Below are positions 1 through 64,000 of a stretch of 64,000 bases of DNA, in pieces. A model generated the notes under the pieces. That model made no database searches and was not told the origin of the DNA. It saw nothing but the letters and a program-made list of their open reading frames with translations. Numbering within the stretch: the first letter of the stretch is position 1; the number at the start of each line of letters is the position of its first letter. A program made the translations under genes and the position numbers. Source of the stretch: a virus. The stretch is taken from the IMG/VR virus record IMGVR_UViG_3300020139_000001, positions 13,757-77,756 of that record; one strand, given 5' to 3'.

Positions 1-2
1 AG

Positions 3-1403
3 TTATACTTCTACAACGCTATGGATACTTTTTATACTTATCATTTGTTTTTACTACAACAACAGCAGCTCACGCCTGAGAACGGAGAGACATTCTTCAA
101 ACGTGTTATGCTTCCTCTCGTGCATGTATTCACCGACAACGTGTATGGGATACCGATCGATGCCGCACGAATGATGGAAGTGGAAAAAGAGTTGAATATT
201 CCAGAGGAAGAAGAGAGACTATACCAGATAGTAGGAGCGAGATTCAACTATAGGTCTACTAGGGAGCTCGAGCAGATACTTCGGACGTGGGGAGTGACGG
301 AGGAGCAAACAGGAAAGACGGAAAGGACTGGAGCAATGTCTCTTACCAAAGATGTGCTCAAGTCTCTTACTTCGCATCCTATTGAGAAGGTAAAGGAGCT
401 GTCTACGCAATTGCTCAAAGTGCGAGAGCTGCAGAAGTTGAGGGACACATACATCCGACAACTGTCAAAAACACTGTATGTCAACAAGTACACCGGAGTG
501 GTATCTGTCTCTCCTTCGTTCAGATTGCACGCGTCCAAGACCTATAGGATCAATACAGAGGAACCCAACATTCACAACATACCCCGAGACTCTGTCATAC
601 AGAAACTCATATATGCTCCTCCCAAATATGTTATACTTGGTGCAGACTTTCAATCAGCAGAGGCGTTCCATGCAGCCAGAGTTACTGGAGAGGAGAAGAT
701 TATCGAGTTCGTGTTGAATCCAGAGTTAGACCAGCATCGCTATACAGCCTCTAGGATTTATAACATACCGGAGGACCAAGTAACTAAGACTCAACGGACG
801 AACGCAAAGCTCGCATGGTTCTGCTTACAATACGGAGGTACAGAGTATGCGATCTCTAGAGACTTCGGTTTGACATTGGAGGAAGCAGCACAACTCGTGA
901 AAGGGATCAAGCAAACCTACCCTAGACTGTTCCGAATGATGGAAGTCTTTGTGCAGAAAGCGAGAACAGAGAGGAGACTCGTTAATCGGTTTGGCGCTAT
1001 CAGAAGATTTCCTTTGTGGACAAAAGAGTTTGCACAGTCTTTTGCTAGACAAGCGTTGAACTTCCCTTTCCAATCTGAGGTAGCAATCTATTGTCATCTA
1101 TCCGCGATCGACTTACATGAAGTGATGAAAGTGGTGGGGCATCTGAAGTGGCGTATTCTGTTTACTATCCATGATGCGATCTACACTATAGTCAGAGAGG
1201 AACTGGCATTGATTGCAGCTGCAGTAATGAAAAAGATTATGGAGTTGGAGAGGGAAGGAATGTTCCTCCTGTCAGATCCGAAAGTTGGTCCTACTTGGTA
1301 TGATCTTTCAGACATCAAAGATCCAACATTTCCTCAGCTCCTAGAGTTGGGGCTCGAACAACTAATTTCTGAGCTTGTGGAACAAGCCCAGAAACTTAAG
1401 TAG
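3..1403 (+). CDS. polA: Family A DNA polymerase, 5' end outside window
   Basis: Frame is open from the window edge and reads LYFYNAMD (ExoIII YxxxD). Motif A GADFQSAE, motif B RTNAKLAWFCLQYG, motif C TIHDA; PNIHNIPR and RQALNFPFQS also present. Confidence 0.95.
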   Translation, partial: LYFYNAMDTFYTYHLFLLQQQQLTPENGETFFKRVMLPLVHVFTDNVYGIPIDAARMMEVEKELNIPEEEERLYQIVGARFNYRSTRELEQILRTWGVTEEQTGKTERTGAMSLTKDVLKSLTSHPIEKVKELSTQLLKVRELQKLRDTYIRQLSKTLYVNKYTGVVSVSPSFRLHASKTYRINTEEPNIHNIPRDSVIQKLIYAPPKYVILGADFQSAEAFHAARVTGEEKIIEFVLNPELDQHRYTASRIYNIPEDQVTKTQRTNAKLAWFCLQYGGTEYAISRDFGLTLEEAAQLVKGIKQTYPRLFRMMEVFVQKARTERRLVNRFGAIRRFPLWTKEFAQSFARQALNFPFQSEVAIYCHLSAIDLHEVMKVVGHLKWRILFTIHDAIYTIVREELALIAAAVMKKIMELEREGMFLLSDPKVGPTWYDLSDIKDPTFPQLLELGLEQLISELVEQAQKLK

Positions 1404-1412
1404 GAGGTTTGG

Positions 1413-1787
1413 ATGAAGCCTAGGAAGTTGCTAGAGGAGACACAAAAATTGATCTTGCAAGACCAAAACTTATTCACTCACCTTCGCACAATATTGGCGA
1501 GACTGTTGTACGAAGAGTTGGGTCCTCAAGCAAAGCTATCGCCTATTGTTGTTGAGAGGATATTGTTTAGGCTAGTAGGTTCGCTAACAAACAACAGGAT
1601 GGAGGAGCAACTCTACATACCTTTGTGGAAGGCAAAGTTGTGTCTAAACTGCGATCAAGTGTTCAACTACGTGCCTTCGTTGATGGAAGAGAGATGGAGC
1701 AGTCCTATCGTGTGTCCTAGTTGTTGTAGCAATCAAGTAAAGGACTTAGCACCTCTCGCACTAAAACAGGAGGAGCCATATGTGTAA
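1413..1787 (+). CDS. Hypothetical protein with C-terminal Zn ribbon
   Basis: GGAGG SD; CLNC...CPSC. Confidence 0.7.
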   Translation: MKPRKLLEETQKLILQDQNLFTHLRTILARLLYEELGPQAKLSPIVVERILFRLVGSLTNNRMEEQLYIPLWKAKLCLNCDQVFNYVPSLMEERWSSPIVCPSCCSNQVKDLAPLALKQEEPYV

Positions 1788-2064
1788 GTATAGGTTTGAT
1801 CATCTCCAGAAGGAGTTGGCTAAAGCGTGTAACCTTACAAAGGACGACGAGGATAAAGCAGAAGAGATTTTCTCGTCGCTAGCTCGTGTTTTTGAACTCC
1901 CCCTAGCTAGAGAGGAGGCATACGAGAAAGTCTTAGAGATTGTAAAAGGAGTGGACCCCCTAGTGCTTAGTTATGTGATTCTTTCCGTGATCGAGAACGG
2001 TCTCGAGTTGAAAAAGACATTAGAGGACCTAGCATATCACTCTCCTCACACTAATGTACATTAA
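1780..2064 (+). CDS. Hypothetical protein
   Basis: GGAGGAG SD, overlaps the upstream gene as in an operon. Confidence 0.65.
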   Translation: MCKYRFDHLQKELAKACNLTKDDEDKAEEIFSSLARVFELPLAREEAYEKVLEIVKGVDPLVLSYVILSVIENGLELKKTLEDLAYHSPHTNVH

Positions 2065-2080
2065 GAAACTAGGAGGAACA

Positions 2081-2305
2081 ATGGAAGATGAAAGGCTTGT
2101 AGCGATCGCATTTGATTTGATAAACATAGTTCATAGTGCGCCGAAGCGCTCGATTGCGGTAGCAACTATGCTATCCTATCTCGAGCCCTTATCAGATGAG
2201 GAGAGAGCAAGAGTCATACAATACTGTGTACAGGTGCTCTGGACTCTCGTAAGAGACCACTTCATCGGATCTTCGTGCTCCAACCGTCATGAGCAAACTC
2301 AATAG
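2081..2305 (+). CDS. Hypothetical protein
   Basis: AGGAGG SD before ATG 2081. Confidence 0.55.
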   Translation: MEDERLVAIAFDLINIVHSAPKRSIAVATMLSYLEPLSDEERARVIQYCVQVLWTLVRDHFIGSSCSNRHEQTQ

Positions 2306-2963
2306 TCAATTGTGGAAAGTCTCTTCGCATCTGTGCAAGCACCGTGGGTTCCACTTCTGGAGTAGCCCAAGAACCGAAGTGGGTAAAGATCACGCGCTTT
2401 ACACCTTTCATACGACACCACATCACTTGTTGATACATCGATGCATGTCCAACATATCCCACTTCGCTAGTAAATCTCAGGGGATGTCGCACTGTGGCAC
2501 CATCCCCAATATACAATTGTACGTTCTCTAGTACATCTAACGAAGGAAGGGCCAAAAGATCGGGAGCATAGACGAGCGTTCTGTTGCTTATCGTGACTTT
2601 TGGTGCAATGGTAACGAGCTTAGCATGTCTTACTCGTATTGGAACGATTGTGACCTCTTGACTGCCTACTTGTGTAATCAGCTTCTCTGTGGGTACTCTA
2701 ACGATAGGTGCTGAGAAATCCTTCCCCTGTAACACGTTGCTTAGTGTGCAACCACCATGATCCGGATGTTCGTGAGTAATGACTACTAGATTAGGATGTG
2801 GTTTAAATGTGTCGATCTTGTCCTTCCAGTCTAGTCCACAATCGAACAGTATTGACTCCCCTTCGTAGATCAACATCATTGCTGAGTGATACTTGTGTTG
2901 GGGAGAGGTTATCTTATGATAGCCCTTGGTGCCATAGAAAACTAACTTTATCCCACTCATCAT
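2262..2963 (-). CDS. Metallo-beta-lactamase-fold hydrolase (RNase Z/PhnP-like phosphodiesterase)
   Basis: YGTKG, ILFDCG, THEHPDH (HxHxDH), VRH, YAPD, GHAS, FTHF, AHDG motifs; likely start 2963 or 2960. Confidence 0.85.
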   Translation of the reverse strand: MMSGIKLVFYGTKGYHKITSPQHKYHSAMMLIYEGESILFDCGLDWKDKIDTFKPHPNLVVITHEHPDHGGCTLSNVLQGKDFSAPIVRVPTEKLITQVGSQEVTIVPIRVRHAKLVTIAPKVTISNRTLVYAPDLLALPSLDVLENVQLYIGDGATVRHPLRFTSEVGYVGHASMYQQVMWCRMKGVKRVIFTHFGSWATPEVEPTVLAQMRRDFPQLTIEFAHDGWSTKIR

Positions 2964-3034
2964 CTTTTTGTTCAAGCTTCGTGCTGTCGGCTTCCATTGG
3001 AAGTCGAAAAACACTACTTACGGAGGTAAGGAAG

Positions 3035-3763
3035 ATGAGAACAATTGTATCTTGTGCATTCCTCAGAGAGAGGAACATGAGTACAGAATGGTTCGTTACG
3101 AGATTCGGAGCTCACGCTCGGATTGAGCTCAATGCTTTATTAAAGCGGCTTGATGAGAGTAAGGACGGAGACATTGTCGAGATGCTAGTGGAGACTCTGG
3201 GACTCACATGCAAAGTGAAAAAGTACTACCCCAACGGTGCGTTGGAGAGTGTCACACCGTATGTACGAGGACAGATTCATGGTGTGGTAACAGTATACTC
3301 GAAAGACGGAAAAGTAGAGATAATGGACACCTTCTTTGGTGGTGAGCCTCATGGGTTATACAAGTACTACGACGAGCAGGGAAGGTTAGTAGAGAAAGGA
3401 AATAGGTATCGAGGAAAGCCGCACGGACTAGTACAGTATCACTACTACCTTCCGACTACAATCGTAACTGTGAGAGAGCATTACAACCTTGGTGTGCTTT
3501 CTGGCACTAGCACAATCGTAGTCGGGAGTCGAGAGCTCATCCGTATTCTGTATCGACTCAACAAAATCTGTGAGTTGAAGTGTTGGAGTCCACGCATGAG
3601 ATTTGAGTTTGATGAAGAAGGTAACATGATTAGTATGGAGATCAGTAGCGTGGAGGGCTTACAAAAGATGTTAGAGATATCTGAATGTGTAAAGACTCAT
3701 CCGGACCCACGAACCTTATGGAAAGAGTTCGACAAATTGGGGCTCGTTGAGCTCCAACCTTAA
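3035..3763 (+). CDS. MORN-variant repeat protein (YwqK-like)
   Basis: Repeats such as YYPNG..YVRGQIHG, YSKDG..FFGGEPHG, YDEQG..YRGKPHG; GGAGG SD before ATG 3035. Confidence 0.8.
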   Translation: MRTIVSCAFLRERNMSTEWFVTRFGAHARIELNALLKRLDESKDGDIVEMLVETLGLTCKVKKYYPNGALESVTPYVRGQIHGVVTVYSKDGKVEIMDTFFGGEPHGLYKYYDEQGRLVEKGNRYRGKPHGLVQYHYYLPTTIVTVREHYNLGVLSGTSTIVVGSRELIRILYRLNKICELKCWSPRMRFEFDEEGNMISMEISSVEGLQKMLEISECVKTHPDPRTLWKEFDKLGLVELQP

Positions 3764-3777
3764 AAATGGAGGTGGCA

Positions 3778-4086
3778 ATGATCAAGTGTGTAGCTGTAGG
3801 AATCCACATACTGATAGGTGAAGTTATTCAAGAGAACGAGGAGGTTCTCGTTATGAGGAAACCTGCTGCGATGCTTCCCAATTCGTTGATGATGTTAGCA
3901 CCCGGTGCAGAGGAAGATGCAGTCACAATCTACAAGAGGCAGATTGTGTTCGAGTTCGTTCCAGGCAAAGCACACGTTGATGCATACCAAGAACTTTGTA
4001 CTAGGTATGCAGCACAATCTGCAGGAATTGTGCTTGCGTCTGATACGAAGGTAGTACCGTTGACCAAAAACAAGACCAAAGACTAA
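3778..4086 (+). CDS. Small beta-rich phage protein (possibly Sm-like)
   Basis: GGAGGTG SD; LIGEV..E..LVMRKP pattern, C-terminal GIVL. Confidence 0.6.
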   Translation: MIKCVAVGIHILIGEVIQENEEVLVMRKPAAMLPNSLMMLAPGAEEDAVTIYKRQIVFEFVPGKAHVDAYQELCTRYAAQSAGIVLASDTKVVPLTKNKTKD

Positions 4087-4098
4087 GGAGGTGGGAAA

Positions 4099-5040
4099 AT
4101 GATAATTAGGGAGACGATTTCCGGGAAAGAAGTAGTGGACATGTATCCGTCTCTTTCGCCTACGGTAAAAGAGACACTAAAGAAGTACCTCGACCTGAGA
4201 ACACTAGACCAAGTACTTCAGAAGTTTCAATCTGTATCATTCTCAGAACTAGAACTTCCTGTTCTAGTGGAAAACGACAGAATTCTCTGCTTCCCAAAGC
4301 ACAACTTTGACACAGGTTATGTCAATGTGCTGGTTGATGAGCTAGTTCGTACGGGATACGTCCGGAGGGGGATGCACCTTATACGCGCAGTTGATGGCCT
4401 CGAGTCGGAAGTACTACCGAACGACATATACAAAAGCAGGATGCTATACGATGTAGACCTTTCCGATGGGATGTACTCTTATTCATATGAACTGCTTCGA
4501 ATGGTTTGCACCAATCGAAGCTATGTGCCAGACGTTTCCTATAGGAGAGCAGCAAGAGTTCCGGCGTCGGTAGAGGTTCTCAGACATAGTCCTCTACTCA
4601 GCCCAGAGTCTCCAGCTTCATGGAGTGTTGTTGCAGTAAGACAGAAACTGTCTCCACTTCAGCACTTACCTATCACATGTAGCAACTTATTGAGAGCATA
4701 TCAAATAAGCAAGATGTTCGAGCAAACCTCTATAGTACAGACGAAATACATTAAATGGACGGAGCAAGCAAACCTCATTCTATCAAAGTACGAGCTTATG
4801 TCATCAGGCCTACCAAGTGACGATATGTTCTCACTACTGAGTAGACAGCCCAAAGGATGGAAAGACACCGCGCTTGGAAGTATGAGCGTATACGAACTTT
4901 GGAACGACTTGACAGAGATCATATCAAGAGCAGACGAGTCTGAAGACACGGATAGGACTCTTGATGCTCTCGTCAAGGCTGGTTCACTTTTGAACGAGAG
5001 TAAGAACAGGATGGTGGTTGCTCAACCCAAGAAGCTATGA
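4099..5040 (+). CDS. Hypothetical protein
   Basis: 313-aa ORF, AAGGAGGTG SD. Confidence 0.75.
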   Translation: MIIRETISGKEVVDMYPSLSPTVKETLKKYLDLRTLDQVLQKFQSVSFSELELPVLVENDRILCFPKHNFDTGYVNVLVDELVRTGYVRRGMHLIRAVDGLESEVLPNDIYKSRMLYDVDLSDGMYSYSYELLRMVCTNRSYVPDVSYRRAARVPASVEVLRHSPLLSPESPASWSVVAVRQKLSPLQHLPITCSNLLRAYQISKMFEQTSIVQTKYIKWTEQANLILSKYELMSSGLPSDDMFSLLSRQPKGWKDTALGSMSVYELWNDLTEIISRADESEDTDRTLDALVKAGSLLNESKNRMVVAQPKKL

Positions 5041-5789
5041 TCCTCACACTATCACAAATCAAGCACCGACGCTTCGTCAAGAGGGATGAGTTCAGGACGA
5101 ATTGCATCTTCTGTGGAGATAACAAGGAACATCTCTATGTGAATACTGCCAATCAAGTGTTCCATTGTTTTAAATGTGGGGCTAGTGGACGCGTCATGAT
5201 TGATAGCGACATTCGTATAACTCCTTATACAGCTACATCCCCGCCAACATTTATTGATCCTACAGAAGATGCAATTCGCTATTTGTCAAGTCGTGGACTA
5301 ACTATGCAAGAGATCCTCATCTTTTGTCCCAAGTCTAGTCCGCAACTTCCACAGTACGTATTCTCCTTCTACTCTCGTACTGCTATTGTTGGTAGAGCTA
5401 TTGTGGACGACGTTCCGAAGTATCGTATCTATGAGTCTCGAGGTACTCGGCTTTGGGGAGTAGAGTACATCGACATACGAAAGCCGATCGTGGTAGTCGA
5501 AGGGCTATTCGATTTGTTTGCTGTACGTCGCACATATCTCAATGTTGTTGCTGTGCTTGGAAAAGCGCTATCGCCGCACGTGGAGAGCTACTTGTCTAAC
5601 TACCCCTCTCGAGTATACCTATGTTTGGATGCAGATGCATATAGGGAACAGACACTACTAAGAGATCGACTCCGTAGGTACAAAGAGAACGCGTACTGTG
5701 TGTATTTATCCTCGGGTGATCCTTGGGACCATAGGGATAGGTTGAGGTTCGACCAGATCACACAAGAGGAGGGGGATGTCTATGTTTAA
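5037..5789 (+). CDS. DnaG-type primase (Zn finger + TOPRIM)
   Basis: CIFC...HCFKCG Zn finger, YLSSRG, VVVEGLFD, LDAD, GDP. Confidence 0.9.
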   Translation: MILTLSQIKHRRFVKRDEFRTNCIFCGDNKEHLYVNTANQVFHCFKCGASGRVMIDSDIRITPYTATSPPTFIDPTEDAIRYLSSRGLTMQEILIFCPKSSPQLPQYVFSFYSRTAIVGRAIVDDVPKYRIYESRGTRLWGVEYIDIRKPIVVVEGLFDLFAVRRTYLNVVAVLGKALSPHVESYLSNYPSRVYLCLDADAYREQTLLRDRLRRYKENAYCVYLSSGDPWDHRDRLRFDQITQEEGDVYV

Positions 5790-6063
5790 GGTCACCTATA
5801 TTGGCGTACACGACTTCTTGCGACACATTCACAGTAGGGGTACTATCAGCACAACGGTAGAAGAAGGAGAACAAACAGTAACGTGGTCTGCAGTCCTACA
5901 ATCTATGCGTGATGGATGGTGTGCTTTCCTACGAACGCCTACGCACGATCGAGAACTAAACAAAAAGCTGCTCAAGCAAATCGAGACAGAACTGAACAAT
6001 CTCTATCCACTGTCGTCACTGCAGAAGCTGATCGACACAGAGAGACCAATTCTGTATCCTTAA
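5776..6063 (+). CDS. Hypothetical protein
   Basis: GAGGAGG SD, overlaps upstream gene. Confidence 0.6.
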   Translation: MSMFKVTYIGVHDFLRHIHSRGTISTTVEEGEQTVTWSAVLQSMRDGWCAFLRTPTHDRELNKKLLKQIETELNNLYPLSSLQKLIDTERPILYP

Positions 6064-6125
6064 CATAGCCCACCTCCTACATCTTTCCATTTTATATTAT
6101 ACAAAAAATTGTAGGAGGTACTAGT

Positions 6126-6416
6126 ATGGAAAAGATCCTTGAAGATTTGGGCTCTCTCCTTCGACACAAGGGTCAGTACTATGGTGACACATTTGGTACG
6201 GTTCCGAAGCTGCTACGTATTCTTTATGAGTCACGCAGAAACGAACAAGGCCAGTACGTGCTGGACGATAAGGATTGGGACAATATGGTTGCTGTAGTCA
6301 GAGTTCTCGATAAGATGTGTAGACTTGTCGCTGGAGACAGAGGAGAGGAATCTGCGTGGAAGGACATAGCAGGGTACGCAATTCTTTCTCTCAACAGAGC
6401 GTTACAAGCAAAGTAG
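6126..6416 (+). CDS. Nucleotide-modification-associated all-alpha protein (DUF1599/DUF6378-like)
   Basis: K..YGD, LDKMCRL, ESAWKDIAGYAIL. Confidence 0.7.
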   Translation: MEKILEDLGSLLRHKGQYYGDTFGTVPKLLRILYESRRNEQGQYVLDDKDWDNMVAVVRVLDKMCRLVAGDRGEESAWKDIAGYAILSLNRALQAK

Positions 6417-6452
6417 TCGTTGACTACTGATCCTTTTATAGGAGGTTAAAAT

Positions 6453-7145
6453 ATGTCAGTATTACAAGAGTTCTTAGAGGGGACTAGAGTGAGCCCTGTA
6501 ACGTCATACTTTGTCCCAAAGCTTGGGCAAAACCATTTGCGAGTTGTAGTCAAAGGAAAACCTGTACTAACGTACAGGAGCCACTTCTTGAAGTACTCGA
6601 TGATGTGCGCCCTCGATAATTGTTGGGTTTGTCGTATTGCAGAAACTTTCGACTTGCCAGACTTCAGGGCGAGAGAAATGCGTGCAATCTACGTCGCAGA
6701 TCTCGATGATCCCAACCCCCTAATCAAGTTGTTTACGTTTGGCCCAAGCATTGCTGGGAAACTTAATCTTATAGCATCAAACACGGAGATCTTGGATGAG
6801 GCAAAAGGTGCTATCCTCATCCTACAGAGATCCGGACAAGGTAGGAATACTAGGTACGAGATAGTACCTTCTAAGATTCTTGACCTCAGGACCATACCTC
6901 AGTATATCGAAGAGTATAAAGAGCTACCTCCACTGCAGGAAGCACTCCAGAACGAAAGAGTACCTACTCCAGAGGTGATCCTAAACGACCTGAAAGACAT
7001 TGTGAAGCCGGATGTGTATCAAGCTATTGCAGACTGGATTAAGGAGGTTACAGCTCCACCAGAACAAGATGTTCCTACTCCAACTATTACTACACAGGCG
7101 CAAGTTGACTTACAGTCTATCTTACAGTCTCTCAAGAAGAAGTGA
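6453..7145 (+). CDS. gp32-like single-stranded DNA-binding protein
   Basis: H..C..CWVC Zn site, KLFTFG, RSGQGRNTRY, replication context. Confidence 0.7.
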   Translation: MSVLQEFLEGTRVSPVTSYFVPKLGQNHLRVVVKGKPVLTYRSHFLKYSMMCALDNCWVCRIAETFDLPDFRAREMRAIYVADLDDPNPLIKLFTFGPSIAGKLNLIASNTEILDEAKGAILILQRSGQGRNTRYEIVPSKILDLRTIPQYIEEYKELPPLQEALQNERVPTPEVILNDLKDIVKPDVYQAIADWIKEVTAPPEQDVPTPTITTQAQVDLQSILQSLKKK

Positions 7146-7699
7146 CTCGAAGACTAGAGAAGTTTCTTAGGCGTAGGAACGTCATCAGAGTCCTTAAGTA
7201 TTTATCGTCGTACTTTGGCGTTCCTACGCCAAAACTTTCTATTGTGACAGACTGTAAGGAACTTGCGTGCTATGATATTGAGAAAAGGACTATAACACTA
7301 AGCAGCGATCTACTCGACTCCCCCATTTCCTCACCTCGTATGCCCCACTTCTTAGATTGCATTATTCATGAGTTCGCTCACCATTTATGCAATCTGAATG
7401 GGTTGATGAGAGTCAATGGTAGGGTACATCACTTTTGGTTTGCTGCAGAACTGTGGAGGACAATTGTTGCAATCTATGGAGTAGAAAATGTAAGGATGTA
7501 TGGTACATCCTATGAGTCAAAACTAGTGCAGAAATATCTCCAATCTCTGGAGGAAGAATATGAGAGTCAAAGTTTGTACTGTACCCCCAAAGCGGATGCT
7601 GAAACACTACGTACCACTAGAGTGGCACGAACTAGGAGGTCCCATTCAGCCACCACTAGATCATCACGGAGAAAGCGCAGACCTACCTCCTCCCGTTAG
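7142..7699 (+). CDS. SprT-like zinc metalloprotease
   Basis: IIHEFAHH (HExxH) plus downstream H...F. Confidence 0.7.
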   Translation: MTRRLEKFLRRRNVIRVLKYLSSYFGVPTPKLSIVTDCKELACYDIEKRTITLSSDLLDSPISSPRMPHFLDCIIHEFAHHLCNLNGLMRVNGRVHHFWFAAELWRTIVAIYGVENVRMYGTSYESKLVQKYLQSLEEEYESQSLYCTPKADAETLRTTRVARTRRSHSATTRSSRRKRRPTSSR

Positions 7700-8396
7700 A
7701 AGAGCCTTCACAGAGCTCTTCGGTATCCACAAAAGAAGAAAAGTTACTTACATTTGCAATCACTTTGATTGCGAAATGTTGTTCACGATTGCGGGTCTGC
7801 AAGGCATTTATGTTCCCCAATCTTTGTGGGAGATAGTTGAGTATAGAGACGTTTCGTTTTATGTTGGCGTACGACCTCTGTTTATAGAGACAGAACATCC
7901 ACAAGGTTGGAAGATCGCTATCACTAATGCTATACTGTCTCAATATAGGCTGATCGGCGACATCACTCCACTCGTACGAGAGCTACTTCGATTGATCAAG
8001 AGTGAGAACATCTACGCGTTCGTACTGGATCGTCCTAATGTCGTGCTCTTTGCTGAAGAACCTCTACGTGTAGGAGTTGCTTTCCCATCGAAAAGATCTC
8101 AAGGATTCTCCTCTTTCTACATGTACGCAGATCTTGTGATTGCTTATGACGGAAGAAAGATTTCTATAGGTCTACGTTCGGAAGAGTACCTTCACCTTTT
8201 TGGTCCTACAGGACTGCTCTCCTTAGCAAGTATGTTAGGCGGCGGTTGGGGTGGTAGAAGCATGCTTATATGCTCTCCTAGATCGCAGAAGATGTCGCTT
8301 CCACAGCTTATGGAGGTCGTGTCTAAAGTACTGCGTTTTTTGAAGGGAGGACGAGATGTCAGATTTATTCGAAACTCTCGGCATCGCACCTGTTGA
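7560..8396 (+). CDS. DHH-like phosphoesterase-family protein
   Basis: LDHHG, NHFDCE, C-terminal GWGGR..SPR. Confidence 0.5.
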   Translation: MRVKVCTVPPKRMLKHYVPLEWHELGGPIQPPLDHHGESADLPPPVRRAFTELFGIHKRRKVTYICNHFDCEMLFTIAGLQGIYVPQSLWEIVEYRDVSFYVGVRPLFIETEHPQGWKIAITNAILSQYRLIGDITPLVRELLRLIKSENIYAFVLDRPNVVLFAEEPLRVGVAFPSKRSQGFSSFYMYADLVIAYDGRKISIGLRSEEYLHLFGPTGLLSLASMLGGGWGGRSMLICSPRSQKMSLPQLMEVVSKVLRFLKGGRDVRFIRNSRHRTC

Positions 8397-9360
8397 CTCC
8401 GACCTCAAAACAGATGTGAAAGAGGTCATTCCTACTAACATAATTCCTCTCGACATAGCTACTGGAGTAGGAGGCATACCTAGAGGCAGAATGACCTCCA
8501 TTATAGGAAAATACAGCACGTGCAAGAGTACTATTAGCATACTACTTGCGCGCAGTAATCATATGTTAGGAGGAAAGACGATCATACTTGACACAGAAAA
8601 TACATACGAATCCACGAGACTAAAGTCTCTGGGTGTTGACCCTAAGAGTGTAGCTATCCTCACTTCTTACAAAGAAGATGTTGGATTCACTATGGAAACT
8701 GCATCTGAGTTCATTCTTTCTGCAGCAAAACTAGCTAAACCAGAGGACAAGTTGCTCATTATTTGGGACACTATCAGTAGTACACCATTAGCAGCAGAGG
8801 TAGCAGAGGAAGTAGACTTTGATAGTTTGAAGAAGCTTATGGGTACACACTCGAGAATGCTCTCGAGACTCCTTAGAGCAGTGCCTAAAACATTTGTAGA
8901 TAACAACGTCACTTTTGTTATGGTTGTACAACCAAAGATTGATCCGATGACAGGTTCGACCACGTATCTGGGGGAGCTTCCTATCAAGTTCCACTCCTCT
9001 ATGATCATTCAATTGTCCACTTTCTCAAAAGAGGAGAAGCGTATGACTATACAATTCGAGATCGTGAAGAACAAGGTAGCCCCTCCTAGTGGAAGAGGCA
9101 AATTTATCTACTACTACAAAGAGGGAGTAGACTACGTCTCTGCTTGGGAGCCCGCTGTAGGAAAGTCTGCTGCACACTATACGTTAGACAACGTCTCTGT
9201 TAAGAGAACAGAGTCGGCTCTCCTTTTGCGAAAGAAGAAAGAACTAATTGAACAATTAGTTCTTTCTTCCTTAGCAAGACCCATTCCTTATCGCGTACTT
9301 ATTCCGGATATGGAACAGACTAGAACAACAGAGGAGGAGGAAAATGTTCAAACTGTCTGA
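8356..9360 (+). CDS. recA: RecA/UvsX recombinase
   Basis: LDIATGVGGIPRGR, Walker A variant GKYSTCKST, LDTE, IIWDTI, KFHSS, KNKVAPP. Confidence 0.92.
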   Translation: MSDLFETLGIAPVDSDLKTDVKEVIPTNIIPLDIATGVGGIPRGRMTSIIGKYSTCKSTISILLARSNHMLGGKTIILDTENTYESTRLKSLGVDPKSVAILTSYKEDVGFTMETASEFILSAAKLAKPEDKLLIIWDTISSTPLAAEVAEEVDFDSLKKLMGTHSRMLSRLLRAVPKTFVDNNVTFVMVVQPKIDPMTGSTTYLGELPIKFHSSMIIQLSTFSKEEKRMTIQFEIVKNKVAPPSGRGKFIYYYKEGVDYVSAWEPAVGKSAAHYTLDNVSVKRTESALLLRKKKELIEQLVLSSLARPIPYRVLIPDMEQTRTTEEEENVQTV

Positions 9361-9964
9361 GTTGTTCACTAGCATTCAAGGGGAGGTTCAGTGGGTAGGA
9401 CGCTATAGTGTCTTCGTGCGATTTGCAGGGTGCAACCTGAATTGTCTTTTTTGTGACACACCTCAAAAAACAAAGATCGATATGGAGATTGATGTACCTC
9501 GCCTTTTGTCCTACCTCAAAGAGGCACAAGCTCAGCATGTAGTGATAACTGGTGGTGAACCACTTCTCAATATCGCTGAGATTGATTACTTGCTTTCTGA
9601 ACTTCCCGAAGAAGTCTCTGTTGAGATAGAGACCAATGGTACGTTACTAGAGAGAGTGCCTAATAAGTGGGTGGGCAAAGTATACTTCAACATCTCCCCC
9701 AAAGTACACTACAGAGAACTATATACATCGCTTCCCCCAGACTGGCCTCATACGGTATACAAATTCCCTGTAGACGAGACCAACTTACAAGAGACAAAGA
9801 GTTTCATTATGCACCATCAGATCCCAAAGAAGATAGTGTACTTTATGCCAATTTCAAAAACATATACGGAGTATGTGCTAAATGCCCCTATAGTACTAGA
9901 GGAGGCACTCTCTTGGAGAGTAAACTTCTCTCCAAGACTTCAACTTATACAAGCGGTAAAATAG
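9344..9964 (+). CDS. queE: 7-carboxy-7-deazaguanine synthase (radical SAM)
   Basis: ELFTSIQGE, FVRFAGCNLNCLFCDT (CxxxCxxC), ITGGEP, IETNG, ISPK, SPRLQ. Confidence 0.93.
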   Translation: MFKLSELFTSIQGEVQWVGRYSVFVRFAGCNLNCLFCDTPQKTKIDMEIDVPRLLSYLKEAQAQHVVITGGEPLLNIAEIDYLLSELPEEVSVEIETNGTLLERVPNKWVGKVYFNISPKVHYRELYTSLPPDWPHTVYKFPVDETNLQETKSFIMHHQIPKKIVYFMPISKTYTEYVLNAPIVLEEALSWRVNFSPRLQLIQAVK

Positions 9965-9973
9965 AGGTGTGCT

Positions 9974-10786
9974 ATGATTGTATATCACCGAATTATGAAG
10001 TACGAAGTCCTGAGGTACTTACAACGACATTTGCCCGCTCCACTAGCGATCAGCATCTTAGATTATGATGTAGTAATGGACACTAACTGGCTCTCAGTTA
10101 GAGAGCACTTCCCTAGTCTGAGGATATTCTTTGATCGTGCTGTGTTCGAGAAGATCGAAGTCAGCACCGACCAATATCTTCGGTGGGTGGAAGTGCTGAA
10201 ACCTGACTGTTGGGTACTTCCTGATGTAATCGACTCATTAGAAGACACTATCCGTCTACTAGGAGAATACTCCTCTCAGATCTCGACTCTGAAACATAGA
10301 GGACAAAGAGTTTTGGTCTTAGCATCAGTACCCACTGATATGTCAATTGACGAAAAGATTAGAAAGTTTATCCAAGACTTCAGGATTACGCATATCGGTA
10401 TTCCTTACAGAAGTGGACCTACTCCTACTTCGTTCTACAACCGGCTGGAAGCAATGTGGTACGCAGATCACCTCCGCTTGAGAAAACATTGGTTAGGTTT
10501 GGAGAGGATCACCGAGCTAGGATGTATATTCTTGACAAACGGAAGTTTAGATACTAATCTGTGTCTAGCTTCCACACTAGAGGGGTTCAGGATATCTGAG
10601 CACTACTCAAAGATAGCTATCCCAGAGAAAGTGGAGAGGATCGATGTAGATCTTTTAAGAGAGAATATTCTGTTGTTGGAGAACTACATTAACTCCCTAC
10701 GGAGGAAGTATGGCAGTACTCCATATACTAGACGAAAATTTTACAAAGGTCGAAGACCATACCGAAGAGGAGTTCGCGTGTCTTAG
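9974..10786 (+). CDS. Divergent TGT-fold protein, putative DpdA-like DNA transglycosylase
   Basis: IFFDRAVFE (compare DSGGF/DNGAFE), VLPDV, IGIP, HWLG, SLDT in TGT order; directly after queE. Confidence 0.65.
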   Translation: MIVYHRIMKYEVLRYLQRHLPAPLAISILDYDVVMDTNWLSVREHFPSLRIFFDRAVFEKIEVSTDQYLRWVEVLKPDCWVLPDVIDSLEDTIRLLGEYSSQISTLKHRGQRVLVLASVPTDMSIDEKIRKFIQDFRITHIGIPYRSGPTPTSFYNRLEAMWYADHLRLRKHWLGLERITELGCIFLTNGSLDTNLCLASTLEGFRISEHYSKIAIPEKVERIDVDLLRENILLLENYINSLRRKYGSTPYTRRKFYKGRRPYRRGVRVS

Positions 10787-12023
10787 AGAGCTCCTTTCTT
10801 ACACACAATATTATATGATGTACGGTAGGTGGATAAGAGATACTAAATATCTCTTGTCCGCCACCAAAAAATTAATGCCCACCGGATTGGTTCCTTATGT
10901 TCAGTCACGTTTGACAATACCACTCAACATTATTGATGACAGAGTTCATTGGACTCTAGACATCTCTTCCATACAAGGCAAGCTAGAACCCTATCAGCAA
11001 GAGGTATTGAGTCAGATACAACAGAAGAAGAGATGTATTGTATGTTTACCCACAGGTAGTGGGAAGACTTACATGTACAGCGTCGTGAGTGCATTCATTG
11101 ATAAGAAGGTAGCGATCGTCGTACCCGCAAAAGAAGTTCTGGATCAGGTTGAGAGAACCTTGAGAGAGTATACCAATGACTTTGTTGTCTTCTGGGGGCC
11201 AAAAACTGACTTGGACAAAAGAATCGTAATATCTACTGCGGGCACGCTAGCCGCAAGATTCAACTACATAAGGGAAGAGATGTCTACTGTTGAGGTGCTG
11301 TTTGCAGATGAAGCACATTACTATGGTGCAAACTCATTCTTCAGAGTCTCACACTTGTTTCCCAGAGCACACTATCGTGTGGGGTTTTCTGCTACGCCAG
11401 TAGGTAGATCCGATAAAGCTGATCTTCGTGTGTTAGGAGTGTTTTCTCCCGAGATGATCTATACGACACATAAGATAGATAGGATCGTACCCGTAAGCGT
11501 AGTATTTTTGGATTATACAAAGAATAACCCAGCGTTTTCTGACCCAGAAGACTATGAAGCTCTCTTAAAGGATCGTCGTAGGATCCAAGCTATCTGTTGG
11601 ATTGCTTCCCAACTGCGGGATACACAGATCCCGTTTCTTATATTCGTAGACAGGCTTGAGTTAGGCGAGAAGATCGCCTTTCACTTGCAGATTCCGTTCG
11701 TTACAGCAAACTCCAACGACAGAGGCAAAGTCTTCCAACAGATAAGAGAGAATAAACTTATAGGTGCCGTTACAACAATTGGACACACCGGATTGGATAT
11801 TCCGGTACTAATGGCTATTATCAACACCGTACGAGACACTACACCTATAAGTTTGGGACAACGTGCAGGACGTGTAATGAGGAAACTGGACTCGAAGAAC
11901 ATTGGAGTAGTGTTCGATTTCTTAGATCGAGGAAGGTTACCTGCACGTTGGGCTAGTAAAAGAATGAGAGTATATCAAGCGTTAGGATTTAGTGTTATGA
12001 CTTTGGAGGTACCAATGTTATGA
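10710..12023 (+). CDS. SF2 helicase, UvsW-like
   Basis: LPTGSGKT, DEAH, SAT, TGLDIP, QRAGRVMR. Confidence 0.92.
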   Translation: MAVLHILDENFTKVEDHTEEEFACLRELLSYTQYYMMYGRWIRDTKYLLSATKKLMPTGLVPYVQSRLTIPLNIIDDRVHWTLDISSIQGKLEPYQQEVLSQIQQKKRCIVCLPTGSGKTYMYSVVSAFIDKKVAIVVPAKEVLDQVERTLREYTNDFVVFWGPKTDLDKRIVISTAGTLAARFNYIREEMSTVEVLFADEAHYYGANSFFRVSHLFPRAHYRVGFSATPVGRSDKADLRVLGVFSPEMIYTTHKIDRIVPVSVVFLDYTKNNPAFSDPEDYEALLKDRRRIQAICWIASQLRDTQIPFLIFVDRLELGEKIAFHLQIPFVTANSNDRGKVFQQIRENKLIGAVTTIGHTGLDIPVLMAIINTVRDTTPISLGQRAGRVMRKLDSKNIGVVFDFLDRGRLPARWASKRMRVYQALGFSVMTLEVPML

Positions 12024-12691
12024 TTCTCCGTGTGACAAATCTAGAATTTGTACAGACGTGCGAGGTTCAGTTTGCTTTTGCTCATTCAGGAAGGTTCGTG
12101 TTCGAGTCCGCAGCGTCAAAACGTGGAAAAGAGCTGCATACGTTGTTCGAAAGTATAGTGAGGGGAGACCTAACAAAAGTGCCCTCTCACTATACTACTA
12201 TAGTCAATAACTTACGACAATGGTGGGTATCCAAAGAACGTACTGTACTATTGCAAGAAAAGAGACTGCGAGTCAAGCTCGGAGAAGGTATAGAGCTCAC
12301 CGGCAAACCTGACTTGGTAGTAAAAGAAGACGGTCTCGTAAAGATCGTCGATCTCAAAACTGGACAGAATCCTGAGACCTATCTGTACTCACCACAACTC
12401 CCCTTGTATGCAATACTTATCATGTTGCATACATCATGTCAGGTTCAGCCACGTATGCTTGCTGTACTTGGTGTAGATGGGCGTTCATATGAGAAAGATA
12501 TGACACTCGAGGATATTACGTTCGCTACAAAATTGATAGAGTTTGCAGTTGCGATACTCGAGAGAGGATACTTCCGAAAGGGATACAGCTGTAGTTATTG
12601 TGACTACTTCCCTCTGTGTTTCCAGATCAAGAAACACGTAGTAACGATGGAGGATATCGACAAACTTTCACTACAGGAGGTGACAAAATGA
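12020..12691 (+). CDS. PD-(D/E)XK RecB/Cas4-like exonuclease
   Basis: G..LH, GKPD, VDLKTG, QLPLY, N-terminal Cys with C-terminal CSYC..C. Confidence 0.85.
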   Translation: MILRVTNLEFVQTCEVQFAFAHSGRFVFESAASKRGKELHTLFESIVRGDLTKVPSHYTTIVNNLRQWWVSKERTVLLQEKRLRVKLGEGIELTGKPDLVVKEDGLVKIVDLKTGQNPETYLYSPQLPLYAILIMLHTSCQVQPRMLAVLGVDGRSYEKDMTLEDITFATKLIEFAVAILERGYFRKGYSCSYCDYFPLCFQIKKHVVTMEDIDKLSLQEVTK

Positions 12692-13356
12692 GGTTCAGGT
12701 GTTGGGTAAGAGGAGATGACAATGTTTGGCACGACGAGGGACGTTGGACGGCGTCCGACTACCTTGACTGTTTCAATAAGATACTCACAACTAGAGCTGA
12801 GAGAGAAGGCCAACCCGTATGGCAGAACGCTGAGTTTCCTATTCAAGTTCAAGAAGATGCACTTATGGAGATAGACGATTGGTCACCTATTCGTGCTCCA
12901 GGACAAGCGCTGAGTAACTTCAATGCGGCGTTCATTATAGCCTACGAAGAGACGCCATACGTTCGTTGGATACACACAGAGCTATCACTTCTTCGGGATA
13001 AGGATGTAGGATCTACATTTAGAGCTTATATTCGTGGAGAGAGTGGGAGGTGGATAGATGGAGGCTTTCTCTACACGAGTGATCCACGAGAGGCAGTAAA
13101 ACTAGTGCTTTCTGGAGCACCAGAACAGTACGCTGAAGCTGGCAGAAAATACTACAAGTGGGACAATGCTTGGTTTGAACTAGGAGAGGAGTCTTCAATC
13201 AACGTGAGCTGGGAAACGATTTCCTCTCCTATTGACATACGATCTACCCCGGTATATTTTAGTGGAGACAACCACGTGATCGTTCTGTACGACGGACTGA
13301 GGTACATGAGATGGTTGTTACAAGAGTTAACAGCGAGATTGGCGTGTTGTAGTTGA
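12688..13356 (+). CDS. Hypothetical protein, two tandem ~110-aa Trp-rich domains
   Basis: GGAGGTG SD before ATG 12688; internal duplication FRCWVRG..WHDEG / FRAYIRG..WIDGG. Confidence 0.7.
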   Translation: MRFRCWVRGDDNVWHDEGRWTASDYLDCFNKILTTRAEREGQPVWQNAEFPIQVQEDALMEIDDWSPIRAPGQALSNFNAAFIIAYEETPYVRWIHTELSLLRDKDVGSTFRAYIRGESGRWIDGGFLYTSDPREAVKLVLSGAPEQYAEAGRKYYKWDNAWFELGEESSINVSWETISSPIDIRSTPVYFSGDNHVIVLYDGLRYMRWLLQELTARLACCS

Positions 13357-13541
13357 AAAAGTGTGTCCAATGTGGTAGGAGTTTTAACAAGAGTAAGGGC
13401 AAGAACCTTTGCCAAAGGTGTTACTATAAACATATGATTTGGAGCAAGCACCGTAAGAAAGGAGGTACACATGTGCACTCTCTTAGGATGGTACAGCACT
13501 GTGCCAGTACGAACACCAAAGAAACTACTACCGTACGTTGA
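13353..13541 (+). CDS. Small C4 zinc-finger protein
   Basis: CVQC...CQRC, basic; overlaps the next gene. Confidence 0.45.
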   Translation: MKKCVQCGRSFNKSKGKNLCQRCYYKHMIWSKHRKKGGTHVHSLRMVQHCASTNTKETTTVR

Positions 13542-14943
13542 TGCCAGAGGACGAGATGCTTTTGGTGTCTACGTGGAAACACTAGGAAAATTTGTTTTCT
13601 CATCAAAGAAGGATCTCCTCCAGTTTCTACATCATTTACCTGGGCAAAGATTCGTATCGATTGTATCGAGAGCAATACCTGCAAGTGAGAGGCACGCTAC
13701 GGACGTTGAAAAAGATACACAACCTTTTACAGACCAGAACTGGGTAGTAACACATAATGGTATTATCGCAAACGACGAAACCCTAGAGAAACAATACTCC
13801 CTTACGAGAACTTCAAAAGTGGACACTGCCGTAGTACCACCACTATTACAAAAACTAGGAATCGAGGACACTCTTAAAGCACTACAAGGAAGCTTTGCGT
13901 TAACCGTCTACAAAAGGAACACAGGTACGTTGTACTTAGCAACTAACTTTATGCCTCTCTATTGGGCAGTATCCGGAGCCATGGTAATGTGGTCTAGTAT
14001 GCCTATCCCAGGCTTTCAACCTTTGGAGCCCTACTCTTATTTGACTATCAACAAAAGGAGTGACCATACGTTCAATGTAGTGTCCACAAGACTGCCTACC
14101 ACATTGGACCAATCTAGAGTCGCAGTCGTATGTAGTGGAGGAATGGATAGCGTTACTACATTGCGATTGTATCAAGTCTTAGGTTACTCACCTACCATTG
14201 TCCACTTCGACTATGGACAAGCAGCTAGCGAAGTAGAGGACTACTGCACATCAAGAATAAGTGAGATCTACGGGATACCGAAGTTAAAGCTAGAAGTATC
14301 CCAAATATTCAAACACATGAAGTCTGTCCTTACTACGGCGAAAGCTGCCGATCCAAAGTATAGGCATTGGGATATGGAAAGCACCTACTCATACGTAGGT
14401 GCAAGAAACTTGATACTAGCATCTTTAGCTATGGGCATTGCAGAAGAACTGAACATTGGAAGACTTGCTCTAGGACTGAATCTGGATGATGGAGGAGGGT
14501 ATCCAGACAACAACTCCCCCTTTGTAGACACTCTACACCAATTGAGTGCTTATGCTCTCAATTGGAACCATTACATGTACGTAGAAGCACCATTTGTACA
14601 CCTTACGAAGAAAGAGATACTCGAAGTAGCTCTAGCTATAGGATCTCCTCTACATCTCACCGCTTCGTGCTACTACCCCAAACTAGAGGGCTCACAAATT
14701 GTGTATTGTGGACAGTGCGGATGCGACAAGCTAAGGGAAGAGAGCTTTAGAGCTCTTGGTATTAAGGACCCTATCCCTTACGCTACCAACCCATCTTGGG
14801 AAGGTTGTTCAGAACTAGAGCAAACAGACTGGGTTCGGGTTAGAGAGCCCCACACAAGACTTAAGCTAGAGGAGATACCTTACCACAAGTATCTACAGCT
14901 TCGCTCAGATTTGTCAGTAGTAAACTCATTTACTACATCATAG
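13471..14943 (+). CDS. queC: Gat-QueC fusion (class II glutamine amidotransferase + preQ0 synthase)
   Basis: N-terminal MC, RGRD, QPF, HNG, DT (Ntn Gat domain); SGGMDS, FDYGQ, ARN, YPDN, SCY..CGQCGC (QueC domain). Confidence 0.92.
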   Translation: MCTLLGWYSTVPVRTPKKLLPYVDARGRDAFGVYVETLGKFVFSSKKDLLQFLHHLPGQRFVSIVSRAIPASERHATDVEKDTQPFTDQNWVVTHNGIIANDETLEKQYSLTRTSKVDTAVVPPLLQKLGIEDTLKALQGSFALTVYKRNTGTLYLATNFMPLYWAVSGAMVMWSSMPIPGFQPLEPYSYLTINKRSDHTFNVVSTRLPTTLDQSRVAVVCSGGMDSVTTLRLYQVLGYSPTIVHFDYGQAASEVEDYCTSRISEIYGIPKLKLEVSQIFKHMKSVLTTAKAADPKYRHWDMESTYSYVGARNLILASLAMGIAEELNIGRLALGLNLDDGGGYPDNNSPFVDTLHQLSAYALNWNHYMYVEAPFVHLTKKEILEVALAIGSPLHLTASCYYPKLEGSQIVYCGQCGCDKLREESFRALGIKDPIPYATNPSWEGCSELEQTDWVRVREPHTRLKLEEIPYHKYLQLRSDLSVVNSFTTS

Positions 14944-14956
14944 AAGGAGGAATGCA

Positions 14957-15316
14957 ATGATACTACGAATATTGACGTTCATATCAGTATACTGGTGTGC
15001 ACAAGCGAATATCTTGCGTAGTGTTGAGTTCGCATTAGCATTCTCAATCATAATACTTTTGAACGCAGTTCTGGGATCAACCTATTGGATCGCAAAAAGG
15101 ATGCCACACGCACTTGATGTACTTGAGGTTCCACCGCAGGTGAAGAGAGAGTTGAGAGCCTATTTGGGTCCAGCTCCTCTGCTTTGGGTAGTTTGTGCAG
15201 GTGGGATAGATGCATGCATTATCTATCTTATCTACAAAACAATACCAAACTACGCGATAGGGTACAGTATAGGTTCCGTACTCTACGTACTAGGACGTAC
15301 TGCAGCTGTTAAATAA
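14957..15316 (+). CDS. Small integral membrane protein
   Basis: 3-4 hydrophobic segments; AAGGAGG SD. Confidence 0.65.
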   Translation: MILRILTFISVYWCAQANILRSVEFALAFSIIILLNAVLGSTYWIAKRMPHALDVLEVPPQVKRELRAYLGPAPLLWVVCAGGIDACIIYLIYKTIPNYAIGYSIGSVLYVLGRTAAVK

Positions 15317-15431
15317 AATTGACGCTACTACAGCTGCAAATATCCTTCTAAGTTAAATACCACATATATTACTATAGACATCGACGAGCGCTTAGCGCTC
15401 TAAAAAAAATTTGATTCAAAGGAGGTGCGAA

Positions 15432-16043
15432 ATGTTCAGAGTCTGGCTACAGAGCGAGGGGGGCCTCCTCTGGGAAGATTTAGGCATCTTCTTAGGGGAG
15501 TTGAACGTCCTCCCTCAGTGGGCTAAGTGGAAGACAGGCCTCAAAATCAGAGGAGTATGGAGAGAAAAGATAGGAAGGCCCTTCGAGTTGCCTGCGTACT
15601 GGTACGATGCGTACGGGGGTTGGATATGGGCCTACCCCTTAGAGAACTACAAGGAGTGGGTAGACAAAGCCCTACTGGACGCAGTAGAGAAGGCATCCAA
15701 AGGGTACCAGAAGCTTTTTCTCCGTTCCAAAAGCGCTACATGGAAAGACCTGGGTTGGGTGAGAGGAGAATCTCTCTTACTGCACGAACTAGACAGGCTA
15801 GTTCGTGCAGTAAGGAGAAGGGGGGAGAAATTTCCTTCTCCTTACCGGGTGACGACGATACCCGCCTTACACCCCTTTTGGGGATGTAAAGAGATGATGA
15901 GCGTCGTAGGACGACGGAGAGAACGTATCGCCCTCTTCGGGGGGGCGCAATACGTGAAATGGCTACAGAGCGAGGCGCACAATATCGAAGTGATGAGGTA
16001 CAGGGGAGCTATGCTCCCCTCGCAGATTTGCGGTAACAATTGA
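15432..16043 (+). CDS. Hypothetical protein, paralog of 12688-13356
   Basis: GGAGGTG SD before ATG 15432; FRVWLQSE..WEDLG and LFLRSK..WKDLG duplicated domain. Confidence 0.7.
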   Translation: MFRVWLQSEGGLLWEDLGIFLGELNVLPQWAKWKTGLKIRGVWREKIGRPFELPAYWYDAYGGWIWAYPLENYKEWVDKALLDAVEKASKGYQKLFLRSKSATWKDLGWVRGESLLLHELDRLVRAVRRRGEKFPSPYRVTTIPALHPFWGCKEMMSVVGRRRERIALFGGAQYVKWLQSEAHNIEVMRYRGAMLPSQICGNN

Positions 16044-17279
16044 ATGATGATGAAATGGAAGACACTTGCACCGCAGTTAGAGAAGATCGAGAGGACGAGA
16101 ACGTTGTCTCAGAAGGAACAGCTTCTGAGACAAGTTGCGTCCGATCCGCTTGGGAGAGAAGTGTTCAAGTATACTTACTCCCCAAAGCTGAGATATTACA
16201 TCAAGTCTCCCCTACCAGAAAACTACGAGTCTGGCAAAGAGAGGCTTGATGTAGAGAGACTTTGGAGACTATATACTCAGTTGCTAGAAGAACTAGCACG
16301 CATACGCGTACGAACGATACAGATAGTCACCAAAGTCAGACAGTTCCTGTCGCAAGTTCCCCAACCATATTTAAAGTGGTGGGTCAGAATCCTCAATCGA
16401 GACCTAAGACTAGGTGTAGGAGAGGTACTCATAAAGAAGTACTTTCCTGGAGTACTTCCCGACATAGAAGTAATGAAAGCGTACCTAGTCACTCAGGTCA
16501 AGAAACTCCCACCACAAGTCTATATAGAACCAAAATATGATGGCGTGCGTCTTATCCTAATACAGGATGAGGACTCACTACGAGTATACACACGTAATGG
16601 GAGGAGGCAGGAACAGTTAGAGGATGTACTAGAAAAGTGTGGTCTTCCATTGGGAGTATATGACAGTGAGGGGTTTCTAAAAGATTGGAACACGACAACG
16701 TCTGCTCTAGTAAAGGAACCCCATAAGCTAGTCATATATGTATTCGACTATATCTCTCTGGAAGATTACAGACGAGGGAAAGGTACATCCTTACCACTCA
16801 AACGTAGGAAGAAATTGTTGGCTGAAAAGCTAAAGGGCGTACGATGCAGGAGCGTACGTCTTGCGGAGTCGTACCTCATAGACTCTACGGACGTCAACAG
16901 GATGTATGAGAGGTTCATTAAAACAGGGTATGAGGGTGCTATGATCAAAGATCCGGATTCACCGTACGTTCCGTACAGATCGACATACTGGTTGAAGCTG
17001 AAAGAAAGAGACGTTGACGTCTACAGAGTGATCGAGGTGCTACCTGGTACTGGAAAGTACCAGAATGCCCTAGGAGCGATTGTGGTTAGGGCAAAGGACG
17101 GGACTACCTTTCGAGTAGGCTCAGGGTTTACAGATAGACAGAGAGTGGAATTCTGGAGGAATCCTAACGAGATACTCGGAAGGTGTGTGGAAGTGGCCCT
17201 CTTCACTTCCGCACAAAAGATGAGTAAAGCCCCCTTCCCTACCTTCATAAGACTCCGCCCTGACGTAAGCTCCTGCTAG
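16044..17279 (+). CDS. lig: ATP-dependent DNA ligase
   Basis: EPKYDG (motif I), YVFD, EGAMIK, WLKLK, VGSGF OB fold, FPTFIRLRPD. Confidence 0.95.
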   Translation: MMMKWKTLAPQLEKIERTRTLSQKEQLLRQVASDPLGREVFKYTYSPKLRYYIKSPLPENYESGKERLDVERLWRLYTQLLEELARIRVRTIQIVTKVRQFLSQVPQPYLKWWVRILNRDLRLGVGEVLIKKYFPGVLPDIEVMKAYLVTQVKKLPPQVYIEPKYDGVRLILIQDEDSLRVYTRNGRRQEQLEDVLEKCGLPLGVYDSEGFLKDWNTTTSALVKEPHKLVIYVFDYISLEDYRRGKGTSLPLKRRKKLLAEKLKGVRCRSVRLAESYLIDSTDVNRMYERFIKTGYEGAMIKDPDSPYVPYRSTYWLKLKERDVDVYRVIEVLPGTGKYQNALGAIVVRAKDGTTFRVGSGFTDRQRVEFWRNPNEILGRCVEVALFTSAQKMSKAPFPTFIRLRPDVSSC

Positions 17280-17536
17280 TACCAGTCCTCTCGTGTGCAT
17301 GAGGAGAGAATGCTCATGTCGCACTGCCCCTTCGCGGCTTGCTGCCAGTCGCGATTGACCGAAGGCGGTCCAGGTAAAAAGGAGCCGTAGTAGTTTGCTT
17401 GTGGCTGAAGTACAATGACGGAGCCGCCACAAGTACACTGAGGTCTCCCGTGGGGGAGTGATCGTCTATACCTTGGGTATAGACCACGTCCTTAACTACT
17501 ACACTCCTCTGCACAATTCGAGGAGGACAGGTAGCA
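17274..17536 (+). ncRNA. Putative ~260-nt multi-stem structured RNA / leader
   Basis: At least 7 nested or serial stems found by eye, G-U pairs favour the + strand, closing stem covers the downstream SD. Confidence 0.6.
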
Positions 17537-17625
17537 TGAACCCCAGGACCAAAAGAATTCTGGGCATCATTGCTTACGTGTGCATTATCATAGCACGTAT
17601 AATACTAGAGATACTTCCAGCGTAA
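17536..17625 (+). CDS. 29-aa hydrophobic peptide MNPRTKRILGIIAYVCIIIARIILEILPA
   Basis: GAGGAGG SD upstream; basic N-terminus plus one TM helix; below the ORF-track size cutoff. Confidence 0.6.
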   Translation: MNPRTKRILGIIAYVCIIIARIILEILPA

Positions 17626-17693
17626 GCAAGATGCTCGAAAAAAAAGATCTTTCTATCTATAACTTTAACTTTGTAGACATCAGGCGACTAGTA

Positions 17694-17748
17694 CAAAAAA
17701 GTCTCAATATAGGAGAGCGTACAGCTCTCCTATATTGAGACTTTTTTG
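17694..17748. terminator. Bidirectional intrinsic terminator (perfect 25-bp inverted repeat)
   Basis: CAAAAAAGTCTCAATATAGGAGAGC-GTACA-reverse complement, between convergent gene blocks. Confidence 0.88.
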
Positions 17749-17764
17749 CGTAAACGATCGTACT

Positions 17765-18589
17765 CTAATACTCTGACTCTACCTCTGAAGGCTTAGCTTG
17801 TCGTAGAATCGTTACAACACTCTGTACTAGATTATCGTGTTTCTTCCTCAAGACCTCTAGTACAGGACTACCTATTATTATACGATCATAATTAAAGGTG
17901 GTGGACAGTTTGCGAGTGTCATAAGAAGAGACGTCGAGGACCATAGAAGACAGTGGCACAGTAGACGGATATACCCCTACTAGCAAGATAGCATATGTTA
18001 AGTGAATACTGGGTGTGAAAACCAAGACTAATAAGTTTGTCTTGAAGACGGGAGAACTAGCCACTGTCTTCAAGTCTGGATTCACTGTACCAACACCATA
18101 GTACGCAGTCGACCTATCACGATCCACCCTATATAGAGCCCGTGGAAACTGTCTATATTGTGGAAGACTGTAGTGCCACACTGTGAGCAAATTCAACACT
18201 CTACTATACTCGTCATCTACCAATATGAGTTCCACAGAAGAATCATACACTGCGCGTGTAGGCATATGGTATGCAGTATCGTTGAATCCTCTCCACACCA
18301 TTGTGCTCTCTACATTGATATTTTGAAATGAAATTTGTTGTATGCTAGATAAGAACCACCACCCATAAGAGTCAGCTTCTAATATCCTACCCACTATAGA
18401 GTTTTCTGGCACTTCTAAGAGAGCACAATAGAATCCATCTATAGCAGGAGTAGCTATCTCGGAGGTAACACCTAACTGGTACTCGTGGAAGGATTCCTGA
18501 GGACTACTACTAGGAGTAGCAGTACGTACTTCGCTAACATAATAGGGATCTCTTCTAAGAGAGATACTCTGAAGAATAGGAAAGTCCAT
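17765..18589 (-). CDS. Tail tube-like protein (gp19/gp48/gp54 family)
   Basis: Follows sheath; LVGVYPSTVP..STTFNYDR; similar to 30091-30765. Confidence 0.7.
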   Translation of the reverse strand: MDFPILQSISLRRDPYYVSEVRTATPSSSPQESFHEYQLGVTSEIATPAIDGFYCALLEVPENSIVGRILEADSYGWWFLSSIQQISFQNINVESTMVWRGFNDTAYHMPTRAVYDSSVELILVDDEYSRVLNLLTVWHYSLPQYRQFPRALYRVDRDRSTAYYGVGTVNPDLKTVASSPVFKTNLLVLVFTPSIHLTYAILLVGVYPSTVPLSSMVLDVSSYDTRKLSTTFNYDRIIIGSPVLEVLRKKHDNLVQSVVTILRQAKPSEVESEY

Positions 18590-18598
18590 AGCTCCTTC

Positions 18599-21112
18599 TT
18601 AGCTTACAATAAAGTTCAGCAGAATACGCTCAACCACTCTTGTAGGTTTTATGTAGACGTTCACGTGGAATGTCTTCCGAACTAGCTCGTACTCGTTTGC
18701 ACCTACCTCTACAGAGTACTCGTACAGTCCTCTCCGAGATTGTACATCAGCAAGCACTCCTTCTACAGCCACTCTTGCTCTATTCCAAGTAAAGCTATCA
18801 TTCTGTTCAAAGAGGAACTCACTTAGCGTTCTAGAGATAACCTTTCTGAGGTACAGTATCAATCTCACGATGTTGACATCAGACAACGCAGACTGCTTAC
18901 GTTGAGTAGTTAGTTGGCCGTAGACCATGTATCTCTTATTCTTGTATACTATGGGATTGACTTGGTTGAGATAGAGCAGGTCCAACTCCCCACTAGTTGC
19001 ATTGAACAGCAACTGTTCTGGGGGAGCAATTGTACCTCTCTGTGGACCTGCAGGTGCGAACCATATCTCTGCCACCATATCATTATATGGTATTACTCGT
19101 GAGAGGAAATAGGATGGAGCAAGAGTTACAACTCTACCTTCGAAGGTAGAGTATACTTTTACGAATGGAGTATAGAGAGCACAGAGCCAAGAGTTATAAG
19201 CATATGCACCATTCCTCTCTTCAATTGTCTGGTCTACGTCTATCGTTTTGGGGAGATCGAGTATAGCAAAACAATCTCCTCTAACCTCACACAATTCAAT
19301 AAGAGCATTCTTGATTGGTTTGGAGAATCCTGCATCTAGAACTATAGAGATGTCGTTATCCTCTGAATCGATAACTCTAGGATCATACAAGCCAGTAAGA
19401 GCATTAGCAAAGACTTTGTTCATAACTGAGGGATTTGCATGAATGCCATCGACGGAGATCATACAACCCTCATGTCCTCCTCCAAGTTGTAGTACCTGAC
19501 CACTAATGGCTTTTGAAGTTTGAGCATCGATCAATACGAGCTGTGACACAATCCTATCTAACATGGTAGGTGCAGAGTCAGGATCCAAAGGAACGAACTT
19601 AGTACTAGGAATTGGTACACCATCGTAGTTGTAGTAAGTGGCTATAGGATCGTAGGTAGTTCTAAGCATATTCAGCAATGGACGGTTGCAGTAAACTTGT
19701 ATGTATTTGGAGTACCTATTAACTACATCCTCTATGAAAGTGCTGTTGCCCATACCGTCAACAGCAGTGGGATCAAAGCTAACTGTAAACTTCTCTAGAT
19801 CGATAGAGGACCGTGTAAGTGGATCCTTTGATCCAACAGTGAGTTCAACATGTCCTGGCATACGCGCATCTCTAGAGAAATACACGTACAGATCGTTGTA
19901 GTATTGTCCTCTCCCTTTGGCTGCAATTATGAACACAGGATCAACATACTGTGTACCTTGTAACGTACGAGAGCCATAGCTTGTGTCTAGTACTTGTGAG
20001 GTTGTCTGAAGAGACTGGACATAGTACGTTGTAGTCGCCGTTGCCCTAATGTTGTGATCAATCTTAGTGTCTGTCTCAGGATCTAGGTACTTCTTCCTAG
20101 TTCTGGTAAGGAGGATGGGGCCCGATATGTTGACGACAATAGTAGAGGGAATAGGTATATCCACTAATATAATCACACAGTCTCCACTAGGTCCCTCTTG
20201 CCACTCTCCAGGTCCAAGTTCGTTTCCGTTGAGGAGAACTGTGACTTGTCCTTGTCCAGGAACGAATCTGTTGGACAGGTCAATCGTTGTAGGCGCAGGT
20301 ATAATGTCTCCTTCTGTAAAGGTAAATGTCTCTGTGACAAAGTGTGTTAACTGCTGATGCTCTGCAAGTGTTCTAGTAGGAGTAGCACTAAAGTAGACAG
20401 GTACGTAACGCTCGAAAGGACTACCGATTTCAAGAGTTCTAGCTTGAGGAGTAAGCTTGAATACGGCAACTACTTGTCCTGCGGTATAACTACCAGGTAA
20501 GAAAATCTCATTGGATACCGAACCTTGGCTACCAACAGGGCTCCACTGTACAGGTCCGCTACTGTCTACATATACATGGAACTCACTCTCACCTACAACA
20601 TAGTTCATGTTAGGATTAGAGAAGGTAATGGTGACGCCTTCAGGATAGTTCCGTGTTAATTGAATACTTTCGTTCGCTGCAAATAACTTTTTCTGAAATT
20701 CGAGCCCATCATAGCCGTTAACATCAGAAAATACTCTAATACAGACGATAGCATTTGCAAACGTAGCCGGTTTATCGATCCAATAGTGTGAAGGAGATGT
20801 TGGGTGTGTTAACGTACCTGCGTCTAGTAGTTCTGCGGTGTCCTCAAGTGTAGGTAAGGGACGAATCACATATAAGTTTCCACTGAGACTAAGCCAATTG
20901 AAAGCATTATACAGTGATTGTCCGTACTTCTCAAGATTGGGTGAGCCGAAGTCGTTGATGAGTTCGCTCTGAGAAGCAACAAAGGTTAATGTGTTGTCTA
21001 TACCGTAAGGGGACAGTATAGGAATGAAGCCTACTGTTCCTGGTACGGGAGTTGCAAAAAGAGACTGATCGATGATCTTAGTATATACACCAGGGGCTAT
21101 TTGTGTTGGCAT
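18599..21112 (-). CDS. Contractile tail sheath protein (gp18-like)
   Basis: APGVYTKIID, RGDCFAILD, WFAPAGPQRG, LYLNQVNPI, SALSDVNIVRL, FLFEQND. Confidence 0.95.
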   Translation of the reverse strand: MPTQIAPGVYTKIIDQSLFATPVPGTVGFIPILSPYGIDNTLTFVASQSELINDFGSPNLEKYGQSLYNAFNWLSLSGNLYVIRPLPTLEDTAELLDAGTLTHPTSPSHYWIDKPATFANAIVCIRVFSDVNGYDGLEFQKKLFAANESIQLTRNYPEGVTITFSNPNMNYVVGESEFHVYVDSSGPVQWSPVGSQGSVSNEIFLPGSYTAGQVVAVFKLTPQARTLEIGSPFERYVPVYFSATPTRTLAEHQQLTHFVTETFTFTEGDIIPAPTTIDLSNRFVPGQGQVTVLLNGNELGPGEWQEGPSGDCVIILVDIPIPSTIVVNISGPILLTRTRKKYLDPETDTKIDHNIRATATTTYYVQSLQTTSQVLDTSYGSRTLQGTQYVDPVFIIAAKGRGQYYNDLYVYFSRDARMPGHVELTVGSKDPLTRSSIDLEKFTVSFDPTAVDGMGNSTFIEDVVNRYSKYIQVYCNRPLLNMLRTTYDPIATYYNYDGVPIPSTKFVPLDPDSAPTMLDRIVSQLVLIDAQTSKAISGQVLQLGGGHEGCMISVDGIHANPSVMNKVFANALTGLYDPRVIDSEDNDISIVLDAGFSKPIKNALIELCEVRGDCFAILDLPKTIDVDQTIEERNGAYAYNSWLCALYTPFVKVYSTFEGRVVTLAPSYFLSRVIPYNDMVAEIWFAPAGPQRGTIAPPEQLLFNATSGELDLLYLNQVNPIVYKNKRYMVYGQLTTQRKQSALSDVNIVRLILYLRKVISRTLSEFLFEQNDSFTWNRARVAVEGVLADVQSRRGLYEYSVEVGANEYELVRKTFHVNVYIKPTRVVERILLNFIVS

Positions 21113-21146
21113 CTAGAGAGCACCTCCTTATGATACTTTCTGTTAT

Positions 21147-21152
21147 TTGTTC
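21147..21152 (-). promoter_or_regulatory. Candidate late promoter GAACAA upstream of sheath
   Basis: Motif recurs at unit starts (see findings). Confidence 0.5.
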
Positions 21153-21168
21153 ACTAAAGTAGTAGATA

Positions 21169-21660
21169 CTAGAAGAACAGGTGCCAAAAGATCTTTTGAG
21201 ATCTGGAGGTATCTTTCGTGATGGAGGGGAATGTAATACGTGCAAAGAGTTGAAAGCTCGTAGGGTTAGATAAACTGTTAGTTACAAACAATCCAGCTTC
21301 GCTATATTTAAAGAGAGGAGGTCCATCGGTTGTGCTAATATCCAACGCTATCACAGACTGTAGATCTGTAATATGTGTAACGCTCGTGATAGCTTTCTTC
21401 CTACCACCATCAGGGTAATTAGCATCGAGTACGATGGGTGAATACAAGTCAGTGTCAGATTCTTGTGGTGCTATCGGAATGAGATCGTTACTAGGATCTA
21501 CACCACCGCTACCTATACCAAAGAAGCCGAACTTCCAAGTACGGTAGGTTCCATGATTAGTCACCACATGTTGCGTGAACCTTCGTCCGTGCAGGACAAC
21601 CATATTGTATCCTTCGTATATGAGTTTACCTTCCTCGTATATCTGTACTAAATTCCTCAT
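21169..21660 (-). CDS. Tail-collar/baseplate fibre-attachment protein
   Basis: NMVV..GR, GIGSG, SEAGLF, LFARITFPSITK. Confidence 0.7.
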   Translation of the reverse strand: MRNLVQIYEEGKLIYEGYNMVVLHGRRFTQHVVTNHGTYRTWKFGFFGIGSGGVDPSNDLIPIAPQESDTDLYSPIVLDANYPDGGRKKAITSVTHITDLQSVIALDISTTDGPPLFKYSEAGLFVTNSLSNPTSFQLFARITFPSITKDTSRSQKIFWHLFF

Positions 21661-21676
21661 TCTTTTCCTCCTAAAC

Positions 21677-23974
21677 TTAGTTCTGGAACACTAGGAAGTT
21701 GTATTCGGGTTCTCCGTTCCTATAGCTTTGTATAATCACTAAATCGTCTCCATAACGTGCGTAATAGGATACATCAGAAGAGAACACTAGATCTCTCAAC
21801 ACACGTTGTCCATAGAGATCAAACGATCGTATCCTAAGTTGTACTTCCTCAGGATAAGAGGATGGTGGAGAATCAACTATGGGGTAGTTCACACCATCAC
21901 TTCCTCTTACGTAGCCAACTTGAGGTGCCAATAGTGATTTGATGGATTCAGCAAGTGTAGCTTCCACTAGATGCCATGTCCACGCTTCGTGCCTATAGGT
22001 AGGACCTACTGTTACCTCCGTCTCTGTTTCTGATACTAGAGGCAAGGTTTGGAGAGGAGCATAGTGTGTAGTATCTAGTTCCCATATAGGATAGGCTGTC
22101 CTTTGGTCATGTATGGGATAGGTTCTTGTTGATATATGAGGAAACATTATGTAGGAGCCTTCGTTCAACTGCAAGCCTTGGTTTAAGCTTGTCCAATACT
22201 GATCCAAGTTGTACAGTTCCTGACGAGTTATCTTAGGAAAAGTATAGGGGGCCGAGAGATACTTCTGCTGTCCTACCACTAATGCAGAATCGAAATATAC
22301 CATCTCTTCAATCCTATCGAGAGGTGCTTTAGTTCGTAACCAGTTCTCCACTATATTATCAACTACGAGCCAATACACAGGAATGTCTCCCAAAGGTCTA
22401 GCATACACAGGTTTTAGGAAGTGTACAATCTCTTGGAACCCTCTCAACGTAGGATGCAAGTACACTAAAGCAGATAGGGATAGTGACTGAGCCAACACAC
22501 TTAGTATAGTGCCTATCCAAGAAGAGATTTGTAAGGCTACCTGATCTTTGATCCAAGGATCAGTGATTGTGGAGAACTGAGATTCGATATGCACAAGAAA
22601 GTCCCACACGACAGGACTGAGCCTCTTTACCAATTCCTCGAAGATCTTCCAAGGATCACGATACTGTGGCTTCCAATTCAGTCCCAACTTGTCTATCCAG
22701 AATGGTAAATAGGAGTCAACCTCAACTTGAGTTTGCTCTCTACTCTGTGGAAGCACAACGTTGTAATACTCGTCGTACGTAGTAGATAGTGAAGGTGTAG
22801 GATAACTATCATAAAACAATTGTACCATACTACGAGTTCTCGCGAGTATCAACCAAGCAGGTGCAGACTCAAGAACAACGGCAGCAATTGAATGCAAAAT
22901 AGGATCTTTTTCTGGTGAGTAGCGCTCCCAATGCTGTACTATGTACAGATAAAGGTCAACAGGCTTAACTTGACGTATGGACACTTGATGAGTGTATAAG
23001 AAGTCGGTAATGACCTCATACAAAGATGCATCAGTGAGAGACAACTTCTGCTTGAGTACTTCCAACAATACGTTCCTCGATAGAGGAGCTTCATCGATAG
23101 AGGAGACCTTAGGATAAAAGAGATAGTACAGATGTACGTTCAGATTACCTAAGTCCTCATAAAAGAACTGTACGTCGTTCCATCGAGTGGCGTCATAGTG
23201 ATAGTACTTATTTAGGATGTAGTAGAGTCCCTTACAAAGAAAGACGCATTCGGAGACGCTTAGAAATGTAGGCCAGAATGGTATTGTAATAGACCTAACG
23301 GGTGGATTGCCTGTTTCCAAAGTCTCTAACACTTCCAAGTCTGCAAACACTTGAAGAGTAAGTACTTCAACACAAACATCGAGGAAGTGCATAGGATATA
23401 GTACGGAGAAGTAAGAAGTACGAACAGGAAAACTATGAATAGTGTCTAGTGGTATTCTCCACAGCGGATCTCCCAAAAGTACAGAGGTTGGATACTTGAG
23501 CTCAGGTAGTTTCTCACCTTTATATACTCCCATCAACCAATCGGGGCTAACTAACTCAATCTCAACCAATTGGACTTCTTTCATAGTGTACAAGTAAGCT
23601 ATCAACTGTTCCAGAGTCTCTAGTGTTCCTTTTTGTTTATAGACAGAGGCTAATAATGGTGACAAGCGCTTAACATGTGTATCCTCTAGAGAGGGGGTAG
23701 GTGTGAAGCCGAAACTTCGTAGCCACTCTCGCAAGTAGTCTATTCCGCCTAAGGCCTTACGTGCAGAGAAGTCTGTGATCGTTTTGAGAGTAGCTATCCA
23801 AGTAGCGATGTTGGAAATAAGTGTGGGATTCTCGTAGGAGGGTATAACAAGCTTCTCTTTGATCAGTCTCTCATGAGTGTCTCTATGTATTAGGAACCAA
23901 CGATATATCTCATCGTCCTCTCTAGCTTCCTCTACAGATCTCAACACACGTTTGACAACCTTAGAGAGATCCAT
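21677..23974 (-). CDS. Baseplate wedge protein (gp7/tail protein I-like)
   Basis: LRSFG..VYKQKGT, FLKPVYAR; tail context. Confidence 0.55.
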   Translation of the reverse strand: MDLSKVVKRVLRSVEEAREDDEIYRWFLIHRDTHERLIKEKLVIPSYENPTLISNIATWIATLKTITDFSARKALGGIDYLREWLRSFGFTPTPSLEDTHVKRLSPLLASVYKQKGTLETLEQLIAYLYTMKEVQLVEIELVSPDWLMGVYKGEKLPELKYPTSVLLGDPLWRIPLDTIHSFPVRTSYFSVLYPMHFLDVCVEVLTLQVFADLEVLETLETGNPPVRSITIPFWPTFLSVSECVFLCKGLYYILNKYYHYDATRWNDVQFFYEDLGNLNVHLYYLFYPKVSSIDEAPLSRNVLLEVLKQKLSLTDASLYEVITDFLYTHQVSIRQVKPVDLYLYIVQHWERYSPEKDPILHSIAAVVLESAPAWLILARTRSMVQLFYDSYPTPSLSTTYDEYYNVVLPQSREQTQVEVDSYLPFWIDKLGLNWKPQYRDPWKIFEELVKRLSPVVWDFLVHIESQFSTITDPWIKDQVALQISSWIGTILSVLAQSLSLSALVYLHPTLRGFQEIVHFLKPVYARPLGDIPVYWLVVDNIVENWLRTKAPLDRIEEMVYFDSALVVGQQKYLSAPYTFPKITRQELYNLDQYWTSLNQGLQLNEGSYIMFPHISTRTYPIHDQRTAYPIWELDTTHYAPLQTLPLVSETETEVTVGPTYRHEAWTWHLVEATLAESIKSLLAPQVGYVRGSDGVNYPIVDSPPSSYPEEVQLRIRSFDLYGQRVLRDLVFSSDVSYYARYGDDLVIIQSYRNGEPEYNFLVFQN

Positions 23975-25124
23975 AAATGTCCTCCAGCACCTTTACTCCT
24001 ACACTATACAGAAATAACATCTCTAGCCAATTGCTGGTAGCAGGAGTCTGTGTAGGTAGTTCACGCTGTGTGACCCATAACACATACATGTTGTGGATTT
24101 GCGCCAAAGGATGTGGATCTAAGAGTAGAGACCAATCCTGAGACTGTTGTTGAAGAAGTATCTGATCCGCTAGTGCTGCTACTGAAGCAGAAGTATTAGG
24201 GTACAGAAGATCCCATATTGTAGTTCCTGTAGAAGAGTCCACAGTAATGTATATCCCTCTATTCCACCACCGAGCTAGCACGAACACATCAGGATTACTT
24301 AACACTGACTCCAATGGTCTAACATATTGTGATCCTAGACCTGTAAATGTACATAGTCCTGAAATCACAGACTGTGCTAATTGTGGAGGGTTAAGAGACT
24401 CATAGATTGGCCTTTGTGTAGTAAACCTAGAGGAAAATAGGACCTCACTGACATACAATACATCAAGTACAAAAGGAGGCCAGCAACTCGTGGTTCTATC
24501 CAAAAGCAATAGGAGTGTCTTCTCTAGAGTGGAGAGCATTTCTTGCATCCTCACCCATACAATACTGTCTTGGGGGGAGAGGAAAATGTTGAACCTGTCG
24601 ATGTATACCTTAACTTCCTCCACTTTAGACTCAATTGTACTTACAGGATTGTTGTCCACAATGAGTGTAACTTTGAATGCTTGTAATTGCTCCGTAAACG
24701 GATTGGGAGTGAGGAAGACTGCTGGCTCGACATTCATTACCTGATAGAGCGAACTATCTGAGTACCTGTCCGAGAACACAGGAAATGTTAGGTGGTCATC
24801 TGGTTTGGGGATCACTCCAAACATTGAGAACATTGTGATTGTACTCTGGTCACCTCCTAGTATCACACCTCGAGAGTCAAAAGAGGTTACAGAGTACGTC
24901 ATTACATCGGAGTGAAATACAGGTACACCAATGTATTTTGTAAACCTATTGGGTGAGAGTACGCCGGAAGGTGCAGTGTAACCTGAGCGAGAGGAAGCAT
25001 CAAACACTACAGGACGATTCTGATAATAGTTTACAAAAATAGGAGGGACATATTTTGCAAAGTGTCCTAGCGTTACGGACAAGTATTCCTTGAAGTAGTT
25101 TGCATACCACTCGAAGTTTATCAT
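23961..25124 (-). CDS. Virion structural protein (unknown)
   Basis: Long ORF in tail operon; PKPDDHL..YQV motif. Confidence 0.55.
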   Translation of the reverse strand: MINFEWYANYFKEYLSVTLGHFAKYVPPIFVNYYQNRPVVFDASSRSGYTAPSGVLSPNRFTKYIGVPVFHSDVMTYSVTSFDSRGVILGGDQSTITMFSMFGVIPKPDDHLTFPVFSDRYSDSSLYQVMNVEPAVFLTPNPFTEQLQAFKVTLIVDNNPVSTIESKVEEVKVYIDRFNIFLSPQDSIVWVRMQEMLSTLEKTLLLLLDRTTSCWPPFVLDVLYVSEVLFSSRFTTQRPIYESLNPPQLAQSVISGLCTFTGLGSQYVRPLESVLSNPDVFVLARWWNRGIYITVDSSTGTTIWDLLYPNTSASVAALADQILLQQQSQDWSLLLDPHPLAQIHNMYVLWVTQRELPTQTPATSNWLEMLFLYSVGVKVLEDIYGSL

Positions 25125-25516
25125 GAGCGTACTCTTACGTCGACAGGCAGTACATACGTCTTATCCTCAATCGTGAGGTGTACATTTATCAACAGAGTCT
25201 TCTTCTCTGGATCACTATGTGTTTGTACTTTTGTAACACGTACCCCACTAATCTCAGCATTCAAATCGGTCACCAATTCGGAGGTTAACTGGGCTGGAAG
25301 AGCTTCCTCATAAGGAGCAAACAAATAGTTTAACACAGTGGAGCCAAGCTCTCTCGCTTTAAAGATGGTACCCTTGGGCGTATTGATAAAAACACCGATC
25401 TCATTCTGAATGCGTGTCTTACCTAGTACTAGTGTGTTGAGATTCTCTGGATCCCAATCTAGGTGTACATCCGAAGTATGCAAACTAGATACTTCTTTAG
25501 CAAAGAACAGACTCAT
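25121..25516 (-). CDS. Baseplate wedge gp25-like protein
   Basis: INTPKG...LGS..YLF.P. Confidence 0.8.
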   Translation of the reverse strand: MSLFFAKEVSSLHTSDVHLDWDPENLNTLVLGKTRIQNEIGVFINTPKGTIFKARELGSTVLNYLFAPYEEALPAQLTSELVTDLNAEISGVRVTKVQTHSDPEKKTLLINVHLTIEDKTYVLPVDVRVRS

Positions 25517-25719
25517 TTCAGATCTCCAAAATAAGATTTCAACAGGTTTAAAGCACCTTTCTGCTTCAGGTCAATCTTGCGTCTTAGGAGCCCACCCTTC
25601 TTCGTAAAGGACTGTACCAACCAATAGGGTACCAATTGAGACTTCACCAAACCAACCTCCTCTTCTAGTTTGTTAAGTGACTCAAGCAGCGAGTACGCAG
25701 CAAGTGGTGTCAATTCCAA
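25513..25719 (-). CDS. gp51/GT-like tail assembly chaperone segment (probably a frameshift extension)
   Basis: Weak TTG start without SD; frame is open back into the gp26-like gene end. Confidence 0.5.
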   Translation of the reverse strand: MELTPLAAYSLLESLNKLEEEVGLVKSQLVPYWLVQSFTKKGGLLRRKIDLKQKGALNLLKSYFGDLK

Positions 25720-25783
25720 TGCTATTAGACCAGCGTCAAAGAAATACTGTAACGCAGCTAGTACACTCGTATCCGGTTTCTCG

Positions 25784-26578
25784 CTATACCAAACGCTCCA
25801 ACAGATAGAGAAAAAAGTTAAGCACTTCTGAATGTTCCTCTCCGCACTCAGGACAAGGATACTTGACTTGGAAGCTTACTTGTGGTGGTTCCTTCGGATC
25901 CAGAGCAGAAATTGTAGACACAGGTGCTTGTCCCAACACCTCTTGTAATCTCATGAACCATTCTCTGAGTTTTCCTACAGGAGCAGTACAAGGTGGACGC
26001 TTGAAAGTTCCCATTTCTGAGGATATCTGAATCACCGTTGGAACCTTTAATGAGAATAACGAGAGCTCATCTCTAGACATGTTAGTAAGATCGAGAGACA
26101 GTCCTGTAGTAGCGTAGATGCATAATTGGTCTTCCAACGTGCGATAAGGCCTGAATGTAATGGTGAAGATACGCGAACCTATTGCTAGTTCCAAATCTTG
26201 CTTCTGCGTAAGATCCACCGGTGTGTCCTTATCAAAAGATACCAACAGTTGAGTGTCTAAGTTGACCTTTAGGTTGAAAGATTTCTGCTTATTGGGACAA
26301 GTGAGAGGCAACTGCAGTTCCGGTCCAAAGGTGTCCCTATAAAGTGCAAACACCAAGGCATGTAGATCTTGATCGCTTATGGTACTAACCCACTCCTCGA
26401 ACGTTAGAGACACAGTTATCGATTGATGTATAAGTTTTGCTAACTTTGTGAGGACTACATAGAGATTGGTGTGTTCTAAAAACACACTGCTCTGTAACTC
26501 TACAAGCTGCCGTAGAGTTAGTCCTCTTACCTCGACTCTTTCGTGAGAGGACGGCAACAAAGATTCATACATAGACAC
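25784..26578 (-). CDS. gp26-like baseplate hub / tail assembly chaperone
   Basis: LPSS..VRGLT, D..AL..TFG, CP..CPECG Zn sites, NFF near the C-terminus. Confidence 0.75.
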   Translation of the reverse strand: MSMYESLLPSSHERVEVRGLTLRQLVELQSSVFLEHTNLYVVLTKLAKLIHQSITVSLTFEEWVSTISDQDLHALVFALYRDTFGPELQLPLTCPNKQKSFNLKVNLDTQLLVSFDKDTPVDLTQKQDLELAIGSRIFTITFRPYRTLEDQLCIYATTGLSLDLTNMSRDELSLFSLKVPTVIQISSEMGTFKRPPCTAPVGKLREWFMRLQEVLGQAPVSTISALDPKEPPQVSFQVKYPCPECGEEHSEVLNFFLYLLERLV

Positions 26579-26630
26579 CTCCTATAATGGAGACCGATAC
26601 ACAAAATTGACTCTCAGCTCGAGAAGTCTC

Positions 26631-26801
26631 TTACTTAGACTGTACTTTTGTTCGAAGTATTTCTACTTGTCTTTGTAACGAAGACAGTCTCCTTTGTCTG
26701 CACTTCTCATATTTCTTTACAGTACTCTCTTCTTCACCACAATCAAGACACCTATCGTCATAAGGATTCCAAATAGAAGGACAATTGCTGGTTCGTTTCA
26801 T
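26631..26801 (-). CDS. Small Cys-rich protein
   Basis: AGGAGGT SD; C..CLDC..C. Confidence 0.5.
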   Translation of the reverse strand: MKRTSNCPSIWNPYDDRCLDCGEEESTVKKYEKCRQRRLSSLQRQVEILRTKVQSK

Positions 26802-26811
26802 ACTACACCTC

Positions 26812-27189
26812 CTAAGTTGTTTCACTAGCACTCAATTTATTTACGAACTCAACCATAGGGGAGTTCACACTTATGAACTGTCCACTTACCTCATCTTTGT
26901 AAAAAATCTCACCCAAATACCTTCCGTAAACATCTGTCTTGTAAGATTTGACTACCAACGCAGATCTATGTGACAATAGGCACTCTTCAAGATAGGTTTT
27001 ACACTTTAAACCTGCAAGTTTCTCTTGCTCGCTAACAGGACGATAGATCTCGGGAGTGTTTACTCCTAGTAACCTAAACCGTTGGTTAACACAAACACGA
27101 AAGCCTAGATCTACTAACAAGTCGACCGTATCTCCGTCTACAACTTTCGTAACATCCAAAACCCTATACACATAGCTTACTTCCACCAC
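26812..27189 (-). CDS. Thermonuclease (SNase-like)
   Basis: VVDGDT, RLLGVNTPE, DVYGRYLG. Confidence 0.9.
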   Translation of the reverse strand: MVEVSYVYRVLDVTKVVDGDTVDLLVDLGFRVCVNQRFRLLGVNTPEIYRPVSEQEKLAGLKCKTYLEECLLSHRSALVVKSYKTDVYGRYLGEIFYKDEVSGQFISVNSPMVEFVNKLSASETT

Positions 27190-27331
27190 TTCCTCCCAAT
27201 TGTACTAATAACGTCTGAATAACACCCCACTGGAACCGAATTTGCATTTTATCTATTCGATAAAATCGAATAGATCACACACCGCGGGAAGGAACCTTTA
27301 TATTGGCACTTTTGTAAAATTGTAAAACTAT

Positions 27332-28042
27332 CTAGAAGTCTACTACCTGTTTACCGTTTGCCACGCACCAACATTCGTCTCTCAGTGGATTTCCATTTAT
27401 ATCGGTTACAGGTATATGTGCAGATAGGTAGATCTTTATGTACTCCCCCAAACTACTCCTCAGAATAAAGGGGGAGCCAGCTAGAGTATCGGGATCTGCA
27501 TACTTAAACATTATTTCTATCATCTTATCATCACTTACGTCTGGAATCACATCTATTGGGATCTCCATAGGTATATTTGTCTTCTTTACTAGTTCTCTCA
27601 ACGAATTGTACTCAAGTTTTATGCGGGGTGTGGTAGGTGGGTTTATTCCATCTACGCTCAAGTATACTTCAAACACTAGTCTATTGTCAGCTGTTAGTTT
27701 CAGGTTTTTGGGAAAACGTACAAGTAAGTAGCTTATGATGAATTTCATACCTGGGGAGGGAGCTATGAGGAAAGTACTATCGTTTGGTCCGTTTACCCAA
27801 GAATTTCTATCTCCAAAGTTGTGGGTTACTATTCTTTTATCGTAAAGTTTTATGGGCGTATTGACAAATGGTCGGACAGCTTGCCATTTCTTGTCGTACA
27901 TATCGACTTCAGACTCAAAAACTATACCTTCGCTCGCTTGTACATATAACCTAACCACTCTACCTGCATCTGCAAACAACTCAAGGTTCTTCTGCCTTCT
28001 ATATTCCAATAGAGTGTCAATATCCACTTTAATATATCTCAT
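27332..28042 (-). CDS. Hypothetical (probably virion) protein
   Basis: 236-aa ORF in structural operon. Confidence 0.65.
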   Translation of the reverse strand: MRYIKVDIDTLLEYRRQKNLELFADAGRVVRLYVQASEGIVFESEVDMYDKKWQAVRPFVNTPIKLYDKRIVTHNFGDRNSWVNGPNDSTFLIAPSPGMKFIISYLLVRFPKNLKLTADNRLVFEVYLSVDGINPPTTPRIKLEYNSLRELVKKTNIPMEIPIDVIPDVSDDKMIEIMFKYADPDTLAGSPFILRSSLGEYIKIYLSAHIPVTDINGNPLRDECWCVANGKQVVDF

Positions 28043-28045
28043 TTA

Positions 28046-29398
28046 CTACCCCCATGGTTTATGTCCCTTGACCACCCATAAAGTCTCAATATTCACCTTC
28101 CTCACACTAGAACTACTACTGTCATCTAAGTACATGAAGTTTAACTTTCCACTTTTAGGAACGTGAGCCAAAGCATTGCTCACGTCGAACTCAAACTCGA
28201 TCTTGTTCCTATTGCTAACCTCTACATCAATCAACTTTGACAACAAATTATCATTAGCACCAACAGACACAACCACAATTCTACTACTGCCAGGATCCTG
28301 GTCGAACACGCAAGACAACCTAAGTAGATAAGCGCTATCATTACTACTTACTATAAAGAACATAGACCTGCCGGTACTAGTTAACACTCCAGTATCGTCT
28401 ACACTATACAAAACACCCTCTTTGTATGTTCGTACATTACTACCATGTATATAGCACTTTGCAGAGGTAATTTCTTCCACTCCTATACCGTAATAGTTAC
28501 CTAGTCGTAGTCCACTCTTTCTTATCGGAACGATTCTATAGTCAAAGTCAACATTCAAATTGACGTCAACATAGTCCATCCCATTATCAAACACCATAGG
28601 AGGAGGGAGTACACTTATTGAGCTATAATCTCCACCAAAGTCATACATTCTTACTTTTACACTACCGCTACCCGCGAATGCAACCAAGTAGTCACACCAC
28701 TCCTCATGTTTCGAGTTACCGTCTATACATCTAAACTGAATCTTAGTTATGGCGTTCAGATTCACTATGCCTATATTATCCATACTCGACAAAGCAATCC
28801 TTTTGATCTCCCACGTGTTCGTACTTGATGCAGAAAACATTGCTGATGCCCAATTAACACCATCTCCTATCCTGAATTCCCAAAGGCCGGTGTTATTAGC
28901 ATCAGCAGTTGACCTCCAAGCAAATTCTGCATACTCATAATCTCCCCAATTCTCAGCCACCATTGTCTTTGTAATAGTATCTCCATTACTCTTTTTACCT
29001 GATACTTGAATTCTCAGGCTCTTATCACCATTATACTTAATGTCATTATCTAACGAAATTGGGGTGTTGGTTGCATCCGATGTTACCCAACTACTTCTCA
29101 AGTTCTCATCATCAGTATACTCAAAATCGTCCTTTATGTAAGAAGTTCCAACTCCAGACAAGAATAGGTTCAAACAATTTATGTTATCACTGCTTGCTCT
29201 GAAAACCTGTACAAACCTACTTGGAGGACTTACTCCGTACTCCAATACTCCGACGACAGAGTCGGAGTGTAACATGCTCTCCGTTACTCTGCTTACCTCG
29301 ATCTTTGTACTAACTGTAGCACCACGATAGGGTACACTTATCGTGGTGCTACTGTAGAAGCTCTCAGTATTGGGGAAAGGATATAACATGTCGTTCAC
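28046..29398 (-). CDS. Virion protein with carbohydrate-binding (CBM11/CIA30-like) domain
   Basis: DDFE..W, NWGDYEYAEFAW, WEIKRIALSS, NLNAITKIQF, WCDYL. Confidence 0.6.
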   Translation of the reverse strand: MNDMLYPFPNTESFYSSTTISVPYRGATVSTKIEVSRVTESMLHSDSVVGVLEYGVSPPSRFVQVFRASSDNINCLNLFLSGVGTSYIKDDFEYTDDENLRSSWVTSDATNTPISLDNDIKYNGDKSLRIQVSGKKSNGDTITKTMVAENWGDYEYAEFAWRSTADANNTGLWEFRIGDGVNWASAMFSASSTNTWEIKRIALSSMDNIGIVNLNAITKIQFRCIDGNSKHEEWCDYLVAFAGSGSVKVRMYDFGGDYSSISVLPPPMVFDNGMDYVDVNLNVDFDYRIVPIRKSGLRLGNYYGIGVEEITSAKCYIHGSNVRTYKEGVLYSVDDTGVLTSTGRSMFFIVSSNDSAYLLRLSCVFDQDPGSSRIVVVSVGANDNLLSKLIDVEVSNRNKIEFEFDVSNALAHVPKSGKLNFMYLDDSSSSSVRKVNIETLWVVKGHKPWG

Positions 29399-29557
29399 AC
29401 CTAAAAGAATTTTCTTTGTACATCTAAGTGATTAGTCTGTCCACCTTCTTCTAATTCTTAACAGAAAACTTATTAACTCCGTACAACAACGTGATCAGTC
29501 CAACAACACCAACAGGTACAAAACTCTCTCCTTCCATCCTCCCAAACTGTAACCTCA

Positions 29558-29866
29558 TCAATATTCTCCTCCTGTAAGACTCAGTCCAGTGTTGAGACTA
29601 GTAGTTAGTATAAAACTGTTGGTACTAGACTCGACTTTAATGTAGTTTATGTAGATGGGAGTTGTACTAAACCTATCCCATCTAAACTCGTTTTCGTTAC
29701 AATCGAAGGTTTGACTCCAAACACCTTTTAGAGCTAAGGTTACGATGAAGGGGGGAGTGCATTGAACGCTAACAAACAGACGCAGTTCTGACAAGTTATG
29801 GTCTACTCCTGTAGGTAACGACTCAACTCGGGGATACCAAATAAACCAGCTAGGAAACGTAGACAT
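29558..29866 (-). CDS. Hypothetical protein
   Basis: GGAGGTG SD, 102 aa. Confidence 0.55.
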   Translation of the reverse strand: MSTFPSWFIWYPRVESLPTGVDHNLSELRLFVSVQCTPPFIVTLALKGVWSQTFDCNENEFRWDRFSTTPIYINYIKVESSTNSFILTTSLNTGLSLTGGEY

Positions 29867-29870
29867 TACT

Positions 29871-30008
29871 TTACACCTCCACAGAATCGGTTGATGCTAC
29901 CTTCCAACTGACTCTAAAGAATGGGTACTTACTACCAAGCCCCCTAAACTTACTTGCATGCATCTTTCTAGTAATGAAAACAGGTGGAGAACTCAGTTGT
30001 AGGTGCAT
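29871..30008 (-). CDS. Small hypothetical protein (45 aa)
   Basis: GAGGAG SD before ATG 30008; the longer ORF-track version overlaps the tube gene. Confidence 0.4.
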   Translation of the reverse strand: MHLQLSSPPVFITRKMHASKFRGLGSKYPFFRVSWKVASTDSVEV

Positions 30009-30029
30009 ACGATTGGTGCTCCTCTTAGT

Positions 30030-30054
30030 TTGTTCACTGTTATTTCTCGAACAA
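30030..30054. promoter_or_regulatory. Back-to-back divergent GAACAA motifs
   Basis: TTGTTC 30030-30035 and GAACAA 30049-30054, exactly at the strand switch of the structural genes. Confidence 0.55.
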
Positions 30055-30090
30055 AAAACTGATGTTACCAAGAAGCTACTGAGGTGAGAT

Positions 30091-30765
30091 ATGGCAAACG
30101 TTTTCAATAGTGTCCTACGGTCTCCTATCACAAAAGATGGAACTTATGAGTGGGATCCACTCATAAGTGGTTACTTCTTCTTCCAATTTGTAAGAGTACC
30201 CAGAGCATTGGAGGATCAAAGTGCTCTCTTCGTAAAGCAGTCGATCGCTTTGTGTACAGCAATCACGCTACCGGATGTAAACATAGGTACTGTTGAGAGG
30301 ATCGGTTTAGGTGGTGTCAAGACAGTAGTACCCACCGCATTGGACCAAACGACCACCTTCGAATTCAGGTTCATTGAAGTAGTGAGAAGTGATGCTTCTC
30401 CACCACTAATACAATACTTCGCAATGTGGCATAACTCGATCAGAAACCACTTCGCTGGAGTAGCTGATGCGGAGAAAGCTGCAACAATGAACTCCTATAA
30501 AGCTACATCTGTCTTTATCGCTGTAGATCCTGCTGTGAGTACACTCGCTTTTGGCGTCAAGCTCTTTGGAGTATGGCCTACCATACTACCATATAGCGGA
30601 TACACTGCGGATGTGGCCACCAACGATGTTGTTGAGTTCACCCAAACACTCTCAGTAGATAGAGCAGTACAAGTAACACTAGAGGATCCGGACACAAATG
30701 CACTCTTCACGTACGTAAAAGCACAGATCGATCAGTATAGAGGATCTGTACCGTTCACGAAGTAA
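30091..30765 (+). CDS. Tail tube protein (gp19-like)
   Basis: AITLPDV, FEFRFIE, LFGVWPT, VEFTQTLSVDR. Confidence 0.8.
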   Translation: MANVFNSVLRSPITKDGTYEWDPLISGYFFFQFVRVPRALEDQSALFVKQSIALCTAITLPDVNIGTVERIGLGGVKTVVPTALDQTTTFEFRFIEVVRSDASPPLIQYFAMWHNSIRNHFAGVADAEKAATMNSYKATSVFIAVDPAVSTLAFGVKLFGVWPTILPYSGYTADVATNDVVEFTQTLSVDRAVQVTLEDPDTNALFTYVKAQIDQYRGSVPFTK

Positions 30766-30788
30766 AATACTCATACTAAGAGAGGACG

Positions 30789-33176
30789 ATGCTAACTAGA
30801 TATGCGTCCACTTATCCTGAGATTTTGGATCTGGTTCGGAGGGAGTTGTCAAAACAATTAGGTATTGAAGTCTCCCCCGACAGAATCTCTTTTCTAGGAA
30901 ACTATTTGCACATACTCTCGGTATTGACCGAGGATATACTCTTTTACGTGCAAATGCTCTCTAATGAATCCTTCCTGTCTAGAGCTCTCCTCACATCCTC
31001 TATTCTTGAACATGCAAAGAGCTTGGGATACTTGCCTAAGGCTGTAGTACCTGCACGAGGATCACTCACACTATACATAAACCTGACACATTTTGATAGG
31101 TTAAGTTTACGTCCTACCACCTTAAGATTTGTAGGCAAAGATCCACTAGTAGTGTACACTAGTGATGGACAATTGTCACTGACGTTGAACATAGGTAGGG
31201 GCATTAGGAGTGCATCTCTTACAACAGATATTGGTACACAAGAATGTACTTCTTTCTTCACTACAGTTACTACACCACAAAAGACATTCCCTGCTTGGGG
31301 TATAATAGTACCAGTAAAGCAAGCGATCACTCATACTATTACTTATGTACTCTCAGAGGCAGACGTTGAGGGCACCAAAGTACCTACTATTGAGATACCT
31401 CTTCACAACTATTTCTCGTCCGAAGAAGTAGAAAGATACCAAATTGGAGATGTAAGAGTATCTGTAGATGGAATAGCCTACACGCCATATGACAGTTTGT
31501 TTTCCATTCCTAGAGGAGCTACAGGTTGTGTCCTTTCGGTAGAGACTACTCGAGTTCTTGTGTACTTAGGAAATGGCATATTTGGAAAGAAGGAGAAAGC
31601 TGGCTCCGTAGTAACGATCTCTATCTCTGCTTCTCTAGGTAGTAAAGGAGATGTACCTGCTAATGAGCTCACACTTGCCGAGCCACTGAGAGATAATTAT
31701 ACTGGAAGCGTACTCGATGTGTATGTTAGTCATAGTTCTATCGGTGGTGGACAAGATGGGGAGACTCCTAATGAAGTAAGAAACAACACAATCCGATCGC
31801 TTAGATCAAGAGATAGGTTAGTTACATTGAGTGACTTTCTGGATGTGACAAGACTGGTAGCTGCCCCATGGTTAGATGTGCTACCCATAGTAAAACAGGC
31901 TGACATTAGTGTTAACGATACAAAACTTTACATAGTGCCTACTTTGGGGAACACACCATGTCTAGTGAACAGCATATCCAAGTCTTGGTCTCCTATTCCT
32001 AGTCCAAACACCATTCTAGTACCACAAGAATCCACCCTTGTGGACACTAATGGTAACCAATGGATATCCCCCTTTGAAATAGTGCTAGTATCACCTATAA
32101 CAGATTACTACAGCGTAGAGTATCGTTACACATCTGACTTACAAATTTTGACACCTGTGATTAGATCACAAACACTGCATTCACAAGATAACATAACTTC
32201 TGCGAAAGTGGATACCATGCAGTGGAGTTTCACACCAAGTACATCAACTCTGACCAATCAATTATCGTTAAGTGTGACTTCCTCGAGCCCCTTGGATACA
32301 AGTAATTTCCTAACTCATTTCAAAGTCATTAGCATAGTTAGGAACACACTTACTTTGGAAGAGATAGTAACTAACACGTGGACAGTCGAATCTGTAACTC
32401 CCCAACAAGGTAAGTACCTTGTCGTATTGAAGACAACTCATAGTAGTGACATTTTCAACACTAACACCTATACACAAACAATTGACATCTCCGCTACTGT
32501 GAACTCTATTGAGGAGACTGTGTACAGAGGTTATGTGACCTCCTTCCGGCTGAAACAGAACCTTAGTGAATGTTTCACTACTAGCGTAGAGCAAAGTGGA
32601 AATACAATTACTCTGTACGAAGTGCCAGTAGTGGAAAAATCTTACTTTAACGCAAATAAAAACGAAATTTACACCCAGATCATTCCTACTCTACTCTCTT
32701 ACTTGGGTCAGATACAATCTCGGAGAATGCTGACTAATAAAGTGTCTCTTGCGTTTGCAAAGACTGTTGGACCTATCGTGAACCCCCTCTACAATTCAAG
32801 TGGGTCTAAGGTGTACTATACGGGATGTACAAACGTAGGAACGCTCCCACTAGTACTCGATGTTGATGTTGTTGTTGAGAGCGGAGTGGATCCAGATGAG
32901 GTAGTCAACCAAATAAGGGAAAAACTAACTACTTGGACAAACGAAGCTAGAGGCATACATAGGAATTACACTCCGGAAGAAGTATACGCTCTACTGAGAG
33001 ACATACCACATGTACTCAAATTGAGAGTGAATTCTCCTTCTACTCCTATCATTTATGACTTCTCTCTCTCAACACTTCAACCACAAGATGTGAAAACTCT
33101 CGTACCAGAGTACATCTGGTTTGATCCCCAAGCCATAAAGATAACCTTAGTGGATCAAATTGAAGTGCAATGCTGA
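30789..33176 (+). CDS. Baseplate wedge gp6/J-like protein
   Basis: NESFLSRA..SILEHAKSLGY.P, LGNGIFGK, GGQDGET, DRLVTLSDF. Confidence 0.88.
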   Translation: MLTRYASTYPEILDLVRRELSKQLGIEVSPDRISFLGNYLHILSVLTEDILFYVQMLSNESFLSRALLTSSILEHAKSLGYLPKAVVPARGSLTLYINLTHFDRLSLRPTTLRFVGKDPLVVYTSDGQLSLTLNIGRGIRSASLTTDIGTQECTSFFTTVTTPQKTFPAWGIIVPVKQAITHTITYVLSEADVEGTKVPTIEIPLHNYFSSEEVERYQIGDVRVSVDGIAYTPYDSLFSIPRGATGCVLSVETTRVLVYLGNGIFGKKEKAGSVVTISISASLGSKGDVPANELTLAEPLRDNYTGSVLDVYVSHSSIGGGQDGETPNEVRNNTIRSLRSRDRLVTLSDFLDVTRLVAAPWLDVLPIVKQADISVNDTKLYIVPTLGNTPCLVNSISKSWSPIPSPNTILVPQESTLVDTNGNQWISPFEIVLVSPITDYYSVEYRYTSDLQILTPVIRSQTLHSQDNITSAKVDTMQWSFTPSTSTLTNQLSLSVTSSSPLDTSNFLTHFKVISIVRNTLTLEEIVTNTWTVESVTPQQGKYLVVLKTTHSSDIFNTNTYTQTIDISATVNSIEETVYRGYVTSFRLKQNLSECFTTSVEQSGNTITLYEVPVVEKSYFNANKNEIYTQIIPTLLSYLGQIQSRRMLTNKVSLAFAKTVGPIVNPLYNSSGSKVYYTGCTNVGTLPLVLDVDVVVESGVDPDEVVNQIREKLTTWTNEARGIHRNYTPEEVYALLRDIPHVLKLRVNSPSTPIIYDFSLSTLQPQDVKTLVPEYIWFDPQAIKITLVDQIEVQC

Positions 33177-34225
33177 TTGATGATTGCCAGTTATCACTTC
33201 TGAGACAATGTTATGCCTACAATATTGTGGGTGTATATGTTGAAGACTTCAAGAGCCCCTCTTGTGTAGGCTATTTTGAGAGCGTGGGAACATACACCGA
33301 AGGATTTGATGGGATCGAGAGTTTCGGATATGTTCCTGGAGATACGCTAGCAGGCTCTCAATACTTCATCTACGAGCAAGCAAATAGAGCCTATATCTCA
33401 GTGAAGGATGTTACTTGGGGTCCTTCCGTAATGCTTACGGAAGGTGTACGTCCCAGAATTTCTACTTTTGAGGACAAACTTAGTGTCCTCGTTCGGAGTA
33501 CAGACAATGTAATCGAACTGTTAATGTTACCCTCTGAGATAGCATATAGTCCTCTAGGAGTACAGCTTTGGTCATGTACTACTGTAAGTTGTAAAAGTGC
33601 AGGAGTGTACCAAGGACACTGGACAAGTTGCACAGGATCTAAAGGAGACGTACGCAAACAGATTGATGGCAATTATGCCTCATTTAACTATGACGAACGT
33701 GGTGTCGTACCTGTAGTGACTATTAGTTGGGGTGCAGGTAAAGCTAGCGTTACTTGGAGTGACGTAACTGTCGATGGTTGGAATAGAACCTATCTCGTAT
33801 ATCTGAATGATGTGCTTGTGAGTGAACAGACTAGCACGAGTTGGCTCACCGATGAGGTCACAACCAATGACAAGATTTATGTGAGAGTGAAGATATGGAA
33901 GAGGTTCGATAGTTTCGGAGATGTAGTGCTAATTGGATGTGCAAGCAACGAGTTGATTTACGATGAAGTGAAGATAGCAAGGATGGATGCTTACTCTGTC
34001 GACTCCGAGACTAGTGGGGTCCCTACTTATGTAAACTTTCAGATATCGACCCCTTCCTCATCTGACTCAACGATGTCCACTTCAAGCAGTGTTATGAGTG
34101 AAGGTGTGCACTTTGTACACTTCTACACACGAGAGACATTCCACTCAGAGAACAGCAATAGACATGATAGTTTTGTTAACAAAGATATAGATTATGTGAG
34201 TTTCTTTCCTTCGCAATTGATGTAA
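33170..34225 (+). CDS. Probable baseplate/fibre-associated protein
   Basis: Beta-rich, Fn3-like segment, coupled to gp6. Confidence 0.55.
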   Translation: MLIDDCQLSLLRQCYAYNIVGVYVEDFKSPSCVGYFESVGTYTEGFDGIESFGYVPGDTLAGSQYFIYEQANRAYISVKDVTWGPSVMLTEGVRPRISTFEDKLSVLVRSTDNVIELLMLPSEIAYSPLGVQLWSCTTVSCKSAGVYQGHWTSCTGSKGDVRKQIDGNYASFNYDERGVVPVVTISWGAGKASVTWSDVTVDGWNRTYLVYLNDVLVSEQTSTSWLTDEVTTNDKIYVRVKIWKRFDSFGDVVLIGCASNELIYDEVKIARMDAYSVDSETSGVPTYVNFQISTPSSSDSTMSTSSSVMSEGVHFVHFYTRETFHSENSNRHDSFVNKDIDYVSFFPSQLM

Positions 34226-34240
34226 AGGAGGTGAAAGAGA

Positions 34241-37200
34241 ATGCTTGAGATAGTGAGTTTAGGTGGAGCTGGTAGAAAGTTATTTAAAGGAGAATATGTT
34301 ATTGAGGTAGTAGATAGTAAAAGTGGATTAATAAAGGATGTTAGGAGAGGGAGTAATTTATGGTTGGATAATGGAAGTAGGCTTTGTGTTGGTTCTGGGT
34401 CTGCTCCTTCTACTATTTATGTGTGTATAGCAAATACAGCTAATGAGCCTTCGTATACTGATGTGAATGTCCCAGGTGTGATAGCAGGTGTTGGTGCAAC
34501 GAGAACTTATCAAACAGCGGAGAATTATAAGAGACATCAGTTTGTGGCAAGCTTTTCACCACCAGCAAATGATAGAACTATAAATGCTGTAGGATTGGCA
34601 CTGAGCAGTAATGGAAATAATGCGTATTGTTGGACTAAGTTAATAGAGCCTGTTGTGCAAACTCCACAAGATACGCTATATGTGTATTACTTTGTTTATG
34701 TAAATCCGCCCCTCAGTGTAGGGTTTGGAAGTAATAGTTATGATGACTTAGCTACATATATATTTGGGCTTAATAGAATTGTTTATCTTGTGCACTCGAC
34801 TGCATCGGTTGATGGTGTGCTGGATGAGGTTATTAATGCAACAGGTAGAGAATCAGTATCTTCATCATTAACACTTGTAGGAAATAAGTATAAAAAGTGG
34901 TTTTATGGAAATGTCGGTAGTTCAGCTAATTTAGGAACTCACTTAGGTCAGTGGAAAACTTATTGGTTGTCAAATCAATATTTTTATGATACAAATCACA
35001 CTCTTGCGAGAGGTTTTGGCAGAGACTTTCTTGGAAGGGTATGGGCTAAAGCAAAATCATCTACAACAGAGTTTTTTGATTCAGCAAATCTTCCTACAGG
35101 TTGGGGTAGAGCTGTAGAAGTTAGACCTGCAGGAGGTGGTGATTATAATAGTGGCTTGGATTACAGTGGTTATGGTGCTATTGATGTAATGATAGAGGGA
35201 GATGGAGCTGTTGGTGAAGCTACATATAAGTTGGTTTATCGTTTACCTTCGCAGTATATACTTATAAATAACATATGGTTTACAGCTTCTGGGGAATTGA
35301 AGAATATTTGTGGTAGAGATTGGTTAGTGTGTAGGTATAGTAGCACTTACTTAGTGAATAAGCAAACTCATGGTTATGTTGTTGTTAGTAATAGTGGAGA
35401 GGATTTCTGTGGTCAGATAGGAAATGTTTTAATAACAAGAGGTCTTTTTAGTAGTTCAGCCAGCATGACTTTTGATAGGGTTATTAAGTATGAGTTTACT
35501 GATGTAAACAATATTAATAAGTTCAACAGAACAGAAATGCCCTTAGGTGTTTCAACTACTATTGGTTTTCTTGTCGGAAATGAGTTTTACTTCTGGACTG
35601 GTAGTAAGTTTAGAGTCCTGAATGTTGATACTGGGGTTATAACTGATAGCTGGATAGATGGAAATAATGTTTTCTTAACAGGAAGTAATAGTTGGGGATG
35701 TTATGATGAGGAAAAGGATTGGATTATATTTGTAGACCAGGGGGTAGGTGGATGGAGGGTATTTCACAGGCTGGGAGATGATGTTAATAATTTTACAGGA
35801 GTAACGGATTTTTCAACTACTGTGGTAAAAGATTGGTGGGAGGCTGATAGAGGAAATGCTAATGGAAGATTTTGGCAAGAGGGAGATGGTTTATTGAATT
35901 TGCAGACAAGCACTGGTAATATAACAGGAACAACTTGGACTCCTTGTGCTTTGTTACAGAAGGTTTTAAGTGGTCAGTTTGAAGTTACTATGTGTATAGA
36001 GAGTTTTAATCCTACAGTGAATTACCAAGAGATTGGTTTGGTAGTAAGGAATTATGGAACTACTTTTGGGGCACATAAGAGAATTGGATTGCGGTATAAT
36101 GGTGGTAAAAAGTTAGAGGTTATTAGTAATAGCGGAGGAGGAAGTAGTGCTATTGAAGGTTCAGTTGCATTTACTGGAACTTATGTAAGGTTTAAGATTA
36201 CAAGAGATGCAAATAATGTAATCAGGTGTTTTTATTCTACAGATCCTATAACAACGCCTGATAATTTAGCTACTTGGACTTTGTTGGGAAATCAGACATA
36301 TACTTTAGCAGGTGATGTGCTTGTTGGAATAGAAGCTCAGACAGGTGGAGGGGGAACTGTTGCTATTGGACAAGTGAGGGAGTTCAGAATAAATAACGGT
36401 TTTATTGATAAGAGGAGAAATTATATTAGAAGTGTAGAGGATAGTGTTACAGCAAACTGGTTTAATAAGCATGATGGTAAGTATGGTTTAATAGGAGTAG
36501 GGAATTTTGGTTACTATTTTAGGTCTTTGAATAAGCTGACCCAGATTGATAAGAATGATTTTAGTGTTATTACACAGAGTAGTGTAACTCCTATAGGTGG
36601 TTCTAATATCAATGGAATACAGGTAAGAAAAGTTGGTGTTGATAAGGATGTGATATTGGGAATTAGTGTTAATGGATTTGCTGAGTATGCTACTTTAAGA
36701 GAGGAATTTGCTATTAACAATGTTGAGTTTGTATCTTTGGTAAGTAAAAGCAGTTATTATTTGAATCAGTGGCCATTTTTATCTGAGAATGGTAATAGCA
36801 AAGTCTGGAATGGTTATATAACTCCTATTGAAGTGAGTTTCGGTTGGGATGGGAGTAATTGGGTGCCTGGACATCCAGGAGAAAGACCTACGCATTCTGA
36901 TTGGCAACCACTGCCGTTTGGAAACATAGAGATAAGGTTTTTGAATAATCCCAATAATCCAGGAACTACATTCAGTGGTAATGATAAATATTCTTTCTGG
37001 TATTGTAAGGATGGTATTATCAAAGATAATCAGCAGTATTTGACTAATGTTGGAGTAGCTTTGTATTATTGTGATGTGAGAGAAGCGAATGAGACTTACA
37101 CAAATGTACCTCTCACGTGGACTTTGACCTCGAAAGCAGATAACACTAGCCTTTGGCTCACTACAGACTTTGATTGGCAATGGAGCTTCTACTTCAAAAG

Positions 37201-37609
37201 TGGTGGGGATTATGCTTATTGGAATGATGTAACTAGTACTTTCGTTGTGAACACAATAGAGAATACAACAGTGTTCACAACAGACGATCCCAACATACAC
37301 TGGGTGTACAACTACTACAAAGGAATGTATGTTGAATTCACTTCAGGAGACAATACAGGACTGAGAAGAAAAATCGTAGAATATGACGGCTATCACAAGA
37401 AGTTCACTATAGAGAGTGCTTCCCCTAATCCAATACAGGTAGGAGACACTTTCAAAGTAGTCACTCCTGCACAAGCAACCAAAGTAGCTTCCATAAGCAA
37501 TCCTAACCAGTTTGTAGTTAACGAGGGGGAAGGCACAATAACAATACACGCTAGTGATGTCGGTAAAGATGTAGAGATGAAGTACCTATACCTGCTCAGG
37601 AGTTGGTAA
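34241..37609 (+). CDS. Tail fibre / receptor-binding protein with ConA-like lectin domain
   Basis: N-terminal collar-like domain resembling 21169-21660; DUF1349-like GQFEVT..EIGLVV..FKITR..FYSTD..VLVGI. Confidence 0.7.
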   Translation: MLEIVSLGGAGRKLFKGEYVIEVVDSKSGLIKDVRRGSNLWLDNGSRLCVGSGSAPSTIYVCIANTANEPSYTDVNVPGVIAGVGATRTYQTAENYKRHQFVASFSPPANDRTINAVGLALSSNGNNAYCWTKLIEPVVQTPQDTLYVYYFVYVNPPLSVGFGSNSYDDLATYIFGLNRIVYLVHSTASVDGVLDEVINATGRESVSSSLTLVGNKYKKWFYGNVGSSANLGTHLGQWKTYWLSNQYFYDTNHTLARGFGRDFLGRVWAKAKSSTTEFFDSANLPTGWGRAVEVRPAGGGDYNSGLDYSGYGAIDVMIEGDGAVGEATYKLVYRLPSQYILINNIWFTASGELKNICGRDWLVCRYSSTYLVNKQTHGYVVVSNSGEDFCGQIGNVLITRGLFSSSASMTFDRVIKYEFTDVNNINKFNRTEMPLGVSTTIGFLVGNEFYFWTGSKFRVLNVDTGVITDSWIDGNNVFLTGSNSWGCYDEEKDWIIFVDQGVGGWRVFHRLGDDVNNFTGVTDFSTTVVKDWWEADRGNANGRFWQEGDGLLNLQTSTGNITGTTWTPCALLQKVLSGQFEVTMCIESFNPTVNYQEIGLVVRNYGTTFGAHKRIGLRYNGGKKLEVISNSGGGSSAIEGSVAFTGTYVRFKITRDANNVIRCFYSTDPITTPDNLATWTLLGNQTYTLAGDVLVGIEAQTGGGGTVAIGQVREFRINNGFIDKRRNYIRSVEDSVTANWFNKHDGKYGLIGVGNFGYYFRSLNKLTQIDKNDFSVITQSSVTPIGGSNINGIQVRKVGVDKDVILGISVNGFAEYATLREEFAINNVEFVSLVSKSSYYLNQWPFLSENGNSKVWNGYITPIEVSFGWDGSNWVPGHPGERPTHSDWQPLPFGNIEIRFLNNPNNPGTTFSGNDKYSFWYCKDGIIKDNQQYLTNVGVALYYCDVREANETYTNVPLTWTLTSKADNTSLWLTTDFDWQWSFYFKSGGDYAYWNDVTSTFVVNTIENTTVFTTDDPNIHWVYNYYKGMYVEFTSGDNTGLRRKIVEYDGYHKKFTIESASPNPIQVGDTFKVVTPAQATKVASISNPNQFVVNEGEGTITIHASDVGKDVEMKYLYLLRSW

Positions 37610-38169
37610 TGGATTGGTATAGGAGTACTTGTCCTGGAGACTGGCAAGACTACTGTAGGCTATCACACTACTATGTCTATCTCTATGCTGTTGATATTGA
37701 CTTGTTATTAGCAGTTAAACCACAACTGAGATTCGATCCGGAGAGTCGTACAATCTTCCACTTTCCACTGTCACAGAATGCCCCATGCAAAGGAATAGAT
37801 GCCCTAGAGAAAACAACTACAAAAGTGATAGTAGTTGCAAGTGGAAACTACGAAATACACTTATACACTTTCGAGCTTGAGGAGTACGGAGGAGTCCTAG
37901 AGAGAGTTACGGAGGAACCATTCATAGGAAAGCATCCCAGATTGTTCTCACATAGTGATGGTACCCTCTTACTAATGTATACAGACATGTACAACGCTCG
38001 TAGGTTTGTACTACTGAACAATGGGGGAGTACCTCAGACACAATATATGACATTCCGAAAGCTTACACAAACGCTAGCTAGTTACCATGAGTACATAAGA
38101 GGTGGAGTCCCACTAATGGAGTTCATTCAGACTATGGACTATTGGCAAAATGTAGGAGAGTATATATGA
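37603..38169 (+). CDS. Hypothetical protein
   Basis: Overlaps flanking genes as in an operon. Confidence 0.6.
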   Translation: MVMDWYRSTCPGDWQDYCRLSHYYVYLYAVDIDLLLAVKPQLRFDPESRTIFHFPLSQNAPCKGIDALEKTTTKVIVVASGNYEIHLYTFELEEYGGVLERVTEEPFIGKHPRLFSHSDGTLLLMYTDMYNARRFVLLNNGGVPQTQYMTFRKLTQTLASYHEYIRGGVPLMEFIQTMDYWQNVGEYI

Positions 38170-38939
38170 ATCCAGGATGCAGATCAATCTCAGAAGTCGT
38201 AGACTTACCAAATTGGTCTACATATGTGGATCCTAGTGACAAAATAACTGTGTCATTCGATTATGAGCAATTGAATATAGGGTTGATAAGTAACGATGGT
38301 GGCAAAGTAGTATTCTATCCTAAATGGGACTCTCCTAGTGTATCTCCATTAATGTGGCAATGGGGATACCAGATGCTGTTCTCATTCCAAGTCCACTCTC
38401 TTGAGCCATCTAGTGATGGACTACTAGAAGATTATGGTTACATAGGTATGGGTACAATAATACCGTCTTCTTACTCTACACCAAGTCAACCACTAAGTGG
38501 AGATATATTCGTAGGTTGTATGTTTATGCAGTTACGTGGTTTTAATGAAACTGTTAGGTGGACACTATGTCATAGGATACTAAGAGATAGAGAGTTGTTA
38601 ATAACAGAGTTGTGGGATCAGATAACAGACATTCGTTGGTTTGGAGAGGTGTACACGTTTGCAGACGATCCTTGGGTCATAGAGGATAACCTCACCGAGT
38701 ATCTTCCAAGCATAAGGATCGTATATGATAGGATAATGGGTGGGCGTACAGTTATGTTAGTACAATATGGTGAGTCTCAAACACAAGCAAAATCACTCTA
38801 TGTAAACGCTAATGATGATATCAGCACTCCTACAGTCTTGCCCTTCATAATTGCACTCAATGGAGGGAATGTAGGACACACTTGGTGTGTCAGCATAGAT
38901 AATCTAGTATTGGAGGCTTATAGATGCGCAAGTCCGTAG
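38166..38939 (+). CDS. Hypothetical (beta-sandwich) protein
   Basis: AGGAG SD before ATG 38166. Confidence 0.6.
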   Translation: MNPGCRSISEVVDLPNWSTYVDPSDKITVSFDYEQLNIGLISNDGGKVVFYPKWDSPSVSPLMWQWGYQMLFSFQVHSLEPSSDGLLEDYGYIGMGTIIPSSYSTPSQPLSGDIFVGCMFMQLRGFNETVRWTLCHRILRDRELLITELWDQITDIRWFGEVYTFADDPWVIEDNLTEYLPSIRIVYDRIMGGRTVMLVQYGESQTQAKSLYVNANDDISTPTVLPFIIALNGGNVGHTWCVSIDNLVLEAYRCASP

Positions 38940-39430
38940 TACTGCCGATAAAGAAACTACATATAGGGGACATATTGTTAACGTCCACTAGACATATCAT
39001 AAGTAAGGTAATTGAATGGTGGACTATCAGCAGATGGTCTCATGTAGGTGTATATGTAGGAGATGGACTTGTCATAGAAGCTACTTTTCCTAGAGTAAGG
39101 AAAGTACCTGTATCTACGTTCTTGAAAGGCTGTACTGAGGTTTGCGTGTTAAGACACATACAGTGGGATACATTAGAGGATGTACAAAGGAAGTCTTTTT
39201 TAGAGTTCCTAGAGTCCAAAGTTGGGAAGCCCTATGACATCAGAGGATTGCTGTCGTTCGTATGTAGGAGAAGTATTCAGAATAAGAGTGGGTACTTCTG
39301 TAGTGAGTTGGTAAGCGAGGCATTCTCAAGTATTGGTATACCAATCGAAAGAAAAAGGCCTTCTTGGACAACACCTGAAGACATACACTCTAGTTTGATA
39401 TTAGATGTAGTAATGGTGAGGAGGATATAA
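38924..39430 (+). CDS. Permuted papain-like amidase (YiiX/YebB, NlpC/P60)
   Basis: GDILL, WSHVGVY, VIEA, GKPYD, FCSELV, TPED. Confidence 0.9.
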   Translation: MRKSVVLPIKKLHIGDILLTSTRHIISKVIEWWTISRWSHVGVYVGDGLVIEATFPRVRKVPVSTFLKGCTEVCVLRHIQWDTLEDVQRKSFLEFLESKVGKPYDIRGLLSFVCRRSIQNKSGYFCSELVSEAFSSIGIPIERKRPSWTTPEDIHSSLILDVVMVRRI

Positions 39431-39432
39431 GG

Positions 39433-39765
39433 ATGCTTACAAAAACAGATATTGTTAAAGTGTTGACATCAGATGAGTTTAGTGCTCTCCTTACGAAAGT
39501 TTACGCAGACGAAACTCTATCAACAGTATGGAAGTACTATGACACGTTTGAGGGCTTGGTGGAAGAGAAACTAAGGAACTTGATCATGGAAGTATGTCCT
39601 GATTGGGGACTGAGAACACAAACGGTGACGTACTATGAGGTTCCATTAGAGAGGCCACTTTCACAAATTTTGGAAGAGGTTGCACGAAGCTATGGAGGAT
39701 GTTGTAGTTACGTCGCCGAGATCAACTACGTAAGAAACGTAGTGAAAATTGCAGTTGTTTCTTAA
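39433..39765 (+). CDS. Hypothetical protein
   Basis: GGAGG SD, 110 aa. Confidence 0.6.
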   Translation: MLTKTDIVKVLTSDEFSALLTKVYADETLSTVWKYYDTFEGLVEEKLRNLIMEVCPDWGLRTQTVTYYEVPLERPLSQILEEVARSYGGCCSYVAEINYVRNVVKIAVVS

Positions 39766-39768
39766 AAA

Positions 39769-39808
39769 CAAAACTCTTAAGTGGGCCTACGCCCACTTAA
39801 GAGTTTTG
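39769..39808. terminator. Bidirectional terminator (18-bp perfect stem)
   Basis: CAAAACTCTTAAGTGGGC-CTAC-reverse complement, between convergent units. Confidence 0.85.
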
Positions 39809-39827
39809 CTCTTATTTCTTACTGTGC

Positions 39828-40706
39828 TTAGCTGGTGCTGTTTTTTTGCTTCGCCTCTTCTCCCTTACTTGCTTCGTTTGCGACGTTGCCAGCAGGCTTA
39901 CTAGAGTCTCCTGTAAATATCAGAATACCAAGCCCAGCAAGTGCAACCAAGATAGCCACAACGAGTGCTACCTTAAGAGCGGGGTTGACTGCCGCAAACT
40001 CCTTAACCCCTTGGAACAAAGACCCTACTGATCCGAGCTGTGCACCCCTAGCCTTCTTAATCACGATTATCGCAAGGACTACAGCGGTGAGCAAACCTGC
40101 GGCGAGCATAATTGTGCCTACTCTGGATTTTGCCCAAGTAGCCCTTACTTTGTTAACTGCCCAAGCATAGACTTTCTTAATCTTCTCCCAGATACGCCTG
40201 AAGAAGCTAACTTTTTCTTGATCTCCTGCTTTCTGAGCCGTCTGCTGTTGAGGGACTGGTAGTAACTCTGGCTGTTGTAGCTCCTTTACAGGTTCCTCTT
40301 CAAACAGGCTCTCCCACTCAGTAACTTTACGCTTCCTACCTAAAATCAGGAGAAGAAGGTTGACTATCCAAAGTGACCAAATCGCAATAAGAAGGAAGAA
40401 TGGAAGTGGAGTTTTCTCTACCAGCTCACCTAAAGTTATCTTCTTCCAATCGGCAAGCTTCTTGTCGAGCTTCCTCAAAATAGCTTTAACACTAGCGACC
40501 GTTCCGATTACACCGAGAGCAGTGATCACGATAGTCCTAACGGACTTCTTCCTTAGTACTGAGGATGTCCTCCTCTCGATTCCTGCGAACATCCGCTCGA
40601 CACGAGGTTCTAGGGAAGATAACGAAGGAAGTGGTCCAGGAGCACCTTCCAGTTCCTGCTCATTGAACAGTTGTGCTAATTCTTCTCTTAGTGTCTTTGA
40701 GTACAT
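39828..40706 (-). CDS. Four-TM membrane protein (two helical-hairpin modules)
   Basis: 4 hydrophobic segments with basic flanks; GGAGG SD; architecture shared with 40735-41502. Confidence 0.75.
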   Translation of the reverse strand: MYSKTLREELAQLFNEQELEGAPGPLPSLSSLEPRVERMFAGIERRTSSVLRKKSVRTIVITALGVIGTVASVKAILRKLDKKLADWKKITLGELVEKTPLPFFLLIAIWSLWIVNLLLLILGRKRKVTEWESLFEEEPVKELQQPELLPVPQQQTAQKAGDQEKVSFFRRIWEKIKKVYAWAVNKVRATWAKSRVGTIMLAAGLLTAVVLAIIVIKKARGAQLGSVGSLFQGVKEFAAVNPALKVALVVAILVALAGLGILIFTGDSSKPAGNVANEASKGEEAKQKNSTS

Positions 40707-40734
40707 ATGATGTGATGCCTCCCTTTATTGAAAA

Positions 40735-41502
40735 TTATTTTGAAAGAGCTGCATAAGCAAGCGACCCTATGACGATGATAGCTAGAGCAGCAAGCACCAC
40801 CATCGGAAAGATCACTCCTCTTTTCAACGCTGCTGAAGCCTTTGAAAGTATCTTGCTAGGAGAGAGTCTGATACCATAATATTTTCTGAGCCAAAGTAGG
40901 GAGACAATGGTTGCTGTAGCACATAGAACTATTGCGATGATCTTCTTAGTCGGTTTCTTCTTCTTCACTCTCAACTTCTCTGCTACCAGCTCTAGCACGT
41001 CTGCAGTTTTGTTTCTAATCCAGTTAAAGGAGTTCTCTATCTTCTCACCTACGCTACGTGAGAGACCACGGTCGTCTACCTTCTTTTCCTTTTTCTCGAA
41101 CATGTCGAATAGTCCTTCCGACACGCTCTGTTTCTCCCTGTTCGTCAGAATTTGCACCCCTAGGATGATGACTGAAATGAGTGCTATCGCACCTATGACC
41201 CCATTAATAGAACGTAGAGTACCAAGAATAGAATGCCTCTCAATTTCTTCCTCTGTCGTGTCTTCCTCTTCCGCTTTCTTCTTTACCGCTTTCCTCAAAA
41301 GAGCGTCTATCACTATCCCAACGATGAGTAACGCTAGTGCAAAAAGGAACCTAGACTTTCGACTTTTTAGAGCATTAGTAAACTGTGCTGCACGCCCTTG
41401 GAAAGCCTTATCGAAAGCAACAGCAGTTTTGTCTAGAGCAACTCGAACGTCTTGGAATGTAACATTCTCTGCTTGTTCTCTTAACGTCATAGAGTAACCC
41501 AT
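40735..41502 (-). CDS. Four-TM membrane protein, probable paralog of 39828-40706
   Basis: AAGGAGGT SD before ATG 41502; 4 TM segments. Confidence 0.75.
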   Translation of the reverse strand: MGYSMTLREQAENVTFQDVRVALDKTAVAFDKAFQGRAAQFTNALKSRKSRFLFALALLIVGIVIDALLRKAVKKKAEEEDTTEEEIERHSILGTLRSINGVIGAIALISVIILGVQILTNREKQSVSEGLFDMFEKKEKKVDDRGLSRSVGEKIENSFNWIRNKTADVLELVAEKLRVKKKKPTKKIIAIVLCATATIVSLLWLRKYYGIRLSPSKILSKASAALKRGVIFPMVVLAALAIIVIGSLAYAALSK

Positions 41503-41568
41503 TGTAACATAACCTCCTTTGTCTAGTTTTCTTACTAGAATCTTGTTCAAGAGCTAGTCTCCGAAAAA

Positions 41569-42057
41569 TCACCCCCCTAAGAGTCTGTCAGTCTTATGCT
41601 GTAGTGGGACACAAGCAAAAGCACAACCAAAGTTCTCCACTACATGATCTACTGCAAAGGTCCACCCATATCGCAACGTCATTGATCTCACTCTAAAGCA
41701 TTCTGTGAGCATTTCTTGAACTTTCTTTCTTGCGTAGTCTTTGGTTTGTCCTACAGCAGAATACTCTACAATCACTCCTCCTTTTCCCAATTCTTCCATG
41801 CCTACAGCCACAGCAGCCGTAATCAACGTTCCCGGAGTAGAAGAAGTTACTACAGCGTATGCAATAGGTAGTAGCATTCCCCACTCGAGTTTCAACTCCT
41901 TGGGTTCCACATACGAGAACTCTGGTGGAAGTACACTGGAGACTTTCACCAGGTTTGTATTCCCTACCCCTGCTGCGAGAAGAGCTCCATCAAATGCATT
42001 CAGCTCGCTAAGAGCACTATCATACGTACTACCAGTGAGGGTGAAGTAACCTGCCAT
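41569..42057 (-). CDS. pdaD: Pyruvoyl-dependent arginine decarboxylase
   Basis: LNAFDGALLAAGVGNTNLVKVSSVLPP (self-cleavage SS), GVIVEY, GCAFAC. Confidence 0.92.
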   Translation of the reverse strand: MAGYFTLTGSTYDSALSELNAFDGALLAAGVGNTNLVKVSSVLPPEFSYVEPKELKLEWGMLLPIAYAVVTSSTPGTLITAAVAVGMEELGKGGVIVEYSAVGQTKDYARKKVQEMLTECFRVRSMTLRYGWTFAVDHVVENFGCAFACVPLQHKTDRLLGG

Positions 42058-42060
42058 CCC

Positions 42061-42528
42061 TTACCTCCAAAAAGAGTCAATTTGATCTTGGATCCATCTA
42101 TAAGAGTTCACAGTTCTGCTTACAGGTAGACCCATATAGACATTCTTATCGAGGTCTTCCAACTGTGGCACAGAAAATCTCTCTCGTTTGGGTTCCTTAA
42201 CAATAGACTTACTCACAATAGGAAGTAGTACGTCGATCGGAGGAATGTATACCGTTCTAGGTCTTTCTAATAAGGAAAACAATCCGTTGAAGAACGACAG
42301 CACAGATGTGTTAATGTCTGACCGTAGATATGTGGAAGCCAACTCGTCCAAATCTCGTGTGTTCTGTCTTACGACAGTTGAGTTCATCCACAGATGGGAA
42401 AGCGAGTTCCAAACTTGGTCGTCTATCCAAAGGGATCTACATACAATAACTCCATCGGTTATGTTTGGCCAAACGTAGTAAGTTAGCCACGGTGATCTCA
42501 GTACAGAGTCAAGATACCTCTTTAACAT
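42061..42528 (-). CDS. gp53/LysM-like baseplate protein
   Basis: LDELASTYL..VLSFFNG..VYIP pattern. Confidence 0.5.
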   Translation of the reverse strand: MLKRYLDSVLRSPWLTYYVWPNITDGVIVCRSLWIDDQVWNSLSHLWMNSTVVRQNTRDLDELASTYLRSDINTSVLSFFNGLFSLLERPRTVYIPPIDVLLPIVSKSIVKEPKRERFSVPQLEDLDKNVYMGLPVSRTVNSYRWIQDQIDSFWR

Positions 42529-42995
42529 CCTGTATACCCCCTTTCGATCCTAGTATACACTCTAGTGAGTACATCTTCAGGTGGAGAGTACTTTTCTATC
42601 AGAACTTGCCATTGTCCTTGGATCACACTAGGATGTAAGTGTGTAATTAAGTTGTGTACACTTTCATGATGTGTCTTGCAAAGAGGAACCCAACCTACTA
42701 TGCCTCGGAAGTGCCATCCCAATACTAACGTAGACACTACCAAAGTATTCAATCTCTTCATCTTAGAGAGGGCAACCTCGACCAAATCGAATAGCGTAAA
42801 CGGATGATGGTGTACTTCTATGGTAGCTTCATAAGGCGACACGCCACACACAGCACATATTTTTTGAACACCATAAGTGGATGCAACCCACTTCCTGTAT
42901 TCTAGTGAAGTCCTAATATGAGACTCGCAATTCCTTATAAACCTCTGAAGACTCTCTAATGTATAAAACTCTGTAGTCCAAAATCCTTCGATCAC
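42522..42995 (-). CDS. HNH-like Zn-binding protein
   Basis: CAVC, IEVHHHP, PLCKTHHESVH. Confidence 0.7.
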   Translation of the reverse strand: MIEGFWTTEFYTLESLQRFIRNCESHIRTSLEYRKWVASTYGVQKICAVCGVSPYEATIEVHHHPFTLFDLVEVALSKMKRLNTLVVSTLVLGWHFRGIVGWVPLCKTHHESVHNLITHLHPSVIQGQWQVLIEKYSPPEDVLTRVYTRIERGYTGC

Positions 42996-44047
42996 TGTTT
43001 TGGTCCCCAGAAAAGAAGTACAGTTTTAGAAGAGAGATCCTCATAACCTGGAGTGAGTATATCCAGAGTTACTTCTAGCCTAGTAGGGAAGATGTCACTC
43101 GTTTTGACACCTATGTTAGCTTCCAAAGGTCGGTTCTCGTTAGCATCCCAAACTGCAAACGCTAACTCCGTAGTAGGAGTCCAAATGAGGAGTATTGCAG
43201 GAGTGGAAGTAATATATGCCCAGCCTGTAGGCCTAAATCCTAGGTCTGCATTCAATGCTAATGCTCCCGCAAGTAGTGGCAAAGTAGCGGTCTGGTCATA
43301 CTTTACTGAATACCAGACATAGGATATTTTTCCTACATCCGACCAGACCATAGATACTGGGATTGAGGCCATATATTCAAATGGGAAAGAAACCTCGTAC
43401 AACTGGTCTCCAGCTATACTATAGCTAGGTGCACTTGAGAGCTTCACTAAGGGCTTAAATTGTAGAGTGAAATAATAGTGCTCCTCACCAGTTATGCCCA
43501 AGTATGCATGACTGAGTTTGGGACTCTGCAGTAGGATATCTCTCCAGGTAGGCTTTTCTTGCTCGATCAATCTGATAGGCACGAGTAATGGAAACTCCAA
43601 AAACCCGATGTCCACATACCTGTTATTCCATCGAGCAAGCATATTTATGATAATGTCGTGAGCAAACACTGGGGAGTGGGATTGAATAGTGATCTCAAAG
43701 GTCCCGTGTACTCGTAAGAAATGCAACCAGATCTTCAGATCGTTGGAATCGAAGAATGGTAGACCTAGAGAAGAGGACATTGGTATAGTTCTATATATAC
43801 GCCAAGGCCAGTTAGTTCGCTCGTCGATTTCTACACTTTGTGGTCTAGCTACAATAGCTATGTCATCGGGTGCGAGCACTATATTATCTGGTACCTCTTC
43901 TTGTACTCTTAATTGAAATCCAGGCCAGAAACCTTCGATAGACTTCCAAGCTATCCTAAGAGGGGAGAGATCATCTCCAATGTAGTTCAACATGTAATAG
44001 TAGAGAGTGTAAAGAGGTCTATCAGAGAGAACTACATTAGTAATCAT
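42992..44047 (-). CDS. Virion structural protein (possibly tail completion)
   Basis: 351-aa ORF in late operon. Confidence 0.55.
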   Translation of the reverse strand: MITNVVLSDRPLYTLYYYMLNYIGDDLSPLRIAWKSIEGFWPGFQLRVQEEVPDNIVLAPDDIAIVARPQSVEIDERTNWPWRIYRTIPMSSSLGLPFFDSNDLKIWLHFLRVHGTFEITIQSHSPVFAHDIIINMLARWNNRYVDIGFLEFPLLVPIRLIEQEKPTWRDILLQSPKLSHAYLGITGEEHYYFTLQFKPLVKLSSAPSYSIAGDQLYEVSFPFEYMASIPVSMVWSDVGKISYVWYSVKYDQTATLPLLAGALALNADLGFRPTGWAYITSTPAILLIWTPTTELAFAVWDANENRPLEANIGVKTSDIFPTRLEVTLDILTPGYEDLSSKTVLLFWGPKQ

Positions 44048-44049
44048 TG

Positions 44050-45252
44050 TTATTCCTCTGTTTGATCTGGGATCACTACTATCTCCCCTGTTCTTTCTAG
44101 TTCGTCTACTCGTACCTTTTTAGCTTCCCTACTGAGTATCCTTCTGTGAGATACTAAGGGTGCGAGCACCTCCGATGCTAATGGTGCACCAGTAGCAGAA
44201 GTAGTCTTTCCTATCTCACTATCACGTATAAAGGTAGCAAACAATGGCGAAAAGGTAGCAACTACGTTCACGCCTAGCTGCAGTCCGTCATCCGTTGTAA
44301 CCTCAGGACACGAGATACTTAGACTCTGCAAAAAACCTACGGGCATGTAGAACAGCCCTGGCACAAAAATACGTACTTGTGGAGGAGACATGAGAGCAAT
44401 ACCACTTCCCATTAGTATAGGTGCAGTAAGGGTAGTAAGCACACTAAGTGGTACCACTATGTCCTCCCAAACTTTCTCAACTGTTGGTTCGGAAGCGTAA
44501 AAATGAATAGAAAACTTAACGGTAGGTCTATAGGCTGTACCATCCCAAACGGTGGGAAGTTCGACTCTACCACCTGAAATTACGTTTGCAACCCAAGACT
44601 TACTTTTAAGAGCTTTCTCTTGCAATGTAGTGAACCAGTTTGACACAGTTACTCCAAACTGTTCCAATAAAGAACCTCTCACTTCTTGTCGCCTAGGAGT
44701 ATATGCCAACAGTGTTCTCATCTTAGCACTTCCCCATTGGACTAAATGAGCAAAAGCGTTCTCCTCATAAGATACCTCTATATCTTGGGAGAACTCCTCT
44801 ACGTCTACTACATAGACGAACGAGTTCTCCTTTAGAGAACCCTCGCTTATCTCCACAGGAAAGCTATCTGGTAAGCCAGCGATCTGTTTTATGTTTTTCA
44901 GAACGATAGACACTCTCTGGTTAAAGAACTCTCTAGCATCCACAGCGTCAAAGCCGCCAGAAGTGAAGTTCCAAAAACTGTTCATTCGAAATCTGCCCAC
45001 TTGTATATACAGTTTACGGTAACGCTGCAATACGGAATCAACATCCTGCCCCTCAACTAAGGTGGAAGACAAAATGACAGGTGGAGCTCCCCAGACAGTG
45101 GGTACTTTAAGGGTGGTCTTCGGAAGTGAAACCTCAGACAGTTGTGTAGGAACAGTACGTGGAGTTATAGAGGTAGTGTCACAAGGAGGCACTACACGAG
45201 GTCTATCTATTGGTGTAGGGATTGTAGACTGATTGCGTGCTATAGCTCCCAT
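44050..45252 (-). CDS. Baseplate tube-initiator-like protein
   Basis: P.VWDG.....VKFSIHF, SPPQVRIFVPG..LQSLSI..VNVVATF. Confidence 0.5.
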   Translation of the reverse strand: MGAIARNQSTIPTPIDRPRVVPPCDTTSITPRTVPTQLSEVSLPKTTLKVPTVWGAPPVILSSTLVEGQDVDSVLQRYRKLYIQVGRFRMNSFWNFTSGGFDAVDAREFFNQRVSIVLKNIKQIAGLPDSFPVEISEGSLKENSFVYVVDVEEFSQDIEVSYEENAFAHLVQWGSAKMRTLLAYTPRRQEVRGSLLEQFGVTVSNWFTTLQEKALKSKSWVANVISGGRVELPTVWDGTAYRPTVKFSIHFYASEPTVEKVWEDIVVPLSVLTTLTAPILMGSGIALMSPPQVRIFVPGLFYMPVGFLQSLSISCPEVTTDDGLQLGVNVVATFSPLFATFIRDSEIGKTTSATGAPLASEVLAPLVSHRRILSREAKKVRVDELERTGEIVVIPDQTEE

Positions 45253-45254
45253 AG

Positions 45255-45452
45255 TTATGGTTCCATCAGTTCTTGATAAACACTATCGAAGGTGTCTAAT
45301 GCTTCCGGAGTATAAGTAGGCAACATTACTGGATCCACAGGATAAGGTACCACAAGCTCAAAAGCAGTAGGTATGGCGGTAGGATTTGCATCATACCATA
45401 TGTTATAGATAAAGGTATATACTTCCTTCCAGTTCTTTGGTAATGAGCTCAC
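45255..45452 (-). CDS. Small hypothetical protein
   Basis: GGAGG SD, abuts both neighbours. Confidence 0.5.
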   Translation of the reverse strand: MSSLPKNWKEVYTFIYNIWYDANPTAIPTAFELVVPYPVDPVMLPTYTPEALDTFDSVYQELMEP

Positions 45453-48206
45453 CTATCCCTCCTTGCAAATCTCCACATCACTTGCTTTCTCGAACTTCAC
45501 AAGATCCTCAGAGCCTCCGTCTGTACTAACGGGATTTAGGACGTTCTGAATGGAGTTTACCACGTTAGTAACAGCTTGAGCAACCTGCCCAGGTGTAGAA
45601 AGAATGGAATTGACCGCATTCTGAATAGCTGCAATTGATTGTTGTATTTGTGAGGCAATGTATCCTGGCATAGCCGCAAGAGAGTTCAGGTGCGAGACCA
45701 TAGCGTTCAAACTATTAGCAATAGATTGGAACATTGCAGTAACTTGCTGGAGTGCACTCAATGCACCAAAAATAGGAGTAGTAACAACCGACAACAAGTT
45801 GCTAACTGTAGAGGTGATGTTGCCTATGGTGGCTGCTATACCGTTTGTCAAGCCTGAGAGTGTTCCTAGTACGCTACCTACAGTAGACACGACGTCATTA
45901 TGGAGAGATTGCGACCACGCTTCCATACTGTATAATGCTCCAAACTGCTGCCATGGTGTACTCGTTGTGTAGAATGATAGATGAGGATGGATGTTTGCAC
46001 TTGCAACGCTTGGAGAAGATACAGTCTGATTCACTCGAGTCCTAACTTCTGCTAGATCCGAGTCCAGCCTTTCTCTATCTGGTATCGTAAGAGTAGGTGG
46101 AAGCGTGTTCGCAACCGTAGTAGTGTTCACTACTTCCTCTATCGTTGGCTCTAGGACCGTGTTCAAGTGTGCGTATCCATTGGATACAACATTGTTTAGT
46201 TCTTGAATGTAATCCCTAAGTGCTCTTCCATCCAAAGGATCATCATGAGATATCAAGCGCTTGTTCTTTAGAGACGTAAATCGCGAATCCAGATAGCTCT
46301 TGAGCGGAGTAAGCAAGTCTACATCTTTCAAATACCATCTTAAAAGATCTAGTACAGAACTTACAATAACTTCTATCGATTGTTGAGAGTACTCTTGTGC
46401 GGCTTGTTCTACTTCATTTGTGAGAGCTTTTAAAACAGCATATAATGTGGGTCTTTCTACGTATGGTGTTATAATGGTAACCCAATCTGTACGTGAGGTA
46501 ATTCCAACAGATACAATCTTATAAAGTTCCAATTTGTCTGGTCCGGAGAGATGTACATCAGAATGCTCCCCTAGATAGGTATCCACAATTTGGCGAGCAA
46601 CCTCAGAAGCTGATCCAATTAAGTGTTTAGAGAGAGTATCCCTTAAAGATGCAGCTAGTTCCTCGTACAGTGTACCTAGATAAGAGTCGACTAACACTCT
46701 TGGCCACGATTTATAGGATTCCCATAAAGTGAGGCAACTTGTATAGTGCTCCAAAAGTGTCGTGAGTGGAAACCCAGTAGGTAAAAGACGGCGACGAAGG
46801 TTCTGCAACCTACTAGAGACAACATTGACAACTATAGGAGTCCAACTAGGGTTCCAGTAAGGTGTTATAGTTTCAGAAGAAAGGTAAGGCTGGAGATAGT
46901 CGGAGAATATGGAGTTAGCTAAACTTGTCTTTTCTGAGTCGCTAGCATCCCACCAAGCACAAGTAATACAGAACTTAATCATCTCTTTCCATTGTTGATT
47001 AGTACCTACATAAGAGGACCCTATCGAGTACAGCATACTGAATAACAACTTTCTGTCGAAGAGTCTATCAGCTCCACCGACGACACTATATTCTTGGATA
47101 TAGATATAGAGCTCCTTCATTAGTGTGGAATATCTCTCAGGACTACGCTTGAAGGACAAGACAGTTCTAGGACTAGTGTAGTTGTTTATAGCTTGTTGTA
47201 CCAAATTAGTTACATTAGGGCTCCAAACCACAGAAAATGATTGGATCAAATAATCTCGCAAGTCGGTAAACGAAACTATGGTAGGAGGCATACTTTGGTT
47301 GAATACATCACATTGTGCTTCTAAGAGAGTGGCGTAGCTGCTTGCTATGAAAGCACTAATATGTTGTAGAGCAGACATAAGAGATGGATAATGTGCAGTA
47401 GGATAAGATTGCAGAACTCTTGCACTAGCCTCTAATGGTATCCCCACTAGAAGTTCTGGCAGATTGTATTGTAGGAAGAATGCTTCCACCAGCCCAAAAC
47501 ACTGTTTCCAAATTTGGGATAAGATATCTCTCTGCGTGTAAGTGTTGGATGGATGCCAAGCAGACTCCCAGAAGATCTCCATAATCTCTAGTTTGGGAGC
47601 AGCAAGCCTTGCGAGTGTATCGTCCTCCCCCACCCATTGACTTAAGAAATAGTAAGTCAGATAAAGATCTCCGCCTCTAATGATACTCTCTGCTTGAGTC
47701 TCAATAAATTGACTTACTAAGTAAGGAGCCAATCCCTTCTTGGGATCCACTCCTTGATAATGTAGTGTGTTACACAAGTCTCTCCACAATGTCTTCAGTT
47801 GTTCAGGAGCTGAAATGGAGGCTTCAATGTAGTTGCCCAACTTCAGAAATGGAGCATCTTCTTCCTTCACGCTGTCAAGAAAAGTTACTATGTCACCAAT
47901 CCACTGTTTAACATCTGCTACACTAGCGACTCCATTAACTAGTGGGTCTCGATAGTTCTCCCATACTACATGTTTAAAGATGGGAGTCCAAGAGGAAGGA
48001 ATATCTACGTTTGGTTCCTCTTCTACAGAGTGCACTATGTTGGTTACAATAGCTCTGTTCAATCCATAGATGGATTTCAATAAGGAGGAGACACTTCCAG
48101 TGGAAGCAACACTAAGTAGAGCTCTAACGGAAGCCACTTTCGATATATCAAACGTAGGAACACCCCAAGTCAGTTTGTACTTGGAGTACAAGAATTCCGA
48201 TCTCAT
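45453..48206 (-). CDS. Large helical virion protein with S/T/A/Q/N-rich amphipathic C-terminus
   Basis: ~917-aa ORF; probable ATG 48206. Confidence 0.7.
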   Translation of the reverse strand: MRSEFLYSKYKLTWGVPTFDISKVASVRALLSVASTGSVSSLLKSIYGLNRAIVTNIVHSVEEEPNVDIPSSWTPIFKHVVWENYRDPLVNGVASVADVKQWIGDIVTFLDSVKEEDAPFLKLGNYIEASISAPEQLKTLWRDLCNTLHYQGVDPKKGLAPYLVSQFIETQAESIIRGGDLYLTYYFLSQWVGEDDTLARLAAPKLEIMEIFWESAWHPSNTYTQRDILSQIWKQCFGLVEAFFLQYNLPELLVGIPLEASARVLQSYPTAHYPSLMSALQHISAFIASSYATLLEAQCDVFNQSMPPTIVSFTDLRDYLIQSFSVVWSPNVTNLVQQAINNYTSPRTVLSFKRSPERYSTLMKELYIYIQEYSVVGGADRLFDRKLLFSMLYSIGSSYVGTNQQWKEMIKFCITCAWWDASDSEKTSLANSIFSDYLQPYLSSETITPYWNPSWTPIVVNVVSSRLQNLRRRLLPTGFPLTTLLEHYTSCLTLWESYKSWPRVLVDSYLGTLYEELAASLRDTLSKHLIGSASEVARQIVDTYLGEHSDVHLSGPDKLELYKIVSVGITSRTDWVTIITPYVERPTLYAVLKALTNEVEQAAQEYSQQSIEVIVSSVLDLLRWYLKDVDLLTPLKSYLDSRFTSLKNKRLISHDDPLDGRALRDYIQELNNVVSNGYAHLNTVLEPTIEEVVNTTTVANTLPPTLTIPDRERLDSDLAEVRTRVNQTVSSPSVASANIHPHLSFYTTSTPWQQFGALYSMEAWSQSLHNDVVSTVGSVLGTLSGLTNGIAATIGNITSTVSNLLSVVTTPIFGALSALQQVTAMFQSIANSLNAMVSHLNSLAAMPGYIASQIQQSIAAIQNAVNSILSTPGQVAQAVTNVVNSIQNVLNPVSTDGGSEDLVKFEKASDVEICKEG

Positions 48207-48243
48207 ATCTATTTTTGTTACACTACTTGGGACACCCAAGGAC

Positions 48244-48272
48244 TTTATTACTTATGGGGAATCTCGTATAAT
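48244..48272 (+). promoter_or_regulatory. Possible sigma70-type early promoter
   Basis: TATAAT at 48267-48272 with weak TTTATT 17 bp upstream, in the divergent AT-rich gap. Confidence 0.4.
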
Positions 48273-48343
48273 ACATATATTTATCTTTCTGCCTAAGAAC
48301 GTAGAGCCTTGGCTCTGAAAACATTCATTTTTGGAGGTGTGTA

Positions 48344-49381
48344 ATGCTAAAAACGAAAGTCTCTTTTCAAAGTGCAAAGAGGATCGTAAAGACGGTCCTC
48401 TCTGCAAAAAGAACCGTCTTCCTATTTGGTCCTCCTGGTGTAGGGAAGTCTGCTCTTGGGAGAGAGATAGCTCAAGAACTCGGTGCAGAACTGTGCCTAT
48501 TGGACGCTCCACTAGTGCAGCCGATCGATTATCTAGCTGCAGTACCGAATCACGAGATGAAGAAAGTAATGCTGTACCCTACAGGTTTCATACCTGAAAA
48601 AGGTCCCGCAGTTGTGCTAGTGGATGATCTCCCCCATGCCAAACCATATCAACAGGCCCCTCTACTGCAAATGGCACTAGATAGGAGGATAGGACCTATC
48701 AAGTTCAGCGACGATGTGTATTTCATCCTCACAGGGAATCGTGAGGAAGACTTAGCAGAAGTGAATCCCATAATCTCACCACTTTTGAATAGACTAGTTC
48801 AGCTTGAACTAGAACCTTCATTAGAAGAGTGGCTAGAGTGGGGTGGGGAGACCATCAGGGAAGAGGTGCAGGCCTTCCTGAAGGCCTATCCGACCGAGTT
48901 CGTAAGGGTTCCTCAAGAAGGTCAAAGTGCATGGCCCACTCCAAGAAGTTGGCACATCCTCAGCGACTGTCTCAACTACGCTGAGAGGTTGTCTAGTGAA
49001 GAGGTACGTGCACTCGCTTACGGAACAGTAGGAGAGTACACGGGTGGTCTGTTCTTTACATTTGTAGCCCACTTACGTGGGATCGACCCTACGAGAATTG
49101 TAGAGAAGGGGGAGATCCCGCAGGAGACAGCAAGAGAGAGAGTATACGCATACATGTACGCGGTATGCTCCCTCCTGAAGGGGAAAGGAGTCGAATACTT
49201 GAATAAATGGGCGAAGAATATTGTCAAATTCTTCGACCAACTTCCTGGTGAGTTCAAAACTGCTATGCTAAAGGAGCTGTGCTCGGATCGAGGGAAAAAG
49301 ACCAGCATGGACCTAGTCGAAGAGCTGCGGAAGCACAGCCCTCAAGTCGATAAGCACCTACTTTCGTTATTGAGGGGGTGA
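48344..49381 (+). CDS. MoxR-like AAA+ ATPase
   Basis: GPPGVGKS, VLVDDL, TGNREED, LLNR, PTPRSW. Confidence 0.9.
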   Translation: MLKTKVSFQSAKRIVKTVLSAKRTVFLFGPPGVGKSALGREIAQELGAELCLLDAPLVQPIDYLAAVPNHEMKKVMLYPTGFIPEKGPAVVLVDDLPHAKPYQQAPLLQMALDRRIGPIKFSDDVYFILTGNREEDLAEVNPIISPLLNRLVQLELEPSLEEWLEWGGETIREEVQAFLKAYPTEFVRVPQEGQSAWPTPRSWHILSDCLNYAERLSSEEVRALAYGTVGEYTGGLFFTFVAHLRGIDPTRIVEKGEIPQETARERVYAYMYAVCSLLKGKGVEYLNKWAKNIVKFFDQLPGEFKTAMLKELCSDRGKKTSMDLVEELRKHSPQVDKHLLSLLRG

Positions 49382-49385
49382 GGAG

Positions 49386-50681
49386 ATGTCGGTATCAGTA
49401 GAGAAAATAGAAAATGCTTTGTCAAAAATAATGGTTTGGTTTCCAGAGTTCGCTGCCTTGATGTTGAAGTGGGAGATAATATCGCAAGAGGGTCTAGGGA
49501 CTCTGGCAACCAACTACGAGCTGCTCCTATACGATCCCAAGTTCGTACAGGAGCTGTCTCCCAACCAGCTAGCAACAGGCATCATCCACGAGGCGGTCCA
49601 TGATGCAATGTTGCACCCCACGCAGCTGACAGAAATCCAGATGAGTGGAAGGGACCCCAGTCTTTGGAGGGTAGCGGCAGAGGTCGTTACCAATGCCATA
49701 ACACTAGACCTCATTCGGAAAACCCCCTTCTCGTTCCCAGGCGGCTTTTACGACCCGATTCGGGGTGAACGGGTGAGCGGCGTAAGCAACGGTCCTTACG
49801 TATTCCTCTACGCCCCTGAGGGACACGACCATACTGTAGAGGAGGTCTACGAAATCCTCTACAAAAAATGGGGCTCGCGAGCCTCTCAGAGGGCAAGCGA
49901 ATGTTTGAACGCTAACAACGTCGCTTGTGTTAAAGACGTTTTAGCACCCAGCGGAAGATCTGAGTCTGGACAAAAAGAACGAGAGGAAACTGGAGGAGAC
50001 AAGGAGAAGGCTTCAGAAAGTTCTGGCGGAAGCCAAGGTAGTAGTTGGAGGGATAGCACAGAGAGCGTACGTATCGATGACGCTACCTCCGTATTGGCAG
50101 CTATCTCCCAACGTCTTGCGGGGAGGGTCCCCGTAGGCGTCGCTCGCCTATTGCAAAAACTAGTAAGAGGACGGATTCCTTGGCAAAGAATCCTTCGGAG
50201 GTTCGTAGCGGAGGTACAGCAAGGCATGGACGAACCAAGTTGGAGTAGTTATGACAAGAAGAGACAATCGGAGATATTGTTGCCTGGATTAATCGAGAGG
50301 GGGATAGATGAGTTAATCATTGCTATCGATACTTCCGGTTCGATCACTCAACGGGAACTACAAATGTTTCTGTCTGAAGTTGGTCGCCTATTGGCCACAT
50401 ACACTTTCCAAGTAAGGGTCTACACAGTAGACGCAGACGTCCAAGAACGTGTCACTGTGAAAAACCCCAGAGAACTAGTACACCGAATCAAACTCAAGGG
50501 GGGTGGGGGCACCAACTTCACGTCTCTGTTCCAAGAGGTGAGGCAGTGTAAGGCAATGATTTTCTTCACAGATGGGTATGCTACCTACCCTCCTACTTCC
50601 CCTAGGTACCCGGTGCTCTGGGTGTTAACCAAAGATCATCGGAGACCCCCCTTCGGAAGAGTAGCTTACATCGTGAAATAG
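49386..50681 (+). CDS. DUF2201-type metallopeptidase + vWA protein
   Basis: HEAVH, IDTSGS (MIDAS), GGGGTNF, FTDG. Confidence 0.9.
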   Translation: MSVSVEKIENALSKIMVWFPEFAALMLKWEIISQEGLGTLATNYELLLYDPKFVQELSPNQLATGIIHEAVHDAMLHPTQLTEIQMSGRDPSLWRVAAEVVTNAITLDLIRKTPFSFPGGFYDPIRGERVSGVSNGPYVFLYAPEGHDHTVEEVYEILYKKWGSRASQRASECLNANNVACVKDVLAPSGRSESGQKEREETGGDKEKASESSGGSQGSSWRDSTESVRIDDATSVLAAISQRLAGRVPVGVARLLQKLVRGRIPWQRILRRFVAEVQQGMDEPSWSSYDKKRQSEILLPGLIERGIDELIIAIDTSGSITQRELQMFLSEVGRLLATYTFQVRVYTVDADVQERVTVKNPRELVHRIKLKGGGGTNFTSLFQEVRQCKAMIFFTDGYATYPPTSPRYPVLWVLTKDHRRPPFGRVAYIVK

Positions 50682-50796
50682 AAGTAGTAGGTGTAGACTA
50701 TCCTTTCTCTTGCTCAGAGAAAGATGCATCAACTCACTAGAACACAGTACAGCAGATCTGCTATACTACAAACCAAAAAGAAAGGAGGTATAAAAC

Positions 50797-52056
50797 ATGT
50801 TAACAGATAGAAAAGCCATCGAAGAGTGGCTCATACAGATGAACATTAAGAACTACACCATCCGTAAGGAACTCACAGTGGATGTTAATGGGAGTGTAGA
50901 CCTATCGGAACGGAGGCTAGAGACGATACCTATACAATTTGGTATAGTTACGGGAAACTTTGACTGTTCCTGCAATAGTCTTACTACTCTCAGAGGAGCC
51001 CCTATTTATGTGGGAGGCAACTTCTACTGCGGAGGAAATCAACTCGTCACACTCAAAGGAGCTCCTGTTTATGTCGGGGGGGACTTCAATTGTTCCCATA
51101 ACATGTTGACATCGCTCAAAGGAGCTCCTCTCTATGTAGGAAGAGATTTCGTTTGCTCTTCCAACCTACTTATTACATTGGTAGGGGCTCCTATTTACGT
51201 AGGAGGAGACTTTCGCTGTCTGTACAACCAACTCACTTCGCTCGAAGGAGCTCCTGTTTATGTCGGAGGAGACTTTCGCTGTTTGCACAACCAACTCACT
51301 TCGCTCGAAGGAGCTCCTGTTTATGTCGGAGGAGACTTCAACTGTTACGATAATCAACTCGCTTCGCTCGAAGGGGCTCCTATCTACGTAGGTGGGCACT
51401 TCTACTGTACTGAAAACCAGCTCACTTCTCTAGAGGGGGCTCCACTCTATGTAGGTAAAGATTTTTGGTGCATCGGCAACCAACTTGTTTCATTAGAGGG
51501 TGCTCCTCTCTATGTAGGAGGAGATTTCGACTGCAGGGAAAACCCTCTTAAGTCTCTCAAAGGAGCTCCTCTCTATGTAGGAGGAGATTTCGTTTGCTCC
51601 CACAATAAACTCATTACACTAGAAGACGCTCCATCTCACGTCGGGAGAGATTTCAACTGCTCTTTCAACCAGCTTACCTCGTTAGTGGGAGCTCCATCTT
51701 ATGTAGGAGGAGATTTCGTTTGCTCCCACAATAAACTCATTACACTAGAAGACGCTCCATCTCACGTCGGGAGAGATTTCAACTGCTCTTTCAACCAGCT
51801 CACCTCGCTCAAGGGAGCTCCATCTTATGTAGGAAGAGATTTCGTTTGCTCCCACAACAAACTCATTACACTAGAAGACGCTCCATCTCACGTCGGGAGA
51901 GATTTCAACTGTAGGAGAAACCCGCTTAAGTCCTTCAAGGGAGCGCCTAAGCACATAGGAGGAAAGTTCCTATACAGCGCACGAGTATTTAAAACTCTCG
52001 AAACATTAGAAGAAGCACCTCCGTATGTTATCGAAAGTATTCTGAACCCTAGATAG
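50797..52056 (+). CDS. 22-aa LRR-like solenoid protein 1 (16 repeats)
   Basis: LxSLxGAPxxVGGxFxCxxNx repeats with N-cap and KFLY C-cap. Confidence 0.9.
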   Translation: MLTDRKAIEEWLIQMNIKNYTIRKELTVDVNGSVDLSERRLETIPIQFGIVTGNFDCSCNSLTTLRGAPIYVGGNFYCGGNQLVTLKGAPVYVGGDFNCSHNMLTSLKGAPLYVGRDFVCSSNLLITLVGAPIYVGGDFRCLYNQLTSLEGAPVYVGGDFRCLHNQLTSLEGAPVYVGGDFNCYDNQLASLEGAPIYVGGHFYCTENQLTSLEGAPLYVGKDFWCIGNQLVSLEGAPLYVGGDFDCRENPLKSLKGAPLYVGGDFVCSHNKLITLEDAPSHVGRDFNCSFNQLTSLVGAPSYVGGDFVCSHNKLITLEDAPSHVGRDFNCSFNQLTSLKGAPSYVGRDFVCSHNKLITLEDAPSHVGRDFNCRRNPLKSFKGAPKHIGGKFLYSARVFKTLETLEEAPPYVIESILNPR

Positions 52057-52090
52057 CAATAAAACTCATAATATTGAGGAAGAGAGGAGG

Positions 52091-53347
52091 ATGAACATGC
52101 TAACAGATAGAAAAGCCATCGAAGAGTGGCTCACTCAAGTAGGTATCACAAATTATACGATTAATGGTACTTTTAGAGTAAACGTTTACGGTGATGTAAA
52201 CCTCTCAAGAAAGGAACTAGATCAGTTACCTATACAATTTAGTATCGTCACAGGGTTCTTCGACTGTTCTCACAATAGACTTACTACTCTAGAAGGAGCT
52301 CCACTACTTGTTATGGGAAACTTTGACTGTGCCTTCAATCTACTTACTACTCTAGAAGGAGCTCCACTACTTGTTAGGGGAAACTTTTTGTGTGACAACA
52401 ATCAACTCACCTCTTTAGAAGGAGCTCCCAAATACGTAGAGGGGAGTTTCGACTGTTCCAACAATAGCCTTACTTCTCTAGAAGGGGCTCCCCTTTATGT
52501 AGGAAGCAATTTTTATTGCAGCCACAACAAGCTTATCACACTCGTGGGAACTCCACGTTATGTGGGGAAGAGTTTCTACTGCGAGCACAATCAACTCATC
52601 TCTTTAGAAGGAGCTCCCAAGTTCGTGAGGGGAAACTTCTACTGCTCTGAAAACCAGCTCACCTCGCTCAAGGGAGCTCCTTACTATGTAGAGGGAGACT
52701 TTGAGTGTTCGCTCAATAAACTCACCTCCTTAGAAGGAGCTCCACACTATGTAGGTGACAGCTTTTATTGTGGCCACAATCAGCTCACTACGCTCAAAGG
52801 AGCTCCACGCTACATAGGTGGGGATTTTGACTGTTCCCACAATCAACTCACTACGCTCAAAAGTGTTCCTCTATATGTGAGAGGAGACTTCGACTGCGAA
52901 CGCAATCAACTCACCACACTCGAGGGTGCTCCTTTCTACGTGGGAGGTAGTCTTTGGTGCAATCACAATCTACTTACTTCTCTGGAAGGAGCTCCGCTCT
53001 ATGTAGGAGGTAGCTTTCATTGTCTTTACAACAAACTCACTTCGCTCAAAGGGGCTCCCTCTTATGTAGGGGGTAGCTTCTGGTGTACACATAATCGACT
53101 TACTTCTCTAGAAGGAGCTCCCTTTTATGTTGGAAGAGATTTCAACTGCAGACTCAATTGCCTCACTTCTCTGGAAGGAGCTCCGCTCTATGTAGGAGGA
53201 GATTTCGACTGCAGGGAAAACCCTCTTAAGTCTCTCAAAGGAGCTCCCCTCTATATTGGGAGAAAGTTCCTCTACGATCCACGCACGCTCGAGTCATTAG
53301 AGGGAGCACCCCAGTGTATTATCGAAAGTATTTTGAATCCTAGATAA
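52091..53347 (+). CDS. 22-aa LRR-like solenoid protein 2 (16 repeats)
   Basis: Same repeat and caps. Confidence 0.9.
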   Translation: MNMLTDRKAIEEWLTQVGITNYTINGTFRVNVYGDVNLSRKELDQLPIQFSIVTGFFDCSHNRLTTLEGAPLLVMGNFDCAFNLLTTLEGAPLLVRGNFLCDNNQLTSLEGAPKYVEGSFDCSNNSLTSLEGAPLYVGSNFYCSHNKLITLVGTPRYVGKSFYCEHNQLISLEGAPKFVRGNFYCSENQLTSLKGAPYYVEGDFECSLNKLTSLEGAPHYVGDSFYCGHNQLTTLKGAPRYIGGDFDCSHNQLTTLKSVPLYVRGDFDCERNQLTTLEGAPFYVGGSLWCNHNLLTSLEGAPLYVGGSFHCLYNKLTSLKGAPSYVGGSFWCTHNRLTSLEGAPFYVGRDFNCRLNCLTSLEGAPLYVGGDFDCRENPLKSLKGAPLYIGRKFLYDPRTLESLEGAPQCIIESILNPR

Positions 53348-53392
53348 CAATAGAACTCACAAAACTAAGGGAAAGAAAGGAGGTGCACAACA

Positions 53393-54205
53393 ATGCTCAA
53401 AACAAGAAAAGATATTGAGGAATGGCTCGTACGAATGGATATCACTAATTATACAATCGATAGTGTTCTTGGGGTAGTGAACGTTGACGGCGATGTAGAC
53501 CTATCAGGAAAAGGGCTAGATCAACTGCCTATACAGTTCGGCATCGTCGCTGGAACTTTCGATTGCTCTTACAACAGACTCACTTCGCTTAAAGGAGTGC
53601 CGCGCTATGTAGAAGGAAGCTTTCGCTGTTCCTACAACGAGCTCACTAACTTAGAAGGTGCCCCCTACTATGTAGGCGGCACGTTCGACTGCGCACGCAA
53701 CCGGCTTACGACACTGAGGAGAGCTCCACTATGTATAGGAGGGAATTTCTATTGCTATGATAACCAACTTGTTTCATTAGAAGGAGCTCCTATGTTCGTA
53801 AAAGGAGACTTCACCTGCTCCAGTAACAAGCTCACCACCCTCGAGGGAGCTCCTCGTTATGTGGGAGGACACTTCTATTGCACCTATAACAAGTTGACTT
53901 CACTGCAGGGAGCTCCCAAGTTCGTAGGGGGAAACTTCTACTGCACTGAAAACCAGCTCACTTCCCTAGAGGGGGCTCCACTCTACGTAGGTGGGAACTT
54001 CTACTGCTACAGCAACACGCTCACGTCTCTCAAGGGAGCTCCTGTTTATGTCGGAGGAGACTTCAATTGCGAGGGGAACCTACTCAAGTCTCTCAAAGAT
54101 GCACCTAAACATGTGGGAGGTAAATTCCTCTACGACCAGCGATTGATCGAAACACTAGAAGGAGCACCTTCGTATGCTATCGAGAGCGTTCTGTATCCTA
54201 AGTAA
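53393..54205 (+). CDS. 22-aa LRR-like solenoid protein 3 (9 repeats)
   Basis: Same repeat and caps. Confidence 0.9.
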   Translation: MLKTRKDIEEWLVRMDITNYTIDSVLGVVNVDGDVDLSGKGLDQLPIQFGIVAGTFDCSYNRLTSLKGVPRYVEGSFRCSYNELTNLEGAPYYVGGTFDCARNRLTTLRRAPLCIGGNFYCYDNQLVSLEGAPMFVKGDFTCSSNKLTTLEGAPRYVGGHFYCTYNKLTSLQGAPKFVGGNFYCTENQLTSLEGAPLYVGGNFYCYSNTLTSLKGAPVYVGGDFNCEGNLLKSLKDAPKHVGGKFLYDQRLIETLEGAPSYAIESVLYPK

Positions 54206-54236
54206 GTACAACGCTTACAGAACGGAGGTGTAAAAT

Positions 54237-54908
54237 ATGTTAACAGATAGAAAAGCCATCGAAGAGTGGCTCACTCAGATGAACATTAAGAACTACACCA
54301 TCCGTAAGGACCTTACTGTAGATGTTAAAGGACGTGTAGACCTATCAGGAAAAGGACTAGATCAGCTGCCTATACGGTTCGGCATCGTCACTGGAACTTT
54401 CGATTGTTCTTACAACAAACTCACGTCGCTTAAAGGAGCGCCGTACTATGTAGAGGGAAGCTTTCGCTGTCTCAGTAATAGACTTACTACTTTAGAGGGA
54501 GCTCCACTTTGTGTAGGCGATACGTTTGATTGCGTACGCAACCAGCTTACGACACTGGAGGGAGCTCCACACCATGTAGGAGGGAATTTCTATTGTCACG
54601 ATAACCAACTCGTTTCACTAGAAGGAGCTCCTATGTTCGTAAGGGGAGACTTCACCTGCTCTAGCAATAAGCTCACCACCCTCGAGGGAGCTCCACACTA
54701 TGTAGGTAAAAACTTTTGGTGCACTCACAATCTACTTACTACTCTAGAAGGAGCTCCACTTTATGTAGGAGGAGATTTCGACTGCAGGGAAAACCCTCTT
54801 AAGTCTCTCAAAGGAGCTCCCCTCTATATTGGGAGAAAGTTCCTCTACGATCCACGCACGCTCGAGTCATTAGAGGGAGCACCCAGTGTGTTATCGAAAG
54901 TATCTTGA
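54237..54908 (+). CDS. 22-aa LRR-like solenoid protein 4 (7 repeats; C-cap frameshifted)
   Basis: Same repeat; 1-nt shorter C-run at 54882-54884 relative to gene 2. Confidence 0.88.
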   Translation: MLTDRKAIEEWLTQMNIKNYTIRKDLTVDVKGRVDLSGKGLDQLPIRFGIVTGTFDCSYNKLTSLKGAPYYVEGSFRCLSNRLTTLEGAPLCVGDTFDCVRNQLTTLEGAPHHVGGNFYCHDNQLVSLEGAPMFVRGDFTCSSNKLTTLEGAPHYVGKNFWCTHNLLTTLEGAPLYVGGDFDCRENPLKSLKGAPLYIGRKFLYDPRTLESLEGAPSVLSKVS

Positions 54909-54960
54909 ACCCTAAGTTAGTATAGAATCGTAAACTCAGAAAAGAAAGGGGACGTAGATA

Positions 54961-55650
54961 ATGCTCAAAACAAGAAGAGATATTGAGGAATGGCTTGCAC
55001 GAATGGACATTACGAATTACGTCCTACGTAGGGACCTTACTGTAGATGTTAATGGGAGTGTAGACCTATCGGAACGGAGGCTAGAGACGATACCTGTACA
55101 ATTTGGTATAGTTACGGGAAACTTTGACTGTGCCTTCAATCTACTTACTTCGCTCGAAGGAGCTCCTGTTTATGTGGGAGGAAGCTTCCTGTGTAGCTAT
55201 AACCGACTCCTTACTCTAGAAGGAGCTCCATCTTTTGTGGGAGGAGACTTTCGTTGTAGGTACAACCGCCTTACCTCTTTGAAAGGCTCTCCTCACTATA
55301 CTAGAGGAGACTTCGACTGCGAGCGCAACCAGCTTACTTCACTAATGGGGGCTCCTCGTTATGTCGGCGATGGATTTTACTGTGGATTCAATCTACTAAC
55401 GTCGTTAGTAGGTGCCCCTACTTATGTAGAAGGTAACTTCCACTGTCTCAGTAATAGACTTACTACTTTAGAGGGTGCTCCACTTTATGTAGGAGGAGAT
55501 TTCGACTGCAGGGAAAACCCTCTTAAGTCTCTCAAAGGAGCTCCCCTCTATATTGGGAGAAAGTTCCTCTACGACCCACGAACGCTCGAGACACTAAAGG
55601 AGGCGCCACCATACGTTGTTGAGAGTATTTTGAGCCCTGAGTTAGTATAG
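54961..55650 (+). CDS. 22-aa LRR-like solenoid protein 5 (7 repeats)
   Basis: Same repeat and caps. Confidence 0.9.
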   Translation: MLKTRRDIEEWLARMDITNYVLRRDLTVDVNGSVDLSERRLETIPVQFGIVTGNFDCAFNLLTSLEGAPVYVGGSFLCSYNRLLTLEGAPSFVGGDFRCRYNRLTSLKGSPHYTRGDFDCERNQLTSLMGAPRYVGDGFYCGFNLLTSLVGAPTYVEGNFHCLSNRLTTLEGAPLYVGGDFDCRENPLKSLKGAPLYIGRKFLYDPRTLETLKEAPPYVVESILSPELV

Positions 55651-55671
55651 AACCGTAAACTCAGAAAAGAA

Positions 55672-55800
55672 AGGAGGGAGATTTCAACTGCAGAGGGAAT
55701 CCTCTTAAGTCTCTCAAAGGAGCTCCTCTATATGTGAGAGGAAAGTTCTTATACGTCCACGGTCGTTTGGAACACTGGAAGAAGCTCTACCAAATGCTGC
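55672..55800 (+). pseudogene. Start-less remnant of a sixth LRR gene
   Basis: SD fused directly to GDFNCRGNPLKSLKGAPLYVRGKFLY; TLEEALP cap follows in another frame. Confidence 0.8.
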
Positions 55801-56044
55801 CACAATGCTTATGAAGACACCTCAAGATTCATCAAGAGGCTACAGAACGAACAAGCTTACGCTATGACTCCATACATAGAATTGCAACATTCGTTCATCT
55901 ACAAAAAATGTTAAAAATCGAGGCAGAACTCAGAAAAGTTTCGTTGTTTAAAACTGATTAAAACCAAATTACTCACTGATCGTTATCAAGCAACAGATTT
56001 CTTCCTCCTTTGGAGGAAACATACCAAATTTTGGAGGTTTTACT

Positions 56045-56524
56045 ATGATAGGCCCAGGTAAGTATAGGCTGACGAACGGGAAGTATTTCCTCAAAGTCGG
56101 TGTAGACTTCGCTATCGTTTATGGTAGCGAAAATCTCGTCGACAACGCAGAGCCTGAACACTACGCGGGTAAACTTGTAAGCGGACCTCCATCGGTAAAG
56201 GACGTAGACACGAGAGATGGAAGGGTAGTGGTCGCACACCTAACATCCCCTGCGGATGTGGAAGAGAGATGGACTTGTGACATCAGAAGCTATAGTGGAG
56301 ACAGAACTTGGAACAGCTGGGCAGAGTATACGTCTGCAGTATACTTAAGTGAGGAGTATAAGCACCTAAGCGCAAAGGGTACACCAATACTGCTCTACGC
56401 TCGACCTACTTCCAAGGGAGGCGGATGCTGGCTAGAGGTCAACATAGCCCCTTCTCGTCTCCTAACAGAGGATGGTAGAGTCGACACATCCAAGCTCACT
56501 TGGAGAGAAGAGGCTCTAGTCTAA
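56045..56524 (+). CDS. Hypothetical protein, paralog of 57455-57907
   Basis: GGAGGT SD; DRTWNSWAEY, SKGGGCWLEV..AP, RVDTSKLT. Confidence 0.75.
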   Translation: MIGPGKYRLTNGKYFLKVGVDFAIVYGSENLVDNAEPEHYAGKLVSGPPSVKDVDTRDGRVVVAHLTSPADVEERWTCDIRSYSGDRTWNSWAEYTSAVYLSEEYKHLSAKGTPILLYARPTSKGGGCWLEVNIAPSRLLTEDGRVDTSKLTWREEALV

Positions 56525-56642
56525 TGGGATCTCCGGGCCCGCGTACGAAGGACAAAAATAATAGTTCCTCAAAAAGTGGGAAACCACTAGTTTGGAAGGA
56601 ACAAAAGTTCCGAAGTACGAGGGCCCGGGTCTTATTTTTTTT
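56524..56642 (+). ncRNA. ~110-nt rod-like hairpin with GAAA tetraloop and T8 tail
   Basis: Nested CCGGGCCC/GGGCCCGG, CGTAC/GTACG, GTTCCT/AGGAAC, AGTGG-GAAA-CCACT. Confidence 0.55.
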
Positions 56643-56655
56643 GATAATAAAACTA

Positions 56656-56844
56656 TCATAGAAACATAGAACGCTATTAGCGTAAGCGTAGCTCTCGCGC
56701 TACGCTAGCCCAAAATCCGCAGACGACAGAACAAAACTTACGACCGAGTGATTGACCCCTCCGTTTCGGAGCAAGCTTGGTATTTGCTACTGCGGCTGAT
56801 TTCTACGTTCAATGTCCCTCAGGACATTGTTTGAGTTTTTATGA
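56656..56844 (+). ncRNA. ~190-nt multibranch structured RNA / leader
   Basis: Closing stem TCATAGAAAC/GTTTTTATGA enclosing several stems. Confidence 0.5.
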
Positions 56845-56864
56845 AACAACCTTGGAGGTGTTGA

Positions 56865-57212
56865 ATGAAAGTTAAAGCTGTTCTGAGAAGCTGTGTGGTA
56901 ACGAAGACATATGAGACTGAGGTACACGTGACAGTAGCCGAAGATCGTAAGCCCTTCGCTCTACTAGTTACAGTTGTAGAGTACGAGAGCCCAATGCACA
57001 CGGATACAGACTATAGCACTGAGTGGATGATGACTGCAGAACAGATAGAAGAGTTACAGAAACTTCTAGGAGATACTAACGAACTAGAGGGCCGAATCGT
57101 CCGGGCGGTGATGGATGCGTTGGAGAAAGCACACAATCCTGTAGACGATCTAGATGACGTAGTAATACTTGAAGAAGACGTTGGCGAGCAACATATCAGT
57201 ATACCCTCGTAG
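56865..57212 (+). CDS. Acidic hypothetical protein
   Basis: GGAGGTG SD; D/E-rich C-terminal half. Confidence 0.7.
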   Translation: MKVKAVLRSCVVTKTYETEVHVTVAEDRKPFALLVTVVEYESPMHTDTDYSTEWMMTAEQIEELQKLLGDTNELEGRIVRAVMDALEKAHNPVDDLDDVVILEEDVGEQHISIPS

Positions 57213-57454
57213 CAGGAAACCCCTTGGAGCAGTTAGTAGGGTAACTTCCAGAAACTGTGAGGCGTGTAGAGTTCTAGTTCTGTCTTCAGAATTTGAAGAG
57301 TGTCGTTACTCCTCCCGAGGCTGTGGGCGGTTGTTCAACACCAAAGAGTGACCACACATATTTCTTAATCGAAAGAGAGCAGTAAGTCCTCTACGAGGCA
57401 AAGAAGAGCCACCTTTGGTGGTGTAGCCCCGTAGAGGCATGCTAAGGAGGAAGT

Positions 57455-57907
57455 ATGTGGAAAAGAGGAATCTACAAAATCAACAAGGGGATGTTAGTGC
57501 GCCCCTCACCTCATGTGACCCTCGTGTTGATGGGAGCGCGAGAAGGTGATTGGGGAGGTGACTTAAGAATAAGATGTGGGAGACCTCCTAAAGTATACCA
57601 AAAGGAGGGAAAATGGATCATCAGGTGTAACACAGATGATACGGGAGGTTGGCTCGTAAGCGTACACACTAACATGAACGACAGATCATGGAATCGATGG
57701 TTGGAGTATGAGCGATTGGTAAAGGCTGCTCAAGAGTACAACCCTACTTGGTTCTTGTTTGCTGAGCAAATAAGTAGAGGAGGTGGTTGCTGGGCGGAAG
57801 TCACCTCCGCACCAGCTAGATATTTCCCTACTTGGAGGGGGATCATACAACCCCGAGTGGATACTTCTAAGCTAACGTACGAGGAGTCGGTTATAGAAGT
57901 ATTATAA
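57455..57907 (+). CDS. Hypothetical protein, paralog of 56045-56524
   Basis: AAGGAGG SD; DRSWNRWLEY, SRGGGCWAEV..AP, RVDTSKLT. Confidence 0.75.
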   Translation: MWKRGIYKINKGMLVRPSPHVTLVLMGAREGDWGGDLRIRCGRPPKVYQKEGKWIIRCNTDDTGGWLVSVHTNMNDRSWNRWLEYERLVKAAQEYNPTWFLFAEQISRGGGCWAEVTSAPARYFPTWRGIIQPRVDTSKLTYEESVIEVL

Positions 57908-57972
57908 CCGACTCCCCTAGCCTGCTACTGACTTTTAGCAATGTAGCAGGCTAGGGAGCCCTCCTATTTTTT
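57883..57972 (+). terminator. Tandem hairpins + T6 terminator
   Basis: 13-bp stem 57883-57915 over the stop codon, 14-bp stem 57915-57956, T-run 57967-57972. Confidence 0.7.
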
Positions 57973-58052
57973 CGCTGACGATCGAATGCTACAAGAACCA
58001 ACCAACATAGACTACACGAGACGTTCGTTCAGAACCTGAACAATTTCACGAA

Positions 58053-58892
58053 ATGGAAACTAGTGCACTAAGATATCTCATCCTTAGAGATATCGATAAG
58101 GTAGCGTACAATGTAAAACACGCTACTTTGGTAGAACACATTGTACGTGTTGTAAGGGAGATAACGATTGTCGAACGTAAATGTTGGGATGGTACTTGGC
58201 TAGAACAACTGAGGGAGTCTTTATTTGAGAACAGTGTTCTCCAAATATGTATCCCTCCTAATAAGACTATTGACAAGTACCTCTACAGAGTAAATGCCAC
58301 ACTTTTAGCGTGTAGTACTACCGATCGTGTACAAGTTTTCGTTGACGCTCTGTCTGAGGTATTTGCTTCTAGGGTACTAGGTGCAGTCATTCCAATTATG
58401 ACTACTGAACTTAGACCACGTAAGGAGTTAGTGAGATACTACACTTGGATGTTGATGACCAAACTAGTACATCCTCAAGCTAGTACTCCCCTTTTGGTAC
58501 CTCGTAAGATACCCTCTGAACATTTGGAGTCTATATTGAAGCATATCCCTAGAGACGGCTCCCTAACAGAAGGACTCCTAAACTTTCTACAAGAATACGT
58601 GTTGCTCTCTATAGTGAGCAAGCATTCCCTGCAGTTAAGGCTCAAGCAGTTTATGTTGGATACATTGTGCGATGAGATTGGAATATATCTAGGCGAGTCC
58701 TTTGCTTGTGGTGCTCCATTTCAATTTCACCATCTGATAGACACAATGCAAACACTTGCGGCACAACCATACAGCTACAGAGTATGGCAGCCCTTGGTTG
58801 ACGCACTCGTTCTGGTCACTGAAAAGGTTTACAAGAAAATAATGATACAACCAAGAGAAACATTAGAAGGAGCACAAAAACAAAATGTATAA
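58053..58892 (+). CDS. Hypothetical helical protein
   Basis: 279-aa ORF, no SD, 9 nt after GAACAA motif. Confidence 0.65.
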   Translation: METSALRYLILRDIDKVAYNVKHATLVEHIVRVVREITIVERKCWDGTWLEQLRESLFENSVLQICIPPNKTIDKYLYRVNATLLACSTTDRVQVFVDALSEVFASRVLGAVIPIMTTELRPRKELVRYYTWMLMTKLVHPQASTPLLVPRKIPSEHLESILKHIPRDGSLTEGLLNFLQEYVLLSIVSKHSLQLRLKQFMLDTLCDEIGIYLGESFACGAPFQFHHLIDTMQTLAAQPYSYRVWQPLVDALVLVTEKVYKKIMIQPRETLEGAQKQNV

Positions 58893-59805
58893 ATGTTTGC
58901 TTTTAGAACAGGAAGCGTCTTTTAGTCCGCTTACAGAGAGAGTGTTTCAATTAGGAGGAGCTGTTAGGTACGAATGTCGAAGGCTGGTTCAAAAACTAGG
59001 TTCCATACAAAGTGAATCTTCGTTAGTGGAGACCACTATCGTAGGTTTGTGGGTTACAGCATTGTTGGCGCAAGTTCTGCAAGAACTAGTACAACACAAA
59101 CCTGGAGTACCTTTTGCAGTTGGTGGCGGTCTGAGTCCCTATTTGTGCATACAGAAAGAGGTAGCAAAAGTGAAAGCTCTTGGCGGAGGGCAGCCTCTAA
59201 TAGACGTGCTGAAGACACATGAAGCTGACGTGTTAATGTTGTTTAGAAAGGATATGAAACAAGTATGGGAGACTTTAGGTATCCTAAGAGTGACAATGAT
59301 TGTATTGAGTTCTCTAGCTTTCTCTATTGTGCTAGCAAGCAAAGTACCTAACCTTACCTTTACTCCGCTCCTACTAGTATTGAAGACTACATTGGAGAAG
59401 CTCACTAACTTCAAACTTCAGGAGTTGCAAGCTATAGTCTCAAAACATGTCAAAGCAGAGCATCATAGGTTCTTAGAGGAGTTAAGTGGACAAAGAGGTG
59501 TCTCTCCAACACTTTTGATCTCCACAATACTGAAGAAGGTTGCTGGTTATGTAAGTTCGTTTGTCACCACTTATGTGAAGAGTCCATTCTTGGCAAACAG
59601 AGTTAAGTCAAAGTGTGGTCAGCAACCAACACGTCCATGTACGTTGGAAGCTCTCTTCAGAGCCGCCAAAGAAGTGTTTGAAGAAATGGGAACTCTATTC
59701 TATAGGACGTTGTACATTAGTGGGCCATTAATGATAGCCAAACTTTATGCATTCTTGGATCCAAGTCTGAGGTCCACGATTGTGAGCGTCTTCAGATCGT
59801 GTTAA
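58885..59805 (+). CDS. Hydrophobic helical protein (possible internal head protein)
   Basis: N-terminal LLLEQE; hydrophobic segments. Confidence 0.65.
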   Translation: MYKCLLLEQEASFSPLTERVFQLGGAVRYECRRLVQKLGSIQSESSLVETTIVGLWVTALLAQVLQELVQHKPGVPFAVGGGLSPYLCIQKEVAKVKALGGGQPLIDVLKTHEADVLMLFRKDMKQVWETLGILRVTMIVLSSLAFSIVLASKVPNLTFTPLLLVLKTTLEKLTNFKLQELQAIVSKHVKAEHHRFLEELSGQRGVSPTLLISTILKKVAGYVSSFVTTYVKSPFLANRVKSKCGQQPTRPCTLEALFRAAKEVFEEMGTLFYRTLYISGPLMIAKLYAFLDPSLRSTIVSVFRSC

Positions 59806-59815
59806 GGAGGACGTC

Positions 59816-60769
59816 ATGCCTTACTCCCACCTGCTATTGGAAGCAGCCAATATAGCTTTGTTGAGTGACCTGAAGGAAGCCTTTGGCAGACTAAGGACGG
59901 CACTAGGAAAGTATGCTACTCTCGAACCAGACCCCAATCCTGAAGAGATGAAAGAGGTCAGAGAGGAGCTTTCCCATATTTACAAGATAGTACATACTGT
60001 AGTACTCCTAGGTATAAACTACACATTGACATCATTAGTTTCAAAACCTGTAGAGCACGTCTTTATGAGGCCACAGGATTTAGGCTCTCTTTTAAGAGAA
60101 CAGTTACTAGAGCAAGAGGAGGAGGATGAAGAAGAAGTACAAATACTATCGCTCGTGAGAGTGAGGAAAGGTAGGATTCGTGAGGAGCTTACTTCACGTT
60201 TGGATAGTCTTTGGGATCATGGTATCGGAAAGTATGTATTGTGCTGGGCAGGCTTGTTGTTGTTCCTAGAATGGATTGCTACGTTGGTGGCCCCCTCCAA
60301 AGCTGATGACCTAGAGAGAATCATAAAACCCTTTCTCTCGCTCAAGGTAAGTCCCAGAGACCTGAAAACTCTAGGAGTACATAAGGACAAAGCACAAAAA
60401 GAATACTGTGCAAAATTATTTGGAATAGATCCTGAGAAAGCATCTATAGACGATATCGCCAACGGGTTCAATGCGACAATGAGAGATTTGCGGACTAGTG
60501 TGTTGAGAATATTCCAGAGAGAGAGCGAAAGCAGACTGAAATCCTGTGGACCATTCTTGAGAAGATTGAAGATTGGTGGTGCATGTGTGTTCTTTGTATA
60601 CAAGACTCTCCTGCAAAAGTTCAATACTGCTTTGGGTGCTGTCAAGCTAGTAGTCTCCACTCCTCAATTGATCTACACCGTGGTACTTTCAAGTGTGTTC
60701 CCCGCCTTCTTCCGAGATCTGTTTGCGCTTGGTAGAGGAGTGGGCACATTCCTAAGAGGAGGGGCATAG
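59816..60769 (+). CDS. Hydrophobic helical protein (possible internal head protein)
   Basis: N-terminal LLLEAA, internal LLREQLLEQEEE; architecture resembles upstream gene. Confidence 0.65.
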   Translation: MPYSHLLLEAANIALLSDLKEAFGRLRTALGKYATLEPDPNPEEMKEVREELSHIYKIVHTVVLLGINYTLTSLVSKPVEHVFMRPQDLGSLLREQLLEQEEEDEEEVQILSLVRVRKGRIREELTSRLDSLWDHGIGKYVLCWAGLLLFLEWIATLVAPSKADDLERIIKPFLSLKVSPRDLKTLGVHKDKAQKEYCAKLFGIDPEKASIDDIANGFNATMRDLRTSVLRIFQRESESRLKSCGPFLRRLKIGGACVFFVYKTLLQKFNTALGAVKLVVSTPQLIYTVVLSSVFPAFFRDLFALGRGVGTFLRGGA

Positions 60770-61461
60770 TGGAAGTTTTTGAAGCAAACGAGATAGGTCC
60801 ACTTCCACATATCTATAGAGCGCAAGTTGTTGACAATAAGGATCCAGAGAACATCGGTAGAGTGAAGGTCATCATACCTTCCTTAAGCGGTACGCAGGTT
60901 CAACTCTGGGCTAGACCGGTAAGTGCTTTCGGATATAGCACCACTTGTGGATCTCATGTAGTACCTGATGTAGGATGCTATGTGTATGTAATGTTTGAGA
61001 ATGGTGACGTCCGCTTTCCTGTGTATATGGGTGGGGTTGTACTCTTGCAGAATGTGATGCCTGAGTCTACTGAAGAGGGTTCTCAAGAGAAAGAGTACAT
61101 ACTATTGAGGACCCCCAATGGGAATCTCTTGCGTATATCCGACAACAAAAATAAGTTTACGCTTAGGACCAAAGGACAAAGAATCTTGGAGATCGATGAC
61201 ACACAACAAAGAGTCTACCTAAAGACAGACAAGCATAGTGTAGACATAAATGATGCAAATGGAGAGATACATATTGAGTGTGACGGCAAAGTGTATGTTC
61301 ACTCAACAGGAGAGACTAGAGTGAAGGCTGACGGAAAGATTTATTTAGATGGTGGAAGCGGAGATCTCTTTGGTGTGGTTACTAAGAAATGTAAATGTAT
61401 TGTAGTTGGAGCTCCACATTTGGATTCCTCTCAAAATGTGAATACAACAAAAGGAGGATAA
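60769..61461 (+). CDS. Baseplate spike (gp5/gpV OB-fold)
   Basis: YRAQVVDNKDPENIGRVKV, WARP, VPDVG..VYVMFENGD..PVYMG, beta-helix tail. Confidence 0.9.
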   Translation: MEVFEANEIGPLPHIYRAQVVDNKDPENIGRVKVIIPSLSGTQVQLWARPVSAFGYSTTCGSHVVPDVGCYVYVMFENGDVRFPVYMGGVVLLQNVMPESTEEGSQEKEYILLRTPNGNLLRISDNKNKFTLRTKGQRILEIDDTQQRVYLKTDKHSVDINDANGEIHIECDGKVYVHSTGETRVKADGKIYLDGGSGDLFGVVTKKCKCIVVGAPHLDSSQNVNTTKGG

Positions 61462-61464
61462 TCT

Positions 61465-61671
61465 ATGGCTCTATCAGCAGAAAGTATGGCAGCAAAAATC
61501 ATACAACACTTGGATGAGTTAGACTATACATTGGATCATACCTATGACTCTTCTGTTAGGTATCAGATCTGGCTGAAGATATGTGCAGGAATTGTTGAGG
61601 AGATTACTCAGAACGCTAGAGCTGTTGGTACAGATAGTGATGGAGATAGTCACGATTTAAACATCGTATGA
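61465..61671 (+). CDS. Small spike-associated protein
   Basis: MALSA...I..GIVEEI..NA pattern after the spike gene; GGAGG SD. Confidence 0.6.
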   Translation: MALSAESMAAKIIQHLDELDYTLDHTYDSSVRYQIWLKICAGIVEEITQNARAVGTDSDGDSHDLNIV

Positions 61672-61681
61672 GAGGTAGAGA

Positions 61682-63973
61682 ATGTATTACAAGGATGAAC
61701 CTCTAGGTATAGGCAATTTACAGACTAGGGTAGCCTTCCCTAATGCTTGGGTTTCCACCTGGAAGGAAAAGCCACTTCTAGTGACTATAGTCGGTGCTTA
61801 CCAAAGAGTTCTCATTTACGGGTTCGATTGTAACGTAAGTGACGATAGACTGAGTGTGACTGTTACGAAAGGAGCGCTCATAAAAGATCGTATTATCATT
61901 GAAGTTGGTGAAGATTGTGTCTTGCCTAGAGTGGATGCTGATGGTACATTCTATATCGCACTTAGGTATACTTTTAAGCAGCCCGTAGCTATCCGTATAG
62001 TAACACCTGACGCATACATTAACGAATATCCTCTCTACATGTATCTTGCCACCATTGTGTTAGCAGACAATCTGATACAGTCAGTAGTGAGAGATCCCGC
62101 GTTGGAAGAGAAGCCTGGAGTATGGCCTTACTACTTGGCGGGAGCTAGTAGTGAGGCTTTGCTCTCTTTATTGAGAACACCAAACTCTGGTGCAGACGTC
62201 CATTGGGACAATTTGATTAGCGTACCAGATCTCGTCGACGCTGTCGAGTTGCAGACTCCGGGAGCAGTTCAGGTACATTGGGACAATATAACAAACGTAC
62301 CTGATCTCGCAACTCATACACAATTACAAACCAGTGGACAGGCACAAGTTCATTGGGACAATATAACGAACGTACCTGAAGGCCTCCCTCCTGCTCCGCA
62401 TACACATGATGACAGATACTACACGGAAACAGAGTTACAAACCAGTGGGCAGGCACAAGTTCATTGGAATAACATAACGAGCAAGCCGACCTCGTTTCCT
62501 CCCTCTACACACGAGCACGATGACAGATACTACACCGAAACGGAGCTACAAACTAGTGGACAAGCACAAGTTCATTGGAATAACATAACGAGCAAGCCGA
62601 CCTCGTTTCCACCTTCTATGATACAGCCACAAGGTCACGATAGTGAACTGAACGCTGATATGTTAGATGGACAACATGGCACATACTACCTTTCTCGTGC
62701 TAACCACACTGGCACACAGTCGCCGTCTACAATATCACCACAAGGAGCTGGCAGTGGACTAGACTCTGATATGTTGGATGGACAACATGGCACATACTAC
62801 CTTTCTCGTGCTCACCACACTGGCACACAGCCACCCTCCACAATATCACCACAAGGAGCTGGCAGTGGACTGAACGCTGATATGTTAGATGGATATCACG
62901 CTTCACCGTCTCCTAATGTTAACACGATACCAGTAACTGGTGCTGACGGGAAACTGAGTGTTGATTGGTTATCAGGGGTTGTAACAAGTAGTGGTACCCC
63001 CTCGTACATAGCCAAGTTCGTGAACTTCAATGAGGTAGGCAACGCTCCTATTCGAGCGTCTACACAAGTAACGACTCTCCTCACTAGTGCTCGCTATGTA
63101 CCTCTTCTAGTATACTCCTTTAGTGGCAGAACGCTACGTGACGCTACAGTGGGTACGGACGACCCACCGTCAGATGTCGCGTTCGATGGTACTCACATCT
63201 GGATATCTGTCGGCTTGTCCACTATATACAAAGTGGATGTTGCTACTAACACGATAGTAGCAGCAATAGACTCGTCTCCAGGTTACCAGCCAAGCGATAT
63301 GGCATTCGATGGACGATATACTTGGGTAGTTCACGACGATAATGGCGTCCTAACTAAGATAGACATAATTACCAACGCTGTTGAACCTCTACCTACTAGT
63401 GTTGCAACTCCACAAGACATAATACTCGACGGATACTATGTGTGGGTGTCCGACTCTGGTGTTAACCAATTAGAAAAGTTCGACGTACGTACTGGAGATC
63501 TGGTAGCAGAGATAAATGTAGACAATCCTTACGACTTAGCGTTCGATGGAGCACATATATGGGTATGTAGTCACGACAATGGTTGGTTGTATAAGGTGGA
63601 CTCTGCTACGAATACTGTAGTAGCTACCATAAGTGTAGGAGAAGGACCAATTGGAATAGCATTCGATGGTACTCACATCTGGACTACCAACCAGTACGAC
63701 GATACTGTTAGCAAAGTAGATGTAGAAACCAATAGGGTGGTAGCTACCATAAGTGTAGGAGAAGGACCAATTGGAATAGCATTCGATGGCGTACGCATGT
63801 GGGTAACCAACTGGTATAGTAGTACTGTTAGCAAAATAGTAGTGGACGCTAACACTATATCTACAGCAGGAGTGAGTCCTAATCCATCAGGAGTGGCCTT
63901 TGACGGTACACATATGTGGATAGTCTACGAAGATATGTGCACGGTTGGCAAGTTGAAAGCTCGTAGGTACTAA
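61682..63973 (+). CDS. Tail fibre with shaft repeats and YVTN/YncE-like beta-propeller tip
   Basis: QVHWDNIT x5, HDDRYYTETE x2, DMLDG x3; AFDG.HIW and ATISVGEGP blades. Confidence 0.85.
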   Translation: MYYKDEPLGIGNLQTRVAFPNAWVSTWKEKPLLVTIVGAYQRVLIYGFDCNVSDDRLSVTVTKGALIKDRIIIEVGEDCVLPRVDADGTFYIALRYTFKQPVAIRIVTPDAYINEYPLYMYLATIVLADNLIQSVVRDPALEEKPGVWPYYLAGASSEALLSLLRTPNSGADVHWDNLISVPDLVDAVELQTPGAVQVHWDNITNVPDLATHTQLQTSGQAQVHWDNITNVPEGLPPAPHTHDDRYYTETELQTSGQAQVHWNNITSKPTSFPPSTHEHDDRYYTETELQTSGQAQVHWNNITSKPTSFPPSMIQPQGHDSELNADMLDGQHGTYYLSRANHTGTQSPSTISPQGAGSGLDSDMLDGQHGTYYLSRAHHTGTQPPSTISPQGAGSGLNADMLDGYHASPSPNVNTIPVTGADGKLSVDWLSGVVTSSGTPSYIAKFVNFNEVGNAPIRASTQVTTLLTSARYVPLLVYSFSGRTLRDATVGTDDPPSDVAFDGTHIWISVGLSTIYKVDVATNTIVAAIDSSPGYQPSDMAFDGRYTWVVHDDNGVLTKIDIITNAVEPLPTSVATPQDIILDGYYVWVSDSGVNQLEKFDVRTGDLVAEINVDNPYDLAFDGAHIWVCSHDNGWLYKVDSATNTVVATISVGEGPIGIAFDGTHIWTTNQYDDTVSKVDVETNRVVATISVGEGPIGIAFDGVRMWVTNWYSSTVSKIVVDANTISTAGVSPNPSGVAFDGTHMWIVYEDMCTVGKLKARRY
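62200..62900 (+). repeat. Near-identical tandem coding repeats in the fibre shaft
   Basis: HDDRYYTETELQTSGQAQVHWNNITSKPTSFPPS x2 and DMLDGQHGTYYLSRAxHTGTQxPSTISPQGAGSGL x2, conserved at DNA level. Confidence 0.85.
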
Positions 63974-64000
63974 CCTTAAATAAAACTGAACAAGGAGGTG

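Follow-up and report, generated by a model that had tools for sequence, protein, structure and literature searches.

A GC-rich element behind the DNA ligase gene of a hot-spring phage, with a predicted long-range RNA helix that may silence a candidate small membrane protein gene

The window analyzed here is a 64,000-nt stretch (positions 13,757 to 77,756 of IMG/VR record IMGVR_UViG_3300020139_000001) from an uncultured hot-spring phage, a large, thermophilic myovirus with a T4-type sheath. The final long gene of its plus-strand block of replication and DNA-modification genes encodes an ATP-dependent DNA ligase, and this block is divided by a terminator from a convergent minus-strand tail block. 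Between the ligase gene and the terminator lie a GC-rich element and a short open reading frame (ORF), with the following features:

16044–17279, plus strand: ATP-dependent DNA ligase gene (Pfam DNA_ligase_A_M and DNA_ligase_OB_2)
17280–17306, plus strand: left arm of the predicted long-range helix, with a CU-rich sequence complementary to the Shine-Dalgarno sequence (anti-SD) at 17286–17293 and an SD-mimic, GAGGAG, at 17301–17306
17307–17503, plus strand: GC-rich interior of 197 nt, predicted to form four robust local hairpins, the remainder having two competing arrangements
17332–17354, 17357–17370, 17397–17434 and 17464–17484, plus strand: the four interior hairpins, with pair probabilities of at least 0.85
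17316–17390, plus strand: possible 24-aa upstream ORF (MSHCPFAACCQ...), sharing the ligase frame and located 9 nt downstream of the SD-mimic
17504–17533, plus strand: right arm of the helix, with a second anti-SD, CUCCUC, at 17504–17509 and the SD, GAGGAGG, at 17520–17526
17536–17625, plus strand: 29-aa ORF (MNPRTKR..., then a hydrophobic helix), its ATG 9 nt after the SD and its stop codon at 17623–17625
17570–17629, plus strand: imperfect hairpin (inverted repeat I2, 20-nt arms, 75% complementary), seen in the fold
17694–17748, no strand assigned: bidirectional intrinsic terminator, a perfect 25-bp stem flanked by an A-run and a T-run (fold z −9.1)

The ligase stop codon (TAG, 17277–17279) is taken to be genuine because the C-terminal Cys of the protein aligns with its relatives. 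A non-coding gap of 256 nt separates the ligase gene from the 29-aa ORF, compared with a median gap of 14 nt in this genome, and the element within it has a GC content of 0.55 vs. 0.44 and forms the sole non-coding GC island of the 77.7-kb viral record (the interior reaches the 99.6th percentile of that record). The terminator is strong and begins 70 nt 3′ of the peptide ORF; in a variant population paired changes (17699 A>G and 17743 T>C) are found on both of its flanks. No sigma-70-like promoter was detected on either strand between 17280 and 17760, a result that refers to this consensus, from which phage or host promoter types may differ. With no promoter-like site inside the element and a strong terminator after the ORF, the natural transcript would thus be a read-through product of the plus-strand operon. 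A retron ncRNA, the guide RNA of a TnpB/IscB-type nuclease, an intron and read-through of the ligase stop were also considered and set aside, as the neighboring ORFs scanned gave no Pfam domain, the ligase is complete and the long ORFs are intact under code 11.

The element proper (17280–17533) comprises 254 nt, follows the ligase gene directly and is GC-rich, and its two ends are predicted to pair with each other. An outer helix proposed previously at 17285–17299 and 17510–17528 is present, and the minimum free energy (MFE) fold lengthens it to 17280–17306 paired with 17504–17533, an interrupted helix of ~25 bp in five segments (25 bp in total) whose breaks are one 1x1 loop and small bulges. 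Its strands are 224 nt apart in sequence, its pair probabilities are 0.90–0.96, and its duplex energy of −35.6 kcal/mol ranks first among 25,832 positions of the same geometry in the record (mean −8.8, sd 3.4). The helix is retained when the transcript context is extended to 440–860 nt. Its base is flush with both neighboring codons, starting 1 nt past the ligase TAG and ending 2 nt short of the ATG at 17536. This geometry goes beyond the original prediction, as do the strand symmetry of the fold and the position of the element at a synteny breakpoint (see below).

All of the stems listed in the original prediction exist, either in place or displaced by 1–2 nt. Among the interior hairpins, TCGCGGCT/AGTCGCGA (17332–17339 with 17347–17354) and GACCG/CGGTC (17357–17361 with 17366–17370) have a pair probability of 0.85 each, while GCTTGTGGC/GCCACAAGT (17397–17405 with 17426–17434) and GTCTATACC/GGTATAGAC (17464–17472 with 17476–17484) reach 0.99 and 1.0, respectively. 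CATGAG/CTCATG, AGGAG..GTAGTAGTT/AACTACTAC.CTCCT and CTCCC/GGGAG form part of an alternative structure of −105.4 kcal/mol, which is separated from the MFE fold (−106.9 kcal/mol) by a gap of only 1.5 kcal/mol; the interior has two competing folds and a low MFE frequency. The structure exceeds chance expectation: region 17280–17535 folds better than its shuffles, with a z-score of −3.88 on the plus strand and −4.30 on the minus strand, the interior alone (17307–17503) being only moderately unusual (−2.4 and −2.7, respectively). G-U pairs are scarce on either strand (3 of 79 and 4 of 82). Since the fold is equally good on the minus strand and contains few G-U pairs, the pairing fits a DNA-level inverted repeat equally well.

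A fold of this kind may also represent a stand-alone stable ncRNA of ~200–250 nt, in which the helix would serve as a processing stalk (as in rRNA precursors) and the interior would act in trans, occlusion of the SD being either a side effect or a means by which cleavage switches on the peptide mRNA. Structural RNA genes classically stand out as GC islands in lower-GC genomes such as this one from a hot spring, and the four interior hairpins, together with the interior z-score, point in the same direction. The helix, with 25 bp against the ~20 bp or more expected of an RNase III processing stalk, would be long enough for a double-strand-specific RNase, cleavage itself being a prediction, and the interior exceeds the size that a lock on translation needs. 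Nevertheless, we consider such an RNA rather unlikely in view of the two competing interior folds with their low MFE frequency, the lack of a predicted promoter of its own and the lack of homologs in relatives or in the collections searched. Rfam, moreover, yields no match in the window at the gathering score and none inside the element at E up to 10 over 17000–17900, in line with the original prediction, which did not recognize the RNA family; the matches at E ≤ 10 outside the element (spurious miRNA-type matches on the terminator hairpin, one at 17816–17870 and one in the ligase gene) were discarded. ARAGORN found no tRNA or tmRNA.

The consequence of the long-range helix for translation follows from the position of the SD, GAGGAGG at 17520–17526, which is predicted to be buried in it. 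The central proposal of the original prediction, that a folded RNA hides the ribosome-binding site of an unannotated 29-aa single-transmembrane peptide, is thereby borne out in silico for an RNA of ~254 nt. The modeled cost of opening this SD, 13.1 kcal/mol, is the highest among 45 GGAGG+ATG starts in the record, the other 44 requiring 0.4–8.3 kcal/mol. When the 5′ partner is blocked in the model, the SD re-pairs with the local CUCCUC at 17504–17509. With the footprint of a ribosome terminating on the ligase gene (blocked up to 17291), the modeled opening cost is 6.8 instead of 10.1 kcal/mol at 37 °C and 2.7 instead of 7.2 kcal/mol at 65 °C; such a ribosome would free the SD in part only, as the SD moves to the local CUCCUC. 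Both SD partners that had been proposed are thus real in the model, the local one taking over from the distant one, whereas a switch finds no support: because both near-isoenergetic folds leave the SD paired, the alternative pairing would amount to a second lock with no on/off function.

The same results bear on the earlier suggestion that the SD would be opened by a ligand-sensing riboswitch, with ligands such as preQ0 or agmatine, or by an RNA thermometer. A large structured leader with two near-isoenergetic folds is compatible with either device, the phage carries preQ0-pathway genes (QueC, by Pfam), and its habitat is hot. However, there is no match to any riboswitch or thermometer family, nor to an aptamer, and no conservation by which an aptamer could be defined; the SD, besides being paired in both folds, keeps a nearly constant pairing of ~80–85% from 37 to 80 °C (mean unpaired probability of 0.15 at 37 °C and 0.22 at 80 °C, by the energy model only); and zipper-type thermometers open at a far lower cost than the 10–13 kcal/mol modeled here. 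We therefore hold both devices to be very improbable.

The 29-aa ORF is probably a real gene, judging from its strong ribosome-binding site, intergenic place and hydrophobicity. GGAGG+ATG combinations mostly mark real genes in this phage, nearly all of whose genes carry such an SD, and the SD-ATG spacing of 9 nt matches that of its other genes. The predicted product, a candidate small membrane protein, has a single transmembrane segment (maximum 19-residue Kyte-Doolittle hydropathy 2.56), and the ORF falls in the top 1.9% by hydrophobicity among 208 small ORFs; in a ~97% variant the sole change in the peptide is I12V. No peptide family was found in Pfam, PHROGs or NCBIfam, no frame of the region matches any protein family, and neither a back-translated scan nor a word-indexed search returned a homolog. 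The latter, run over a collection of 5.8 billion proteins, did not return even the ORF itself, which means that it is absent from automatic gene calls. Matches obtained by exhaustive phmmer with a 55-aa frame are to low-complexity tandem-repeat proteins, lie only upstream of the real peptide and were dismissed as spurious. The imperfect hairpin at 17570–17629 extends over the stop codon of the ORF and the 3′ half before it. The 24-aa upstream ORF, which has no family match, is a weak candidate that may be a coincidence, such open frames being ordinary in GC-rich DNA.

The surroundings of the element differ in the nearest relatives of the phage, in which the ligase is 45–46% and the sheath 51% identical. 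The ligase and sheath genes are neighbors here and 62 kb apart in one of these relatives (G001), the element marks a synteny breakpoint, and in the 45–46% clade, by a metagenome scan, other genes directly follow the ligase. A ligase search of the 5.8-billion-protein collection recovered a 44–46% clade and, on a contig of 2,994 nt, a relative with 67% identity; ligase matches in IMG/VR are at most 30% identical, and the sheath and the 274-aa neighbor have no homologs there. (A ligase scan of genome contigs gave a single match, which was irrelevant.) The element is absent at both corresponding junctions in the nearest relatives, and the whole records of G001 (99 kb) and G002 (36 kb) contain no similar sequence, Rfam match or non-coding GC island. 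A covariance-model search over 516 kb of loci returned the window itself as its sole match, three hairpin patterns gave 0, 0 and 8 matches in IMG/VR (the 8 being due to chance), phage and plasmid collections had no match to the element, and within the 77.7-kb record it is single-copy. As no relatives of the element were found in the collections searched, any function assigned to it is a matter of prediction. Within a near-identical population (DNA contigs), the only two SNPs over 3.3 kb, at 17344 and 17410, both fall inside the element, in hairpin-loop regions, and a low-coverage variant has a 1-nt insertion at 17478, within the most stable hairpin.

This distribution raises an origin that the original prediction had not considered, namely a MITE-like or other inverted-repeat-bounded insertion that separated a ligase stop and a small-ORF start formerly in tight coupling (TAG-TA|...|TA-GC-ATG), in which case the structure would consist of terminal inverted repeats with a foreign GC-rich filler and any effect on translation would be secondary. 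The terminal inverted repeats of such elements are indeed present (17280–17306 vs. 17504–17533): the element is delimited precisely by its 27-nt and 30-nt arms, with TA on both sides. The GC difference suggests a foreign origin, the structure is strand-symmetric, and both the relatives lacking the element and the ligase-sheath rearrangement agree with an insertion, which would trivially account for a helix base that touches the stop and start codons. On the other hand, no other copy occurs in the record, in those of the two relatives, in the 516 kb of loci, in the phage and plasmid collections or in the IMG/VR pattern scans. The TA...TA flanks are palindromic and are also base-paired within the helix, so that there is no clear target-site duplication. 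Furthermore, a gene that is probably real has its sole SD inside the right arm, in a phage that relies on such SDs almost throughout, which makes the arm and the gene look co-adapted. On balance, we regard the insertion as an unlikely account.

It is also conceivable that the locus has no dedicated function, being a DNA-level palindrome, a recombination scar or the remnant of a decayed gene next to a fortuitous ORF. An orphan, strand-symmetric element at a rearrangement junction would fit this, and relaxed constraint could account for the clustering of both SNPs of the near-identical population within it. Neither SNP affects a stem, however, both being in loop regions; a decayed gene finds no counterpart in any frame, the phmmer matches being those to tandem-repeat proteins described above; and chance is unlikely to have brought together the top-ranking helix, a terminator, an ORF of transmembrane-grade hydrophobicity and an ATG with a well-spaced SD. 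We assign this account a low probability.

Overall, we tentatively favor, at a probability of roughly 45%, a translational lock that acts in cis on a small, possibly toxic membrane protein and would be opened by ribosomes terminating on the ligase gene, by RNA processing or by both. According to this proposal, the mRNA of the replication operon would carry at its 3′ end a structure, 17280–17533, that silences translation of the 29-aa gene in cis: the 27 nt after the ligase stop would pair with the 30 nt before the peptide AUG, placing the SD inside the helix, and the local CUCCUC (17504–17509) would re-capture the SD whenever its first partner is unavailable. From this double lock we infer that operon read-through transcripts would make no peptide by default. 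The 197-nt interior would serve at least as a scaffold that keeps both arms together. Release may occur in two ways: (a) the footprint of a ribosome terminating on the ligase gene would reach ~10 nt into the left arm, resulting in low-level, ligase-coupled translation of the RNA-unfolding type, and (b) endonucleolytic processing of the RNase III-like substrate helix would part the SD from its partner. The peptide itself would act on the membrane as a small toxin-, holin-accessory- or exclusion-like protein and do harm if made at the wrong time. Several observations speak against the lock, including the lack of homologs, and with it of covariation or conservation, in the collections searched, an interior far larger than a simple lock requires, the strand-symmetric fold, the lack of the element in the nearest relatives, the partial character of the release by ribosomes and the 17478 insertion in the variant.

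A more far-reaching possibility, which we deem quite improbable, is that the element represents an unrecognized class of phage regulatory RNA of ~250 nt that holds a start codon next to a remote stop codon, locks the SD doubly and opens upon a signal. As that signal, the interior could bind a ligand or protein, or the terminating ribosome could be handed over across the helix base in a shunt-like manner.

If the translational lock is real, it would show a large thermophilic phage silencing a tiny membrane protein on an early operon, with a stop and a start codon 256 nt apart brought into contact by structure, and it would represent a toxin-style, multi-layer sequestration of an SD in a virus that dispenses with the usual antisense partner. 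The stop-start geometry could serve to test coupling by unfolding vs. ribosome hand-over across the helix. If, instead, an inverted-repeat-bounded insertion gave rise to the element, it would show that a single insertion can bring a ribosome-binding site together with its own repressor.

Parts of this arrangement resemble several known systems. The Correia elements of Neisseria and the RNase III sites of phages T7 and lambda are transcribed inverted-repeat hairpins in mRNAs that are cleaved by RNase III, and they are multi-copy or conserved among relatives. The present element shares with them a long interrupted inverted-repeat helix in an operon transcript, whose cleavage would uncouple the adjoining cistrons; in contrast to them, it is a single-copy orphan with cleavage only predicted.

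Ribosome-binding sites are likewise occluded in read-through transcripts of the T4 genes e, soc, 49 and I-TevI (PMC3014915). As in T4, the host of the element is a myovirus, a helix with an upstream 5′ strand is predicted to enclose the SD and the start of a gene that is small or harmful, and long early transcripts would be left untranslated; occlusion of this type is reproduced here in silico. The T4 helices, however, are short, local and opened by late promoters inside the hairpin, whereas in the present element 224 nt separate the strands and a second lock is predicted. The T4 late consensus TATAAATA, which is that of T4 and may not be that of this phage, is not enriched in the window and does not occur in the element, and a candidate late motif, GTGAACAAA, is also absent from the element, though the true late promoter of the phage may differ from it.

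In mRNAs of type I toxins such as hok and aapA1/aapA3, several anti-SDs are combined with a long-distance interaction (PMC6733600). The similarities include a tiny hydrophobic ORF (29 aa, i.e., < 60 aa), an SD sequestered in the transcript and its predicted capture by both local and long-range CU-rich anti-SDs, so that activation would need processing. In hok and aapA, however, the mRNA 3′ end supplies the long-range partner, which here is located upstream, beside the stop codon of another gene. Those toxin genes have their own promoter and an antisense RNA antitoxin, whereas here no sigma-70-like antisense promoter and no antitoxin were found within 17280–17760, and the peptide shows no sequence similarity to known toxin families in Pfam, PHROGs or NCBIfam.

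Finally, the RNA-unfolding model of translational coupling has been described for rpmI-rplT, MS2 coat-lysis/replicase and f1 VII-IX (PMC12548453). In the present case the stop and start codons are 256 nt apart and would be joined by the fold only, and release is predicted to be partial because of the local second anti-SD. In common with these systems, the downstream ribosome-binding site is predicted to pair with a sequence that the ribosome of the upstream gene covers, and its footprint lowers the modeled opening cost.

The window belongs to a 77.7-kb viral record (IMG/VR; ~37% complete by CheckV), and near-identical DNA is contained in hot-spring and sediment metagenome runs. The element, a GC-rich structured spacer, separates the stop codon of a DNA ligase gene from an unannotated 29-aa ORF (hereafter, the small ORF), and this 256-nt non-coding stretch is conspicuous because the median intergenic gap in the record is 14 nt.

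Features at the convergence of the two gene blocks
3' end of the block, + strand: Gat-QueC fusion, two unknown ORFs, ATP-dependent DNA ligase
16044-17279, + strand: ATP-dependent DNA ligase (Pfam)
Between the blocks: 256-nt stretch (element, ~17280-17533, + strand), 29-aa ORF (ATG 17536), 68-nt spacer, bidirectional terminator
17694-17748, both directions: intrinsic terminator, perfect 25 bp, flanked by an A-run and a T-run
Right side, - strand: convergent tail block, 837-aa tail sheath and 274-aa ORF

The 837-aa protein is a T4-type tail sheath (29% identity to the sheath of phage phiR1-37). The terminator sits where the replication and tail blocks converge, and the span that includes it (17536-17760) folds with a z of -9.1.

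All stems named in the original prediction, made from the sequence alone, are present, and the proposed comparison with shuffled sequences came out in their favor: 17274-17545 folds at -108.8 kcal/mol (RNAfold; z -3.88 against dinucleotide shuffles). The reverse strand gives a similar value (z -4.30) and G-U pairs are scarce on either strand (3/79 and 4/82), so that folding by itself does not tell the strand. GC content is 0.547 vs. a record mean of 0.437 (99.6th percentile, the second-highest island), and the other high-GC islands checked (49576, 15780, 15443) lie inside long ORFs. The observation of the element is confirmed and statistically strong. Its outstanding feature is a long-range helix: in the minimum free energy (MFE) fold, the left arm (17280-17306) pairs with the right arm (17504-17533) in five segments (4+6+3+6+6 bp) interrupted by a 1x1 loop and small bulges, with pair probabilities of 0.90-0.96. 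When 27-nt segments were scored against 30-nt segments located 224 nt downstream at 25,832 record positions (mean -8.8, sd 3.4 kcal/mol), this helix ranked first at -35.6 kcal/mol, the second place being -26.4, and it is kept on folding with 440-860 nt of context. The interior by itself (17307-17503) is only moderately unusual (z -2.4). A processed stand-alone non-coding RNA is an unlikely account of the element.

The helix contains the Shine-Dalgarno sequence (SD) GAGGAGG (17520-26), 9 nt 5' of the ATG; in this phage, almost every GGAGG placed 4-10 nt from an ATG belongs to a real gene. The free energy of unpairing GGAGG, computed for 45 such starts folded with the preceding 256 nt, is 13.1 kcal/mol at the small ORF vs. 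0.4-8.3 at the other 44. An RNA that hides the ribosome-binding site, as originally proposed, is thus supported in silico. The alternative pairing suggested for the SD is also real, since in the model the SD re-pairs with the local CUCCUC (17504-09) when the left arm is unavailable; its action as a switch did not hold up, the predicted fold and the MFE fold being 1.5 kcal/mol apart with the SD buried in both. A riboswitch or thermometer, in which ligand or heat would expose the SD, received no support from any test run, modeled SD pairing being almost unchanged from 37 to 80 C, and is very improbable.

Of the two arms, the left starts 1 nt after the TAG of the ligase gene and the right stops 2 nt before the ATG, so a ribosome terminating on the ligase must cover the helix base. 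With its footprint modeled as unpaired up to 17291, opening the SD costs 6.8 instead of 10.1 kcal/mol at 37 C and 2.7 instead of 7.2 kcal/mol at 65 C; this predicted release, although only partial, agrees with translational coupling by RNA unfolding (PMC12548453). Downstream of the ligase TAG, 36 in-frame sense codons precede a second TAG (17388-90). This frame (17277-17390) includes a Cys-rich 24-aa ORF whose ATG (17316) is placed 9 nt 3' of the SD-mimic GAGGAG; it may represent a leader peptide or a read-through tail, or mean nothing.

Alternatively, the same geometry may reflect insertion of an inverted-repeat-bounded, TA-flanked element between a stop and a start codon that were formerly adjacent. 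Upstream synteny with the nearest relative's record (IMGVR_UViG_3300005573_000071; window 16044-21112 compared) is kept for Gat-QueC, an unknown ORF and the ligase; the sheath block, here next to the ligase, is 62 kb away from it there, which places the end of a module rearrangement precisely at the element. In that record, a 305-aa gene beside the sheath and a coding ORF converge with no spacer between them. The closest reachable relatives share 45-46% identity in the ligase and 51% in the sheath (one closer relative's ligase reaches 67%), and in the 45-46% relatives other genes directly follow the ligase. Since the ligase and sheath junctions of these 45-46% relatives are devoid of it, the element marks a synteny breakpoint and is lineage-specific. 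No second copy was found by blastn and nhmmer in fetched loci and relatives' records, by a covariance model, by pattern scans, in phage and plasmid collections, or in the 77.7-kb record itself; being an orphan, the element is interesting yet unproven. A MITE-like insertion with a secondary regulatory effect is, on balance, rather unlikely, and an insertion origin is compatible with a present-day locking function.

The encoded peptide has MNPRTKR ahead of a 20-residue hydrophobic helix, and its maximum over 19-residue Kyte-Doolittle windows is 2.56, a value reached by only 1.9% of 208 ATG ORFs (24-40 aa, six frames). This hydrophobicity, the SD, the location between genes and the terminator jointly indicate that the small ORF is likely a real gene for a small membrane protein. 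Protein and family searches found no homologue of the peptide; three exhaustive-search matches to the 55-aa frame were tandem-repeat proteins aligned outside the peptide part. An imperfect hairpin with 20-nt arms (17570-17629) spans the 3' half and stop of the small ORF and could be a 3' stabilizer or an extra constraint on its sequence.

A near-identical population (30-kb contig, two metagenome runs) differs from window 15000-18298 at two positions in 3.3 kb, 17344 and 17410, both G>A within hairpin-loop regions of the element, which may indicate local hypermutability or relaxed constraint (n=2). A ~97% variant from two further runs (depth ~4), spanning 17435-17920, carries a one-A insertion within the hairpin at 17464-84, the peptide change I12V, and many changes near the terminator, including a paired change on its flanks (17699 A>G/17743 T>C) and loop indels. 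These counts are too few to prove constraint. That the element has no function at all is quite improbable.

Elsewhere in the window, a 203-aa ORF with no assigned function (15432-16043; true start ATG 15432 after AAAGGAGG) forms a GC island (0.53-0.55) of unusually stable predicted folding, with small indels clustered at 15762-15791 in the variant population. Two tandem strong hairpins (57870-57975), 3' of ORF 57455-57907 and with a T-run after the second, have the top stability among the record's 260-nt windows after GC correction and are probably a compound terminator. The minus-strand motif GTGAACAAA has exactly two copies in the window (21146-21154 and 30029-30037), both ~25-160 nt upstream of minus-strand structural operons (the sheath gene; the divergent region 29867-30090), and copies with one mismatch are not enriched; it may serve as a late promoter or regulatory signal.

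Overall, we tentatively favor, at a probability of roughly 0.45, a translational lock that acts in cis on the gene of a small membrane peptide; terminating ribosomes, cleavage of the RNase III-like helix, or both would release the SD. The element does not appear to belong to the T4 occlusion group or to the type I toxins: no internal late promoter or antisense RNA was found for it, nor any similarity of the peptide to toxin families. Nevertheless, the proposed lock would work in a manner similar to both the occluded ribosome-binding sites of T4 e, soc, 49 and I-TevI (PMC3014915) and the long-distance interactions with multiple anti-SD sequences of type I toxin mRNAs (PMC6733600).

Follow-up and report, generated by a model that had tools for sequence, protein, structure and literature searches.

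Five tandem leucine-rich repeat (LRR) genes in the DNA of a T4-like large myovirus of a hot spring read as patchworks of one another, and the locus raises the question of how such an array is diversified: through a dedicated mechanism that re-cuts the genes, or through ordinary recombination in an inherited family. We addressed this question in the window, by which we mean the entire 64,000-nucleotide stretch of DNA analyzed, and in contigs from other samples. Our results make it quite probable that the array is an inherited family of tandem binder genes in which unequal crossover, gene conversion and the duplication of repeats have generated diversity.

Five tandem genes share one repeat design and a predicted LRR fold

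The five intact genes span positions 50797-55650, all on the + strand, and the alignment places an AGGAGG-type ribosome-binding site before each. From the open reading frames and the repeat register, gene 1 (50797..52056) encodes 419 aa, in which an N-cap helix precedes 16 repeats, each of 21 aa, and a C-cap; gene 2 (52091..53347) encodes 418 aa with 16 repeats, and gene 3 (53393..54205) encodes 270 aa with 9. Genes 4 (54237..54908, 223 aa) and 5 (54961..55650, 229 aa) have 7 repeats each and are the mosaic members described below. All five proteins stop 25-30 residues past the last repeat. Cutting the translations in register gave 55 full repeats, with the same counts per gene (16, 16, 9, 7, 7) as in the original prediction, plus one degenerate C-terminal unit per gene and zero indels. 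The repeat unit had been given as 66 bp, which the register and tandem-repeat analysis correct to 63 bp, or 21 aa.

Five residues, F1, C3, N6, L8 and P15, are invariant, and the first four, invariant or nearly so in 55/55 repeats, make up F-x-C-x-x-N-x-L, the local form of the LRR core LxxLxLxxNxL with its Asn ladder. L11, G13, A14 and V18 are conserved at ≥87%, and hypervariability is confined to positions 2, 4, 5, 7, 16 and 21, each with 7-13 residue types and an entropy of 2.2-3.2 bits, so that per-position entropy bears out the earlier description of a constant scaffold with variable residues around F, C and N. Pairwise identity among the 55 repeats averages 62%, and 25 of them have no partner at ≥80% identity.

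AF2 models of gene 3 (pLDDT 93.1) and gene 1 (pLDDT 96.7, pTM 0.90, an unbroken solenoid) are open LRR solenoids of 9 and 16 turns, respectively. When the gene 3 model was compared with the PDB by Foldseek, the best matches were the LRR domains of SspH1, YopM, SspH2 and IpaH (probability 1.0, E=1.5e-4 to 6e-4); all of the best matches were LRR domains, with TM-scores of only ~0.5. By sequence, the nearest solved structure is the cysteine-ladder LRR of InlJ (PDB 3bz5, E=3.7e-12 with gene 2), and sequence searches also reach SspH1. Gene 2 was the sole copy above the cut-off of Pfam LRR_4 (36.2 bits vs 27), and the Pfam profile search gave no LRR family match for the other four genes. On the models and their structural matches, the five genes encode proteins of predicted LRR fold, as had been proposed.

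We considered three narrower assignments and rejected each. Membership in the InlJ class of internalins is contradicted by NCBIfam internalin_J scores of 21-78 bits against a cut-off of 1700, this being the sole NCBIfam match, and by the absence of a signal peptide, inter-repeat domain and cell-wall anchor. The proteins are not NEL E3 ligases of the IpaH/SspH kind, as the chain ends at the C-cap and the profile search returned no NEL family match. A beta-flower fold (PF21786), which is a closed shallow barrel of 4-6 hairpin petals (PMC10584680), was approached by gene 1 alone (32.8 bits vs a cut-off of 34), and the models are open solenoids.

The alignment with InlJ places four of the six hypervariable positions (21, 2, 4 and 5) on the canonical ligand face of the LxxLxLxxN strand, a mapping made by homology to canonical LRRs rather than from model coordinates. 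This is consistent, for those four, with the expectation that variable residues occupy binding-face positions, and the variable positions probably form the ligand face. With scaffold residues fixed and six positions per repeat free to vary, four of them predicted to alternate with beta-strand core residues, each paralog would therefore present a binding surface of its own, and the set would differ between related phage strains. A positive-selection check belonging to the original prediction found no demonstrated excess of dN/dS over 1 at the variable positions, where values ranged from 0.1 to 1.1: the ratio was 0.11 between genes 3 and 4 (7 substitutions) and, in 23 near pairs with small counts, 0.69 at concave positions and 1.14 at positions 7 and 16. 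These values do not establish diversifying selection and would suit relaxed constraint equally well.

Genes 4 and 5 are mosaics of their neighbors

Along genes 4 and 5, identity to one paralog switches from ~60% to 96-100% at sharp breakpoints. Identity tracks show gene 4 to be 96% like gene 1 from nt -9 to 80, 87-93% like gene 3 in the middle and 100% like gene 2 at its 3′ end. The predicted order of gene 1 start, gene 3 repeats 1-5 and gene 2 end therefore stands overall, and genes 3 and 4 are collinear across repeats 1-5, but repeat 2 departs from it, being nearest to gene 5 repeat 6 and not to gene 3 repeat 2. Aligned with gene 2, gene 4 has a 1-nt deletion that replaces the conserved C-terminal tail. 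Gene 5 runs from 91% likeness to gene 3 through 96-98% likeness to gene 1 to 93% likeness to gene 2 repeat 2, which is the succession originally described; unique repeats follow, and then a 3′ end like those of genes 4 and 2. The breakpoint test gave 38:3 vs 4:37 for gene 4 (Fisher p=5e-15), with p=1e-7 and 8e-6 in further breakpoint tests, and run-length permutation gave p≤0.0002 in five gene pairs; gene 5 is a mosaic by both kinds of test.

Identical tracts of 62-123 bp stand out against the ~62% likeness of the paralogs otherwise. The longest, an identical conversion tract found by exact-match extension on the + strand, spans the last repeat of gene 2 together with the beginning of its C-cap (53189..53311) and equals 54762-54884 in gene 4 over 123 bp. 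Its first 89 bp recur at 55486-55574 in gene 5, so the 89-bp block reported at three sites is exact at all three, and between genes 4 and 5 the identical block extends to 98 bp. Part of this block had also been placed inside gene 1, where we found a 62-bp exact tract (51508-51569, equal to 53186-53247 in gene 2) that overlaps it.

Mosaics of this kind could be produced by a short-read assembler jumping between paralogs at shared sequence, and the 89-123-bp identical blocks, as well as the breaks in Logan contigs throughout the array, are what such an artefact would exploit. The mosaic segments, however, are not identical to their "parents" (96% for gene 1, 87-93% for gene 3), and hence genes 4 and 5 carry substitutions of their own. 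Gene 4 moreover switches from gene 1 to gene 3 where these two are only 51-73% alike (flanking 45-nt windows), and independent contig pieces cross the gene 1/2, 2/3 and 3/4 boundaries at single-copy depth. We therefore regard an assembly origin as highly improbable, while the order in which sequences are joined across those 3′ blocks that are fully identical (89-123 bp) is taken from the assembly.

Repeats have been gained, homogenized and lost

Within gene 1, a two-repeat unit of 126 bp has been amplified in frame and in tandem at 51589..51903 (+ strand; TRF period 126, 3.4 copies). In the identity matrix, repeats 11, 13 and 15 are identical at 98-100% and repeats 12 and 14 at 90%; this amplification is recent. 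Repeat 10 of the same gene is of the terminal type though internal, and it falls inside the terminal-repeat clade (SH-aLRT 97). The repeats do not cluster by gene, the pattern that the original prediction had named as speaking against mosaicism: a tree of the single repeats shows 30 changes of gene label, where clustering by gene would need 4 and label shuffling gave 31.7±1.9. The tree thus agrees with the identity tracks, permutation and breakpoint tests that recombination between paralogs diversifies the array, as had been claimed. The picture of ~55 shuffled cassettes holds for the mosaicism, but "cassettes" overstates it, given the low mean identity and the 25 repeats without a close partner.

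The motif GGAGCTCC is shared by 32 of the 55 repeats, and GCT is the codon used for Ala in 45/51 cases against a background of 0.40; arrays of other phages have homogenized different codons. This shared block and the GCT bias reflect concerted evolution of the repeats. Downstream of gene 5 lies a decayed sixth copy (55677..55811, + strand), recognized from a tblastn match at 55674-55772 and from its sequence and translation. It retains the leader and ribosome-binding site seen before gene 5, followed by a terminal-type repeat and a frameshifted C-cap, and its start codon is absent.

Quite probably, ordinary homologous recombination on the in-register 63-bp repeats diversifies the copies. Unequal crossover would yield chimeric genes and altered repeat number, short gene-conversion tracts would overwrite gene ends, one- and two-repeat units would be amplified in frame, and deletions would leave gene fragments behind. 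The original prediction had suggested that the phage's own RecA/UvsW might drive the array. A RecA/UvsX-family recombinase gene is indeed present at 8356..9360 on the + strand (PF00154, 81.9 bits at contig 22163-22885, equal to window 8407-9129), and its product is a candidate driver of the exchanges; that driving role is inferred. Separately, we rejected PeSL-mediated module shuffling, in which T4-like phages exchange modules at conserved intergenic promoter and stem-loop motifs, as the available text of PMC2839356 and PMC4122927 describes it. The four 31-52-nt spacers between the LRR genes hold no promoter-like or terminator-like sites, and the breakpoints fall within the coding sequence of repeats and caps.

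One allele in the likely source sample, putative other arrangements elsewhere

If the array were instead re-cut in a programmed way at high frequency, as in VLRs or antigenic variation, genomes would differ within a population or infection cycle. In the likely source sample every contig piece listed fits the window, with zero variants, indels or joints at a depth of ~32-51, and one array allele is seen at the contig level, a comparison that may hide rare variants. A second sample contains a relative whose flanks are 97.6-98.9% identical and whose array pieces are 89.5-98.9% identical, and 13 contig joints among those listed join array parts in a different order; these data come from contigs of depth 3-7 that Logan assembled from a single additional sample, which is on file under two entries. 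Repeats or other organisms can also give rise to joints such as these.

The related population with other junctions would suit programmed diversification, as would the many mosaic junctions, the identical tracts, the in-register microhomology in every repeat and the phage-encoded recombinase. Against it, the five genes are complete and separately translatable, silent donor cassettes are absent, most repeats are old and unique at 62% mean identity, and the source contigs are uniform to the extent stated above. We consider this reading very unlikely. The VLR-like mechanism of the original prediction is accordingly not supported: each gene has its own ATG and ribosome-binding site, and there are no promoterless donors. 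A diversity-generating retroelement was also rejected, as the 77.7-kb contig, which is incomplete (~37% of the genome), gave no match to the RVT_1 reverse transcriptase.

Such arrays recur in other phage contigs. Two other viral contigs carry four and thirteen tandem LRR genes, among which tracts of 93 and 375 nt are identical, and the family numbers 11,354 clusters at E≤1e-10, the Atlas clusters being mostly viral.

Possible roles of the array proteins

The location of the array among tail and baseplate genes could indicate that the LRR proteins are virion components, either injected cargo with a T4-type capsid-targeting leader or host-recognition parts on the virion surface. Predicted host-recognition fibers of phage Goslar contain LRR domains, and the LRR genes of another viral contig (L012) begin MKLKQLFE, a leader of the hydrophobic-x-Glu type. 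The window genes lack this leader, however, and start three residues before the confidently modeled N-cap helix; their "IEE" aligns with "VEA" within the helix of the L012 proteins. In the predicted models the five proteins consist of cap, repeats and cap over their whole length, with no anchoring or fiber domain, and we judge a virion role unlikely. Since the alignment with the L012 paralogs has the window genes starting at the cap helix, we did not class them as T4-type capsid-targeted internal proteins.

Directly upstream, on the same strand and with no terminator-like site between, lies a pair encoding a MoxR-type AAA+ ATPase and a DUF2201 metallopeptidase/VWA protein (48344-50681), for which the LRR proteins might serve as substrate adaptors. 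Six metagenomic contigs with both pair genes (33-43% identical homologues) have no adjacent LRR gene, and six other LRR-gene loci have no MoxR or VWA gene. This lack of conserved adjacency weakens the adaptor reading, which we think extremely improbable.

Returning to the inherited binder family, its products are small LRR proteins of cytoplasmic type, in which 7-16 repeats of 21 residues with an internal Cys/Asn ladder stand between an N-cap helix and a C-cap. Within the infected cell they may bind proteins of the host or of competitors, and we conjecture a role in anti-defence or host capture. We further speculate, while regarding it as rather unlikely, that the array works as a heritable library of binders with fast turnover, in which in-register blocks that concerted evolution maintains as identical (GGAGCTCC) let phage recombination frequently recut the repeats and the ends of genes, and co-circulating strains differ mainly in the host defence or surface proteins bound. 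If so, the library would be a counter-defence or host-range repertoire, resembling immune receptor families in logic and not in mechanism.

Comparison with known systems

In lampreys and hagfish, an incomplete VLR gene receives promoterless cassettes by somatic assembly, with the help of cytidine deaminases. The phage proteins resemble VLRs as capped LRR binders with variable repeat number and predicted concave-face diversity, but the phage genes are inherited in complete form, and a single allele is seen at the contig level in the likely source population. The LRR domains of SspH1/SspH2, IpaH, SlrP and YopM are substrate-binding modules with 20-22-residue repeats and an NxLxxLP motif. These effectors are alike in providing the best structural matches and in their short repeats with that motif, whereas the phage proteins have no NEL E3-ligase domain or secretion signal and end at the C-cap. 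Plant NLR/R-gene clusters are tandem LRR paralogs that evolve through unequal crossover and gene conversion, yielding chimeric genes and variable repeat number, with variation concentrated at solvent-exposed LRR positions. The phage array shares their tandem chimeric paralogs, their variable repeat number and, as predicted, the exposed location of variable residues, and differs in lacking an NB-ARC or signaling domain, in its viral genome, and in that positive selection is not demonstrated.

The Listeria internalin InlJ (3bz5; Bublitz et al. 2008, as cited in the available text of PMC9525666) also has an LRR of 21 residues, in which Cys occupies the core position that it has in the phage repeat. 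Its loop reads Leu-Asp-Val-Ser as opposed to Leu-x-Gly-Ala-Pro in the phage, and its signal peptide, inter-repeat domain and cell-wall anchor have no counterpart here. Giant viruses and Dictyostelium hold repertoires of FNIP or FGxxFN LRRs (consensus LxxLxFGxxFNQ), which their authors too compare with VLRs (PMC9525666, available text). These are likewise large virus-encoded LRR paralog families, with a different repeat consensus and in eukaryotic viruses, and that text reports no mosaic analysis.

The LRR locus of Flavobacterium psychrophilum holds up to 19 tandem genes of 2-14 LRRs each, with gene fragments between genes, hypervariable positions on one side of the modeled solenoid and extensive recombination signatures, and it varies from strain to strain within conserved flanks (Altae-Tran et al. 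2020, PMC10392669). Its proteins are secreted to the cell surface; they carry a secretion peptide at the N terminus as well as a type 9 secretion signal, and their repeat is ~22 residues long (PMC10392669). Unlike these, the phage array is phage-encoded, has no secretion signal, uses a 21-residue Cys-ladder repeat and contains only one fragment. The two loci are alike in their tandem paralogs, variable repeat number, localized hypervariability and fragments, and in strain differences between conserved flanks, which on the phage side come from low-depth contigs.

Five tandem genes share a 63-bp repeat

Five plus-strand ORFs encoding proteins of 419, 418, 270, 223 and 229 aa occupy 50797-55650 (genes 1 to 5, at 50797-52056, 52091-53347, 53393-54205, 54237-54908 and 54961-55650), separated by spacers of 31-52 nt and each preceded by an AGGAGG-like site. 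Tandem Repeats Finder and a second repeat finder both returned a period of 63 bp and its multiples, which corrects the 66-bp unit of the original prediction. Cutting the proteins in register, with zero indels, gave 16, 16, 9, 7 and 7 full 21-residue repeats, as had been predicted, and after its last full repeat each gene closes with a single degenerate unit and a short tail. When the repeat is numbered from its invariant Phe, F1, C3, N6, L8 and P15 are unchanged in 55/55 repeats, and L11, G13, A14 and V18 are nearly so. Positions 2, 4, 5, 7, 16 and 21 each carry 7-13 residue types and are rich in D, Y, N, R, H, S and W.

The end of gene 4 (54873-54908) departs from the family. There, gene 4 is one base short in a C run relative to gene 2 (GCACCCCAG in gene 2 becomes GCACCCAG) and therefore ends in SVLSKVS* instead of the conserved tail xxIESILNPx, which can still be read in another frame. 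Gene 4 may here be starting to decay, or the altered cap may be tolerated.

The repeats are predicted to form an open LRR solenoid

Pfam is nearly blind to this family, with only gene 2 passing, as LRR_4. Gene 1 gave a sub-threshold match to PF21786, the "beta-flower", a fold described as a closed barrel of 4-6 hairpins (PMC10584680). AlphaFold2, run with alignments for genes 1 and 3, instead modeled open solenoids for both (gene 1, pLDDT 96.7 and pTM 0.90; gene 3, pLDDT 93.1 and pTM 0.88), and on these models the beta-flower reading was rejected. In both, a cap helix opens the chain at the N-terminus, each repeat contributes two very short strands, and cap helices close the C-terminus. The PDB entries that Foldseek matched best were all LRR domains, led by SspH1, YopM, SspH2 and IpaH7.8, and matches in a viral structure library were LRR proteins from giant viruses and uncultured tailed phages.

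Among solved structures, internalin J (3bz5, E=3.7e-12) is the closest in sequence and SspH1 comes next, and the sole NCBIfam match was the InlJ model, far under its cut-off. Because the invariant repeat Cys aligns to the InlJ Cys at the same core position, we assign the repeat, on sequence, as an LRR of 21 residues whose interior carries a Cys/Asn ladder. The x residues of a canonical LxxLxLxxN strand point to the concave ligand surface. By analogy, variable positions 21, 2, 4 and 5 would correspond to the strand x residues that face the ligand, and variable positions 7 and 16 fall outside the LRR strand. Our best guess is that the LRR products bind host or rival proteins within the infected cell.

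Genes 4 and 5 are mosaics of their neighbors

The original prediction held that the genes are mosaics, and this is borne out by an identity track, run-length permutation and breakpoint tests. When the closest paralog was followed as the best match in a sliding 45-nt window, it switched abruptly along the genes. Between its leader and about nt 80, gene 4 matches gene 1 at 96% and genes 3 and 5 at only about 62%, and past that point it is 87-93% like gene 3. The gene-3 likeness is interrupted at repeat 2, which is 96% like gene 5 repeat 6, and then resumes; from nt 531 to about 620, gene 4 is 100% like gene 2. Gene 4 is also 91% like sequence 3′ of gene 5. Gene 5 runs from 91% likeness to gene 3, through 96-98% likeness to gene 1, to 93% likeness to gene 2 repeat 2, after which a unique stretch leads into sequence 100% like genes 4 and 2. 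The predicted 89-bp identical block is present exactly at all three of its positions (53189-53277, 54762-54850 and 55486-55574), and the identity runs on to 123 bp in the gene 2/4 pair and to 98 bp in the gene 4/5 pair. A 62-bp tract that overlaps this block is identical in genes 1 and 2.

When polymorphic sites were put in permuted order, the longest identical runs proved significant for five gene pairs (p<=0.0002). For gene 4 against genes 1 and 3, the best breakpoint divides the sites 38:3 versus 4:37 (Fisher p=5e-15 over 76 breakpoints), and breakpoints were also detected for gene 5 against genes 3 and 1 (p=1.3e-7) and for the 3′ end of gene 4 against genes 2 and 5 (p=8e-6). Could such joints have arisen during assembly? 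The segments of genes 4 and 5 are 2-13% different from their parents, and at the main breakpoints those parents have no long exact match in common. For these reasons genes 4 and 5 are not assembly chimeras of the other copies; only the pairing of sequence across the fully identical 3′ blocks is less secure.

Strict grouping of repeats by gene, which the original prediction had named as a refutation, is not seen. On a per-repeat tree, poorly resolved with 63 columns, gene labels change 30 times, against 31.7+/-1.9 when shuffled and 4 for strict clustering by gene, and repeat identity is 63% within genes and 62% between them. The picture of shuffled cassettes is overstated, since repeats average 62% pairwise identity, a partner at >=85% exists for only 19 of them and 25 lack one at 80%. 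Recent events are few and specific. Genes 3 and 4 are collinear across repeats 1-5; 5′ ends have been exchanged among genes 1, 3, 4 and 5; and genes 2, 4 and 5 have a common 3′ end, with the likeness continuing into the downstream spacer in genes 4 and 5 and in a sixth-copy remnant (55677-55811, plus strand). This remnant consists of a last repeat and a frameshifted cap, without a start codon. Gene 1 contains a two-repeat, 126-bp unit amplified three times, and the array also holds one single-repeat duplication. Repeat 10 of gene 1 (51526-51588) is of the terminal type (FDCRENPLKSLKGAP) yet has six further repeats after it, which gives gene 1 the look of an in-frame fusion at the 62-bp tract it has in common with gene 2.

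These few recent events are what unequal crossover, gene conversion and slippage would be expected to leave in a tandem array, and they show ordinary recombination as the mechanism. The mosaic tests and exchange products thus support the proposed recombination-diversified LRR repertoire.

Scaffold codons are homogenized and constrained

Gly-Ala-Pro codons are far more uniform than phage codon usage predicts, with Ala encoded by GCT in 45/51 cases against a background of 0.40. A palindromic 8-mer spanning these codons, GGAGCTCC, is present in 32/55 repeats, against just two occurrences in the remaining 59 kb. The synonymous sites of Gly13, Ala14 and Tyr17 are likewise much more uniform than phage codon usage. 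In the arrays of other phages different codons have been homogenized, and this therefore points to within-lineage homogenization rather than a universal nucleotide signal.

By Nei-Gojobori counts, with synonymous sites saturated in most repeat pairs, dN/dS was 0.18-0.24 for scaffold codons, 0.9-1.1 for positions 7 and 16, 0.69 for the four strand positions across 23 near pairs, and 0.11 for those four positions between genes 3 and 4, where only 7 substitutions contribute. Most strand residues are conserved between genes 3 and 4. The repeat scaffold is under strong purifying selection, and the variable positions are under relaxed or mixed constraint. Positive selection at the variable positions was not demonstrated by these counts on the repeats.

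A second sample hints at a differently cut array

Population data came from Logan contigs only. Two runs, probably one data set, are probably the source of the stretch. Their pieces match it exactly, with the listed pieces at depth 32-51 and the flanks at 42-46, and they bridge the gene 1/2, 2/3 and 3/4 boundaries. No variant, indel or joint was found in the Logan contigs of these runs. A second sample, filed twice, is covered at depth 3-7, with some bins of the stretch not covered; identity is 97.6-98.9% for its flank pieces and 89.5-98.9% for its array pieces. At this low depth, where such joints are known to be unreliable, 13 listed joints connect parts of the array in another order, among them a gene-2-like body behind a gene-4-type start and the gene 2 N-terminus joined to that of gene 5. 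We take these joints only as a hint of a close relative with a differently cut array.

The array lies in a contractile-tailed phage

The window covers bases 13757-77756 of a linear IMG/VR virus record of 77,756 bp. CheckV places the record at 37% completeness, so the full genome is probably about 200 kb. PHROG matches to tail sheath, baseplate wedge and tape-measure proteins identify a contractile-tailed phage, and the runs containing the stretch are labeled as hot-springs or sediment metagenomes. A RecA/UvsX-family gene is on the same contig, as expected in a heavily recombining T4-like phage.

Directly upstream of the array (48344-50681) is a pair encoding an AAA+ ATPase and a DUF2201_N metallopeptidase / VWA-like protein. 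This MoxR-VWA pair stays together in six metagenome contigs of hot-spring type, at 33-43% aa identity (degenerate VWA pattern), and none of the six has LRR genes beside it. A functional link between the pair and the LRR genes was dropped, as the adjacency is not conserved elsewhere. Close relatives of the phage did not turn up: the VWA protein had no match in searches of viral and metagenome contigs, and megablast of 48344-57907 against phages had none either. Just 3′ of the array are two small paralogous genes, 56045-56524 (159 aa) and 57455-57907 (150 aa), whose products are 38% identical over 88 residues, have GGGCWxEV and VDTSKLT motifs in common and gave no Pfam or NCBIfam match. At the end of the contig, 61682-63973 encodes a 763-aa protein with DUF6923 and YNCE-like beta-propeller matches and weak tail-fibre matches in PHROG.

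The repeat belongs to a very large phage family

Of 8,000 candidates in a word-index search, more than 7,000 were homologues, and an exhaustive search of clusters at 50% identity found 20,937 at E<=1e-3 and 11,354 at E<=1e-10. The Atlas clusters closest to gene 4 are mostly labeled viral, the best homologues sit on contigs of 130-340 kb, and the family is also present in named records, among them two 196-kb Vibrio phages and uncultured phage genomes of 735 kb and 642 kb. A genome-contig scan with gene 3 as the query matched a single MAG locus. Four family representatives (P0121-P0124) are 1,755-2,267 aa long and match in 8-12 separate stretches; if they are not giant multi-LRR proteins, the gene caller has read through tandem arrays.

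Tandem family genes also occur on two other IMG/VR contigs, 4 on one and 13 on the other, with neighbor-identical tracts of 93 and 375 nt, respectively. The four paralogs of the first (L012:3142-8146) all start MKLKQLFE(S/T), a short leader of the hydrophobic-x-Glu type ahead of the cap helix. Genes 1-5 lack this leader, and a capsid-targeting reading is not supported for the window's array on that ground. The 13 back-to-back genes of the second (L013:1809-13682) belong to a related subfamily with a Leu-x-Gly-Cys-Pro loop. Their stop and start codons mostly overlap, and the 375-nt identical tract is in genes 12 and 13.

Significance and comparison with known systems

Among protein families of phage metagenomes that lack annotation, this LRR type ranks with the largest, and our search of the literature on phage LRR arrays found no paper. 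The window offers a compact, statistically clean example of how such arrays evolve and extends the pattern to a hot-spring phage. Should targets be found, the family could prove a major class of phage proteins for host interaction or counter-defence, as well as a natural thermostable binder scaffold.

An ordinary-recombination mechanism also guards against over-reading the array as an analogue of adaptive immunity. The VLR analogy of the original prediction fails on its defining features, because VLRs combine an incomplete gene with silent cassettes, whereas the phage genes are complete and no such cassettes accompany them; because Logan contigs gave no sign of per-genome diversity in the probable source sample; and because the contig yielded neither a reverse transcriptase nor another dedicated diversifier. 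A DGR reading was dropped for want of that reverse transcriptase. Plant R-gene clusters behave like this tandem LRR array. Another viral case is provided by the FNIP LRR repertoires of giant viruses, whose authors likewise invoke VLRs (PMC9525666). Of the systems described so far, the Flavobacterium psychrophilum tandem LRR locus comes closest, with up to 19 genes of 2-14 repeats each, one-sided hypervariable positions, gene fragments, recombination signatures and differences between strains (PMC10392669). The F. psychrophilum proteins differ from those of the phage array in being secreted and displayed at the bacterial surface (PMC10392669).
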